Shown one piece after another: positions 1 to 20,000 of a stretch of DNA of 20,000 nucleotides; position 1 is the first letter of the stretch, and each line of letters begins with the position of its first letter. Under the pieces are notes generated by a model. That model saw nothing but the letters and a program-made list of their open reading frames with translations. It was not told the origin of the DNA and did not search any database. The stretch is taken from IMG/VR virus record IMGVR_UViG_3300049185_000041; one strand, 5' to 3'. This DNA comes from an uncultured virus (IMG/VR IMGVR_UViG_3300049185_000041) (lineage: Duplodnaviria > Heunggongvirae > Uroviricota > Caudoviricetes). The position numbers were made by a program, and so were the translations under genes.

Positions 1-464
1 TTGTGGATGAGCCGGTCGGTCTCGTACTCGAAGGTGTCGCCGTCGCGGATAGTCTTCGAGATTTCCTCGCTCATCACCGCTTCCCAGTCCGCGCGCTCGT
101 CCTCCTGCCCGAACAGCGTTTTCACCGCGACCAGCTCCTCGGCCGCGGTCAGCAGCCGGTAGTAAGGGGCTTTCGCCCGCTCCAGCCGCTCCTCGGCCCC
201 GCCGAAGTTCAGGTTGGTGGTGTCCGGCTGATTCGCGGCGTCGAGTTCGGACTGCACGTAGGGCGGCTCACCGTCGAGCTGCGACTGGCACAGCGCCCGG
301 TTGCGGGCATTGATCCGGTCGTCGTCGAAGAGACGCATGTGGATCGACCGGAGCTTTTTCGGGTCGGTCAACCGCTCCTTGGGGACCTCGTTGGTCTTGG
401 AGATGGTTTCGAGTTCGAGGTCGTCGAACTCTTTCGTCAGGTCGTCGGAAGGGGCGTAATTCAT
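1..464 (-). CDS. Probable portal protein, N-terminal part (runs off the window edge; absent from the ORF track)
   Basis: Hand translation from ATG at 464 (TGATG overlap with the upstream stop): MNYAPSDDLTKEFDDLELETISKTNEVPKERLTDPKKLRSIHMRLFDDDRINARNRALCQSQLDGEPPYVQSELDAANQPDTTNLNFGGAEERLE..., open to base 1. The portal call rests on position downstream of terL and a remembered resemblance of the DG.PPY...N.NF segment to phage portal N-termini. Confidence 0.55.
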   Translation of the reverse strand, partial: MNYAPSDDLTKEFDDLELETISKTNEVPKERLTDPKKLRSIHMRLFDDDRINARNRALCQSQLDGEPPYVQSELDAANQPDTTNLNFGGAEERLERAKAPYYRLLTAAEELVAVKTLFGQEDERADWEAVMSEEISKTIRDGDTFEYETDRLIH

Positions 465-1066
465 CACTTCTCCGGGGCGTAAGGACGGATGTAAGCGGCT
501 TCTTGTGAGCCGATGGCGTCCGTTTTTACACCGAGGTTGACCATTTCGGAAGCAAGATATTTTCGCCAGTGCTCGTTGTCCGGCAGGAAGTCCAGCAACC
601 GCGATTTCGCCGGGTAGCTCTTGGCGAGAATGACCGGTCCCTCGACGGGTGACCCATCAACGAGGTTGCCGAACACCACCGGGGCGTTCTGGAAGTAGTA
701 TTCCGCCTGAAGCTCATCGAGCCAGCGGTTCTTGACCGGTCGCCACGACGGGTCGTAATAGAGCATCGCCGGATCGGCGATTTCCTTGCGGTCGGGCGCG
801 TATTCGTGCAGCGCCTTGCACGCCGCCAGGAACATCCGGTTCGAGTGCTTCAGGGTGGTCCCGCGATCGTCCGGCACCACCGACAGGAAGTGCCGGTGAA
901 ACATCCCCGCGAGCCCCATGGCGAACGAAAACGCCTGCTCCTCGTGCTGCTGGAGCGTCACCACCAACAGGGTGTGGTTGGGCATGCTGCCCTTGCGCTT
1001 GAGGTGACCGGCGAACTTATCGTAGTCGACCGGGGATGCCGGGTGGAACGGGAGGCAAAGAATCAT
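464..1066 (-). CDS. Hypothetical protein (~200 aa), possibly a degenerate glycosyltransferase-like fold
   Basis: ORF 464..1099, likely ATG at 1066 (MILCLPFHP...). The segment MLYYDPSWRPVKNRWLDELQAEY loosely resembles GT-A-like phage proteins. Coupled to the downstream gene. Confidence 0.6.
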   Translation of the reverse strand: MILCLPFHPASPVDYDKFAGHLKRKGSMPNHTLLVVTLQQHEEQAFSFAMGLAGMFHRHFLSVVPDDRGTTLKHSNRMFLAACKALHEYAPDRKEIADPAMLYYDPSWRPVKNRWLDELQAEYYFQNAPVVFGNLVDGSPVEGPVILAKSYPAKSRLLDFLPDNEHWRKYLASEMVNLGVKTDAIGSQEAAYIRPYAPEK

Positions 1067-1077
1067 ATCTGTGAAAA

Positions 1078-2310
1078 TCAGGGAGCCCGAAGGCCACACT
1101 TCTCAATGAGGCGTTGTTGGACCGTGGCCATGGAGACGCCTTCTGCCGTCCATTTGCGGGCGCACTCGGCAGCCTCGCCGTTGAGACCGAAACGACGGCA
1201 CAACTCCAAGGTCTGGTCATGGTCGGCATTGACGAACCCCCACTGCCGGTCAATGCGGCCGGGGCGGATGAGGGCTTTCTCGATCACCTCCTTGCGGTTG
1301 GTGGTCCCGATGATGACCCTCCCCTCGGGAGTCGCCGCCCCGTCAATCGCGTTGAGCAGCCCTTGCAGCGTAGGGGCGTCTTTCTGTGGTTTGCCGTCTT
1401 GGGTCTCCCGATCGCGGGTGGCACTGGTGCAGTCGATGTCCTCGATCAGCAACACGCCGTCGCGGCTGACCTGCAAGATCGCTTGAAGCATTTTTTCGTC
1501 ATTGAGGCCGTCCAGCGGCAGAACGTAGATGTCCTTTTTGAACCTCGCGGCTAATGAAATCGCGGTGGTGGTCTTCCCGGATCCGGGGATGCCGTGGAAC
1601 AGGTAACCTCGTCGGTAGGGGACTCCGACGGACTGATACCAGCCTTCGTTCTCGAAGAACCACTTCATGTCCTCGAACATTTCGTCGAGGATTCCCTGGG
1701 GGAGCACCGGCATGCGGTTCGTAGGGGCCTTGCGAACTTCAGCCCAATCATCCCAGCGACCGCGAACAAATACCCGAGCGACCCGTTCTTCGCCCTCCGG
1801 TCGCGTTCCCGTCTCGTGGATGGCCGTGAGCAGGCGCTCCACCGAGTCCATATCGCGAGTGGTGCATGACAGGGTGACGACACGGCGGAGCACATATTCG
1901 TCCTTGGTTGGTTCGCCTCGCTCGATGTTCAGCGTGAGATTTTCGAACCGGTAACCATGGAAATTCTCAGGAATGAGCGCCCATGACTTGCGGTCGCTCT
2001 GCGGAATGCAGTTGCTTTCCAGATTGGCTACTACAAAAGACCGACCACTGGTGTCGCTTTCGATTTTTGGTTGCTCGGAAAGCCAGCGGCAAAGCCATTG
2101 GTACTGCGCCGTCCCCTCTTCAAAGCGCAGGGCGACCGTCCTTTTCTGACGCCTGCGCTCTTGGAGCGCCTTGACGCCGCTGACCACAGCGGACCCGACC
2201 AGGTAGCCCACCGCGATCATCTCCGCATACTTGTTCTGGCGGGACGACCGGATCATTGAATACAGGCTCGGGCCTGCGCTCGGTTCGGCTCCGTTTGTGA
2301 AAAGACTCAT
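1078..2310 (-). CDS. BCS1-like AAA+ ATPase
   Basis: N-terminal hydrophobic segment, YQWLCRWL, WYQSVGVPYRRGYLFHGIPGSGKT (Walker A), LLIEDID (Walker B), TLQGLLNAIDG, TTN (sensor 1) and ALIRPGRID (arginine finger). These are hallmark BCS1-family motifs. Confidence 0.85.
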   Translation of the reverse strand: MSLFTNGAEPSAGPSLYSMIRSSRQNKYAEMIAVGYLVGSAVVSGVKALQERRRQKRTVALRFEEGTAQYQWLCRWLSEQPKIESDTSGRSFVVANLESNCIPQSDRKSWALIPENFHGYRFENLTLNIERGEPTKDEYVLRRVVTLSCTTRDMDSVERLLTAIHETGTRPEGEERVARVFVRGRWDDWAEVRKAPTNRMPVLPQGILDEMFEDMKWFFENEGWYQSVGVPYRRGYLFHGIPGSGKTTTAISLAARFKKDIYVLPLDGLNDEKMLQAILQVSRDGVLLIEDIDCTSATRDRETQDGKPQKDAPTLQGLLNAIDGAATPEGRVIIGTTNRKEVIEKALIRPGRIDRQWGFVNADHDQTLELCRRFGLNGEAAECARKWTAEGVSMATVQQRLIEKCGLRAP

Positions 2311-2351
2311 CGTGTAGCTGGGTAGCGTTGTTACTTTGTAGCGTTAGAATG

Positions 2352-5300
2352 TCAATCCCGCTTGTTCAGCGATTTGCGGTTCGTCAAGGCTTTCGCCCGA
2401 TTCCGCAACGCCTGCCAAGCGGCTCGCCCGACAGATGTCGCCACGTTGTTCTTCGCCACCTCTTCGCCCTCGGTCGATCGCAGTCCAAGCCGGGTCTTCG
2501 CCACCTCGACGAGCCCGAGGAAGCTATCGGCGTTGTCCGGGGACCGGCCTTCCCTGTCCTTGTAACTCTTTTTTGGCTCGACTTTCAGCACTCTTGCGTC
2601 ACCTTCGCTCCCTTTCGCGTGCTGGCGGCTGCACAGCTCCTTGGCCAGTTCTTCATTGACGCCGCTGATCTGCCGCGACCGGAATAGCTTCTTCGCGCCA
2701 TACCACAGCTCGGTGGCCTTGTTCGCAAACCGTTCGTGGGCCAGCACCGGTTCGGTGGTGCCGGGCTTCTTGCCGGGCTTCTTCTCGCCCGTGGGCGTCT
2801 TCGAGGCAGGGCCTGCGGAGGTGATGCCGAGCACCGCTGGTGACCACTGCACCTTCACGATGTCGCCGAACGGTTGGCCGCCTCCAGTGGAGTCGTATCC
2901 AGCGTTCTCGGGCTTGATGCCGCGGGCGATGCACATCGCCTTCCAGCCGCGCACGATCTGATAGCTCGGCGGGACGTTGACGTCGTTGACATTCACCTTC
3001 ACCGCCTCGCCGCCGGTACGCACCAGACGCATGACACCGTCGATGTCCTCGCCGCACAGGCCGAAGGTCGCGTACGCGCGGTCACCGCCGGCCGTGAACG
3101 CCGGGTCGAGGAAGCTGCACTTCTCTGGCGGCCGGAACCCCCACACCACGTCGTCGGGAGACTGGCGGGCCCCGGACAATTCGATGTCGGCCGGGGTGTA
3201 GATGCCGGATCCCGCACCGGAAAGGCACCACGTCCCAAGCACCATCCGGTGGTAGAACAGCGAGTCGCGGCCATAATCCTTCTCCATCTGGTCAATCTCG
3301 GCCTTCCGGAGCATCCACGAGTAGCGGTCGTTGCCCTCGGTGATGCGGGGGTTTTTCTCCCCGTTGAAACGAATGCACAGGCCCCCGGACTCGGTCCTCC
3401 ACTCCTCATCACGGATCAGATCGACCTTGTCCCAGCCGCCTTCGGGCTTGGCGGCGAGCCCGAAGGTGTCGTAGGGCAGGTTCGGGTTCCCCAGATAGAT
3501 GACTTGGCAGTGCCCGACATTGCCGGGCTTGAGGTTGGTCTTGACCGCGGTCAGCACCGCCTCGGCGACGCCGGTCGCCTCATCGACGATCAGGATGATC
3601 TTGCCGATCCGGTCCTGGCTGATGTTGTAGAGTCGGGGAACGAGGTCGCGCAGCGTGGCCTCGTCGAAGTGATTGGCGAGGTCCGCGAACTCGGGGTGAG
3701 CCATCAGCCCTTCGAAGCTTTCGTCCGGCTCCCCGGTGCGGGGTGCCTTCATGCCGATGAGCTTGTTCACCGCTTCCTTCTCGGACCCTTGCTCGGCGGC
3801 GAGCAGGAAGATGCCGGTCGATTCCCCGAAGCTGTCGCCCTTGTAGTTGAGCCCGCGAATTTCGTTGGTCGCCCACGCGGGTTTGCCGGGCAAGAAAGGG
3901 ATTCCTTCCCAGTACTCGCGCACGGTCTTCCAGATGCGCTTCTTCGCCTCCTTGATCGAGGTCGACATCACCAGCACCAGCGTGTGCGTCGGATCGGTCG
4001 TGTAGCTCACGACGCCGTAGAGGGCGGCAGGGTCACTGTTGTGGACGACGGTGAAGTCAGCGAGCAGGAAACGGTGGTTACCGTCGACGGAGAAGCCGAC
4101 CCACGGCATATCCCCGGCGGGGGTGAGTTTGACCCCCGTGCAGTCCGAGTTCTGCCTGAGCTTTTTCTCGCGGCACTTCTTCCGGAGCGTCGGGATTTCG
4201 ACGACGTTACCGAAGATCGTGATGCGCCACGAAGGGAACTGCTTGCCTTGGCAGGTCGCCATCCGATGCACCGTCGAGACCCGGAATCCTAGTGACCGAG
4301 CGAGGAACGCGATGTCGTCCTTCAGCCCGGTGAACTTTGTCGCGATCTCGAAGTAAGTCCCTGCGGCATGTCCGTCGGTGTCGATCAGGCCTGCGAGGAG
4401 AAGCATCCGGTTTTTCCGGGAGTTCAGCAGGTAGTGGCGGGGGATCCGCTTCTCCATGTCATCCATCGACGACTTCAGAAACCGCCACAACGGATTGTTA
4501 GACATTCCGGCCGAAACATCACCTTCAGGGAAAACGGCGAAGGTCGGGCAAGTGAGATGCTCGTGGTCATACTCACGCATCTCGTAGCCCTCGTGCTCGC
4601 ACCATGCTTTCACATAGCTGAAAACCTCGGGTTCCGACCGCGGGATCGAGATCCGACACCGATGGCGCGCGCCGTCCCCCAGCCAGATTCCAAACAAGCG
4701 CGGATCCAGTTCGAGTTTCTTCTCGGGGAAATCGACACCAACGCAGAACTGCTTGTAATTGGTGCGGGTTTGTCCACTAGCCGTGTGGTAGTCTTTTGCG
4801 GGTATCTCAATGATCTCTCCGAGACGTCGGCGACTCCTCCCCGAAGCGATCGCTCTCTTCAGGACCAACACATGATCCTCCGTGCAGAACCACGGTTCGC
4901 CGTGGACCGGGGTCACCTTAAACATCGGCCCGACACCGGAATGCACCTCTTGCACGATCCGGGGCGCACTGTCGTCGCCCATCAGGCGATCTCCGGGCTT
5001 TACTTCATCCGCACGCTTGGTAGAACCGTCGTGCATTAGCACTAAGTCGTTGACTGACAAGCACTTACCCGCACTCGTGCATCCTGCGACGCATAGCTCC
5101 GGCTCCTCGCACATCTTCCGGAACATCCGGTTCGCCCAAGGGTTCCAGATGCACCGCTTCATCGACCCCGATGCGGGGTTGTTCCACGTCAGATCTACGT
5201 ATCGCTGGAAGTGGCTAAAACGCCCCAGCCCGCCCTCGTGCTCCTCGTGGCCGATGCGGAAGCACAGCGCCTCGATCTGGATCTGGTCACGGGTGCGATC

Positions 5301-5393
5301 CCCGGTGAGCTGGAAGTAATCCTCGCCGAAGCCGAGGCGCTGGAGGCCGTACCACTGGAGCGGCGGTTGGTCGGGTGCGGGTGCGACGGGCAT
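2352..5393 (-). CDS. terL: Terminase large subunit containing an intein (1013-aa precursor, ~671 aa after splicing)
   Basis: Walker A GCTSAGK/S is split by the intein. Also Walker B IILIVDEA, coupling motif YLGNP, and RNase H-like nuclease motifs FLDPAFTAGGD and SPDNADS. Confidence 0.85.
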   Translation of the reverse strand: MPVAPAPDQPPLQWYGLQRLGFGEDYFQLTGDRTRDQIQIEALCFRIGHEEHEGGLGRFSHFQRYVDLTWNNPASGSMKRCIWNPWANRMFRKMCEEPELCVAGCTSAGKCLSVNDLVLMHDGSTKRADEVKPGDRLMGDDSAPRIVQEVHSGVGPMFKVTPVHGEPWFCTEDHVLVLKRAIASGRSRRRLGEIIEIPAKDYHTASGQTRTNYKQFCVGVDFPEKKLELDPRLFGIWLGDGARHRCRISIPRSEPEVFSYVKAWCEHEGYEMREYDHEHLTCPTFAVFPEGDVSAGMSNNPLWRFLKSSMDDMEKRIPRHYLLNSRKNRMLLLAGLIDTDGHAAGTYFEIATKFTGLKDDIAFLARSLGFRVSTVHRMATCQGKQFPSWRITIFGNVVEIPTLRKKCREKKLRQNSDCTGVKLTPAGDMPWVGFSVDGNHRFLLADFTVVHNSDPAALYGVVSYTTDPTHTLVLVMSTSIKEAKKRIWKTVREYWEGIPFLPGKPAWATNEIRGLNYKGDSFGESTGIFLLAAEQGSEKEAVNKLIGMKAPRTGEPDESFEGLMAHPEFADLANHFDEATLRDLVPRLYNISQDRIGKIILIVDEATGVAEAVLTAVKTNLKPGNVGHCQVIYLGNPNLPYDTFGLAAKPEGGWDKVDLIRDEEWRTESGGLCIRFNGEKNPRITEGNDRYSWMLRKAEIDQMEKDYGRDSLFYHRMVLGTWCLSGAGSGIYTPADIELSGARQSPDDVVWGFRPPEKCSFLDPAFTAGGDRAYATFGLCGEDIDGVMRLVRTGGEAVKVNVNDVNVPPSYQIVRGWKAMCIARGIKPENAGYDSTGGGQPFGDIVKVQWSPAVLGITSAGPASKTPTGEKKPGKKPGTTEPVLAHERFANKATELWYGAKKLFRSRQISGVNEELAKELCSRQHAKGSEGDARVLKVEPKKSYKDREGRSPDNADSFLGLVEVAKTRLGLRSTEGEEVAKNNVATSVGRAAWQALRNRAKALTNRKSLNKRD
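4038..5063 (-). mobile_element. Intein with LAGLIDADG homing endonuclease (342 aa) inside the terL Walker A motif
   Basis: Starts CLSVNDLVLMHDGS after AGK, has block B FCTEDHVL and LAGLIDADG motifs LFGIWLGDG and LLAGLIDTDG, and ends FTVVHN followed by Ser(+1). Confidence 0.93.
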
Positions 5394-5396
5394 GGG

Positions 5397-5525
5397 CTAT
5401 TTGTAGCTATCGGGCAGACCCTTCCAAGTCGCCCACAGGAGCAGGACGATGATCCCGAACCCGATCAACGGCTCCCAGCCGGTCGGAGTGTTCATGAACT
5501 TCAGGTATGACTCGTAGAGGGTCAT
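5397..5525 (-). CDS. Small single-TM membrane protein (42 aa; not in the ORF track)
   Basis: MTLYESYLKFMNTPTGWEPLIGFGIIVLLLWATWKGLPDSYK*. ATGA overlap with the upstream gene; ends 3 nt before the terL start. Confidence 0.65.
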   Translation of the reverse strand: MTLYESYLKFMNTPTGWEPLIGFGIIVLLLWATWKGLPDSYK

Positions 5526-5791
5526 CGGTTCCGAAGGTGTTCCTGGAGCCGGAACTCCGCATTCGTGACCCGCGCTTCAAGCGAGCAACGTCGTTTATAG
5601 GCCGCGGTGCTGGGGAATCTCAGGTATTCAGGATCGATTCGCTCTCCGCCGTTTTCGGAAGGCAAGAAGAAAGGTTCGATGATTATATCATAGAGGGGCA
5701 GGTATGCATCGCGCTCCTTGAGCGCCGTGGCAAGCTCCTGCCGAAGCTTCCGGGCGCGGAACCTCCAAATCAAATGACTGATCCATCTCAT
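5522..5791 (-). CDS. Hypothetical protein (89 aa)
   Basis: MRWISHLIWRFRARK...; ATGA overlaps at both ends. Confidence 0.6.
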   Translation of the reverse strand: MRWISHLIWRFRARKLRQELATALKERDAYLPLYDIIIEPFFLPSENGGERIDPEYLRFPSTAAYKRRCSLEARVTNAEFRLQEHLRNR

Positions 5792-6117
5792 CTCTTTTTC
5801 GGCGGATGCCGGAATCCGTTCGCGCCGGGCACGATGATCTTCGGCCCCGGATCCTCGACCGGTTTGAGCAATTCGTCGTCGACGAACGCCGGCGACAGCG
5901 GGCCGTGTTCGCGCTGGATGCCGATGACCCACGTCGCCACTTCCTCGCGGCAGGTCTGCGCCGGGTTGCCGGTGCGCTTCATCTCGAAGAGGATCAGCTT
6001 GCGCAGCGAATAGACGAAGCGCGGCGGGGCGTGGAGATCGACGAGTGCACCCAATAAACAGGCGTCGTATGCTTCCGCGAGGCGCGCGGCCTGGGGTTCT
6101 GGAGTCTGATCGGTCAT
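5788..6117 (-). CDS. Hypothetical protein (109 aa)
   Basis: MTDQTPEPQAARLAEAYDACLLG...; ATGA overlaps at both ends. Confidence 0.65.
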   Translation of the reverse strand: MTDQTPEPQAARLAEAYDACLLGALVDLHAPPRFVYSLRKLILFEMKRTGNPAQTCREEVATWVIGIQREHGPLSPAFVDDELLKPVEDPGPKIIVPGANGFRHPPKKR

Positions 6118-6332
6118 TCGGGCGAGGAGTCGGAAGTGGGTTCGGGCGGTGGTGGCTGCGTGGCGGCGATCCGCTGCTCGATCATCGTGCCGATGCTGGC
6201 GATTGCTTCGGCGCGGGTCGGTGCCGTGGCTTCGCCGACGGGGATCACGCCGCGGGTGTAATCGTGGACCTTGGCCAGCACGATGTCGCCGTCGTCGATC
6301 AGCTCGATATTGAATTTGCGTCGGTTCGTCAT
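6114..6332 (-). CDS. Hypothetical protein (72 aa), weak HicB-N-like pattern
   Basis: ATGA-coupled. GEATAPTRAEAIASIGTMIE resembles the G.T.EEA...I motif of HicB N-terminal domains (weak). Confidence 0.55.
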   Translation of the reverse strand: MTNRRKFNIELIDDGDIVLAKVHDYTRGVIPVGEATAPTRAEAIASIGTMIEQRIAATQPPPPEPTSDSSPE

Positions 6333-6646
6333 ACGTCAAAAGCGTCTCCGTCGTAGCCGTGGGTCACGACCGGGGTCTCATCGCCCGTGGTGTGCTTGGC
6401 CATCTCGACCGGCCACGGTTTGTTGCGGATCTTGTAGTAGGCCGCCCGCAGCGAGCGTTCGGCGACATCGGCAGGTTCGAGGTTGCCCTTCGAGACGACC
6501 TGCCGCACCGAGGCCGCGACCTCGTGCCCGCGTTCAACGAGACCGCGCACGATCCATGCGTACGGCACCCACTGCCCGTGGGTGGCACGGTAGCGGGGTT
6601 CGCCAAGACCTTTGGCGATCTCTTTGATCGCTGCATCAATGTTCAC
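6329..6646 (-). CDS. Hypothetical protein (~105 aa), possibly DNA-binding
   Basis: ORF 6329..6682. The track's TTG start coincides with a -35 box, so GTG at 6646 (MNIDAAIKEIAK...) is the likelier start. Confidence 0.6.
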   Translation of the reverse strand: MNIDAAIKEIAKGLGEPRYRATHGQWVPYAWIVRGLVERGHEVAASVRQVVSKGNLEPADVAERSLRAAYYKIRNKPWPVEMAKHTTGDETPVVTHGYDGDAFDV

Positions 6647-6653
6647 GGCCGTA

Positions 6654-6682
6654 AATGTGTAGCGATGTAGCCGCCGGGTCAA
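6654..6682 (-). promoter_or_regulatory. Sigma70-like promoter, near-leaderless, overlapped by a GCTACA direct repeat
   Basis: TTGACC (6682-6677), 17-nt spacer, CACATT (6659-6654), then 7 nt to GTG. Confidence 0.5.
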
Positions 6683-6687
6683 GTATC

Positions 6688-6726
6688 AAAAGAAACCCCG
6701 CCGCCGGACGAACCGGGGGCGGGGTT
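6688..6726 (-). terminator. Rho-independent terminator
   Basis: GC-rich stem AACCCCGCC-C-CCGG / CCGG-C-GGCGGGGUU followed by UCUUUU on the minus strand. Confidence 0.8.
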
Positions 6727-6756
6727 GTTAGATTCACGCCAATGAATCGAAACTCA
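6688..6756 (-). ncRNA. Candidate antisense sRNA complementary to the CACGCCA(A)UGAA start-codon motif
   Basis: Minus strand reads GAGUUUC-GAUUCA-UUGGCG-UGAAUC-UAAC-AACCCCGCCCCCGG-UUCGU-CCGGCGGCGGGGUU-UCUUUU. It is bounded by a promoter and an intrinsic terminator and contains no plausible ORF. Confidence 0.7.
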
Positions 6757-6762
6757 GGCTGG

Positions 6763-6791
6763 AGGATGCGCCGGGGTGGCGGGGTTGTCAA
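6763..6791 (-). promoter_or_regulatory. Sigma70-like promoter for the candidate sRNA
   Basis: Consensus TTGACA (6791-6786, overlapping the upstream stop codon), 17-nt spacer, CATCCT (6768-6763). Confidence 0.65.
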
Positions 6792-7489
6792 CCTCCGGCT
6801 TTCGGGTCCCCACCGGTTCCGAAGGCGTCAGTTCCCGCGTCGCGGTTGTACGCCTGCTGACCGGCGTCGTCCATCCGAGGGTGGTCGCTAGCGACCGTGA
6901 ACCGGGGCTCCTGGTCCGGATAGACGTGCCTGCTGAGATCAAGCATCCACTGCACGACGCGCTGGACCTCGGCTTCGGACGGCGGGGCGGTATCGCTCAC
7001 GAAGTCGCCCATCGGATTGCTCTTGCGCTTCGCGAGGCATCCGTCGAGGAACTCTGCGAGGATGAAGTCCGATGTCTTGAGTTCGACGTCCTTCGAGTGA
7101 CAGTTCAGGACGAGCGCGAGGTCTTGCTTGAACGTGGTGCGGCTGGGCCGGACGACCGGCCTCACGCAGTTCGCGACGTAGCGCCATGCGTCGGCTTGCT
7201 TCTGCTTGTTCGGGTCGGCGGCAAACTCGTCCCACGTGGGCAGTTTGTCACCGTTGTAAGCCACGCCTCCGACGCCGGCAGAATAGGCCGAGTAGAGGTA
7301 GCTCGCGATTGCCTCGGTGTCGCCGCCTGCGACCTCGGCGAACTTCAGGGTGGTGATTGCCTGCCGGATCTCCGCGGCCTTGGTGGCGCAGAGGTCCGCC
7401 TGTTCGATGTTCCCTTCCTTGCGGTGGATGGGCTCGTTGTTCCCCAGCGTGGAGAGTGTGATTTCGAGTTCAGCGATTGCGTGTTTCAT
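6788..7489 (-). CDS. Hypothetical phage protein (233 aa), apparently a composite of small domains
   Basis: Segments LYSAYSAGVGGVAYNGDKLPTWDEF and FKQDLALVLNCHSKDVELKTSDFILAEFLDGCL resemble recurring small phage domains. Co-oriented with its neighbours. Confidence 0.7.
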   Translation of the reverse strand: MKHAIAELEITLSTLGNNEPIHRKEGNIEQADLCATKAAEIRQAITTLKFAEVAGGDTEAIASYLYSAYSAGVGGVAYNGDKLPTWDEFAADPNKQKQADAWRYVANCVRPVVRPSRTTFKQDLALVLNCHSKDVELKTSDFILAEFLDGCLAKRKSNPMGDFVSDTAPPSEAEVQRVVQWMLDLSRHVYPDQEPRFTVASDHPRMDDAGQQAYNRDAGTDAFGTGGDPKAGG

Positions 7490-7501
7490 GGTGTTGGTAG
7501 A

Positions 7502-8047
7502 TCAGATTTCCCGGAGCCCTTCCCGCTTGATGTGGGTGAGCACCTGGTCAAGGAAGATGCCCGCCGGGTAGCAGACATTCTCTTCGGGGTTGTGGACATC
7601 GGCGAAGGGTCCTTTGCCCCGTGTCCGGTAGTCCCATGCGAAGCCGACGTGGTTGGCTTCATGCCCGAGGATCTCGGCGGTCAGGTCGCCCTCGACGAGG
7701 CAGACGATGCAGAAGTAGCGGCGATCGACTTCCGCGACACCTTTCTCGCAAGTGTCGAGGTCGATCTGCTCCACGGCAAGCTTGTTCACGAAGCCGGCGC
7801 ACTTCCTTCCGAGCTTCGGGAGGAACATGCCCTCGGTGCCGCGATAGCGCGGGAGCTGGGTCTCATTGAACCTCCGCATGGACACCCGGTCCTTGAAAAA
7901 GACCACCTTGGCCGCCGGGTAGCTCTCGTCGGCGACGTGGATGTTGCACGCCGACACCATGCCGGGAACGCCGCCGGGCAGCCGCATCATGCGCTTCGGC
8001 AGACCCTTGCGGCGGAAGGTGAAGCCAGTGGGGTAGGCGAGGTTCAC
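7502..8047 (-). CDS. HEXXH (zincin-like) putative metallopeptidase
   Basis: ILGHEANHVGF plus downstream EENVCY (possible third-ligand Glu); GTGA overlap with the upstream gene. Confidence 0.6.
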   Translation of the reverse strand: MNLAYPTGFTFRRKGLPKRMMRLPGGVPGMVSACNIHVADESYPAAKVVFFKDRVSMRRFNETQLPRYRGTEGMFLPKLGRKCAGFVNKLAVEQIDLDTCEKGVAEVDRRYFCIVCLVEGDLTAEILGHEANHVGFAWDYRTRGKGPFADVHNPEENVCYPAGIFLDQVLTHIKREGLREI

Positions 8048-8451
8048 AGGTAGCTCAGTGCGAGGTAGTTCAAAGTCAGGTGAAGCGTGTTATCCGCGGC
8101 AATGAGCAACCAGACGGCCAGCCACGCGGGCTTCTCCGACGGGTAGCCGGTGGCCGAGCAGTTCGACCACTTCATGCTCCCCATCTCGTCACCAATGGCG
8201 AAGACATACGGGGACAGCAGGATGTTCTTCGTATACACGACGAACCGGGCCAGCCGGTAGCGGTCGATCAGGAAGTGGGTGACAAGGATCACGAGGAGCG
8301 CGGCGACCGAGGGCCGGAGCAACAGGAACGGCAGCGAATAGACGACCGCATGCGCGGCTGCCGGGGCGAACCGCTTGGTCTTGTTGTCGGCCATCCAGTC
8401 GGACTGCGTGACGTAGTCCCCGATGAGGTGGAGGATGAGTTGGGGCATCAT
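8044..8451 (-). CDS. DUF3307-like membrane protein
   Basis: HLIGDYVTQSDWMADNK, HAVVY, THFLID and DNTLH match the His/Asp pattern of DUF3307; several hydrophobic segments. Confidence 0.8.
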   Translation of the reverse strand: MMPQLILHLIGDYVTQSDWMADNKTKRFAPAAAHAVVYSLPFLLLRPSVAALLVILVTHFLIDRYRLARFVVYTKNILLSPYVFAIGDEMGSMKWSNCSATGYPSEKPAWLAVWLLIAADNTLHLTLNYLALSYL

Positions 8452-8455
8452 GGTA

Positions 8456-8572
8456 TCAACGGAAAAAGATGTAGATCGCCCAGACGATCACGGCCGCCGA
8501 GCAAATGATGAAGACGCATTGCACTGCGGGGTGGAGGCTGACGAAGTTTGCCGGGAGTTCGATTTGGTCCAT
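8456..8572 (-). CDS. Small single-TM membrane protein (38 aa; not in the ORF track)
   Basis: MDQIELPANFVSLHPAVQCVFIICSAAVIVWAIYIFFR*; fills the gap between its neighbours. Confidence 0.65.
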   Translation of the reverse strand: MDQIELPANFVSLHPAVQCVFIICSAAVIVWAIYIFFR

Positions 8573-8595
8573 GGTACTACTAGGTTCGTAGTAGA

Positions 8596-8799
8596 TCAGC
8601 TATGCTTGAACCGCGCTCCCCCGCGGTCGATGACGGCCGTCAGCCAGCGGATATTGGCCGGGCTCGCGGTGTCCGGGTCGTCGACGATCTGGCGGGCGTG
8701 CCACCGGTCGCCCTCGTGGATCTCGCCGGTCGCCAGCATCTCGCGGATGACGGACATGGTCATCACGGGGTCCGGGGCTTCGAAGAGGTCGGTGGTCAT
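8596..8799 (-). CDS. Hypothetical protein (67 aa)
   Basis: MTTDLFEAPDPV...; ATGA overlap at 8796-8799. Confidence 0.6.
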   Translation of the reverse strand: MTTDLFEAPDPVMTMSVIREMLATGEIHEGDRWHARQIVDDPDTASPANIRWLTAVIDRGGARFKHS

Positions 8800-8987
8800 C
8801 GGTTCCGTTTTTCGATCTCTTCCTTCGTGATCCGGTCCTTGGCGCGGTGGGCCTGCTCGAACTGGGCGTCCCGGTAGCCCGCCCTGTAGGCGAAGTTCAG
8901 GCACAGCGCGATCGCCCCGAAGACCGCCACCACGAGGAGCAGCGGCAGCAGGGCGTCGGTGAGGAAGTTGCGGTCGAGGGGTTTCAT
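8796..8987 (-). CDS. Small membrane-anchored protein (63 aa)
   Basis: MKPLDRNFLTDALLPLLLVVAVFGAIALCLNFAYRAGY...; one TM helix; ATGA overlaps. Confidence 0.65.
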   Translation of the reverse strand: MKPLDRNFLTDALLPLLLVVAVFGAIALCLNFAYRAGYRDAQFEQAHRAKDRITKEEIEKRNR

Positions 8988-9199
8988 GTCATCTCGTCGA
9001 ATTTCTTCATTACCCGTTCCCACCAGTCCCGGATGTCCAGCACTCCGCCGAACCGGGTTGGCTCGCCCGCCGCCTCCACCGCATCACGGAATTTCTTCCG
9101 GGCAGCGGAGCGGGCCTCTTCAACGACTCCTTTCTCGACGGCTTCGATCAGCGCGAGTTCGGCCGCGGTGGCTTTCGATTTCAGTTCTGCGAGGGTCAT
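8984..9199 (-). CDS. Hypothetical protein (71 aa)
   Basis: Helical charged ORF with ATGA overlaps at both ends. Confidence 0.65.
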   Translation of the reverse strand: MTLAELKSKATAAELALIEAVEKGVVEEARSAARKKFRDAVEAAGEPTRFGGVLDIRDWWERVMKKFDEMT

Positions 9200-9588
9200 G
9201 GGCTTCCGGTGCGCGGGATGTTACCGATCGGGCCGACCTGCTCTGCCGTGCGTGTCACCTTCAGGATTCCCTTGATGGTGAACTGGCGTCGAGCCTCGTG
9301 GCTGCGGGTGAGCTTCTTCCCGCGGCCGTTCTCGTTATACGGCTGGACGGTGACCGTGCCGAAGTGCTGGTAGCCGCGCATGACGTGGCCGCCCGAAACG
9401 GAAATTACGATGCCCTTGCAGTAGCGCCGGGATCCATCGACGACCTCCACTTCATCGCCACCGCGGATGCCGAAGAACTCCTCGGTGACCTTGCGGGCCT
9501 CGCGATTATTGGCTTCCCTCACCGCCTGCGCGGCGGCATCGGACTTCGTCAGTTCCCGGAGACGCCGGGTCGCTTCACGTTTCGTCAT
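9196..9588 (-). CDS. Hypothetical basic protein (130 aa), possible SH3/KOW-like C-terminal half
   Basis: First gene after a promoter and preceded by TCACGCCC-ATG; beta-rich pattern IRGGDEVEVVDG...KGIVISV. Confidence 0.65.
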   Translation of the reverse strand: MTKREATRRLRELTKSDAAAQAVREANNREARKVTEEFFGIRGGDEVEVVDGSRRYCKGIVISVSGGHVMRGYQHFGTVTVQPYNENGRGKKLTRSHEARRQFTIKGILKVTRTAEQVGPIGNIPRTGSP

Positions 9589-9600
9589 GGGCGTGACAGC

Positions 9601-9630
9601 GTGCTACACTGCTACACCACTACCTGTCAA
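9601..9630 (-). promoter_or_regulatory. Leftward sigma70-like promoter of a divergent pair
   Basis: TTGACA (9630-9625), 18-nt spacer, TAGCAC (9606-9601), then 12 nt to ATG 9588. Overlapped by GCTACACTGCTACAC. Confidence 0.6.
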
Positions 9631-9639
9631 CCCTGCGGA

Positions 9640-9668
9640 TGGACAATCACATCGGCGGCTGATAGATT
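9640..9668 (+). promoter_or_regulatory. Rightward sigma70-like promoter of a divergent pair
   Basis: TGGACA (9640-9645), 17-nt spacer, TAGATT (9663-9668), then 9 nt to ATG 9678. Confidence 0.6.
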
Positions 9669-9677
9669 CCCGGGGAC

Positions 9678-10094
9678 ATGCCACGAAAAACGAAATCGGA
9701 ACTCGACATGAAGGAACTGCTCGTGCCCGCCGCGCCGGCGCTGTCCCGTGCAGACCTCGCCCCGCTGCGGGAGGCGGTCGACCTGCCGGCGGCAGACTTC
9801 GAGAAAGCCGTGGCCCCGGTCCTGCGCAAGATGCTGGTGAAGGGACTGGCCAATGTGCCGGAGCCGGTGACCATTAAGGAACTGACCGCGGTGGCGAAAC
9901 TGCAACGGGCCTATGACGGGCTCGACAAGAAAGACTCCGGTGGCGGGCCGGTGGGCCTGGTCTCATTCATGCGGCCGGTGGGGCAGCGCCGGGTCGGGGA
10001 CACGACTCGGGGGGTCGGCGGGGGCGGTGCTGTGGTCGAACTGGAGGTGGTGTCTGCGGGAGCGACCGCGGATGAGGATCCGTTTGCGGTGTGA
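9678..10094 (+). CDS. Hypothetical protein (138 aa), candidate small-terminase-like or other helical protein
   Basis: Has its own promoter, an MPRK start, the helical segment IKELTAVAKLQRAYDGLD and a low-complexity tail. The function is a guess. Confidence 0.6.
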   Translation: MPRKTKSELDMKELLVPAAPALSRADLAPLREAVDLPAADFEKAVAPVLRKMLVKGLANVPEPVTIKELTAVAKLQRAYDGLDKKDSGGGPVGLVSFMRPVGQRRVGDTTRGVGGGGAVVELEVVSAGATADEDPFAV

Positions 10095-10254
10095 TCGGGC
10101 GATAGATCGCCGGTCGAGCGACGCCGCGGGATTCGGGATTCCGACCAGTCACGTCTATTCGTCCGCGACGTCGCTCACTGTGCCCTGAGCTAGTCAGGAA
10201 CCAGACGTATCACTGGCAAGCGACGCGCCGACCTTACCTCGACGGGGTGCCGGG

Positions 10255-10920
10255 TCAATCCTTCAGTTCGTCCGGCGTCTCGGTGTTCCGGCTCACGATC
10301 TTCGCCACGCTGCCGTAGCTCCACGGCTTCCCCGTGCGGGTCGGCACTCCGTCCCCATTCAGAACATCGGCGATCTCCTGCATCCGGTAGCCCTCGTCGC
10401 GAAGCGCGATCATCCGTTTCAGGGTGGGTGCTTCTTGGGGGTGGAAGCCGAAGGGCTTGCGGCCTTCGCACCGTCCATCCGCTGTCCTGATCCGGTCCTT
10501 CGCGGCTTTGAGCTTGCGGACGATGCTCGATTTATCGAACTCCGATACCGCGGCGAGGATCTGCCGGATGAGCTTGGCTGTCGGGTTGTCGTTCTCGGTG
10601 AGGTCGTTCCCCGATTCAGCCTCGATCACCGTCACCCCCAGGTCGCGGAACTGGCGCAGCAGGACTTCCGATACGATGAGGTCACGGGCCAGCCGGTCGG
10701 CCTTCTCCACCACCACGATGTCCCCAGAGGACACCGCGGCGAACAACCTCGACAGGGCCGGGCGGGACATCAGGTCGGTGGTGCCGCTGACCCCCTCCTC
10801 CACGAACTCCTCGGTGACCGGCGTCTCGCTCCACTTCTGAATGGCTTCGCGCTGGCGCGGGAACCCGTCGCCGTCGATCTGACCCTTCGAGCTGACCCGC
10901 AAATAAGCTAGAACCTTCAT
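10255..10920 (-). CDS. Serine recombinase (resolvase/invertase family) with C-terminal recombinase-type DNA-binding domain
   Basis: YLRVSSKGQ (catalytic Ser), EEGVSG, RPAL, VVEKADRLARD, and C-terminal IADVLNGDGVPTRTGKPWSYGSVAKIV. Confidence 0.92.
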   Translation of the reverse strand: MKVLAYLRVSSKGQIDGDGFPRQREAIQKWSETPVTEEFVEEGVSGTTDLMSRPALSRLFAAVSSGDIVVVEKADRLARDLIVSEVLLRQFRDLGVTVIEAESGNDLTENDNPTAKLIRQILAAVSEFDKSSIVRKLKAAKDRIRTADGRCEGRKPFGFHPQEAPTLKRMIALRDEGYRMQEIADVLNGDGVPTRTGKPWSYGSVAKIVSRNTETPDELKD

Positions 10921-10929
10921 GAGGTGGGG

Positions 10930-10958
10930 AAAATAGCTAGGCTATTGGCTAGAGTCAA
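10930..10958 (-). promoter_or_regulatory. Sigma70-like promoter of the recombinase, near-leaderless
   Basis: TTGACT (10958-10953), 17-nt spacer, TATTTT (10935-10930), then 9 nt to ATG. Confidence 0.75.
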
Positions 10959-11020
10959 TGGGGATTCGCTACATTACTACACATTTACGGTAGGGGCTGG
11001 GTAGGGTAAATCGAGGTATA

Positions 11021-11068
11021 CCAGTCTGCCAGTCTGCCAGTCTGCCAGTCTGCCAGTCTGCCAGTCTG
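11021..11068. repeat. Tandem octamer (CCAGTCTG)x6
   Basis: Six perfect copies read directly from the sequence. Confidence 0.97.
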
Positions 11069-11637
11069 CAAGTGTAGCGGTGTAGCGGACTACGGGTGAG
11101 GGATTGCGGGGATTTTGGAAGGCGGTGAGCGCCCCGGAATCGCGCTCTGGCGGTGGGGCCGCCCCCTCCCCGGGGTGGTGGGTGCGCCCTAGCGCCGCGC
11201 ATCACCGGCTCGCCTCTCCCCCGCCACAGGGTCCGCGCCAATCCCTCGCACTGGTAGCATTGCGGGCCAGCCATGACACAGGACCAATGCTCGGGGGCAT
11301 TAGCCTATTTCGTGAAACTGGCTAGAGACTGGCTTGCGACCATGCCGGCCCGGCGCTAGGGCGCATAGGATTTGCATGCAAACAGGCGGTGCGCCGGCTC
11401 GCTGGCCCCACTGCTCCGAGCAAGCGGGCGCACCGTTATATATTTCGATATATAAGGCGTGGATCGAGCCCGCCGCACCACCTCACCCCCTCAAAACCGA
11501 TTCCCCGGACTTTGTCCTGCAAAGTTCCAAAATGGCGCGTCAGGTCGGCCCGCGACCATTAATTGCAAATGCAACTAACTTACCATTTCAGGTATTCCGG
11601 GAAACCCCGTTTCCACCCTCCACCACCCCATTTCGAG

Positions 11638-12038
11638 CTGGTAAACTCGGACTGGTAAACTCTGCCAGCTAGTCTGCCAGTTTACCACTCTACCACGAAA
11701 AACCCGAGAACTCTACACCTCTACACCGCCTCGACCATTTCGCTCGATTTGTAGCAGTGTAGAGAAGTCCCCGGAACGCTGGCAGCCTGCCAGACTGGTA
11801 AACTCTCCAAAAGCATGACAGTAGAGTTTACCACATATCACGCCCATTTTCGATTGATCTACGATCTGTTCCATTTCAATCACTTACGAACTACCATCAA
11901 CTACTCTAATTGTCTTTTTGGTAAACTGGTAAACTGGTAAACTAAAGTATTAATATTGGGGGAAAAATATAGAGGGAGAGGATTTGAAAAAATCCCCAGA
12001 AAAAAGAAAGTCCGGCCTCCGAGTCTGCCACTCTGCCA
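11638..12038. repeat. Cluster of TGGTAAAC / TGGCAGAC octamers in both orientations, including (TGGTAAAC)x3 at 11919-11942
   Basis: Copies near 11639, 11653, 11672 (rev), 11680 (rev), 11796, 11826 (rev), 11919-11942 and 12023 (rev). Confidence 0.9.
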
Positions 12039-12073
12039 ATCCTCCAATCTGTAGCAGTGTAGGAGTTGATTCA

Positions 12074-12120
12074 TTTTTCGCGAAAAAAGAATTGCGGTCT
12101 GTTTCCGGCGGGTGTATTCA
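12074..12120 (+). promoter_or_regulatory. Promoter of the rightward (early-like) arm
   Basis: TTGCGG (12092-12097), 17-nt spacer, TATTCA (12115-12120). Preceded by the palindrome TTTTTCGCGAAAAA (12074-12087) in the UP-element position. Confidence 0.55.
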
Positions 12121-12145
12121 TTCCCCCGTCAATCGAAACACGCCA

Positions 12146-12328
12146 ATGAAGACGCTCGAAACCACCCTCTCCGCCATCGCCTACGCACTGCAAACCCCGC
12201 AGCGCGCCCGCCTCCGCCGCAATATTCGCGGATGGATTGGAAAAGCCATCAAAGCCGGCCCCCGCTCTCCGGAATGGGAGTTTGTCGCCAAGTGGAGCTT
12301 CGAACTCCGCATGCTGGAAATCCGCTGA
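12146..12328 (+). CDS. Hypothetical protein (60 aa)
   Basis: MKTLETTLSAIAY...; start defined by CACGCCA-ATG. Confidence 0.65.
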   Translation: MKTLETTLSAIAYALQTPQRARLRRNIRGWIGKAIKAGPRSPEWEFVAKWSFELRMLEIR

Positions 12329-12356
12329 CCTAGAAACCGCTTACCTCACGCCAATC

Positions 12357-12788
12357 ATGAAACACCCCGCCACCTTCGGCCAAGTTCTGCAAGCCATCAA
12401 AGCTTCAGACCTTTGGGACTTCTCACAGGAGTATTCACAAGGCCGGTTTTCCGTTGCCGTCTTCCATGACGATTTCCCGAAAGACCGCCGGCACGTTTAC
12501 CGGATTGAATGGCACCGCGACAACCGGAAGCCTCGCGTCAATCTAACCGTGCTTCGGAAATTCGATGCCGTGAAAAATTGCTGGAATGAGACCGTCCATG
12601 CCGAAAGCGGGTCTTGGTCTCTCCCGGACAAGCGCGGCGAGAAAGCCCTTGTCGGCTTCATTAAGGAAACCAGCAAGCGCCACGGCAAAGCCCCCAACCC
12701 GTCGTTCTTCTCTTTCCACCGCGCCACGGAAGACCGGGTCGCCATGGAGGAAGCCAATCTCGCGAAAGCCTTTCAAGGGCGTCTCTGA
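12357..12788 (+). CDS. Hypothetical protein (143 aa)
   Basis: MKHPATFGQVLQAIK...; start defined by CTCACGCCAATC-ATG. Confidence 0.7.
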   Translation: MKHPATFGQVLQAIKASDLWDFSQEYSQGRFSVAVFHDDFPKDRRHVYRIEWHRDNRKPRVNLTVLRKFDAVKNCWNETVHAESGSWSLPDKRGEKALVGFIKETSKRHGKAPNPSFFSFHRATEDRVAMEEANLAKAFQGRL

Positions 12789-12817
12789 TTCCCCGCAACC
12801 TCTTACTCACGCCAATC

Positions 12818-13063
12818 ATGAAAACAGAAGCCAGTCCGAAGTTCCGCAATAAAAACGGCACCCTTACAGCCTACGCTTTCGCTTGCGGCTACCTTGAGAC
12901 CCGCGAAAAGAATGGTGTTAAAGTCACCCTTGAGCGGGACTCCGCATGCTGGCACGTCAAGACGTGGGACAGCGTGGAAAAGGTCCGCCGCGCATGGGAA
13001 AGCGTCACCCTTCTAACGGACGCTCGGAAGGAATTCCGGCGGCAGTGCAAAACCTTTCTCTAG
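12818..13063 (+). CDS. Hypothetical phage protein (81 aa)
   Basis: CTCACGCCAATC-ATG start; contains GTLTAYAFACGYLE. Confidence 0.75.
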   Translation: MKTEASPKFRNKNGTLTAYAFACGYLETREKNGVKVTLERDSACWHVKTWDSVEKVRRAWESVTLLTDARKEFRRQCKTFL

Positions 13064-13101
13064 CCCTCTCCTCCCCGCCAGCCGCGCACGCCCGGCCTCC
13101 C

Positions 13102-13164
13102 GCTTTCCTTGCATTGGCGTGCAATAGACTCACCTGCCCTTGGCCTAGCCGGGGGCGGGTCGAG
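13102..13164 (+). ncRNA. Second copy of the anti-start-motif RNA element
   Basis: GCUUUCC-UUGCA-UUGGCG-UGCAA-UAGACUC-ACCUGCCCUUGGC-CUA-GCCGGGGGCGGGU-CGAG; same loop and two-hairpin layout as 6688-6756. Confidence 0.6.
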
Positions 13165-13234
13165 CCGGCGGGAGAACAGGGGTATGACGCCCCGGTCTCG
13201 CCGCAGTCCAGAAAACCAGTAAAATTCGCACGCC

Positions 13235-15088
13235 ATGAAGAATCCCGACCTATTCGACGAACGCCACGAAGCGACCTATTGCCCGGAAGACGACAAGTTG
13301 CGCCTCTACGTCGGTCGCGTCCCCCGCGACCAGTACGAAGCCCTACGCGCCGAAGGGTGGACCAGCACACCGAAACAGGATTGCGACTTTGCGGCGGTCT
13401 GGACGGTGGACCGTGAGAACACCGCGCTTTCCTTTGCCGGGGTGATTGGCGACGAGGACCAGAGCCCGCAGGACCGCGCCGCCGACCGCGCCGAACGCTT
13501 CGCCGGCTACCGGGACAAGCGCACCATGGAAGCCGGTGGCCACGCTGACCGGTACGACGCCGGGCCGTCCGCGCATGGCTATCAATCGCAAGCCCGTGCC
13601 GACCGTGCCGCCGCCCGGCATGACCGCATCGCCGACCGCGCTGTCAATGCATGGGACAAGGCGGACTACTGGACAAGCCGCACCGCTGGGGTGATTTCGC
13701 ACGCGCTGTACCGGTCTCGCCCCGATGTTCGCATGGGGCGCATCAAGGTCATTGAATCCGACCTGCGGAGGGCAAGCAAAGGCTTTGAGGATGCCGCGGA
13801 GCATCACCGCACGGTTGCCGCGATCGCCGCGGACCCCGACGGCGCGGCGATGGACCTTGTCCGCCGCTATTACAACGCCGCGGACCTCGCGCCGGAGGAA
13901 TTGGAGAACGTCCGCGACAAGGCCTCCAATGACCTGATTTCGGTCATTTGCGGACATGGCAAGGTGCGCAACCCATTGAACCCGGAAGCCCCGGCGGCCT
14001 ACCCCTTTGAGCATCGCCGCGAGGCGAACCCGCCCACGGTCTCGGACTACGCGAAACAGTGGCTCGCCGCTCACGCTGCCCCGGAAACCGACGCTTGGCA
14101 GATGACCGGAACGGCCCGGTACATCCGCCACTTGCAGCATCGCATTGCCTATGAAAATCAAATGCTGGAAGCGCAAGGCGGGCGGGAAGCTTTTACCGAA
14201 ATGGAAGCCGGCGGGATGCTCGGGACATACCTTGTCGTCCGGGTCTACAAGTCCCCGGCCACCGGTCGCGTGACTTCGGTCGATCTACTCCGCAAGGACA
14301 AGCCGACGGAACGCGAGTGGGGCGCGAAGAGGATCCCCGGCACGGATTTCTACCTTTGCCGGATTGACACGGAACGCTTGCCCGCCGGCACCTACGCCGC
14401 CCCCACGGATGAAAGCCGCGCTGAACTCGCCGCCCTGGATGCCGCGAAGAAAGAGCAACGCAAGGGAGCCGCGAAAGCCGCGCCGCTGGTCAATCCGACG
14501 TTGGAAGACGCGCAACGCTTGCAGGACCTCTTGAACGCCCGCCACCGGGCCGCATGGGTGAAGGTGCACGGCGAGCCGCGGGAAGGGTCCAGCCATCAGC
14601 CGGAACGCTCGGAGGTCTGCAAGGTGACGCAAGTGGTTTACTCCGCCAATTCCAAGGGGAGCTATTCCCGGGCGGAAACGGTGGAGTATTTCGCCGACGG
14701 TCAGGAACGCCGGAATCCCAGCCGCCGCGAGTCTCCGGTATGGGCACTCCGGCACGGCCCGGCAGTCTGCAAGCTCCGTGTCTCCGGCTACTCACCGCGC
14801 CGCGTGGTGTTCCTGACTGACAAGCCCGCCAAGGCCTTGCCCGCGGCGATCTGGTCCCCCTACCCGGACGCCCCGACGGCGGAGCAACTGCGGCCCCGTC
14901 TCGCTGAAATTCAAGCCGCCGTTTCCGCGGAGTATAACCGGCAGGACCTCACCCCGGAACAAGTGGACCTTTTGAACCGTTCGGCCGCGGTCGGCTGGAC
15001 CACGCATGAAAGCTACCGCCGCCAATGGACGGACGCCGGCATTGCGGAAGCCCGTGCCGCCGAAGTCATTGGCAAGGCCATCGTCTAA
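13235..15088 (+). CDS. DUF3560-like protein (617 aa)
   Basis: N-terminus ATYCPEDDKLRLY...PKQ...WT..RE...IGDED.S...RA..RAERF.GY..KR and HGYQSQARADR...KADYW resemble DUF3560 proteins of mobile elements; lies next to a methyltransferase. Confidence 0.7.
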   Translation: MKNPDLFDERHEATYCPEDDKLRLYVGRVPRDQYEALRAEGWTSTPKQDCDFAAVWTVDRENTALSFAGVIGDEDQSPQDRAADRAERFAGYRDKRTMEAGGHADRYDAGPSAHGYQSQARADRAAARHDRIADRAVNAWDKADYWTSRTAGVISHALYRSRPDVRMGRIKVIESDLRRASKGFEDAAEHHRTVAAIAADPDGAAMDLVRRYYNAADLAPEELENVRDKASNDLISVICGHGKVRNPLNPEAPAAYPFEHRREANPPTVSDYAKQWLAAHAAPETDAWQMTGTARYIRHLQHRIAYENQMLEAQGGREAFTEMEAGGMLGTYLVVRVYKSPATGRVTSVDLLRKDKPTEREWGAKRIPGTDFYLCRIDTERLPAGTYAAPTDESRAELAALDAAKKEQRKGAAKAAPLVNPTLEDAQRLQDLLNARHRAAWVKVHGEPREGSSHQPERSEVCKVTQVVYSANSKGSYSRAETVEYFADGQERRNPSRRESPVWALRHGPAVCKLRVSGYSPRRVVFLTDKPAKALPAAIWSPYPDAPTAEQLRPRLAEIQAAVSAEYNRQDLTPEQVDLLNRSAAVGWTTHESYRRQWTDAGIAEARAAEVIGKAIV

Positions 15089-15137
15089 CACCAACCCCCG
15101 GCGGCGGGGCTCCGGTCTCGCCGCCACTTCTCACGCC

Positions 15138-15809
15138 ATGAACCCGCCCGACCTCTCCCGCCTCCACACCCTCCGCGATGCCAATGATTTGCACGCGGCC
15201 ACCATGGAGTTAAACCGCGGACGCTTCGAAGCCCTCCGCACTCGCCATGAGGACGGCACCGCGCCGCGTGCGGTCTCCGCATACCAGCTTTTCCAGACCC
15301 CGCCGGCACTGGCGGCCCGCATGGTGGAGCTGGCCGAAGTAAAGCCCGGGGACGTGCTGCTTGAACCGTCCGCCGGTCTTGGCAGGATCATTGACCCGGC
15401 GCTTGCGGCGGGTGCCCGGGTCCTCGCCGTCGAGGTCTCGCCGGACCTTTCGGGCGAGCTTTTCCGGGCATACGAAGGGAAGGACGTGAGGCTATTGCAG
15501 CGCGACTTTCTGACCGTCCGGCCAGCCTATGAAGGCAACGCCGCGCTTATCGTGAAGGACCTCGCGGAAGTCCGCATTGACCGCGTGGTGATGAACCCGC
15601 CGTTTCACATGCGGGCGGACATTGCCCACGTAAGGCACGCGCTGCGATTCCTCCGCCCCAGTGGCGTCCTGGTCGGCTTGTGCCTGTCCACCCGCCACCG
15701 CACGGAAGCCCTGCAACCGCTCGCCGACCTGTGGGAAGTCATTCCCGCCGGGACGTTCAAGGGCGAGGGCACGAACGTCGAAACGGTCTTGTTCCGCATC
15801 ACTGGCTAA
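15138..15809 (+). CDS. SAM-dependent methyltransferase, N6-adenine DNA MTase-like (223 aa)
   Basis: QLFQTP, motif I LLEPSAGLG, AVE, DFL and catalytic motif IV VMNPPF; start at CTCACGCC-ATG. Confidence 0.85.
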   Translation: MNPPDLSRLHTLRDANDLHAATMELNRGRFEALRTRHEDGTAPRAVSAYQLFQTPPALAARMVELAEVKPGDVLLEPSAGLGRIIDPALAAGARVLAVEVSPDLSGELFRAYEGKDVRLLQRDFLTVRPAYEGNAALIVKDLAEVRIDRVVMNPPFHMRADIAHVRHALRFLRPSGVLVGLCLSTRHRTEALQPLADLWEVIPAGTFKGEGTNVETVLFRITG

Positions 15810-15822
15810 CATCCGCACGCCA

Positions 15823-15876
15823 ATGAAAACGCATCCAACACCACTCCCGGTCTCCATAACAGAAATCACGCCATGA
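15823..15876 (+). CDS. Possible 17-aa minigene MKTHPTPLPVSITEITP
   Basis: Has its own CACGCCA-ATGAA motif, and its stop overlaps the next ATG (ATGA). Confidence 0.4.
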   Translation: MKTHPTPLPVSITEITP

Positions 15877-16187
15877 AAACCTTTTACTTCAATACGGGCG
15901 TCCGGCCCCACGCTCACACGCCCCCGGTCAAATTGAGCCCCGGGCAAGTCATGAGGGGCGGCACGATGCAAATACCTTTCGACTGTGAGGGCGTGCCTGA
16001 GGGTGCGACCTTCGACCACGGAAGCGACAATCCGGAGCCCGGATACCCGGGCGAGATTGTCCGCGAGATCCACAACTCCGCCTTGGTCTCGAAATACGCG
16101 CACTTCCGCCCGCCGGTCTCCCCGGAGCCACACCCCTACGTCCAGAAGTCACTCCGCGGGGAGCAACCCAGCCACCCTTGGAAGTAA
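15873..16187 (+). CDS. Hypothetical protein (104 aa)
   Basis: ATCACGCC-ATG start. Confidence 0.7.
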   Translation: MKTFYFNTGVRPHAHTPPVKLSPGQVMRGGTMQIPFDCEGVPEGATFDHGSDNPEPGYPGEIVREIHNSALVSKYAHFRPPVSPEPHPYVQKSLRGEQPSHPWK

Positions 16188-16196
16188 CCCCTTTCC

Positions 16197-16264
16197 AACC
16201 CCCGCCCGGTCTCCGCAATGCACGGCCTTTGCATCCCAGCATGTAAGGGGCCGGGCGGGTTTTA
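16197..16264 (+). terminator. Long stem-loop followed by a U-tract (terminator-like or processing hairpin)
   Basis: CCCGCCCGGTCTC (16201-16213) pairs with GGGGCCGGGCGGG (16247-16259), followed by TTTTT. Confidence 0.5.
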
Positions 16265-16292
16265 AACCTCTCACCTGATAGAAATTGAAACC

Positions 16293-16694
16293 ATGAAACC
16301 GCACCTTAATATCCTGCTTTCCCTCGGAAACCCTATTCGCTCGAAATCCGGGGAGGCTATTGGGCTTTCCACCTTTCACCCGAATGAGAATCATCAACAT
16401 GGTGATGATCCGGCAGAGAATCCGTCGCAATGGGAAGAGACGGTTGCGGAAGTTCTCGACGGGGGTCCGCCGGGGGTCATGGAAGACCAAGCGGCCCGCA
16501 TCCGCGACACTTGGAACGCCTGCCACGGTCTCGACCTCCCGGCGGACGTGGAACCCGGCATCCTCGCGGACCTTGTGATGGTCTCCGGGGACATGGTGCG
16601 GAGCATCGGGGATGATTCCCTGACAGTTTACCATGGAACCAAGCTCGCGAACCTCCTTGCCAAGCTCGCACCGGTCTCCCCGTCGCCGCAATGA
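16293..16694 (+). CDS. Hypothetical protein (133 aa), paralogous in part to 18812..19342
   Basis: Shares AC.GLDLP.D..PGILA.LV...LA..LAKLAP with the other gene. Confidence 0.7.
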   Translation: MKPHLNILLSLGNPIRSKSGEAIGLSTFHPNENHQHGDDPAENPSQWEETVAEVLDGGPPGVMEDQAARIRDTWNACHGLDLPADVEPGILADLVMVSGDMVRSIGDDSLTVYHGTKLANLLAKLAPVSPSPQ

Positions 16695-16786
16695 CCCCCT
16701 CCCCCGAAATCCCGTTTGCTCGTTCCATTGCCGCATGCATCGCGGCCGGCTGGGGCGTCATTTGTGCCGCGATGCTGTATCTCTAA
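16691..16786 (+). CDS. Small hydrophobic protein (31 aa; not in the ORF track)
   Basis: MTPSPEIPFARSIAACIAAGWGVICAAMLYL*; ATGA overlap; fills the intergenic gap. Confidence 0.55.
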   Translation: MTPSPEIPFARSIAACIAAGWGVICAAMLYL

Positions 16787-16797
16787 CACCTCACGCC

Positions 16798-17055
16798 ATG
16801 AAAGGAAAGCCGTTCAACTACCCGGGGAGGGTTTCCCGCAAAACAAAGGTTCATTCCTTTTGCAGTCAAATGCGCCGGAAGCTGGTCCGCTCGGGAACTC
16901 TCAATCTCGCCACCGGCAAAACGGACCTGCCTAATGAGGAGTGGCGGGATGAACCATGTGGAACCCCGCTTTTCACGGACGGGGAGCGCCAATCCGGAAT
17001 CTGCAAATCATGCGCCGGAGGATGGACGCACCCGGAAAACTCCCTGCTGCCATGA
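16798..17055 (+). CDS. Hypothetical Cys-containing protein (85 aa), possible zinc ribbon
   Basis: CTCACGCC-ATG start; HSFC...PCG...GICKSC. Confidence 0.7.
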   Translation: MKGKPFNYPGRVSRKTKVHSFCSQMRRKLVRSGTLNLATGKTDLPNEEWRDEPCGTPLFTDGERQSGICKSCAGGWTHPENSLLP

Positions 17056-17195
17056 ACCGCCCCCGCCGCGCCGCCCTTCACCGGGGCATCCTCCACGCCC
17101 TGCCGCTGTCCATTATCCTGTGGGGCGGTCTCGCCGGGGCCGCCTATGCCGTCACCCGCGTCATTCTGACAATCACGAACCAATTCACGCCATGA
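17052..17195 (+). CDS. Small single-TM protein (47 aa)
   Basis: MNRPRRAALHRGILHALPLSIILWGGLAGAAYAVTRVILTITNQFTP; ATGA overlaps at both ends. Confidence 0.65.
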   Translation: MNRPRRAALHRGILHALPLSIILWGGLAGAAYAVTRVILTITNQFTP

Positions 17196-17440
17196 ATACC
17201 CAGATGCAATCCCAGGTCGCCGCAAAGCTGACCGAACTTAAAGCCGGTCTCCCCTCCACCGTGGAGAAGATCGAAACCGAAATCCGCCAATGGCGGGAGA
17301 CTCGCGACTACTGCCGCGACAAAGGCAACAAGTCGGCGGCGGAAGACGCGGAGGCTGCCGCCGTCGCGTTCATTGAAATCCTGCCGCCCCGCGTCAAGGC
17401 GGACTACACCGCCCCCGCTTGGATGTACGGTAGACTCTGA
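17192..17440 (+). CDS. Hypothetical protein (82 aa)
   Basis: MNTQMQSQVAAK...; TTCACGCC-ATG start. Confidence 0.7.
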   Translation: MNTQMQSQVAAKLTELKAGLPSTVEKIETEIRQWRETRDYCRDKGNKSAAEDAEAAAVAFIEILPPRVKADYTAPAWMYGRL

Positions 17441-17482
17441 CCGGCTTCCCGGTCTCCATTTAATCGCTAACAACCTCACGCC

Positions 17483-17797
17483 ATGAAAACGAAAGTCATC
17501 TTCCGCAAGTTCAAATCCGACGGCGAGATCCTCGCCCTGTTTCCCGAAGTCCCGCACGACCGCATGGGGGACTTCTGTGTCAGCTACGCCCACGTAGGGC
17601 AGCACGGGGCCGCGAGCCCGGTCTTGACCGGCACCACGAGCCCGGCAACCCCGGAAGAGAGCGCACCGCTTAAGCGCGAAATCGAAAGCCTTGGGTATGA
17701 CCTGGAAGTCTGCCGGCGGGTTTCGTTCAAGATGGACAAGGCACGCCGGGAAGCCGCACGCCAAAACCGCAACCCTAGCCCGGTCCCCACGCCATGA
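17483..17797 (+). CDS. Conserved-looking phage hypothetical protein (104 aa)
   Basis: VIFRKF...GEILALFP...SYAHVGQHG...ATPEE..PLKREIESLGY, a pattern I recall from phage early regions; motif start. Confidence 0.8.
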   Translation: MKTKVIFRKFKSDGEILALFPEVPHDRMGDFCVSYAHVGQHGAASPVLTGTTSPATPEESAPLKREIESLGYDLEVCRRVSFKMDKARREAARQNRNPSPVPTP

Positions 17798-18540
17798 ATG
17801 CAACCCTTTCACTTCCGACCATGGACAAGCCTCCCGTCTCTTCCCTCCGCACGCTCTCCGGCATCCGCAAGGTGGCCGATTGGCTTAAGCATCGTGCCGA
17901 CTCCGGCCAATGCCCGGAGACCTGGAAGCCGGGCGTCACGCCGCCGGTCTCGTTCGGCCCGTTCAAGATCCACGACAACATCACGGCCCTCTGGCGGGCT
18001 GCCGAGCTACTGCGAAGCAATGCCACCTACTCCGGGTCTCGCGGCAGCACGGCGATCCCCGATAGCGTGTGGAGTCTGCAAGCCGTCCGCGCCTACGGCA
18101 GCCCGGAAGCCGGTCTCGCGGCCATCCGGCGGCAGCTTGCCATTCAAGCCTGTGACATGGACCCGGCGGACGTGAAGCGATGCGAACGGGCCGCATGCAT
18201 GATCGAGCGGCACCTTGCGGAAGAGGCCGAATTGAAACGCGACATGGAAGAGGCGGAAGCGGAGGCCGCGGTGTTCAAGGCCGCCCGGCCAGCAGACCCG
18301 GACGCCCCGCCGACCATCGGCAGCACGGTTTACGTTTCAGCCGCGGGCCGCGCATGGAAAGGAACCGTGCTGGGGGTAGCTAACAAGCGCGATGCCGTCC
18401 TGGGGAAGACAGTCCCGCATGTTCAAGTTCAGCTTACCCATCGCCGGGAAACCGATGGCCGGAAGATCTACGGCTTCCACCCCGGCAAGGGTCTCGTGAA
18501 ACGCTGGGAGCCCTGCCGCTACGTCCTAGTTCCATCCTAG
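17794..18540 (+). CDS. Hypothetical protein (248 aa)
   Basis: CCCACGCC-ATG start with ATGA overlap; C-terminal SH3-like pattern IGSTVYVS...WKGTVLGV. Confidence 0.7.
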   Translation: MNATLSLPTMDKPPVSSLRTLSGIRKVADWLKHRADSGQCPETWKPGVTPPVSFGPFKIHDNITALWRAAELLRSNATYSGSRGSTAIPDSVWSLQAVRAYGSPEAGLAAIRRQLAIQACDMDPADVKRCERAACMIERHLAEEAELKRDMEEAEAEAAVFKAARPADPDAPPTIGSTVYVSAAGRAWKGTVLGVANKRDAVLGKTVPHVQVQLTHRRETDGRKIYGFHPGKGLVKRWEPCRYVLVPS

Positions 18541-18811
18541 CCCGGTCTCCCGGCCACCCCATCGCATGCGCCCCGCTCCCGGTGACACGGCAGCGGGGCA
18601 AAGGGGTGATGAAAGGCAACTCCATGAAGTGACCCCATAGCAGCCGGGCTGTGAGCCGGCACGCAAAGCCCCGGACAACCGGGCAACTATGACCCTGATT
18701 AATCGCCGCCCCGCGCAAGGGGAGAATCCGAACCGCCTCCGGCTGCCATCGTGCGGCCGGGGGCTCCGGCAGTAGAGGCCATCCCGGTCTCGCTTGAACC
18801 ATACTCACGCC

Positions 18812-19342
18812 ATGAAACTCGGAGCTTACAGACAGAACGACACCACGATCAATCTATTGGACCGCGACACCGGAGAGGACGTCGCCTCCCGCGCCCATGA
18901 ACCCGGGAAAGAGGATGAGACTTATGAAGCCCTCATGCCCCTCTGCAACGCCGTCTCCGCCTGCGATGGCCTCGACCTCCCGGAAGACTGTCCGCCGGGC
19001 ATCCTTGCGGAACTTGTGACCGCCGCCCGCGAGCTTGCCAACACCATTACCGGCTTCGGGATGAAATGCCCGAACGTCCCTATCCGGGTCGAAGGGGAGA
19101 CCCTTGCGGCCATCCTCGCCAAGCTCGCGCCCGCCGGCAGCCCGGACAACGGGAAGCCGGTCTCGCCGCCGGAGCCTCGCCCACAACTCCCCTTCGAAAA
19201 AGAAGTGCTGAATCCGGACGGCACCTTCAAGGCCGGACTCGGAGACACCACTGAGCCCACGGAATCCGGCGTCCGCTATCCCGAAGGGCAACCCAGCGGT
19301 CACGGTCACACGCCGCTGGAACACCGCATTGCCAACTACTGA
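18812..19342 (+). CDS. Hypothetical protein (176 aa), paralogous in part to 16293..16694
   Basis: CTCACGCC-ATG start; shared GLDLP/PGILA/LAKLAP module. Confidence 0.7.
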   Translation: MKLGAYRQNDTTINLLDRDTGEDVASRAHEPGKEDETYEALMPLCNAVSACDGLDLPEDCPPGILAELVTAARELANTITGFGMKCPNVPIRVEGETLAAILAKLAPAGSPDNGKPVSPPEPRPQLPFEKEVLNPDGTFKAGLGDTTEPTESGVRYPEGQPSGHGHTPLEHRIANY

Positions 19343-19456
19343 AACTCTCCGGGAGCCCCGATGGGAACTCGCCCTTCAAGGAGGGCAGGAACTGGGACGG
19401 AAGTCCGGTTCACGGGGCTCCCGGTCTCCACTCTCACCAATAGAAATCACGCCACT

Positions 19457-19873
19457 ATGAACACGAAACAATTCTCGCTCGCACAAGTCCTCTCCATCAC
19501 CACTAGCCGCCTTTGCTGCGACATGGGCAGCATCTACGAGATACTGAACCACATCACCGGGGACAACCTCTTCACGCATGTCCTGCCGCGTGCTGCAAGG
19601 TTCGCCGCCCCTCTCATTCTTGAGGACCACCCGGAACTCAAGCCCGCGGGCGCGTGTCTCGACAGTTTGGACCGCTGGCTGGCCAGCGACCGGACTCCCG
19701 AGAAAAGCGAGGGCATTAAAATGTGGCTCGCCGAACTCCGGATGATGTTCCCGGACATCAAGCCGGAATATGAAATCCGAAGCTACTCGGACGCATGGCT
19801 GTCACTGAACCCGCTCGATGAACTGGCTGCGATGGCAGGGCCGGAGAAGATCGTCGTAGTCGAGAAAGCCTAA
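19457..19873 (+). CDS. Conserved-looking phage hypothetical protein (138 aa)
   Basis: FSLAQVLSITTSRL...IYEILNHITGDNLFTHVLPRA; ATCACGCCACT-ATG start. Confidence 0.8.
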   Translation: MNTKQFSLAQVLSITTSRLCCDMGSIYEILNHITGDNLFTHVLPRAARFAAPLILEDHPELKPAGACLDSLDRWLASDRTPEKSEGIKMWLAELRMMFPDIKPEYEIRSYSDAWLSLNPLDELAAMAGPEKIVVVEKA

Positions 19874-19904
19874 CACCCCCGCCACCCCGCCACCCTGTCA
19901 CCCG

Positions 19905-20000
19905 ATGCACCCGCCCCATCAAACCCGTGACGCCCAGGCGATCGAATACCTGGCCTCGCGCAATGCCCTCTGGAAACTGTCAACGCCCGTGCCGCTGGTC
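19905..20000 (+). CDS. Possible partial CDS running off the window
   Basis: MHPPHQTRDAQAIEYLASRNALWKLSTPVPLV... is open to the end; preceded by the degenerate TCACCCG-ATG. Confidence 0.4.
   Translation, partial: MHPPHQTRDAQAIEYLASRNALWKLSTPVPLV

Follow-up and report, generated by a model that had tools for sequence, protein, structure and literature searches.

What lies between two leftward genes at positions 6688 to 6792, where a small hairpin carries the complement of a motif shared by the start codons of a whole set of rightward genes? We addressed this question in a 20,000-nt stretch of DNA from an uncultured virus record (the window, by which we mean the whole stretch that was analyzed). 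The initial annotation had described the gap as a stand-alone sRNA gene fired from its own promoter and acting on 13 genes of the opposite arm. We propose instead that 6688 to 6792 is the 3'-terminal segment of a leftward mRNA and no gene of its own, and that its RNA, complementary to the start motif (anti-tag RNA), represses the genes bearing that motif, a proposal which we consider plausible although it falls short of being probable.

We first describe the anatomy of the gap, in which two stem-loops follow each other on the minus strand. The upstream one (6731 to 6748, 18 nt) reads GAUUCAU-UGGC-GUGAAUC from 6748 to 6731, with a stem of 6 to 7 bp and a loop of 4 to 6 nt (UUGGCG), and its RNA complements the start tag. 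The second stem-loop (6694 to 6726, minus strand) is G+C rich and contains 14 pairs, one C-C mismatch, and a 5-nt loop. It is followed at once by a U-tract (UUUCUUUU, 6688 to 6695, minus strand), which has one more A/U in a related strain (an A behind 6692), and it thus has the features of a strong intrinsic terminator on the minus strand; the plus-strand reading offers a weak T-run only. The fold of 85 nt of the minus strand had a minimum free energy of −34.3 kcal/mol (z = −3.27), which 1 of 200 shuffles equaled. The hairpin and the intrinsic terminator, both already annotated, were therefore confirmed by the fold score and the U-tract. No Rfam family matched at the gathering score in the whole window, and ARAGORN found no tRNA in it.

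The gene upstream of the hairpin (6788 to 7489, minus strand; GC3, 0.82) encodes a 233-aa protein of no named family, with 5 homologues among 5.8 billion proteins. For three close homologues, protein sequences are all that is available, and the other relatives fetched were partial-domain matches. The tblastn search revealed that positions 6792 to 6757, in frame −3, encode VDNPATPAHPPA, the C-terminal tail of the homologues P0001, P0002, and P0004, which end in ...VDNPxxPAHPPx; the identity to the P0002 tail is 100%. The segment from 6754 to 6792 (minus strand) hence corresponds to the orphaned last 12 codons and TGA of the ancestral end of the gene, whose stop was at 6756 to 6754 and is now at 6790 to 6788. 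The related strain, which we know from assembled contigs of 9,025 and 20,872 nt from RNA-library runs (X17 and X18; possibly DNA carry-over), is ∼93 to 96% identical to the window, and its contigs join 6791 straight to 6916. They lack the 124-nt stretch at 6792 to 6915 that frame-shifts the 3' end of the gene in the window, a stretch that is included in the DNA contigs of X2 and X3, which are identical to the window.

These data bear directly on the annotated promoter. TTGACA (6791 to 6786) and CATCCT (6768 to 6763) are present with the 17-nt spacing described, over 6791 to 6763, but the DNA that holds them was not noncoding: by comparison with the homologues, TTGACA is made of the Val-Asp-Asn codons and CATCCT of the His-Pro codons of the ancestral C terminus, and the present TGA stop is embedded in TTGACA. 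Given the shared tail of P0001, P0002, and P0004 and the joint from 6791 to 6916, the promoter hexamers are coding sequence recently orphaned by a frame-shifting insertion. An independent gene for a ∼70-nt sRNA, fired from TTGACA-17-CATCCT and endowed with the same antisense action, is nevertheless worth weighing, as the hexamers do exist with 17-nt spacing and some 3'UTR sRNAs have promoters that lie within the final part of a coding region. Against it, the hexamers are codons of a tail conserved in three relatives, CATCCT agrees with TATAAT at 3 of 6 positions, a generic sigma-70 scan did not list the site, and the host probably lacks a classical sigma-70 consensus. We consider this alternative quite unlikely, and the claim of a stand-alone unit with its own promoter is not supported, the hairpin belonging to the 3'UTR of the gene at 6788 to 7489.

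This assignment follows from position: the ancestral stop precedes the hairpin by 6 nt and the terminator comes 4 nt after it, so that hairpin and terminator form the 3'UTR and the end of the leftward transcription unit. The hairpin is found between the stop and the terminator of the same mRNA, on the same strand. Because it sits between a minus-strand gene and that gene's own terminator, we infer that the site is transcribed and, as far as its layout tells, that the minus-strand hairpin RNA is almost certainly made; every transcript ending there would carry it within its last ∼70 nt. A 23-nt motif lies right after the terminator (6671 to 6649), ahead of the downstream gene (6329 to 6646, minus strand; 105 aa from GTG), and may be the next promoter. 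The motif recurs inverted at 10968 to 10990, and the two copies (6649 to 6671 and 10968 to 10990) flank a serine-recombinase operon. The idea that they bound an invertible segment gained no support: the X2 DNA contigs were colinear across both repeats, with no strand-changing joint among those listed.

We then looked into the sequences that the hairpin complements. Among the 15 rightward ORFs called between 12146 and 19457, 13 start with a tag of the form CACGCC-(0-4 nt)-ATGAA, with the consensus (T)TCACGCC(A)ATGAA. All tags of these genes are on the plus strand, over the range 12139 to 19461. These are the tags of the first rightward gene at 12146 to 12328 (CACGCCAATGAA, 12139 to 12150), of the genes at 12357 to 12788 (tag, 12347 to 12361) and 12818 to 13063 (12808 to 12822), of the DUF3560 gene at 13235 to 15088 (13229 to 13239), of the methyltransferase gene at 15138 to 15809 (15132 to 15142), of a 17-codon mini-ORF at 15823 to 15876 (again CACGCCAATGAA, 15816 to 15827), and of the genes at 15873 to 16187 (15867 to 15877) and 16798 to 17055 (16792 to 16802). 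Further right are those of the genes at 17192 to 17440 (17186 to 17196), 17483 to 17797 (17477 to 17487), 17794 to 18540 (17788 to 17798), and 18812 to 19342 (18806 to 18816) and of the DUF7736 gene at 19457 to 19873 (19448 to 19461). The two rightward ORFs devoid of the tag start at 16293 and 17052. CACGCC and ATGAA are separated by 0, 1, 3, or 4 nt, and AA follows the ATG in 13/13 tagged rightward genes. The start at 15138 that is defined by the tag agrees with homology, as methyltransferase homologues align from its residues 1 to 6.

The tag is far from a chance motif. The plus strand has 14 copies of CACGCC followed by 0 to 4 nt and ATG, those of the 13 rightward gene starts and one at 6735, and the minus strand has two (9595 and 13121). 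The copy at 13121 is intergenic and at chance level. The one at 9595 contains the ATG of the leftward gene at 9196 to 9588 (tag-like CACGCCCATGA, 9585 to 9595, minus strand); this weaker tag marks the only tagged leftward gene, most leftward genes having none. Allowing at most one mismatch, we found 8 matches to TCACGCCATGAA versus 0.10 expected (8 or more in 0/200 shuffles) and 7 matches to TCACGCCAATG versus 0.52 expected (as many in 0/200 shuffles). The annotated start motif on 13 genes was thus borne out, and so was the description of the tagged mRNAs as lacking a Shine-Dalgarno (SD) sequence: an SD core (GGAG, GAGG, or AGGA) was found within 20 nt of the start in 0/15 rightward genes and in 3/14 of the mechanically called leftward starts, all three being GTG or TTG calls. 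The rightward leaders are predicted to be unpaired across their last ∼20 to 30 nt. As they are predicted to be unpaired and have no SD core, the tag itself is likely the initiation determinant of the rightward genes. We also considered the tag as a leaderless promoter and rejected this idea, because the hexamers ending at −7 differ from site to site. Judging by sequence, the tag looks like a hardened form of the start context typical of the lineage; at their starts, relatives of the DUF3560 module have looser, A/C-rich ...ACACC-ATGAA contexts.

The copy at 6735 is the one contained in the hairpin. Positions 6732 to 6747 (plus strand) are an exact start-tag copy (ATTCACGCCAATGAAT) that is oriented like the tags of the rightward genes, with 12 nt identical to 12139 to 12150 and 15816 to 15827; the hairpin core further matches ATTCACGCCATGAAT at 17183 to 17197 and TCACGCCAAT at 12346 and 12807. 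Read on the minus strand, the core is the exact reverse complement of the start consensus, as had been noted, and all five matches reported earlier were recovered. Up to three mismatches allowed, the hairpin 16-mer is expected 0.12 times by chance, and we estimate that a tag copy of the quality seen in the hairpin is expected ∼0.003 times per window. The copy at 6731 to 6748 lies on the same strand as its target tags; the RNA of the hairpin is antisense to them because local transcription runs leftward, against the orientation of the tag. Palindromic arms of 6 nt exist at 6731 to 6748 only, compared with 2 to 3 nt at 12/13 gene-start tags and 5 nt at the remaining one (17186 to 17196).

Since 14 of the 15 other exact CACGCC-N0-4-ATG copies stand at the start of a gene that runs in the direction of the copy, we considered that the tag at 6735 might launch translation of a small antisense ORF on the plus strand (6742 to 6891, 49 aa). 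The succession of a G+C-rich hairpin and a tag is also the layout of the rightward intergenic regions. However, the ORF is an Arg-rich shadow of the gene conserved on the minus strand; in the strain without the 124 nt, it would have another frame and another length; neither a plus-strand gene nor a plus-strand promoter lies upstream; and the hairpin formed in a plus-strand RNA would bury the AUG. We judged the ORF to be such a shadow and find a translation start at this place very unlikely.

A different explanation for the tag copy comes from the comparison with the related strain. Homology between the window and this strain breaks at or beside tags (12153, 17196, 19453, and 9590), and the tags therefore also mark module boundaries. 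The hairpin could then be an inert 3'-end structure that stabilizes the leftward mRNA or helps to terminate it, its identity with the tag being a scar of module shuffling in which tags serve as homology linkers. A two-hairpin 3' end requires no special explanation, and the adjacent 124-nt indel records a recent rearrangement at the same spot. Nevertheless, the two strains are colinear over the 994 nt from 5798 to 6791, with 41 substitutions and 7 gap positions (one of them the extra A/U of the U-tract), and have no breakpoint at the tag copy of the hairpin; moreover, the gain of a perfect 6+6 palindrome, present in the hairpin copy alone, would not be expected from a scar. We regard this explanation as possible, if somewhat doubtful. 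In at least one place (a loose end at 18609), the related strain has a variant of the tag that contains an additional T. The exact hairpin 18-mer was not found in viral contigs, and searches with the flanking and nearby proteins in viral contigs, metagenome contigs, and a protein database yielded no other relative with this intergenic region.

The palindrome itself may suggest a protein ligand. GATTCA-N6-TGAATC is a perfect dyad of the type bound by dimeric regulators, and a minimal dyad CA...TG is found in all tags, extended to TCA...TGA in most. A factor of the element or of the host might thus bind the tag, 6731 to 6748 being a high-affinity DNA site, for example, an autoregulatory site or a decoy. 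For the comparable tags of Cluster K phages discussed below, the available text leaves RNA or protein ligands open (Pope et al. 2011, PMC3203893). The variable spacing between CACGCC and ATGAA (0, 1, 3, or 4 nt) would be intolerable for a rigid dimer site, however, and the tags are strictly strand specific and abut the ATG, which argues for a role at the RNA level. As for an RNA-binding factor, the leftward transcript carries the complement of the site instead of the site. A protein-binding site therefore appears unlikely to us.

We next evaluated the pairing of the anti-tag RNA with the start regions. Cofolding of the 71-nt 3'UTR with 40-nt start windows gave a mean ΔΔG of −12.0 kcal/mol for the 15 rightward starts and of −3.2 kcal/mol for the 14 leftward starts, among which the tagged start at 9588 reached −12.3 kcal/mol. 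Controls averaged −6.0 kcal/mol, both for 200 shuffles of the 30-nt head (standard deviation, 1.9) and for 69 other minus-strand windows of 71 nt (standard deviation, 2.1), and none of these 269 controls equaled the observed mean. The complementarity to the start regions is thus nonrandom and thermodynamically meaningful; these modeled values are a measure of complementarity and no demonstration of function.

We propose the following mechanism. Taken together, the loop (UUGGCG) and the stem are complementary to (U)UCACGCC(A)AUGAA(U), which covers −7 to +5 of the 13 rightward genes and, less well, the leftward gene at 9588. The loop would nucleate on the rightward leaders, which are poor in G and predicted to be unstructured, after which the A/U-rich stem of the hairpin would open, and a duplex of 12 to 16 bp would bury the AUG, lowering translation of the whole tagged class while the leftward operon is active. 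The anti-tag RNA could work either within the intact 3'UTR or after being processed into a 3' fragment. The targets are 5.4 to 12.7 kb away, in the other arm, so that the hairpin is not encoded opposite a single target. Pairing in vivo, and repression as the direction of its effect, are what we infer here; from the sequence, we take the antisense role of the hairpin RNA to be plausible, with somewhat less than even chances. Several features weigh on the other side: most of the complement is locked in the stem, with 4 to 6 nt exposed; one RNA must titrate 13 start sites; and the coincidence of tags with mosaic breakpoints means that a stray copy could be a recombination scar. The probability left over by the readings considered above goes to chance or to something else.

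The initial annotation knew of no described phage system in which one sRNA matches a shared start-codon tag on this many genes, a statement that needs qualifying. Shared tags at gene starts are known as Start-Associated Sequences (SAS), as described in the available text on Cluster K mycobacteriophages (Pope et al. 2011, PMC3203893) and on Cluster EF Microbacterium phages (Jacobs-Sera et al. 2020, PMC7302621). On the other hand, no RNA regulator tied to SAS was found in the portions of the Cluster K/EF literature that were accessible. Neither "antisense" nor "small RNA" appears in the accessible text of PMC3203893, "antisense" is absent from that of PMC12699233, and papers of 2024-2025, as far as their text was available, still call the function of SAS unknown. 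According to the available sections of PMC3203893, the Cluster K SAS is 13 bp long and is found at 11 to 19 right-arm gene starts, and Cluster K1 genomes have exactly one reversed copy, away from gene starts. Like the tag of the window, SAS are short, near-invariant, asymmetric motifs adjacent to the starts of nonhomologous genes (10 to 19 for SAS), in one orientation and in one arm (the nonstructural arm for SAS), with a strong preference for ATG. The two differ in that SAS contain a Shine-Dalgarno core and lie 3 to 9 nt upstream, whereas the window tag has none, abuts or nearly abuts the ATG, and reaches codon 2; SAS occupy the position of the ribosome-binding site and hold an AGGAG/GGA core that pairs with the 16S 3' end, and GGAG, GAGG, or AGGA was found within 20 nt at 0/15 rightward starts of the window. 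The tag is unrelated in sequence to the SAS GGGATAGGAGCCC or GGGAAAGGACCCC. The hosts of SAS phages are actinobacterial, whereas that of the window is probably no actinobacterium, and the odd copy is reversed in Cluster K but co-oriented with the tags in the window, where it lies inside an operon of the opposite strand.

We analyzed the reversed SAS in the Cluster K phage Adephagia. With at most two mismatches, its genome has 17 forward SAS, one of which (record positions 49749 to 49761) falls in both of two overlapping search loci (L023 and L024), and 1 reversed SAS, at record positions 58682 to 58694, in the 432-bp gap between genes 92 and 93. On the transcribed strand, the reversed SAS occupies a 10-nt loop (record positions 58684 to 58693) closed by a stem of ∼20 bp; the fold of 131 nt had −71 kcal/mol (z = −7.15). 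Late transcription has been reported, in the accessible part of the literature, to start in this gap. We found the hairpin region in 131 phage records. Among the nine Cluster K phages sampled, seven share an invariant 12-nt loop segment, and compensatory changes affect 6/37 stem pairs. In DarthP, the loop is degenerate while the SAS consensus is unchanged, i.e., loop and tag do not covary, and in SirPhilip the loop sequence is lost. In AnnaSerena (Cluster EF), which has 10 SAS, no reversed copy was found with two mismatches or fewer; its 3-mismatch matches are at chance level. By analogy, the reversed SAS in the Cluster K hairpin loop is an independent parallel to the hairpin of the window. 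Tags at start codons are therefore a known kind of element; what is new is a variant that lacks an SD and abuts the ATG, as well as a complement presented by a hairpin in two unrelated systems.

Put together, these observations suggest a broader idea, that of tag/anti-tag regulons, in which mobile elements label a gene class at its start codons and encode a single hairpin-presented complement that retunes the class or shuts it off. The complement would sit at the end or at the beginning of an opposing or later transcription unit. Its claim is a joint one, that the window and Cluster K represent two independent inventions and that SAS are thereby explained, and we hold it to be doubtful as it stands. 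Phage gene classes have been known since 2011 to share start tags, to which no function or ligand has been assigned. If the single complementary copy were the ligand, one small RNA would control at least 12 unrelated genes through a built-in address, which, if true, would provide mobile elements with a compact posttranscriptional switch usable in hosts that do without Shine-Dalgarno sequences. Thanks to the parallel in Cluster K, the idea can be put to the test with the tools already at hand for phages of Mycobacterium smegmatis.

Elements of this scheme are found in other systems. Certain sRNAs derived from 3'UTRs or prophages, such as DicF, are terminator-proximal ends of mRNAs that pair with the start regions of other mRNAs, and the hairpin of the window resembles them as the terminator-proximal end of a longer mobile-element mRNA. 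The DicF type has few, unrelated host targets and a single-stranded seed, whereas the window would combine a hairpin seed with predicted targets that make up a whole tagged gene class of its own. In CopA/CopT, RNAI/RNAII, and P1 c4, a loop is complementary to the target and the duplex blocks the region of the ribosome-binding site. RNAs of the CopA/RNAI type have a single target, opposite or adjacent to which they are encoded, in contrast to the window, where 5 to 13 kb separate the hairpin from 13 targets; the loop is only 4 to 6 nt long, and the targets are not predicted to form a hairpin that could serve as a kissing partner. In T4, the genes of a temporal set are controlled as a class through a common start-region sequence, by the translational repressor RegA and by RegB, an endoribonuclease that cuts early SD sequences. 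In this T4 resembles the window, but the T4 effectors are proteins and the candidate effector here is an RNA. Lastly, SD-independent, Kozak-like initiation is described for Bacteroidia and some Verrucomicrobia in the available text of PMC10783764 and PMC6847099. The window shares with it G-poor leaders without SD and a reliance on nucleotides adjacent to the AUG, yet its fixed 11- to 15-mer on one gene class is far more strongly conserved than a genome-wide context bias.

Finally, we examined the nature of the element. Its recognizable genes encode a BCS1-like AAA ATPase, a 1,013-aa intein-containing ORF, a DUF3307 protein, a small serine recombinase, the DUF3560 protein with the DNA methyltransferase, and a DUF7736 protein. 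The terminase PHROG matches of the 1,013-aa ORF cover residues 98 to 453 and overlap the intein (Hint, 117 to 180; Hom_end, 317 to 396), and the C-extein matches no named family and only a borderline PHROG of unknown function. We therefore rejected a terminase identity for this ORF, and the "packaging-gene arm" of the initial annotation is unsupported because the matches fall on the intein; its description of the element as a phage and its framing as an early-to-late switch are likewise unsupported. Phage and plasmid records contained no near match to the window, and a distant search matched one DUF3307 gene only. The DUF3560-methyltransferase pair was found at 41 to 48% identity in 8 MAG contigs and 5 IMG/VR contigs, and 5 of the 8 MAG contigs are named Verrucomicrobia, Lentisphaeraceae, Victivallales, or Kiritimatiellia. 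These 13 loci have only the pair in common with the window, and the CACGCC tag is absent from them, so that the Verrucomicrobia-like link is a lead to the host and no proof; going by these sequences, the host is probably Verrucomicrobia-like. In the accessible text of PMC10783764, SD-scarce lineages include Bacteroidota and some Verrucomicrobia. An actinophage identity, our starting idea, was dropped, the host being probably no actinobacterium. The window has a G+C content of 62%. The nearest clusters of the BCS1-like AAA ATPase are mostly viral, which we take as a lead only, and 4 soil-metagenome runs, one of which may be the source, contained at least half of the sampled words of the stretch.

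In Cluster K1 mycobacteriophages, we found that the single reversed copy of the Start-Associated Sequence (SAS) occupies the loop of a hairpin that is both conserved and co-varying and lies in the gap between genes 92 and 93 (positions 9662 to 9714 of L024, the Adephagia locus, corresponding to 58661 to 58713 of the Adephagia record). A second conserved hairpin lies immediately upstream (L024, 9615 to 9653). No description of the reversed-SAS hairpin as an RNA element was found in the literature searched.

We compared the window with a related strain, represented by contigs from two RNA-library runs. Homology between the two breaks at 12153, 17196, 19453, and 9590, and since these positions coincide with start tags (CACGCC-N0-4-ATGAA) or lie a few bases from them, the sequence comparison suggests that the tags double as linkers in module exchange. 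The strains also differ by a 124-nt insertion/deletion polymorphism (6792 to 6915), which gives the 233-aa protein a different C-terminus and lengthens the 3'UTR of its gene, where the anti-tag hairpin lies. In place of window positions 4104 to 5085, the related strain has 442 other letters; this segment falls in the region of a 1013-aa ORF on the minus strand (2352 to 5393) that contains an intein, with a Hint domain at residues 117 to 180 and a homing endonuclease at residues 317 to 396. The exteins of this ORF matched no named family.

The right arm also carries a strand-biased repeat, CCGGTCTC, which includes the asymmetric hexamer GGTCTC. All 15 copies in the window are on the plus strand of this arm (13192 to 19428), both within genes and in intergenic hairpins, against 1.44 expected on both strands, and none of 200 shuffles had as many. 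A tagged ATG often follows 25 to 42 nt downstream of a copy. Relatives of the DUF3560 module have strand-biased repeats of their own, such as GGAGTCGGCGG-like words, present 12 to 17 times in two such loci (L006 and L008). In the window, the DUF3560 gene has a leader of 171 nt that holds a second anti-tag-like word, CATTGGCGTGC (13112 to 13122, plus strand), predicted in the minimum free energy fold to pair with the gene's own tag (13228 to 13234); the motif match itself is at chance level.

The serine-recombinase operon is flanked by two copies of a 23-nt motif, GCTACATnnCTACACATTTACGG (6649 to 6671 and 10968 to 10990), inverted relative to each other, 4.3 kb apart, and identical at 21 of 23 positions. 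DNA contigs cross both copies colinearly, and GCTACA/GCTACC words also occur upstream of several leftward gene starts (2310, 5393, 8047, and 9588). The motif may serve several genes as a common promoter or operator, or the copies may be recombination sites. The 1.2-kb noncoding center between the divergent arms (10921 to 12138) is dense in 8-bp direct repeats, with seven tandem copies of CCAGTCTG (11021 to 11076), three of TGGTAAAC (11919 to 11943), and further words of the GTGTAGCG/CTCTACAC type; this layout resembles that of iterons, of a centromere-like site, or of an array of operators.

Finally, a tagged mini-ORF of 17 codons (15823 to 15876) shares the ATGA at its end with the tagged gene that follows (15873), and several other rightward genes are linked in the same way (17052/17055, 17192/17195, and 17794/17797).

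Follow-up and report, generated by a model that had tools for sequence, protein, structure and literature searches.

A CACGCC tag lacking a Shine-Dalgarno core abuts the start codons of one gene class in two soil phage-like elements

We searched the window (the whole 20-kb stretch of DNA that was analyzed) for the pattern CACGCC-N0-4-ATGAA and found 14 matches, all on the + strand. Dinucleotide shuffles of the window gave a mean of 0.04 matches, and 0 of 200 shuffles reached 14. Together with a related copy on the - strand, the window holds 14 + 1 copies of this tag, 13 of the 15 in the right arm. The first right-arm copy (12139..12148, counted from CACGCC through ATG) carries a single A before the ATG and starts a 60-aa gene (12146-12328) that is conserved in a second phage, G430; the next two carry the spacer AATC and start genes 12357-12788 (12347..12359) and 12818-13063 (12808..12820). 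CACGCC directly abuts the ATG of a 617-aa DUF3560 gene, 13235-15088 (13229..13237), and of a DNA methyltransferase-like gene, 15138-15809 (15132..15140). The same junction is seen at genes 15873-16187 (15867..15875), 17192-17440 (17186..17194), 17483-17797 (17477..17485), 17794-18540 (17788..17796) and 18812-19342 (18806..18814), and at ORF 16798-17055 (16792..16800). The last copy, with the spacer ACT, starts a DUF7736 gene, 19457-19873 (19448..19459); all of these lie on the + strand. On the - strand, the related copy CACGCCcATGAC (9586..9595; CACGCC, C and ATG(AC)) heads gene 9196-9588, which encodes a small beta-barrel protein with a weak KOW match. This is the only tagged gene of the left arm, and its G430 homologue is also tagged. 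One right-arm gene, 16293..16694 (+), is untagged, with the context gaaattgaaacc ATGAAACC and a coding score of +0.36.

A first-pass annotation of this DNA had listed 13 right-arm copies of CACGCC with their start codons, and all 13 CACGCC positions, all 13 ATG positions and all 13 ATGAA continuations were as it gave them. Among these sites, the spacing from CACGCC to ATG was 0 nt in about nine, 1 nt (A) in two, 3 nt (ACT) in one and 4 nt (AATC) in two. The tag had also been described as persisting where it runs over the last codons of the upstream gene; we saw this at 17788, where it overlaps the T P stop of gene 17483-17797, and at 15867, where it overlaps the ...T P stop of a mini-ORF. The proposal that the tags correct many starts in the open reading frame track was backed by coding scores, homology and a domain start. 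Specifically, stretches 5' of the tag inside longer ORFs were non-coding in frame (-0.22 to -0.43 per codon), and the parts 3' of the tag scored as coding (+0.10 to +0.71 per codon). Similarity between the 60-aa protein and its G430 counterpart starts exactly at the tagged ATG, and the DUF7736 domain begins at residue 6 of the 19457 product. ORF 16798-17055 was weak (+0.10) and is overlapped by another coding-like frame, 16956-17195. Separately, we observed tags on two non-coding-like ORFs: the tag, A and ATG at 15816..15825 (+) head only a 17-codon ORF (15823-15876) with no coding signal, and those at 6735..6744 (+), in the left arm and outside the range first reported, head a 49-codon ORF with a non-coding score.

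G430 is an IMG/VR phage that carries the same tag, and pooling the two elements gave 26 sites. At all 26, the start codon is ATG, the tag lies in the gene's own orientation and the distance is 0-4 nt (0 nt in 13, 1 nt in nine, 3-4 nt in four). AA directly follows the ATG in 23 of the 26 sites, the base next to the 3' side of the tag is an A in 24, be it the ATG's own A or a spacer base, and a T directly precedes the tag in 20. The start regions are weakly folded, with a mean of -2.0 kcal/mol for -25..+20 vs -10.6 kcal/mol for arm windows (p = 1.7e-8), and poor in G (14% and 12% vs 28%).

The tag is concentrated in one block of genes in each element. In the window, the tag heads 12 of the right arm's roughly 14 genes and 1 of the 14 genes of the left arm (Fisher p = 7e-5). 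In G430 we found 11 forward and 0 reverse matches, 9 of the 11 within the first 7.4 kb of 47.9 kb; counted by gene, 9 of 13 are tagged in the first 8 kb vs 2 of 46 elsewhere (p = 3e-6). Among the roughly 44 of those 46 that go untagged are genes for DNA metabolism and, on the - strand arm, the large genes taken to be structural; the untagged genes show the generic start context only. No integrase was found in the examined 85% of the G430 genome. Outside the array, the tagged genes are the beta-barrel gene in both elements and those at G430 7416 and 24588. The two elements have only two to three genes in common: apart from two short stretches, the matches are confined to the 60-aa protein (72% aa) and the beta-barrel protein (55% aa). 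The leaders of the beta-barrel gene are wholly different between them, and the tag is still kept. One 194-bp stretch is common to both at 78% nucleotide identity, so part of the sharing could reflect recent module exchange rather than independent retention. We found the tag in these two elements only, both soil phage-like. The earlier suggestion of a class-wide address on otherwise unrelated genes gains from the block concentration in both elements and from the tag's retention despite so few common genes, and the tag appears to be a start signal reserved for one gene class.

A second motif, the polar octamer CCGGTCTC, accompanies the tag in both elements. It occurs 15 times on the + strand and 0 times on the - strand of the window (1.44 expected), with none in the left arm; the copies lie within 13192..19428 (+), at 13192, 13711, 15112, 15847, 16113, 16206, 16671, 17244, 17449, 17944, 18110, 18542, 18784, 19157 and 19421. 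At 6 of 13 tags it stands 12-29 nt upstream. Intergenic sequence, 14% of the arm, holds eight of the 15 copies (p = 4.5e-4), and the other seven lie inside genes. Many asymmetric sites, an orientation tied to transcription and an intergenic preference fit a stoperator-type pattern. Cluster A mycobacteriophage stoperators, as far as the accessible text of their description goes, are likewise many short asymmetric sites spread over a transcribed arm, strictly oriented with transcription and often in short intergenic spaces (PMC9283540). They differ from the octamer in being 13 bp rather than 8 bp (same text of PMC9283540), and 7 of the 15 octamers are inside genes. Stoperators are sites at which the phage immunity repressor binds and halts elongation. 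No phage repressor for CCGGTCTC was identified among the products searched. Tag and octamer together suggest a two-part control system for early genes.

Next, we compared the tag with the start signals of likely hosts. GGAG, GAGG or AGGA occurred within -20..-4 at 0 of the 13 tagged sites, in agreement with the first-pass annotation; its further statement that the tag replaces the Shine-Dalgarno (SD) sequence, as a peculiarity of the tagged genes, did not hold, since left-arm genes and untagged G430 genes also have no SD. The closest relatives of the window are in Verrucomicrobiota-type genomes, and the hosts are probably SD-scarce Verrucomicrobiota. In sampled genomes of this phylum most chromosomal genes are SD-free (SD-like starts in 21 of 95 and 5 of 45), and the generic start context is a C/A-rich, G-poor leader with CC before ATG and AA after. 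SD scarcity has been reported for Verrucomicrobiales, recently flagged in the accessible text of PMC10798248 as the second such group after Bacteroidia. The motif might have proved equally common before host genes, a mere host preference. We surveyed 432 sampled Verrucomicrobiota genomes, about 430 species of a single phylum and a sample beyond which a true host rich in the tag may lie, and found the exact 11-mer at 0-25 copies per genome (at most 23 in 401 phylum genomes, at most 25 in 31 genomes of the family of genome G271), too few for that. The 11-mer is also rare before other genes of the same phage. In G271, all 22 inspected copies of CACGCCATGAA head chromosomal ORFs of 116-3331 codons, 17 of them with Pfam domains, several starting at residues 2-8. 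Occurrence of the 11-mer at chromosomal starts in this genome indicates that host machinery reads it, and since it works at ordinary genes there, reading needs no phage factor. The G271 16S rRNA retains CCUCC. No complement of the tag was found in the 3' tail of this 16S rRNA, G271 being a candidate relative and not the true host, and the only pairing site in the molecule lies inside helix 44 and needs two G-U pairs. The first-pass annotation had proposed a post-transcriptional signal, in the form of an sRNA target, a protein-binding site or a non-SD initiation enhancer; a search for an RNA complementary to the tag yielded no convincing candidate.

We tentatively favor the reading that (T)CACGCC(A) is a start-associated sequence that marks a co-regulated gene class and is read specifically at translation initiation, a reading we hold at somewhat less than even confidence. 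Judged from position alone, the tag would act on the mRNA at initiation, and we infer that a specific factor reads it. As a cis signal, it would close, on the 3' side, a short leader that is poor in G, free of structure and abuts AUG-AA. The marked class would be made up of one block of small genes of accessory or early type, together with a single small beta-barrel gene located apart from it, and the elements that carry the tag would form a small soil phage-like family. The host's ordinary context may supply the generic features (a leader rich in C and A that has no SD, CC ahead of AUG, AA behind it), to which the invariant hexamer would add sequence-specific recognition at initiation. The reader could be a phage factor or else the host 30S subunit, close to its E-site and platform. 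The only phage candidates in view would be the two common proteins, one of 60 aa with three helices and the other a beta-barrel of 130 aa; their predicted folds gave no informative match.

The best reading, by analogy, places the tag closest to the start-associated sequences (SAS) of Cluster K mycobacteriophages, though without their SD core. As described in the accessible text of PMC3203893, SAS number 11-19, all point one way within the non-structural half and stand 3-7 bp ahead of the start codon, mostly an ATG. In about half of the cases two 17-bp inverted repeats (ESAS) immediately precede the SAS (PMC3203893). By that description, the tag resembles SAS in being short and asymmetric, at about 10-20 copies per genome (15 in the window, 11 in G430), just upstream of ATG, in one orientation and on genes of different families. 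It also resembles them in its confinement to the non-structural part (9 of 11 G430 copies in the first 7.4 kb) and in having a second motif upstream in about half of cases (CCGGTCTC, 6 of 13). The SAS (GGGATAGGAGCCC) contains an SD core (AGGAG), can pair with the 16S tail and is absent from the host genome according to the same text (PMC3203893). The tag, in contrast, has no SD core (0 of 13) and no pairing with the 16S tail (in G271, the candidate relative), and genomes of the candidate host phylum carry its 11-mer at as many as 25 chromosomal starts. Its distance from ATG is 0-4 nt rather than 3-7, and its companion is a polar octamer that also occurs inside genes, not an inverted-repeat pair. 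SAS function was still unverified in 2025, by the accessible text of PMC3203893 and of a survey of 188 genomes (PMC12699233). The tag bears no sequence similarity to SAS.

In phage T4, RegB and RegA exemplify one short sequence at many early-gene initiation regions serving as a common post-transcriptional handle, and RegB cuts GGAG inside SD sequences. The tag differs in having no SD and no identified nuclease or repressor. It has features in common with SD-independent initiation in Bacteroidia and Verrucomicrobiales, where nearly all genes have no SD before them and the 16S rRNA keeps CCUCC (accessible text of PMC10798248 and PMC10783764), and where leaders are unstructured (McNutt et al. 2024, PMC10798248, same limit). 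What McNutt et al. describe there is a global absence of SD, with no hexamer tag and nothing gene-class-specific in the accessible text (PMC10798248; PMC10783764).

For the open question of start-codon choice in SD-less bacteria, an invariant non-SD heptamer placed next to AUG throughout one gene class is a compact cis element for testing, with the untagged genes of the same phage as a built-in control. It also extends the still unexplained mycobacteriophage start-associated sequences to a case that SD pairing cannot explain.

The tag could instead be merely the best SD-less start context of the true host, on which early genes converged for strong expression with no class-specific factor. CC precedes 54 of 231 ATGAA-led long ORFs in G271, where CGCC is the top 4-mer (16 of 231), and an unbiased G271 matrix has the consensus C-6, C-4, G-3, C-2, C-1, A+4, A+5, matching 7 of 8 tag positions. 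CGCCATGAA occurs in 160 copies in G271 vs 51 for the reversed control, and the 11-mer heads real chromosomal genes; the published SD scarcity of Verrucomicrobiales points the same way (accessible text of PMC10798248). The matrix is weak, however, at 0.1-0.15 bit per position, genome G341 shows no G at -3, and CACGCC makes up 23 of the 160 CGCCATGAA copies, little above composition. A spacing that varies over 0-4 nt is ill-suited to a position-specific context, and about 44 of the 46 other G430 genes, in the same phage and hence the same host, go untagged. We regard this explanation as doubtful. A bolder form of the favored start-associated reading, which we think rather unlikely, would make CACGCCA a true SD substitute in an SD-less bacterium, read by a sequence-specific partner that turns translation of the whole phage gene class on or off, with CCGGTCTC as a companion loading or silencing site carried by the same transcripts. 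That partner would be a small RNA-binding phage protein (the beta-barrel or the 60-aa protein) or a dedicated ribosomal site.

It is improbable that CACGCC|A is instead a transcript start or RNA-processing site that yields leaderless or near-leaderless mRNAs (AUG, AAUG, AAUCAUG) for 70S ribosomes. The A after the tag in 24 of 26 sites would suit RNA that starts or is cut at a pyrimidine(-1)/purine(+1) step, and the spacers are just 0-4 nt. Several G271 genes, among them 3-4 of the 22 tag sites, have a TAGAAT or TATAAT box 7-9 nt ahead of ATG, which indicates that leaderless-type genes are used in the candidate host clade. In the window, TTGACA-18 nt-TAGCAC lies upstream of the 9588 gene and ends 5 nt before its tag. 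Against this, no conserved element stands at a fixed distance upstream of the tag across the 26 sites, and no nuclease was identified. Many tags either overlap the stop codon of the preceding gene or follow it by 8-13 nt, which leaves no room for a promoter. A sigma-70 scan gave 2 matches vs 1.9 expected, with a model that may not suit the host's promoter type. Three isolated G430 tags have a promoter-like TGGTAAAT box about 30 nt upstream, which would place the tag inside a leader.

Least probable of all is that the tag, with CCGGTCTC, is a DNA-level boundary for accessory-gene exchange kept by recombination history rather than expression: tags lie exactly at gene boundaries and different genes stand between identical boundary motifs in the two elements, but 6-13 bp is very short for homologous exchange, a pure DNA junction would not require ATGAA or an ATG within 0-4 nt, tags also occur away from the array on isolated genes (G430 7416, G430 24588 and, in each element, the beta-barrel gene), and two genomes allow no mapping of swap points.

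Finally, a further repeated element, GTAGCAGTGTAG, lies at 12051..12062 (+) and precedes the first right-arm gene by about 85 nt. This 12-mer recurs at 9604-9615 (- strand), where 8 nt separate it from the downstream tag on the 9588 gene, and further copies are at 11751 and, as a variant, at 11074.

We searched the window for CACGCC-N0-4-ATGAA and found 14 matches, every one on the + strand, against 0.04 expected from dinucleotide shuffles; none of 200 shuffles reached 14, which excludes a chance origin of the tag. The matches comprise the 13 right-arm sites reported in the first-pass annotation between 12139 and 19461, every coordinate of which was borne out, and an extra one at 6735. The window consists of two divergent arms, with - strand genes from 3 to ~10,940 and + strand genes from 12,146 to the end, separated by a 1.2-kb repeat-rich region. 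The tag was found on 12 of ~14 right-arm genes vs 1 of 14 left-arm genes (Fisher p = 7 × 10−5), and a near copy, CACGCCcATGAC, stands before the - strand gene at 9588. The extra tag follows a GC-rich hairpin, with - strand genes on either side, and heads a 49-codon + strand ORF that did not score as coding (tag and ORF at 6735-6891).

The tag had been used to correct predicted gene starts, and these corrections were supported by coding scores, by homology onset and by the position of a domain. Within longer ORFs, stretches before the tag scored as non-coding (-0.22 to -0.43 per codon) and stretches after it as coding (+0.10 to +0.71 per codon). In the first right-arm gene (12146-12328), which encodes a 60-aa protein, homology to the sole relative starts exactly at the tagged ATG, and the product starting at 19457 has its DUF7736 domain from residue 6 onward. 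At 15867 and 17788 the tag does overlap the end of the upstream ORF, covering its last codons (T-P-stop). There were three exceptions: the tagged ATG at 15823 heads a 17-codon ORF without coding signal, the tagged ORF at 16798-17055 has a weak coding score, and the coding-like right-arm gene 16293-16694 is untagged.

Across all 26 sites in the window and in G430, an IMG/VR record that is the second tagged element, the consensus was a-(a/c)-(c/a)-T-CACGCC-A, with T before the hexamer in 20/26 and A after it in 24/26. The spacer to the ATG was 0 nt in 13 sites, 1 nt in 9 and 3-4 nt in 4, and AA directly followed the ATG in 23. Tagged start regions were nearly structure-free, with a folding energy for -25..+20 averaging -2.0 kcal/mol vs -10.6 for arm windows (p = 1.7 × 10−8). 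Because these regions hold only 12-14% G, vs 28%, the single G of the tag is conserved within an otherwise G-avoiding stretch. In the 171-nt gap at 13064-13234, a non-start CACGCC (13087) pairs with GGCGTG (13116) in the predicted fold, followed in order by a strong hairpin (~13123-13160), the polar octamer CCGGTCTC and the tag of the gene for a 617-aa DUF3560 protein (13235-15088).

An IMG/VR scan with YCACGCCATGAAAAC yielded only single chance matches among the matches listed. Scanning for both motifs combined yielded 19 loci, made up of 17 chance records and G430 listed twice, leaving G430 (47,903 bp, estimated 85% complete) as the one true relative. G430 carries 11 forward tags and no reverse ones, nine of them in its first 7.4 kb, where they precede small uncharacterised ORFs; 9 of 13 genes in the first 8 kb were tagged vs 2 of 46 elsewhere (p = 3 × 10−6). 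Beyond the block, its + strand encodes a methyltransferase, primase/helicase, exonuclease, Gp2.5-like SSB, DNA polymerase and T7-lysozyme-like amidase, and large genes lie on its - strand; genes beyond the block lacked an SD and showed only generic "..acc ATGA" contexts. Common to the window and G430 are the 60-aa first arm gene (72% aa; 78% nt over 194 bp) and a 130-aa protein with an N-terminal helix and small beta-barrel (55% aa; 9196-9588, - strand, in the window), and beyond these only two short stretches. The beta-barrel gene is tagged in both elements and lies outside the tagged block in both, with otherwise unrelated leaders. Three isolated G430 tags (L221 7380-7416, L221 15740-15787 and L222 4550-4588) each have a TTTTTGGTAAAT-like or GGTAAAC box ~30 nt upstream, reminiscent of the TGGTAAAC repeats in the control region of the window.

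Searching with both shared proteins, by exact peptide and by alignment, recovered G430 as the sole match. Among 5.8 billion proteins, 3 relatives of the beta-barrel family were found, and no convincing match turned up in 401 Verrucomicrobiota genomes (2 hits at E ~7 × 10−4). Predicted structures had pLDDT 66 and a best Foldseek E-value of 0.16 for the beta-barrel protein, and pLDDT 74 and a best E-value of 2 for the 60-aa protein; a structure Atlas search with the candidate proteins returned viral hypothetical clusters only. These two proteins are the only candidates in view for a reader of the tag, and their folds are uninformative.

The first-pass annotation had proposed that the tag replaces the Shine-Dalgarno. 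The SD is indeed missing at the 13 starts (0/13 with GGAG, GAGG or AGGA in -20..-4), but its absence is ordinary, both in the left arm, where a core 4-mer preceded only 1 of 12 genes, and in genomes of the phylum. Verrucomicrobiales are described as globally without SD sequences in text from PMC10798248, and Akkermansia is listed as "SD-scarce" despite keeping CCUCC in text from PMC10783764. In unbiased samples of two Verrucomicrobiota genomes used as candidate host-type comparisons, G271 (400 kb) and G341 (249 kb), SD-like 4-mers preceded 21/95 and 5/45 high-confidence starts, respectively. Leaders in both were C/A-rich and G-poor with C at -1 and -2, and G271 also had A at +4 and +5. Among G271's long ATGAA-led ORFs, CC precedes 54/231 and CGCC is the commonest 4-mer (16/231); CGCCATGAA occurs there in 160 copies vs 51 for the reversed control. 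The exact 11-mer CACGCCATGAA was present in 345 of 401 sampled phylum genomes, at ≤23 copies each (reversed controls 0-4), with a maximum of 25 copies among 31 genomes of G271's family. Copies in G271 are dispersed over contigs, and all 22 fetched copies head ORFs (116-3331 codons), 17 of which contain Pfam domains, several starting at residues 2-8. Since these copies head chromosomal ORFs, host-type machinery reads the CACGCCATGAA context at ordinary genes, but at <1% of genes.

The tag could be a host-optimal initiation context and nothing else, and the G271 start matrix agrees with it at 7/8 positions. We consider this rather unlikely, as most G430 genes are untagged, the matrices of the sampled genomes are weak and the tag-to-ATG spacing is variable. 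It is improbable that the tag marks a transcript start or processing site producing near-leaderless mRNAs: the invariant A that follows the tag, the short spacing and the leaderless-type -10 boxes in G271 fit such a site, but no upstream element lies at a fixed distance and some tags overlap the preceding gene. A DNA junction for gene swapping is slightly more improbable still, weakened by the tie to ATGAA and by isolated tagged genes. Several chromosomal genes of G271 (70% GC; L132-L171) have TAGAAT or TATAAT boxes 7-9 nt before the ATG, which suggests frequent leaderless genes in this genome; other genes there have long aaccacc-type C/A leaders.

The reading that we prefer, tentatively and aware that it may well prove wrong, is a signal read at translation initiation, following a start-associated-sequence pattern, in which the hexamer addresses one expression class. 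Reading at initiation is suggested by the position at the AUG, the co-orientation, the ATG/AA preference, the unstructured leader and the chromosomal starts with the same context. The generic features of tagged starts would reflect the host's normal SD-independent mode, and CACGCC itself may be recognised as a unit and serve as the address, given that it is invariant, stands at a variable 0-4 nt from the ATG, is restricted to one block and is retained across two elements. The earlier proposal of a class-wide address on unrelated genes stands in part: the tag marks one gene block and is kept across two elements with different gene content, but the same 11-mer occurs at host-type starts.

The suggested comparison with the 16S rRNA 3' end failed to yield a partner, as the tail in G271, which is not the true host, is normal (...GGATCACCTCCTTTCT) and holds no complement. 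Elsewhere in the G271 16S, only GGUGUG in helix 44 can pair with the tag, needing two G-U pairs, and we rejected this candidate. An anti-tag RNA was not supported: the arm has a single TGGCGTG, at 13115, which pairs in cis with the non-start CACGCC at 13087, and the G430 copies are located in a stem or, apparently, inside a coding stretch, with counts that fit chance.

By analogy, the tag would resemble the start-associated sequences (SAS) of Cluster K mycobacteriophages in function and layout; SAS function itself is still described as unverified in text from PMC3203893 and PMC12699233. Unlike the SAS, the tag lacks an SD core and has nothing complementary to it in the G271 16S tail; its sequence, SD content and companion motif place it outside that family. 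The text consulted on Verrucomicrobia/Verrucomicrobiales initiation describes no start-codon-adjacent motif for the group or its phages, and literature searches on the subject listed no paper devoted to one.

The left arm of the window includes a serine recombinase (10255-10920, - strand) and a 1013-aa ORF (2352-5393, - strand) with an intein, its Hint and homing-endonuclease domains spanning residues ~117-396. An AAA ATPase and a DUF3307 membrane protein are also recognisable in the window, as are the DUF3560 protein, a DNA methyltransferase-like protein and the DUF7736 protein on the + strand of the right arm. We rejected a "terminase" label for the 1013-aa ORF, as its PHROG matches rest on the intein alone; the flanking extein matched no family, and the C-terminal 554 aa of the ORF gave no informative one. 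Because that label comes only from the intein, we describe the element as phage-like and not as a proven phage. Blastn against GenBank phages, Rfam and tRNA searches gave no match, and a promoter and terminator scan gave matches at chance level. Relatives of the 617-aa protein were found at 8 genome, 5 IMG/VR and 29 metagenome loci (34-74% identity), including MAGs labelled Verrucomicrobia, Lentisphaerae/Victivallales and Kiritimatiellia (41-48%); all inspected loci had only generic "..cc ATGA" contexts and no tag. Several soil metagenome runs yielded contigs that contain exactly the window's DNA, and since the contigs, from four runs, are identical to it, they offer no natural variation for a conservation test.

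The companion octamer CCGGTCTC has 15 copies on the + strand (13192-19428) and none on the - strand; shuffles expect 1.44 copies (maximum 5). Intergenic sequence makes up 14% of the arm and holds eight of the 15 copies (p = 4.5 × 10−4); six of the 15 sit 12-29 nt upstream of a tag. The seven intragenic copies cover all three frame offsets, which marks the motif as a nucleic-acid rather than a protein signal. G430 carries 8 copies, also on the + strand, inside its tagged block (L221 1534-5298). Nothing is conserved in the flanks beyond S on each side, and the distance to the tag varies by 17 nt, a poor fit to fixed promoter geometry; the octamer may act as a stoperator-like element, an RNA site or a nick site.

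The control region between the arms (10950-12065) is repeat-rich and divergent. It contains six tandem CAGTCTGC units (~11023-11070), a 20-bp AT palindrome (~11436-11456), eight copies of TGGTAAAC on both strands (11639-11942), and GTAGCAGTGTAG at 11751 and 12051 with a variant at 11074; a further GTAGCAGTGTAG copy lies upstream of the 9588 gene. Two copies of the 14-mer CTACACATTTACGG, at 10977-10990 (+) and 6649-6662 (-), each lie shortly before the start region of a left-arm ORF.

Follow-up and report, generated by a model that had tools for sequence, protein, structure and literature searches.

Start-associated sequences and related control systems

Start-associated sequences (SASs) of Cluster K mycobacteriophages were described in 2011 (PMC3203893), and in the available text of two papers from 2024-2025 their role was still called unknown (PMC11373665, PMC12699233). 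According to the accessible portions of the original report, the SAS is nearly absent from mycobacterial genomes, and Pope et al. did not find the reverse-oriented site to be obviously linked to the start of a gene (PMC3203893). In the available text of the Adephagia paper (PMC11373665/PMC12699233 group), late transcription appears to begin in the stretch that separates gene 92 from gene 93, and a hairpin is not mentioned in what that text says of the interval. This gene 92-93 interval is the spacer that holds the reverse SAS. The preprint on TM4 and XylR does not mention the SAS, and a literature search for start-associated sequences together with small RNAs returned no reports.

Examination of Cluster K genomes places the reverse copy in a structured setting. 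In Anaya (Cluster K1), 16 forward SAS copies are accompanied by one reverse copy (0.67 expected), which forms the loop of GCGCGG-CCUCCUAUCC-CCGCGC in a 385-nt spacer (z -5.96 against shuffles), and this spacer is conserved in 135 records. In the consensus fold of an alignment of nine phages, an inner stem of 6 bp and an outer stem of 10 bp carry the loop, with one outer pair changed on both sides in two sequences. The loop sequence itself is kept in seven of the nine aligned phages and has decayed in Ekdilam and Amgine; in Amgine the anti-SAS has been lost from the loop and the SAS is unchanged, which counts against an anti-start link.

Control at gene starts is also familiar from other systems. 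In phage MS2, a long-distance pairing closes the start of the maturation gene after a delay, and attenuator-type switches use three segments that take up alternative pairings. The RegA repressor and RegB nuclease of T4 are proteins that act at the start sites of many early mRNAs. To our knowledge, the described phage antisense RNAs, such as P22 sar and lambda OOP, each target one gene and are encoded on the strand opposite to that target. Finally, some bacterial small RNAs (sRNAs) are derived from 3' untranslated regions and are linked to terminators.

The window and its genes

The window is the whole 20,000-nt stretch of DNA that was analysed, a part of a phage or prophage whose DNA is contained in soil metagenome runs. 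Its minus strand carries the large terminase gene, with an intein, and genes for an AAA ATPase, a DUF3307 membrane protein and a serine recombinase. On the plus strand, an early block (12146-19873) consists of 14 mostly small genes of unknown function plus DUF3560 and methyltransferase-like genes, and these early genes are probably transcribed as one RNA. The terminase gene, and the genes around the spacer considered here, lie as follows.

2352-5393, minus strand: large terminase gene with intein
12818-13063, plus strand: 81-aa gene upstream of the spacer (phrog_16510; start tag at 12808)
13064-13234, plus strand: non-coding spacer of 171 nt between the 81-aa gene and the DUF3560 gene, delimited from the ORF list, gene starts and Pfam/PHROG matches
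13235-15088, plus strand: gene for a DUF3560-domain protein of 617 aa (PF12083, E 4e-10)
15138-15809, plus strand: DNA methyltransferase-like gene, 223 aa (matches to PHROG methyltransferase families with E as low as 5e-26; weak Pfam MTS match; own tag at 15132)

Relatives of the DUF3560 protein come from metagenome-assembled genomes labelled Verrucomicrobia, Lentisphaeraceae, Victivallales and Kiritimatiellia, and its homologues were located at 5 viral, 8 genome and 29 metagenome loci; those loci that were inspected carry neither the start tag nor any other start-adjacent word. An Rfam search of both strands of the whole window at E up to 1 gave no matches to curated families, a scan of the window for tRNA and tmRNA genes found none, and region 12100-13400 had no match in a distant-mode search of the phage collection.

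A start tag on the early genes

The word CACGCCA occurs 16 times in the window against 4.05 expected, with 15 of the 16 copies on the plus strand, and the tag lies 0-4 nt before the ATG in 13 of the 14 predicted early plus-strand genes, the gene at 16293 being untagged. At these starts it takes the forms CACGCC-ATGAA, CACGCCA-ATGAA and CACGCCAATC-ATGAA, and the SAS can be written as CACGCCA(A)TGAA. The tagged starts, and the first early-block copy of a second word that accompanies them, are listed below.

12139-12148, plus strand: start tag CACGCCAATG of the 60-aa gene
12347-12359, plus strand: start tag CACGCCAATCATG of the 143-aa gene
12808-12820, plus strand: start tag CACGCCAATCATG of the 81-aa gene
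13193-13199, plus strand: first early-block CGGTCTC
13228-13237, plus strand: start tag and start codon GCACGCC-ATG of the DUF3560 gene, the predicted anti-SAS partner
15132-15140, plus strand: start tag CACGCCATG of the methyltransferase gene
15816-15825, plus strand: start tag GCACGCCAATG of a 17-codon ORF, the best anti-SAS duplex partner (-21.7 kcal/mol)
15867-15875, plus strand: start tag of a 104-aa gene
16792-16800, plus strand: start tag of the 85-aa gene
17186-17194, plus strand: start tag of the 82-aa gene, the sole gene-linked copy with a 5-bp flanking stem
17477-17485, plus strand: start tag of a second 104-aa gene
17788-17796, plus strand: 248-aa gene, whose start tag falls within the 3' end of the gene upstream (ATGA overlap)
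18806-18814, plus strand: start tag of the 176-aa gene
19448-19459, plus strand: start tag CACGCCACTATG of the DUF7736 gene

Shine-Dalgarno sequences are absent on both strands of the window, and no AGGAG lies upstream of the tags. The minus-strand genes have no exact tag, and one of them begins with CACGCCC-ATG. In two leaders (12329-12370 and 12789-12830) no structure at all is predicted. The second strand-specific word, CGGTCTC, is present in 19 plus-strand copies in the early block, intragenic positions among them.

Only one further carrier of the tag emerged from a scan of IMG/VR: G001, a distantly related 47.9-kb contig with a CheckV completeness estimate of 85%. The tag 15-mers were present at 65 and 52 IMG/VR loci, and G001 was the only contig with more than three tags. 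G001 has the tag at 11 gene starts and shares with the window only two proteins, an Arg-rich one of 60 aa (72% identity) and one of 130 aa (55%), which means that the tag is conserved before unrelated genes. An alignment search with the 60-aa protein returned G001 only. For the 130-aa protein, a search with this protein alone gave no viral loci, alignment against 401 genomes of the Verrucomicrobiota phylum gave two marginal matches (E about 7e-4), its matches in the protein atlas were confined to viral clusters without names, and its model (pLDDT 64.2) was too poor for a structure search.

The tag thus lies near starts, keeps one orientation in the early arm and is conserved before unrelated genes; judged by this pattern, it is a real start-associated sequence, an analogue of the Cluster K type and not a member of it, and it would act at the RNA level in translation initiation. 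As in Cluster K, at least a dozen genes have a short asymmetric word a few bases ahead of their start codon, the word is confined to the non-structural arm, and nearly all tagged genes begin with ATG; nearly all copies share one orientation, and a single reverse copy is not at a gene start. A further shared trait is an additional upstream element containing inverted repeats in about half the cases, which here takes the form of GC hairpins with CGGTCTC. The two words nevertheless have unrelated sequences, and the Cluster K SAS, GGGATAGGAGCCC, contains a Shine-Dalgarno core, whereas CACGCCA lacks such a core and lies directly against the ATG or overlaps it. Moreover, the host phylum differs, and CACGCCA, unlike the Cluster K word, is also found at ordinary host-type gene starts. 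The rules known from Cluster K, with early genes tagged, copies in one orientation and a single reverse copy, are now seen in a second phage lineage that is unrelated.

A reverse copy of the tag in a spacer hairpin

The only copy of the tag that is reverse-oriented with respect to the early genes' strand sits in a hairpin at 13109-13124, in the spacer upstream of the DUF3560 gene. With a reverse tag in a spacer of the plus-strand early operon, the early RNA would carry the complement of the tag (anti-SAS). The elements of the spacer are as follows.

13086-13092, plus strand: decoy GCACGCC without ATG, able to pair with 13116-13122
13097-13103, plus strand: 5' strand of the outer stem, CUCCCGC
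13109-13124, plus strand: anti-SAS hairpin TTGCA-TTGGCG-TGCAA (RNA UUGCA-UUGGCG-UGCAA), read directly
13112-13121, plus strand: core CATTGGCGTG (RNA CAUUGGCGUG), exact complement of CACGCCAAUG
13132-13160, plus strand: GC-rich hairpin ACCTGCCCTTGGC-CTA-GCCGGGGGCGGGT, with a 13-bp stem, loop CUA and no U-tail, present in every predicted state
13168-13174, plus strand: 3' strand of the outer stem, GCGGGAG, which in the minimum-energy fold pairs instead with UCUCGCCGC (13196-13204)
13179-13193, plus strand: small hairpin GGGGU-AUGAC-GCCCC

The anti-SAS hairpin is preceded by TTTC and followed by ATAGAC, and the GCACGCC at 13228-13234 directly adjoins the ATG at 13235. Direct reading agreed throughout with the sequences and coordinates that the first-pass annotation had given for the hairpin, its core and flanks, the GC hairpin, the outer stem and the GCACGCC sites, and with its remark that this copy lacks a U-tail, since no T-run follows the GC hairpin. 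That the reverse copy of the start motif is non-random was supported by the counts. The exact 10-mer CATTGGCGTG has four matches on both strands of the window against 0.07 expected, at least four were reached in 0 of 200 shuffles, and the match at 13112 is the only one on the plus strand. GCACGCC has 10 matches in the window against 6.19 expected, three of them within the 171-nt spacer, and the decoy is one of these three, 24 nt upstream of the anti-tag.

The tag consensus, with its TCA...TGA, makes a 3-bp inverted repeat by itself, to which the flanks of 13109-13124 add three more pairs, and the stem is kept by off-consensus bases (G for T before CACGCC, C for A after ATG). A flanking stem of at least 5 bp was found at both orphan copies, this one and that at 6.7 kb, versus one of 24 gene-linked copies (13 in the window and 11 in G001; hypergeometric 3/325 = 0.009). 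Given the exact and rare 10-mer, the position in a spacer and a stem that is kept by departures from the consensus, the reverse copy is regarded as a real feature, and an origin by chance is unlikely on these sequence grounds. In folding against shuffles, the spacer as a whole does no better than they do (z -0.88 on the plus strand and -0.38 on the minus strand), and the sub-region 13097-13174 folds better (z -3.25; 2 of 200 shuffles as good).

A second orphan copy and the question of an RNA family

The other orphan copy lies among the minus-strand genes, directly before a terminator-like element.

6748-6731, minus strand: orphan copy GATTCA-TTGGCG-TGAATC (RNA GAUUCA-UUGGCG-UGAAUC); in the plus-strand reading, a tag with ATGAAT
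6686-6726, minus strand: GC hairpin 6726-6694 and UUUCUUUU (U-run), a likely intrinsic terminator after the gene at 6788-7489

This copy is followed by TAAC, in place of TAGAC, and then by the hairpin 6726-6694 and TTTCTTTT; the fold of 6686-6752 on the minus strand has a z of -4.50. Its tag has the plus orientation inside a minus-strand gene block, so that here, too, the local RNA would carry the complement of the tag, and both orphan copies are antisense to local genes. Like the sRNAs that derive from 3' untranslated regions, the 6.7-kb copy ends a coding transcript with a seed hairpin and, immediately after it, a GC hairpin with a U-run; unlike them, the 13.1-kb copy has no U-run and lies between the genes of one operon.

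The two copies have a layout in common: a stop codon, about 45 nt, a small hairpin with the loop UUGGCG and a GC hairpin. The earlier reading had described the outer stem of the small hairpin as changed yet still paired between the copies, and indeed two pairs are changed on both sides with pairing kept (T-A to G-C, A-T to T-A), a compensatory pattern seen in a comparison of two paralogous sequences only. Its further step, from covariation to a real RNA family, was not supported. The local alignment of the two copies reaches a score of 28 against 16.7 ± 2.5, matched by 2 of 2000 shuffles, and does so only because of the 10-mer core; the similarity of the flanks by themselves is not significant (upstream matched by 96 and downstream by 282 of 2000 shuffles), and most spacers of the phage have the C-rich tract that follows the stop codon. 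A covariance model built from both copies found no third member in 412 kb that included G001, 24 DUF3560-homologue loci and two Cluster K phages. The 16-mer hairpin occurs at 40 IMG/VR loci, all unrelated and none tagged, 33 of which share the flank of one unrelated phage group. In G001, the spacers that were read hold no anti-tag and no counterpart of the hairpin; reverse CACGCCA occurs there in six copies, all in coding sequence, one falling in the codons for GYWRV of an HNH-like ORF and another being the gene start ATGGCGTG. The putative RNA family is therefore confined to two paralogous copies, and the claim for it is weak.

Contigs from the soil runs that cover parts of the spacer have no differences from the window (three of four other runs; X7 lacks coverage), which leaves no population variation to test. 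In run X10, a contig of 151 nt contains a copy of 13152-13175 joined to a different spacer and tag.

A predicted anti-start switch in cis

Folding of the transcript with the next gene start included suggests how the reverse copy might work. Three states have predicted energies of -73.2 kcal/mol (closed), -68.5 kcal/mol (decoy) and -65.8 kcal/mol (local hairpin plus outer stem), and at equilibrium the anti-SAS at 13116-13122 pairs with 13234-13228 with a P of 0.964-0.966, against 0.034 for the decoy and about 0 for the local hairpin. The duplex between the anti-SAS and the DUF3560 start, with seven contiguous pairs plus extensions, is predicted at -18.8 kcal/mol and is part of the minimum-energy fold. 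Transcript prefixes that end at or before 13225, in contrast to this final state, all fold with the decoy pairing 13086-13092/13116-13122. The DUF3560 start has a mean P(unpaired) of 0.19, the lowest of 14 early starts, with the others at 0.32-0.76. Moreover, C13122, just after the core, matches the G before the tag, and this G is found in only 3 of the 15 plus-strand copies, that of the DUF3560 gene included.

These predictions bear on several ideas of the first-pass annotation. Its arrangement of three elements, with a decoy (13086-92), an anti-motif (13116-22) and a leader (13228-34), is what the thermodynamic model gives. The hairpin enclosed by an outer stem was borne out as the minimum-energy fold of 13097-13174, but it is the least stable of the three states in the full transcript; the outer stem forms only when the RNA is cut to 13097-13174 and has a P of about 0 otherwise. 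Between its two proposals of a processed sRNA and a conformational switch, the switch fits better, the sRNA having no promoter- or terminator-like site at this copy. The earlier interpretation is thus partly supported, and the observation behind it is confirmed.

It is tempting to suggest that the reverse SAS copy serves as an anti-start element in cis for the DUF3560 gene. GGCGUGC (13116-13122), extended by CAU and CUU, would pair with GCACGCC-AUG-AAG and so hide both the tag and the start codon. During synthesis, the partner of the anti-tag would be the upstream GCACGCC at 13086-13092, and with the decoy as predicted partner at that stage, initiation would be possible on a fresh transcript, which would refold later into the closed state. 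The result could be a limited amount of DUF3560 protein, and perhaps of the methyltransferase encoded behind it, per transcript. The complementary segment resides in the same RNA, and an alternative, mutually exclusive pairing is predicted. As in the MS2 and attenuator systems, an upstream segment of the same RNA complements the initiation region, a second upstream partner comes first, and the closed state is the more stable one; unlike those systems, the case here is made by energy models alone, and the complementary segment copies a tag used across the genome instead of a gene-specific sequence. A cis anti-start switch for the DUF3560 gene is, tentatively, the most likely role of the hairpin, and we infer that such a switch may operate in cells.

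Several points temper this reading. The P of 0.97 is a consequence of complementarity, since the same pairing to the closest tag would be predicted for any anti-tag in this operon, and it provides no independent test; the closed-state pairing is best described as a consistent model. Against gating, DUF3560 homologues at 22 other loci have open starts, with P(unpaired) of 0.34-0.69, and gating is accordingly no conserved need of DUF3560 genes. Against a switch, the tagged relative G001 has no spacer anti-tag, and the spacer as a whole folds no better than shuffles. Finally, the decoy sits 23 nt beyond the stop codon, which gives it no obvious link to ribosomes ending the upstream gene.

Alternative explanations

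It is conceivable, though quite unlikely, that a piece of about 13097-13174 is cut from the early transcript and acts in trans as an sRNA that binds numerous early mRNAs through its loop, at their tags. Such an RNA would have the terminator-linked 6.7-kb RNA as its paralogue and would exert feedback on the whole tagged gene set. The excised 78-nt piece does have the hairpin and outer stem as its minimum-energy fold (-45.4 kcal/mol, with the z of -3.25 given above), its layout resembles that of the copy that ends in a terminator-like hairpin with a U-run, the two stem pairs changed on both sides are kept, and its duplexes with 14 tagged starts are predicted at -12.6 to -21.7 kcal/mol, versus -4.7 kcal/mol for the untagged gene at 16293. 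No U-run follows 13160, however, and no promoter- or terminator-like site was found at the 13.1-kb copy, a simple promoter and terminator scan giving nothing above its own shuffles (with part of the 6686-6726 element among the sites listed). The local hairpin, moreover, has a P of about 0 in the unprocessed RNA, the similarity of its flanks to the 6.7-kb copy is lost to significance once the core is removed, and homologues were found neither in G001 nor in the IMG/VR 16-mer and 412-kb covariance searches. A different possibility, also unlikely, is that the tag works as DNA, read by a protein or forming part of a promoter-like start module, with the reverse copy as an oppositely oriented module that might serve as an operator or drive antisense transcription through the first three early genes. 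Read in the direction of the tag, both orphans do resemble the start modules (GC hairpin, 7-10 nt, tag, ATG), and no credible ORF lies behind either, the ORFs there being Arg/Gly-rich and of 49 and 33 codons. The strand-specific CGGTCTC travels with the tags and is also intragenic in all three frames. The Cluster K authors, in the available parts of their papers, prefer an explanation by DNA-binding proteins for the extended SAS, within which they locate promoters (PMC3203893, PMC11373665, PMC12699233). Yet the tag stands at anything from 0 to 4 nt from the ATG and, where genes overlap by ATGA, persists within the coding sequence of the upstream gene; both features fit translation better than a fixed transcription start. 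The arms of the palindrome differ and co-vary (TTGCA versus ATTCA), the reverse of what a sequence-specific dimer site would have, and in host genomes the word often follows an AGGA-like Shine-Dalgarno element, a position that puts it inside the leader.

The reverse copy might instead have no function, as a chance match or as a relic of recombination or inversion at repeated tags, an explanation that we consider somewhat unlikely. Repeated junction motifs are known sites of phage gene swapping, the feature is absent from G001 and present in only two copies, and the inverted repeat already contained in the consensus supplies part of its stem. Weighing on the other side are the low expectation for the exact 10-mer in a window of this size, the location of the copy in a spacer when spacers make up about 6% of the window, the three pairs that the flanks add exactly where the sequence departs from consensus, the presence of a third GCACGCC just upstream of the anti-tag and the antisense orientation of both orphans.

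Beyond the cis switch proposed for the DUF3560 gene, start tags and mirror hairpins could form a more general two-part system, a possibility that we regard as doubtful, in which phages that mark a gene set with a start tag, private or taken from the host, also place its complement in RNA hairpin loops at selected points of their transcripts and so time or shut off translation of the tagged set. The mirrors would then stand at the terminator-linked end of a minus-strand operon next to the packaging genes and inside the early operon, the latter perhaps tuned to the DUF3560 gene by its extra G-C pair. In Cluster K, the single reverse SAS lies in a conserved loop, in the spacer where the available text of the Adephagia paper reports the late start, and might be part of the same arrangement. 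As with RegA and RegB, a single factor would act on a sequence that the genes of an early set have in common, at their start codons or beside them; RegA and RegB, by contrast, are proteins, and P22 sar and lambda OOP are single-target RNAs from the opposite strand. In both phage lineages the reverse copy sits in an RNA hairpin, which makes start-tag control a testable idea.

Occurrence of the tag in the host lineage

The tag is not private to the phage, since it is also found at plausible gene starts in Verrucomicrobiota genomes. The word TCACGCCATGAA has matches in 162 of 401 sampled genomes of this phylum. In five genomes chosen for having such matches, CACGCCATGA was counted 32, 4, 30, 21 and 29 times, and the reversed control word 6, 5, 5, 1 and 7 times. 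Among 20 matches from 20 genomes, 10 were at plausible gene starts; the genes comprised four PALP enzymes, which are probably orthologues, single B12-binding, FeeM, prepilin-type and NYN proteins, one with a weak BNR match below the Pfam cut-off and one without a Pfam match. In one complete genome, 5 of 20 matches passed a strict start test and about as many more looked like starts by eye, and several of these matches lie behind an AGGA-like element.

The tag thus looks like a start context of the host lineage that the phage uses in concentrated form. The word suggests Verrucomicrobiota as the host group of this uncultured soil phage, and it points to a non-Shine-Dalgarno start signal in that group. 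Moreover, with the tag marking ordinary Verrucomicrobiota gene starts, a mirror RNA could reach host mRNAs as well, if the two-part idea were true.

Pairing of the tag with 16S rRNA was considered and set aside as a simple account: the 16S gene of one such genome, G169, has the usual CCTCC tail and no GGCGTG. The 16S gene of another, G209, contains one GGCGTG, near its 5' end.

A second word beside the start tags

Another word accompanies the start tag, the CACGCCA(A)TGAA word that abuts the ATG of nearly all the early genes. CGGTCTC has 20 + strand copies and 3 - strand copies in the window, where 5.08 would be expected over both strands, and its usual extended form is cCGGTCTCsc. Nineteen of the + strand copies are located in the 13.2-19.4 kb region (13193-19428), eight of them in spacers and eleven in genes, with the intragenic copies falling in all three reading frames. 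In the spacers, the word is often one arm of a GC hairpin located 12-29 nt upstream of the start tag. The other tag-bearing phage, the 47.9-kb contig G001, has 11 forward copies within its early 1.3-5.7 kb.

Only two proteins are common to the window and G001, and both are candidates for the factor that would read either the tag or the CGGTCTC word:

12146-12328, + strand: 60-aa Arg-rich protein
9196-9588, - strand: 130-aa protein with a long helix and a small beta-barrel, and a weak KOW-like Pfam match

The gene for the 130-aa protein itself starts with CACGCCC-ATG in the window and with CACGCCAACC-ATG in G001.

Tag copies in hairpins

Tag copies also occur away from gene starts, one of them in the following feature:

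6686-6748, - strand: orphan tag copy (at 6735) with a terminator-like hairpin

This copy forms a 6-bp hairpin immediately before the terminator-like GC hairpin, which carries a U-run, and the feature is positioned between a - strand gene (6788-7489) and the block leading to the terminase. A 49-codon + strand ORF behind the orphan tag looks non-coding. The large terminase gene is itself interrupted by an intein, with a Hint domain and a homing endonuclease domain, at residues 117-396:

2352-5393, - strand: large terminase gene, intein-interrupted

For the anti-tag, the reverse-oriented tag copy in the hairpin at 13109-13124, the best predicted partner (-21.7 kcal/mol) is the tag of a very short ORF, whose terminal TGA shares bases with the start codon of the following tagged gene in an ATGA:

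15823-15876: start-tagged ORF of 17 codons

In Cluster K1 phages, a conserved hairpin carries the single reverse SAS (start-associated sequence) in its loop. According to the Adephagia paper, late transcription appears to begin in the reverse-SAS spacer, which is strongly structured in Mycobacterium phage Anaya:

39683-40067 of the Anaya locus, between gp96 and gp97: reverse-SAS spacer

Sequence related to the window was also found in another soil sample, where a 151-nt contig of metagenome run X10 aligns to window 13152-13175 and 12808-12825. Along this contig, the GC hairpin's 3' half and GCGGGAG are followed by 38 other letters and then by a start tag with ATGAAAAC. This joining of 13152-13175-like sequence to a different spacer and tag suggests a reshuffling of spacer modules among relatives.

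The start word in Verrucomicrobiota

The phage start word, CACGCCATGA, is several-fold more frequent than its reversed control in the Verrucomicrobiota genomes G169, G116, G161, and G293, and is not enriched relative to that control in G209. Approximately half of the sampled matches from this phylum (loci L215-L260) are at the starts of ordinary, unrelated genes, and some of these gene-start matches are preceded by an AGGA-like element.

Two arrangements of related words were also observed. A 2.8-kb contig, G010, has two divergent ORFs that each begin with ATTCACGCCATGAAT, the words being 8 nt apart (L216, 96-130), and G169 contains a tandem repeat of a 22-nt unit that includes TTTCACGCCATGAAAC (L215, 9951-9984).

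Follow-up and report, generated by a model that had tools for sequence, protein, structure and literature searches.

The closest described parallels to the repeated octamer analysed here are the SAS/ESAS words and the stoperators of mycobacteriophages. Those portions of the Cluster K reports that deal with SAS/ESAS describe short, asymmetric words in a single orientation, limited to the non-structural half of the genome; SAS is tied to mostly-ATG gene starts and is kept across subclusters before unrelated gene families (PMC3203893; PMC12699233). According to the same portions, SAS is absent from the host genome, carries a Shine-Dalgarno core, lies 3-7 bp from the start codon and has a second upstream element beside about half of its copies, ESAS consists of paired 17-bp imperfect inverted repeats, and the function of both was still untested in 2025 (PMC3203893; PMC12699233). 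In Cluster A phages such as L5 and Bxb1, stoperators are described, in the part of the source that concerns them, as 20-30 asymmetric sites of 13 bp that are oriented with transcription, spread over the whole genome and mostly outside promoters, with some inside genes; their consensus is phage-specific, they include the operator of the early lytic promoter, and they are bound by a known repressor (PMC6550527).

The window, by which we mean the whole stretch of 20,000 nt that was analysed, is 20 of about 76 kb of the genome of an uncultured soil phage of PVC-group bacteria, with late genes leftward, a repeat-rich zone in the centre and early genes rightward. A scan of both strands found 15 exact copies of CCGGTCTC on the plus strand, from 13192 to 19428, matching every one of the 15 coordinates in the original prediction, which was also right that the reverse complement is missing (no minus-strand copy in the whole window) and that the left arm lacks the octamer (no copy left of 13192). 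Across 200 dinucleotide-preserving shuffles of the whole window, counted on both strands, the mean was 1.44 copies and the largest count 5, and none of the 200 reached 15; the excess is approximately 10-fold and is highest in intergenic DNA. The accompanying estimate of well under one copy by chance holds for one strand of the arm and fails for both strands of the whole window (1.4). GGTCTC has 24 plus-strand occurrences from 13194 on, 15 of them within octamers and nine elsewhere (about 10 had been predicted), and two on the minus strand (17917 and 19097); these two, with 12588 and 12896, are the roughly four GAGACC noted earlier. The features of the arm are as follows.

12146..13063, plus strand: g1 (60 aa), g2 (143 aa) and g3 (81 aa), the first three genes of the arm, with CACGCCAAT(C)ATG starts and no octamer
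13229..19459, plus strand: the start-associated word (T)CACGCC-ATG, carried by 10 gene starts in the octamer zone and forming the second part of the gene-unit pattern
13192..13199, plus strand: copy 1, first in the arm, in the gap after g3, 43 nt before ATG 13235 (g4, DUF3560), 3' of two strong hairpins
13711..13718, plus strand: copy 2, within g4 (13235-15088), codon position 3 (YRSR)
15112..15119, plus strand: copy 3, g4/g5 gap, 26 nt before ATG 15138, in an 11-bp hairpin (two G-U pairs) of which it forms the loop and 3' arm
15847..15854, plus strand: copy 4, g5/g6 gap, 26 nt before ATG 15873, without a hairpin
16113..16120, plus strand: copy 5, within g6 (15873-16187), codon position 1 (PVSP)
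16206..16213, plus strand: copy 6, g6/g7 gap, part of a 13-bp hairpin (5' arm) with TTTT after it
16671..16678, plus strand: copy 7, at the 3' end of g7, codon position 1 (PVSP), 20 nt before ATG 16691
17244..17251, plus strand: copy 8, within g10 (17192-17440), codon position 2 (AGLP)
17449..17456, plus strand: copy 9, g10/g11 gap, 34 nt before ATG 17483, in the 3' arm of the small hairpin GACCGG-cttc-CCGGTC
17944..17951, plus strand: copy 10, within g12 (17794-18540), codon position 1 (PVSF)
18110..18117, plus strand: copy 11, within g12, codon position 2 (AGLA), extended form GGAAGCCGGTCTCGC
18542..18549, plus strand: copy 12, 2 nt past the g12 stop, heading a 271-nt non-coding stretch
18784..18791, plus strand: copy 13, 28 nt before ATG 18812
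19157..19164, plus strand: copy 14, within g13 (18812-19342), codon position 1 (PVSP), extended form GGAAGCCGGTCTCGCCGC
19421..19428, plus strand: copy 15, g13/g14 gap, 36 nt before ATG 19457, at the 3' foot of a long hairpin

Eight copies fall in the 918 nt of intergenic DNA, where they occupy seven of eight gaps at a density about nine times higher than within genes. The six copies said to begin 26-43 nt before a CACGCC-type ATG do so (13192, 15112, 15847, 17449, 18784 and 19421); counted from the octamer end, the distance to the ATG varies from 18 to 35 nt and is 79 nt for the copy at 16206. The description of copies as often standing at the 3' foot of a hairpin applies to about five of the eight intergenic copies and not to the remainder. 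In about five of the eight gaps the octamers belong to RNA-type hairpins with G-U pairs; the word lies within or after the intergenic hairpins, and no hairpin is common to all. Downstream of gene-proximal copies, the next 50 nt rank among the least structured stretches of the arm (percentiles 0.86-1.00), and the upstream side is often structured. The leader after the octamer is unstructured, has no Shine-Dalgarno sequence (none was seen in this phage or in the relative G007 described below) and ends in TCACGCC-ATG. No -35-like or other second block was found at a fixed spacing from the octamer, only 8-9 nt being conserved and the flanks not. At the seventh base after the octamer, 19 of 23 copies from both phages have a purine (uncorrected p 0.0011, among about 44 flank positions); this base sits at the usual -10-to-start distance and may be a weak hint of a promoter.

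Seven copies lie in coding sequence, where synonymous-codon shuffling leads one to expect 1.14 and none of 1000 shuffles reached seven. They start at codon positions 1, 1, 1, 1, 2, 2 and 3 and therefore use all three frames (4:2:1), which answers the question of reading-frame independence raised by the original prediction. Four of the five PVS peptides are spelled with the octamer, and codon usage does not account for CCGGTCTC. The octamer is neither spread uniformly over both strands nor explained by Pro-Val-Ser codons, the two outcomes that had been set beforehand as counting against a signal.

G007, a 47.9-kb IMG/VR phage, has only about five small genes in common with the window, among them a gene 72% identical to g1, for whose product a plain three-helix bundle without informative fold match is predicted. 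Its first 5.3 kb hold eight sense copies of CCGGTCTC and one on the other strand, vs two and four in the other 42.6 kb; the sense strand from 5.3 to 29 kb (24 kb of mostly co-oriented genes) has no octamer. As in the window, the G007 arm consists of early genes, gene starts carry the TCACGCC-ATG word, and the octamer is absent from the head of the arm, that is, from the first three genes in the window and the first four in G007 (the first ~1.1 kb of both). The leader of the copy at 13192 resembles that of the first G007 copy at 1534, the arrangement in the G007 gap homologous to the g6/g7 gap (copy at 2049) is the same as that at 16206, and the extended form GGAAGCCGGTCTCGCCGC recurs at G007 5291. 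In the G007 non-coding stretch homologous to the region of copy 13, the octamer stands on the opposite side of a common CTTGAAC. Since the position inside homologous gaps can shift between the two phages, presence in the gap is what is kept. L068 has 10 matches against 1.57 expected (0 of 200 shuffles reach 10), and a third phage, L039, carries a different one-strand word 14-27 nt before several ATGs, with 14 of the 15 copies in a 3.8-Mb genome bin on the phage contig and one elsewhere. The ATG at 16691 in the window opens a conserved 31-aa hydrophobic ORF.

Because it always stands on the sense strand, between or inside the small genes of the arm, and does likewise in a distant relative, CCGGTCTC can be regarded as a selected control signal. 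The earlier view of a polar signal tied to a gene class is upheld, both by the synonymous shuffle (1.14 expected vs 7) and by the divergent phage with the word in a like arm. The signal is specific to the arm, is kept in the one relative and occurs at a density that would be very high for a Chi-type site used host-wide. Read from sequence as a gene-unit expression signal, it is most likely a promoter-like core. In its full form our proposal is tentative: CCGGTCTC(S), a selected sense-strand cis-acting word that punctuates the delayed-early arm, may act as the core of a class-specific, single-element, -10-like promoter. The octamer would be read during transcription by a dedicated sequence-specific factor common to both phages; the candidate for it would be the protein encoded by g1, the conserved first gene, or else a different immediate-early or virion protein. 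The first three, octamer-free genes would be expressed from a host-type promoter, and each later small gene unit would be restarted a few bases downstream of its own octamer; the octamer-free first genes of both arms are as expected for such a cascade. Restriction to one arm and strand, an origin outside codon usage, occupancy of seven of eight gaps and the six copies placed shortly before an ATG favour the promoter reading. Against it stand the five of seven in-gene copies that are far from any downstream start, which it explains weakly, the variable octamer-ATG distance, the missing second block, the octamer-containing RNA-type hairpins of about five of the eight gaps, which a DNA-read promoter does not need, the plain fold predicted for g1, and a search for genes of sigma-like factors or RNA polymerases that found none in the 20 kb of the window or the 47.9 kb of G007 (85% complete).

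Other readings account for parts of the same pattern. That the word has no function, and results only from codon usage, from protein motifs or from a recent duplication, might be supposed from the Pro-Val-Ser encoded by four copies and from the copies at 16671 and 19157, which occupy matching places in the paralogous genes g7 and g13; the synonymous shuffle, the use of three frames, the eight non-coding copies and the recurrence in a phage with so few genes in common contradict this, and its probability is negligible. Sets of sites in one orientation escape Type III cleavage, as with T7 and EcoP15I. A bias of an asymmetric Type III-like site, or a target set of the phage methylase, would fit the adenines on the complement strand (the complement contains AGACC) and the small N6-adenine methylase-like gene g5 in the arm (15138-15809), but avoidance explains orientation and not a 10-fold excess over shuffles or a ninefold intergenic preference, and a bias without positive enrichment, of the T7/EcoP15I type, is not what was observed. 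Moreover, G007 has the word without g5 methylase or DUF3560 genes, so the reader of the octamer need not be that pair, and 25 loci with relatives of the DUF3560 gene, mostly with an adjoining methylase gene, hold at most one copy per strand. We consider a restriction-modification role highly improbable. A polar DNA-level signal unrelated to expression (an exonuclease stop of Chi type on first-entering DNA, for a host or a phage enzyme; a one-strand T5-like nick site; or a translocase or packaging guide) would owe its intergenic preference only to such places being cheap to write in. An exact, one-stranded word, present in genes in all frames, flexible in position within gaps and common to two phages with different genes agrees with this, and a shared host enzyme would explain its presence in both phages without a phage factor. 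Yet the word keeps to about 5-6 kb of co-oriented genes, and a further 24 kb of such genes in G007 lacks it, which made the Chi-like site first suggested less likely; the first ~1.1 kb of both arms, most in need of protection, has no copies; density in the gaps is about nine times that within genes; the L039 counterpart is all but missing from the genome bin of that phage; and five PVC genome bins of 3.5-6.8 Mb, none known to be the host, hold the octamer at a background-like 60-233 copies per strand (about 1 per 8-50 kb) and without a strand bias, as far as unoriented contigs allow one to be judged. Spread along a whole co-oriented genome without a tie to gene class, as for Chi, was not seen in G007 beyond its first 5.3 kb. 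Such a DNA-level role is unlikely.

Two further readings deserve more weight, though both are doubtful. A stoperator-like site would be bound by a putative repressor or silencer that blocks elongation in one direction and keeps the early arm silent, for example in a lysogen. The octamer is asymmetric, co-oriented with transcription, mostly in short intergenic gaps, sometimes in genes, and phage-specific, as the consulted part of the Cluster A account has it (PMC6550527), and the in-gene copies would be useful under this model. A serine recombinase gene adjoins the arm in the window, and a LuxR/GerE-type HTH gene lies just upstream of the octamer arm in G007. However, no copy stands at or before the first arm genes, where an L5-type early promoter has its operator, the word is confined to one arm rather than genome-wide, and the site is 8-9 bp, not 13 bp. 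No repressor was identified, the recombinase ORF is short (221 aa), and G007 has a T7-like replication set, no integrase in its 47.9 kb and an HTH gene without homologue in the window. The early RNA of T7, which RNase III cuts at hairpins between genes, and T4 RegB, which cuts GGAG in early leaders, are precedents for a site read in RNA. On this reading CCGGUCUC would be recognised in early transcripts by a protein or RNA, as a putative cleavage site that splits polycistronic RNA into units, each having a 3'-terminal hairpin and a free leader, or as a ribosome-recruiting or standby site for genes without Shine-Dalgarno sequences. One-strandedness would be automatic if the word were read in RNA; the octamer marks the point where structured RNA upstream gives way to unstructured RNA downstream; the octamer-containing hairpins use G-U pairs and are therefore RNA hairpins; and neither phage has a visible Shine-Dalgarno sequence, and the octamer co-occurs with TCACGCC-ATG. 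On the other side, genes contain more copies than expected and not fewer, an odd finding for a cleavage site, a Victivallales 16S rRNA holds no complement to the octamer even with wobble pairs, an Rfam search of the window gave no matches, and neither a nuclease nor an RNA-binding domain was identified. Antitermination, one of the original suggestions, fits poorly in its lambda N/nut form, as the copies come within or after the intergenic hairpins and not ahead of terminators to be overridden, and no common boxB-like hairpin was seen. The idea of a guide RNA bearing GAGACCGG fails within the window, whose plus strand is without that word.

Among known systems, Chi is likewise an exact, polar, reading-frame-independent octamer, but along the host chromosome it is frequent and skewed and has no tie to a particular gene class; the present word keeps to one arm, and the L039 analogue has a single copy outside the phage contig in 3.8 Mb. 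PeSL cassettes (promoter-early + stem-loop), which lie between small early genes of T4-type phages and contain a host sigma-70 early promoter, resemble the present arm as repeated regulatory hairpin units between small, fast-changing early genes, common to phages with different intervening genes. They are longer and have a sigma-70 promoter, whereas only 8-9 nt are conserved here and hairpins accompany some copies only. The T4 late promoter TATAAATA, a single-element phage promoter read by gp55/gp33, is similarly an 8-bp word standing alone, whose many copies share the orientation of one gene class and often lie inside upstream genes. It needs a phage-made factor, as may the octamer by analogy; the octamer differs in being GC-rich, and no sigma-like factor was found in the window or G007.

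Stoperators share with CCGGTCTC an asymmetric sequence and one orientation relative to transcription (15 plus and 0 minus in the window, 8 and 1 in the G007 arm), and differ from an 8-9-bp word that is limited to one arm and missing at its head. Compared with SAS, the octamer ends 18-35 nt before the ATG and has seven of 15 copies in genes, the role of a word 3-7 bp from the start falling to TCACGCC-ATG; compared with ESAS, it is a single asymmetric word of 8-9 nt, without 17-bp inverted repeats or flanking conservation. The hosts here are PVC bacteria, without visible Shine-Dalgarno use. Like SAS/ESAS, the octamer keeps to one orientation and to the non-structural part of the genome, the late genes of G007 being free of it.

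The 20-kb window holds 15 copies of the octamer CCGGTCTC, each on the plus strand and within 13192-19428; the minus strand has no copy, and neither do the leftmost 13 kb. The original prediction, which placed 15 plus-strand copies in the right arm and nowhere else, was borne out at every position. In 200 dinucleotide-preserving shuffles of the window the mean was 1.44 copies and the maximum 5; the density in the arm is 2.4 per kb. The core GGTCTC is found 24 times on the plus strand and twice on the minus strand from 13194 onward. One-mismatch variants of the octamer are mildly enriched (63 vs 33.5 expected), the base directly after the octamer is G or C in every copy, and comparison of the flanks revealed no further conserved sequence and no -35-like block. 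Because mismatch variants are enriched only mildly and only the next base is constrained, the element is a sharply defined 8-9-mer. Scans of the window for Rfam families, tRNAs, promoters and terminators yielded no match beyond chance, a Victivallales 16S rRNA had no complementarity to the octamer, and among the literature matches listed the word appeared only in cloning primers.

Seven copies lie within coding sequences, where they encode Pro-Val-Ser (four copies), Ala-Gly-Leu (two) and Arg-Ser-Arg (one). Independence from reading frame, proposed earlier as a check, is seen in the occupation of all three frames. When synonymous codons were shuffled among 11 arm genes with every protein sequence held fixed, the mean was 1.14 copies and the maximum 5, and 0 of 1000 shuffles reached the observed seven. 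Codon usage, including that of Pro-Val-Ser, does not explain the word. Four of the five PVS peptides in the arm are written with exactly the letters of the octamer. The extended form GGAAGCCGGTCTCGC is present at 18110 and 19157 in two different frames and again at 5291 in G007, an IMG/VR relative; its use of different frames and its recurrence in that phage indicate that the octamer is kept at the nucleotide level.

The left arm of the window (1-11 kb) has its genes on the minus strand, and from 12146 about 15 small co-oriented genes (g1-g15) run rightward. The features needed here are as follows, with L068 (first 20 kb) and L069 denoting loci of G007.

2352-5393, minus strand: large-terminase-like ATPase, 1013 aa, intein interrupting Walker A
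9196-9588, minus strand: KOW-like protein, 130 aa; G007 counterpart at L068 15797-16186
10255-10920, minus strand: serine recombinase ORF, 221 aa, Resolvase domain and start of a Recombinase domain
11000-12100: non-coding zone of short repeated words, tandem and dispersed 8-mers
12139-19459, plus strand: start-word sites; in G007 at L068 352-7425 and 15797, and at L069 4595

The intein (Hint plus homing endonuclease) sits directly after the Walker A lysine (GCTSAGK, then C), and PHROG 'terminase' and 'primase' matches to this product are confined to the intein part. Other left-arm products are a BCS1-like AAA ATPase, a DUF3307 membrane protein and the serine recombinase, which is short for a phage integrase and may therefore be truncated or split. 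The KOW-like protein has a CACGCC-type start and only three homologues among 5.8 billion proteins; its model, a long N-terminal helix followed by a KOW/SH3-like small beta-barrel (pLDDT 66), gave no fold match. The zone at 11000-12100 contains six tandem copies of CCAGTCTG at about 11022-11070, as well as GGTAAACT and GTGTAGCG/CTACAC, and the tandem unit agrees with the octamer at 6/8 positions. This zone may serve as an origin or a partition site, or may mark a genome end, and the ORF at 10969-11274 (minus strand), which crosses the tandem array, is probably not a gene.

Only three right-arm products matched known families: DUF3560 (g4), a small N6-adenine-methylase-like protein (g5) and DUF7736 (g14). 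The DUF3560 and methylase-like pair (13235-15809, plus strand) forms a two-gene module that recurs in phages and bins of several lineages of the PVC group (Verrucomicrobia, Lentisphaerae and relatives), and genome bins of Verrucomicrobia, Victivallales/Lentisphaerae and Kiritimatiellia, along with IMG/VR contigs, contain relatives of g4. Among the literature matches listed, nothing was reported on DUF3560 function. BLAST of the window against phages gave no match, while plasmid BLAST gave weak DNA matches only, on conjugative plasmids of Betaproteobacteria at annotated DUF3560/methyltransferase genes. By eye, g7 (16293-16694) and g13 (18812-19342) are paralogues with two common segments, C(H/D)GLDLP..PGILA(D/E)LV and LAKLAP, and in each an octamer lies near the second segment. 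The first gene, g1, encodes 60 aa predicted to form a three-helix bundle with an arginine-rich middle helix; it had no Pfam family and no ESM Atlas match, and a PDB search with its generic three-helix fold gave nothing at E <= 0.001. A 76,263-base contig is listed with an identical g1 protein, so the window covers roughly one quarter of the phage. An exact 49-mer of the window was absent from IMG/VR and from the genome collection searched. The window sequence is present unchanged in several soil metagenomes, and contigs of four soil DNA runs had zero differences from it and no useful ends or joints.

Placement relative to genes is regular. Eight intergenic copies occur in 918 nt, filling seven of the eight gaps from 13064 onward, and the eighth gap has a copy 24 nt upstream, within the end of g7; density between genes is approximately ninefold that within genes. 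The first three arm genes (12146-13063) have no octamer. Six copies start 26-43 nt 5' of a CACGCC-type ATG. A second word, (T)CACGCC(A)ATGAA, lies directly on the start codon of 12 right-arm ORFs of at least 60 aa, which start with (T)CACGCC(A)ATG; the variant is CACGCCAAT(C)ATG at the first genes and CACGCCATG at later ones. In G007, too, TCACGCC-type ATG starts number 12, each of them plus-strand, and no Shine-Dalgarno sequences were found in the gene starts listed for either phage. Downstream of gene-proximal copies, the next 50 nt rank with the least structured parts of the arm (percentiles 0.86-1.00), and the 50 nt upstream often hold a strong hairpin. In about five gaps the octamer is partly paired within this upstream hairpin, G-U pairs included; in one gap it belongs to the 5' arm of a hairpin resembling a terminator, and another gap has no hairpin. 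A structure comparison around the copies identified no secondary structure common to all of them. A 271-nt non-coding stretch with hairpins (18541-18811) is partly homologous to a 293-nt stretch of G007 (L068 3149-3441) that ends in a clear terminator; the two have in common a hairpin followed by GGCAGTAGA, and there is no Rfam match. The stretch at 18541-18811 could be a small phage RNA.

IMG/VR was scanned for a gapped pattern consisting of the octamer, 10-22 nt and TCACGCCATG, and 13 loci were returned. Twelve had 0-3 octamers per strand; the remaining one, L060, belongs to G007 and had eight on the plus strand and one on the minus. G007 (47,903 bases, rated 85% complete) carries these nine copies at 1534-5298, with two plus and four minus copies in its other 42.6 kb. 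Its first 20 kb contain 10 matches vs 1.57 expected, a number reached by 0 of 200 shuffles, and the octamer is missing from the first four genes of its arm. With 15 copies on one strand of the window and restriction to the arm in G007, the word does not show the uniform frequency on both strands genome-wide that the original prediction had named as evidence against itself. The two phages have little else in common: g1 (72% protein identity), a 31-aa hydrophobic ORF (60%), the KOW-like 130-aa protein (55%), the start of g15 (47% over 32 aa) and two homologous non-coding stretches. G007 has neither the DUF3560 gene nor the g5 methylase. By resemblance, its plus strand encodes a T7-like replication set (primase, exonuclease, gp2.5-like SSB, DNA polymerase A, helicase and amidase), and its late genes are on the minus strand. 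One homologous gap has the octamer at the corresponding place within a hairpin whose arms differ in sequence between the phages, and in another it lies on the opposite side of a common CTTGAAC. Conservation thus concerns the presence of an octamer in the gap, not an inherited position. The first G007 ORF (L068 10-258), truncated by the end of the contig and lying immediately 5' of the octamer arm, matches a LuxR/GerE-type HTH and, weakly, sigma-70 region 4; it has no homologue in the window. A 2069-aa G007 protein matched none of the solved RNA polymerases and lacks a DxDxD motif. Searches of IMG/VR with the TerL C-part and the g12 protein gave no relatives, and those with g1 and the KOW-like protein gave only G007.

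A DUF3560-protein search returned 42 loci, and in the 25 of at least 6 kb in which the octamer was counted it occurred at most once per strand. These loci have only the DUF3560 and methylase genes in common with the window, and no shared upstream k-mers were found in them. A k-mer scan identified a comparable word in L039 alone; polar words in L003 and L005 were rejected as dispersed signals, being tandem iterons, and CCGCGCCG in L007 looks compositional. L039 is a 6950-base phage contig of a Victivallales bin with DUF3560, methylase and portal-like genes, and its word, (AAA)CCGTTACG, occurs 19 times on the plus strand and never on the minus. Non-coding sequence holds eleven copies, of which several lie 14-27 nt 5' of ATGs; five fall within 130 bp at 6080-6201, just upstream of a small ORF and the portal-like gene, and the DUF3560 gene has eight, all in a single frame. 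A 280-aa protein encoded 5' of the first copy (794-1636 region) has a stretch that may resemble the sliding-clamp ATDGxRLA motif. In the 3.8-Mb bin, 14 of the 15 exact copies of the 11-mer are on the phage contig, so such words can be private to a phage rather than host-wide; elsewhere in IMG/VR, the 108 loci listed held single chance matches only. In five PVC bins, none known as host, CCGGTCTC occurs 60-233 times per strand in 3.5-6.8 Mb, far below its density in the arm. Pairs of octamer and CACGCC number 13 in a Verrucomicrobia bin vs 0 for the control, and none of the 13 continues to an ATG.

The octamer is a real, selected, arm-specific signal, conserved in the one relative found to have it. 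It marks one temporal gene class, being absent from the arm head and from middle and late genes; in nearly every gap it marks the point where a structured gene end gives way to an unstructured leader that lacks a Shine-Dalgarno sequence; and it survives near-total gene turnover between the window phage and G007. An expression signal read by a conserved factor fits best, because the word is a sense-strand, one-class, gap-placed 8-9-mer that outlasts this turnover. The earlier reading of a polar signal specific to this gene class is partly supported: the signal is real, specific to the arm and shared with G007, and any account of its reader or of the level at which it acts is a proposal. Our tentative proposal is a class-specific, single-element promoter-like core: the octamer-free first genes would be expressed first, from a host-type promoter, and later gene units would restart transcription at their own octamer. 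A weak hint comes from the seventh base after the octamer, which is a purine in 19 of the 23 copies from the two phages (uncorrected p 0.0011, approximately 44 positions). Against such a core, no sigma-like or RNA polymerase gene was found in the window or in G007, g1 is an uninformative three-helix bundle, and five within-gene copies are far from any start. Within-gene copies are well accounted for if the octamer is a stoperator-like polar roadblock, which we nevertheless consider unlikely, given that there is no operator at the arm head and the word is arm-restricted.

Action at the RNA level, as a site of processing or ribosome recruitment, would account for the hairpin junction and the G-U pairs; it leaves the within-gene enrichment unaccounted for, and we regard it as doubtful. 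A lambda-type nut site, one form of the antitermination suggested originally, is unlikely because the octamers follow hairpins rather than precede them. The Chi-like option of the original prediction, taken here with nick and entry signals, loses weight through the restriction to the arm, the first kilobase free of copies and the L039 control, whose word is nearly confined to the phage contig, and seems quite improbable. Orientation bias of a restriction site, or a methylase target, is highly improbable: the enrichment contradicts it, and G007 does not carry the g5 methylase. A broader version of the expression-signal reading, speculative and in our view rather unlikely, treats the octamer and TCACGCC-ATG as a two-part gene-unit code of a group of PVC phages. 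Here g1 or a co-injected protein would bind CCGGTCTC and redirect the host transcription/translation machinery to each small early gene, in a host without Shine-Dalgarno pairing, and lineages would have swapped the word, CCGGTCTC in the window phage vs AAACCGTTACG in L039. If true, this would be a new minimal take-over switch.

We know of essentially no gene-expression signals of phages on Verrucomicrobia, Lentisphaerae and their relatives, and the literature searched described no one-strand gene-punctuating phage word in this host phylum. Systems for further comparison include T4 late promoters, PeSL cassettes, Chi, T7 RNase III sites and RegB. In practical terms, the octamer and TCACGCC-ATG can be used to locate the early arm and correct gene starts in related metagenomic phage contigs, and the octamer offers a testable handle on the start or silencing of early genes and on the small early protein reading it. 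In behaviour, the start word (T)CACGCC(A)ATGAA is comparable to the start-associated sequences (SAS) of Cluster K mycobacteriophages. SAS are described as 13-bp asymmetric words 3-7 bp before start codons, mostly ATG, in one orientation, in the non-structural half only and absent from host genomes; they are conserved ahead of unrelated gene families, with a second upstream element at about half of the copies (PMC3203893). SAS/ESAS function is said in another paper to still need experimental verification (PMC12699233). Relative to SAS/ESAS, TCACGCC-ATG takes the SAS-like part and the octamer is a second element of a different kind. Stoperators, as described in PMC6550527, are alike in asymmetry, orientation and copy number, whereas two of their tested features are not seen in the octamer. 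The octamer belongs with the known one-strand gene-punctuating phage words. It adds a distant-phylum case beside the still unexplained SAS/ESAS and stoperator-type words of mycobacteriophages, a hint that phages in general make use of such words.
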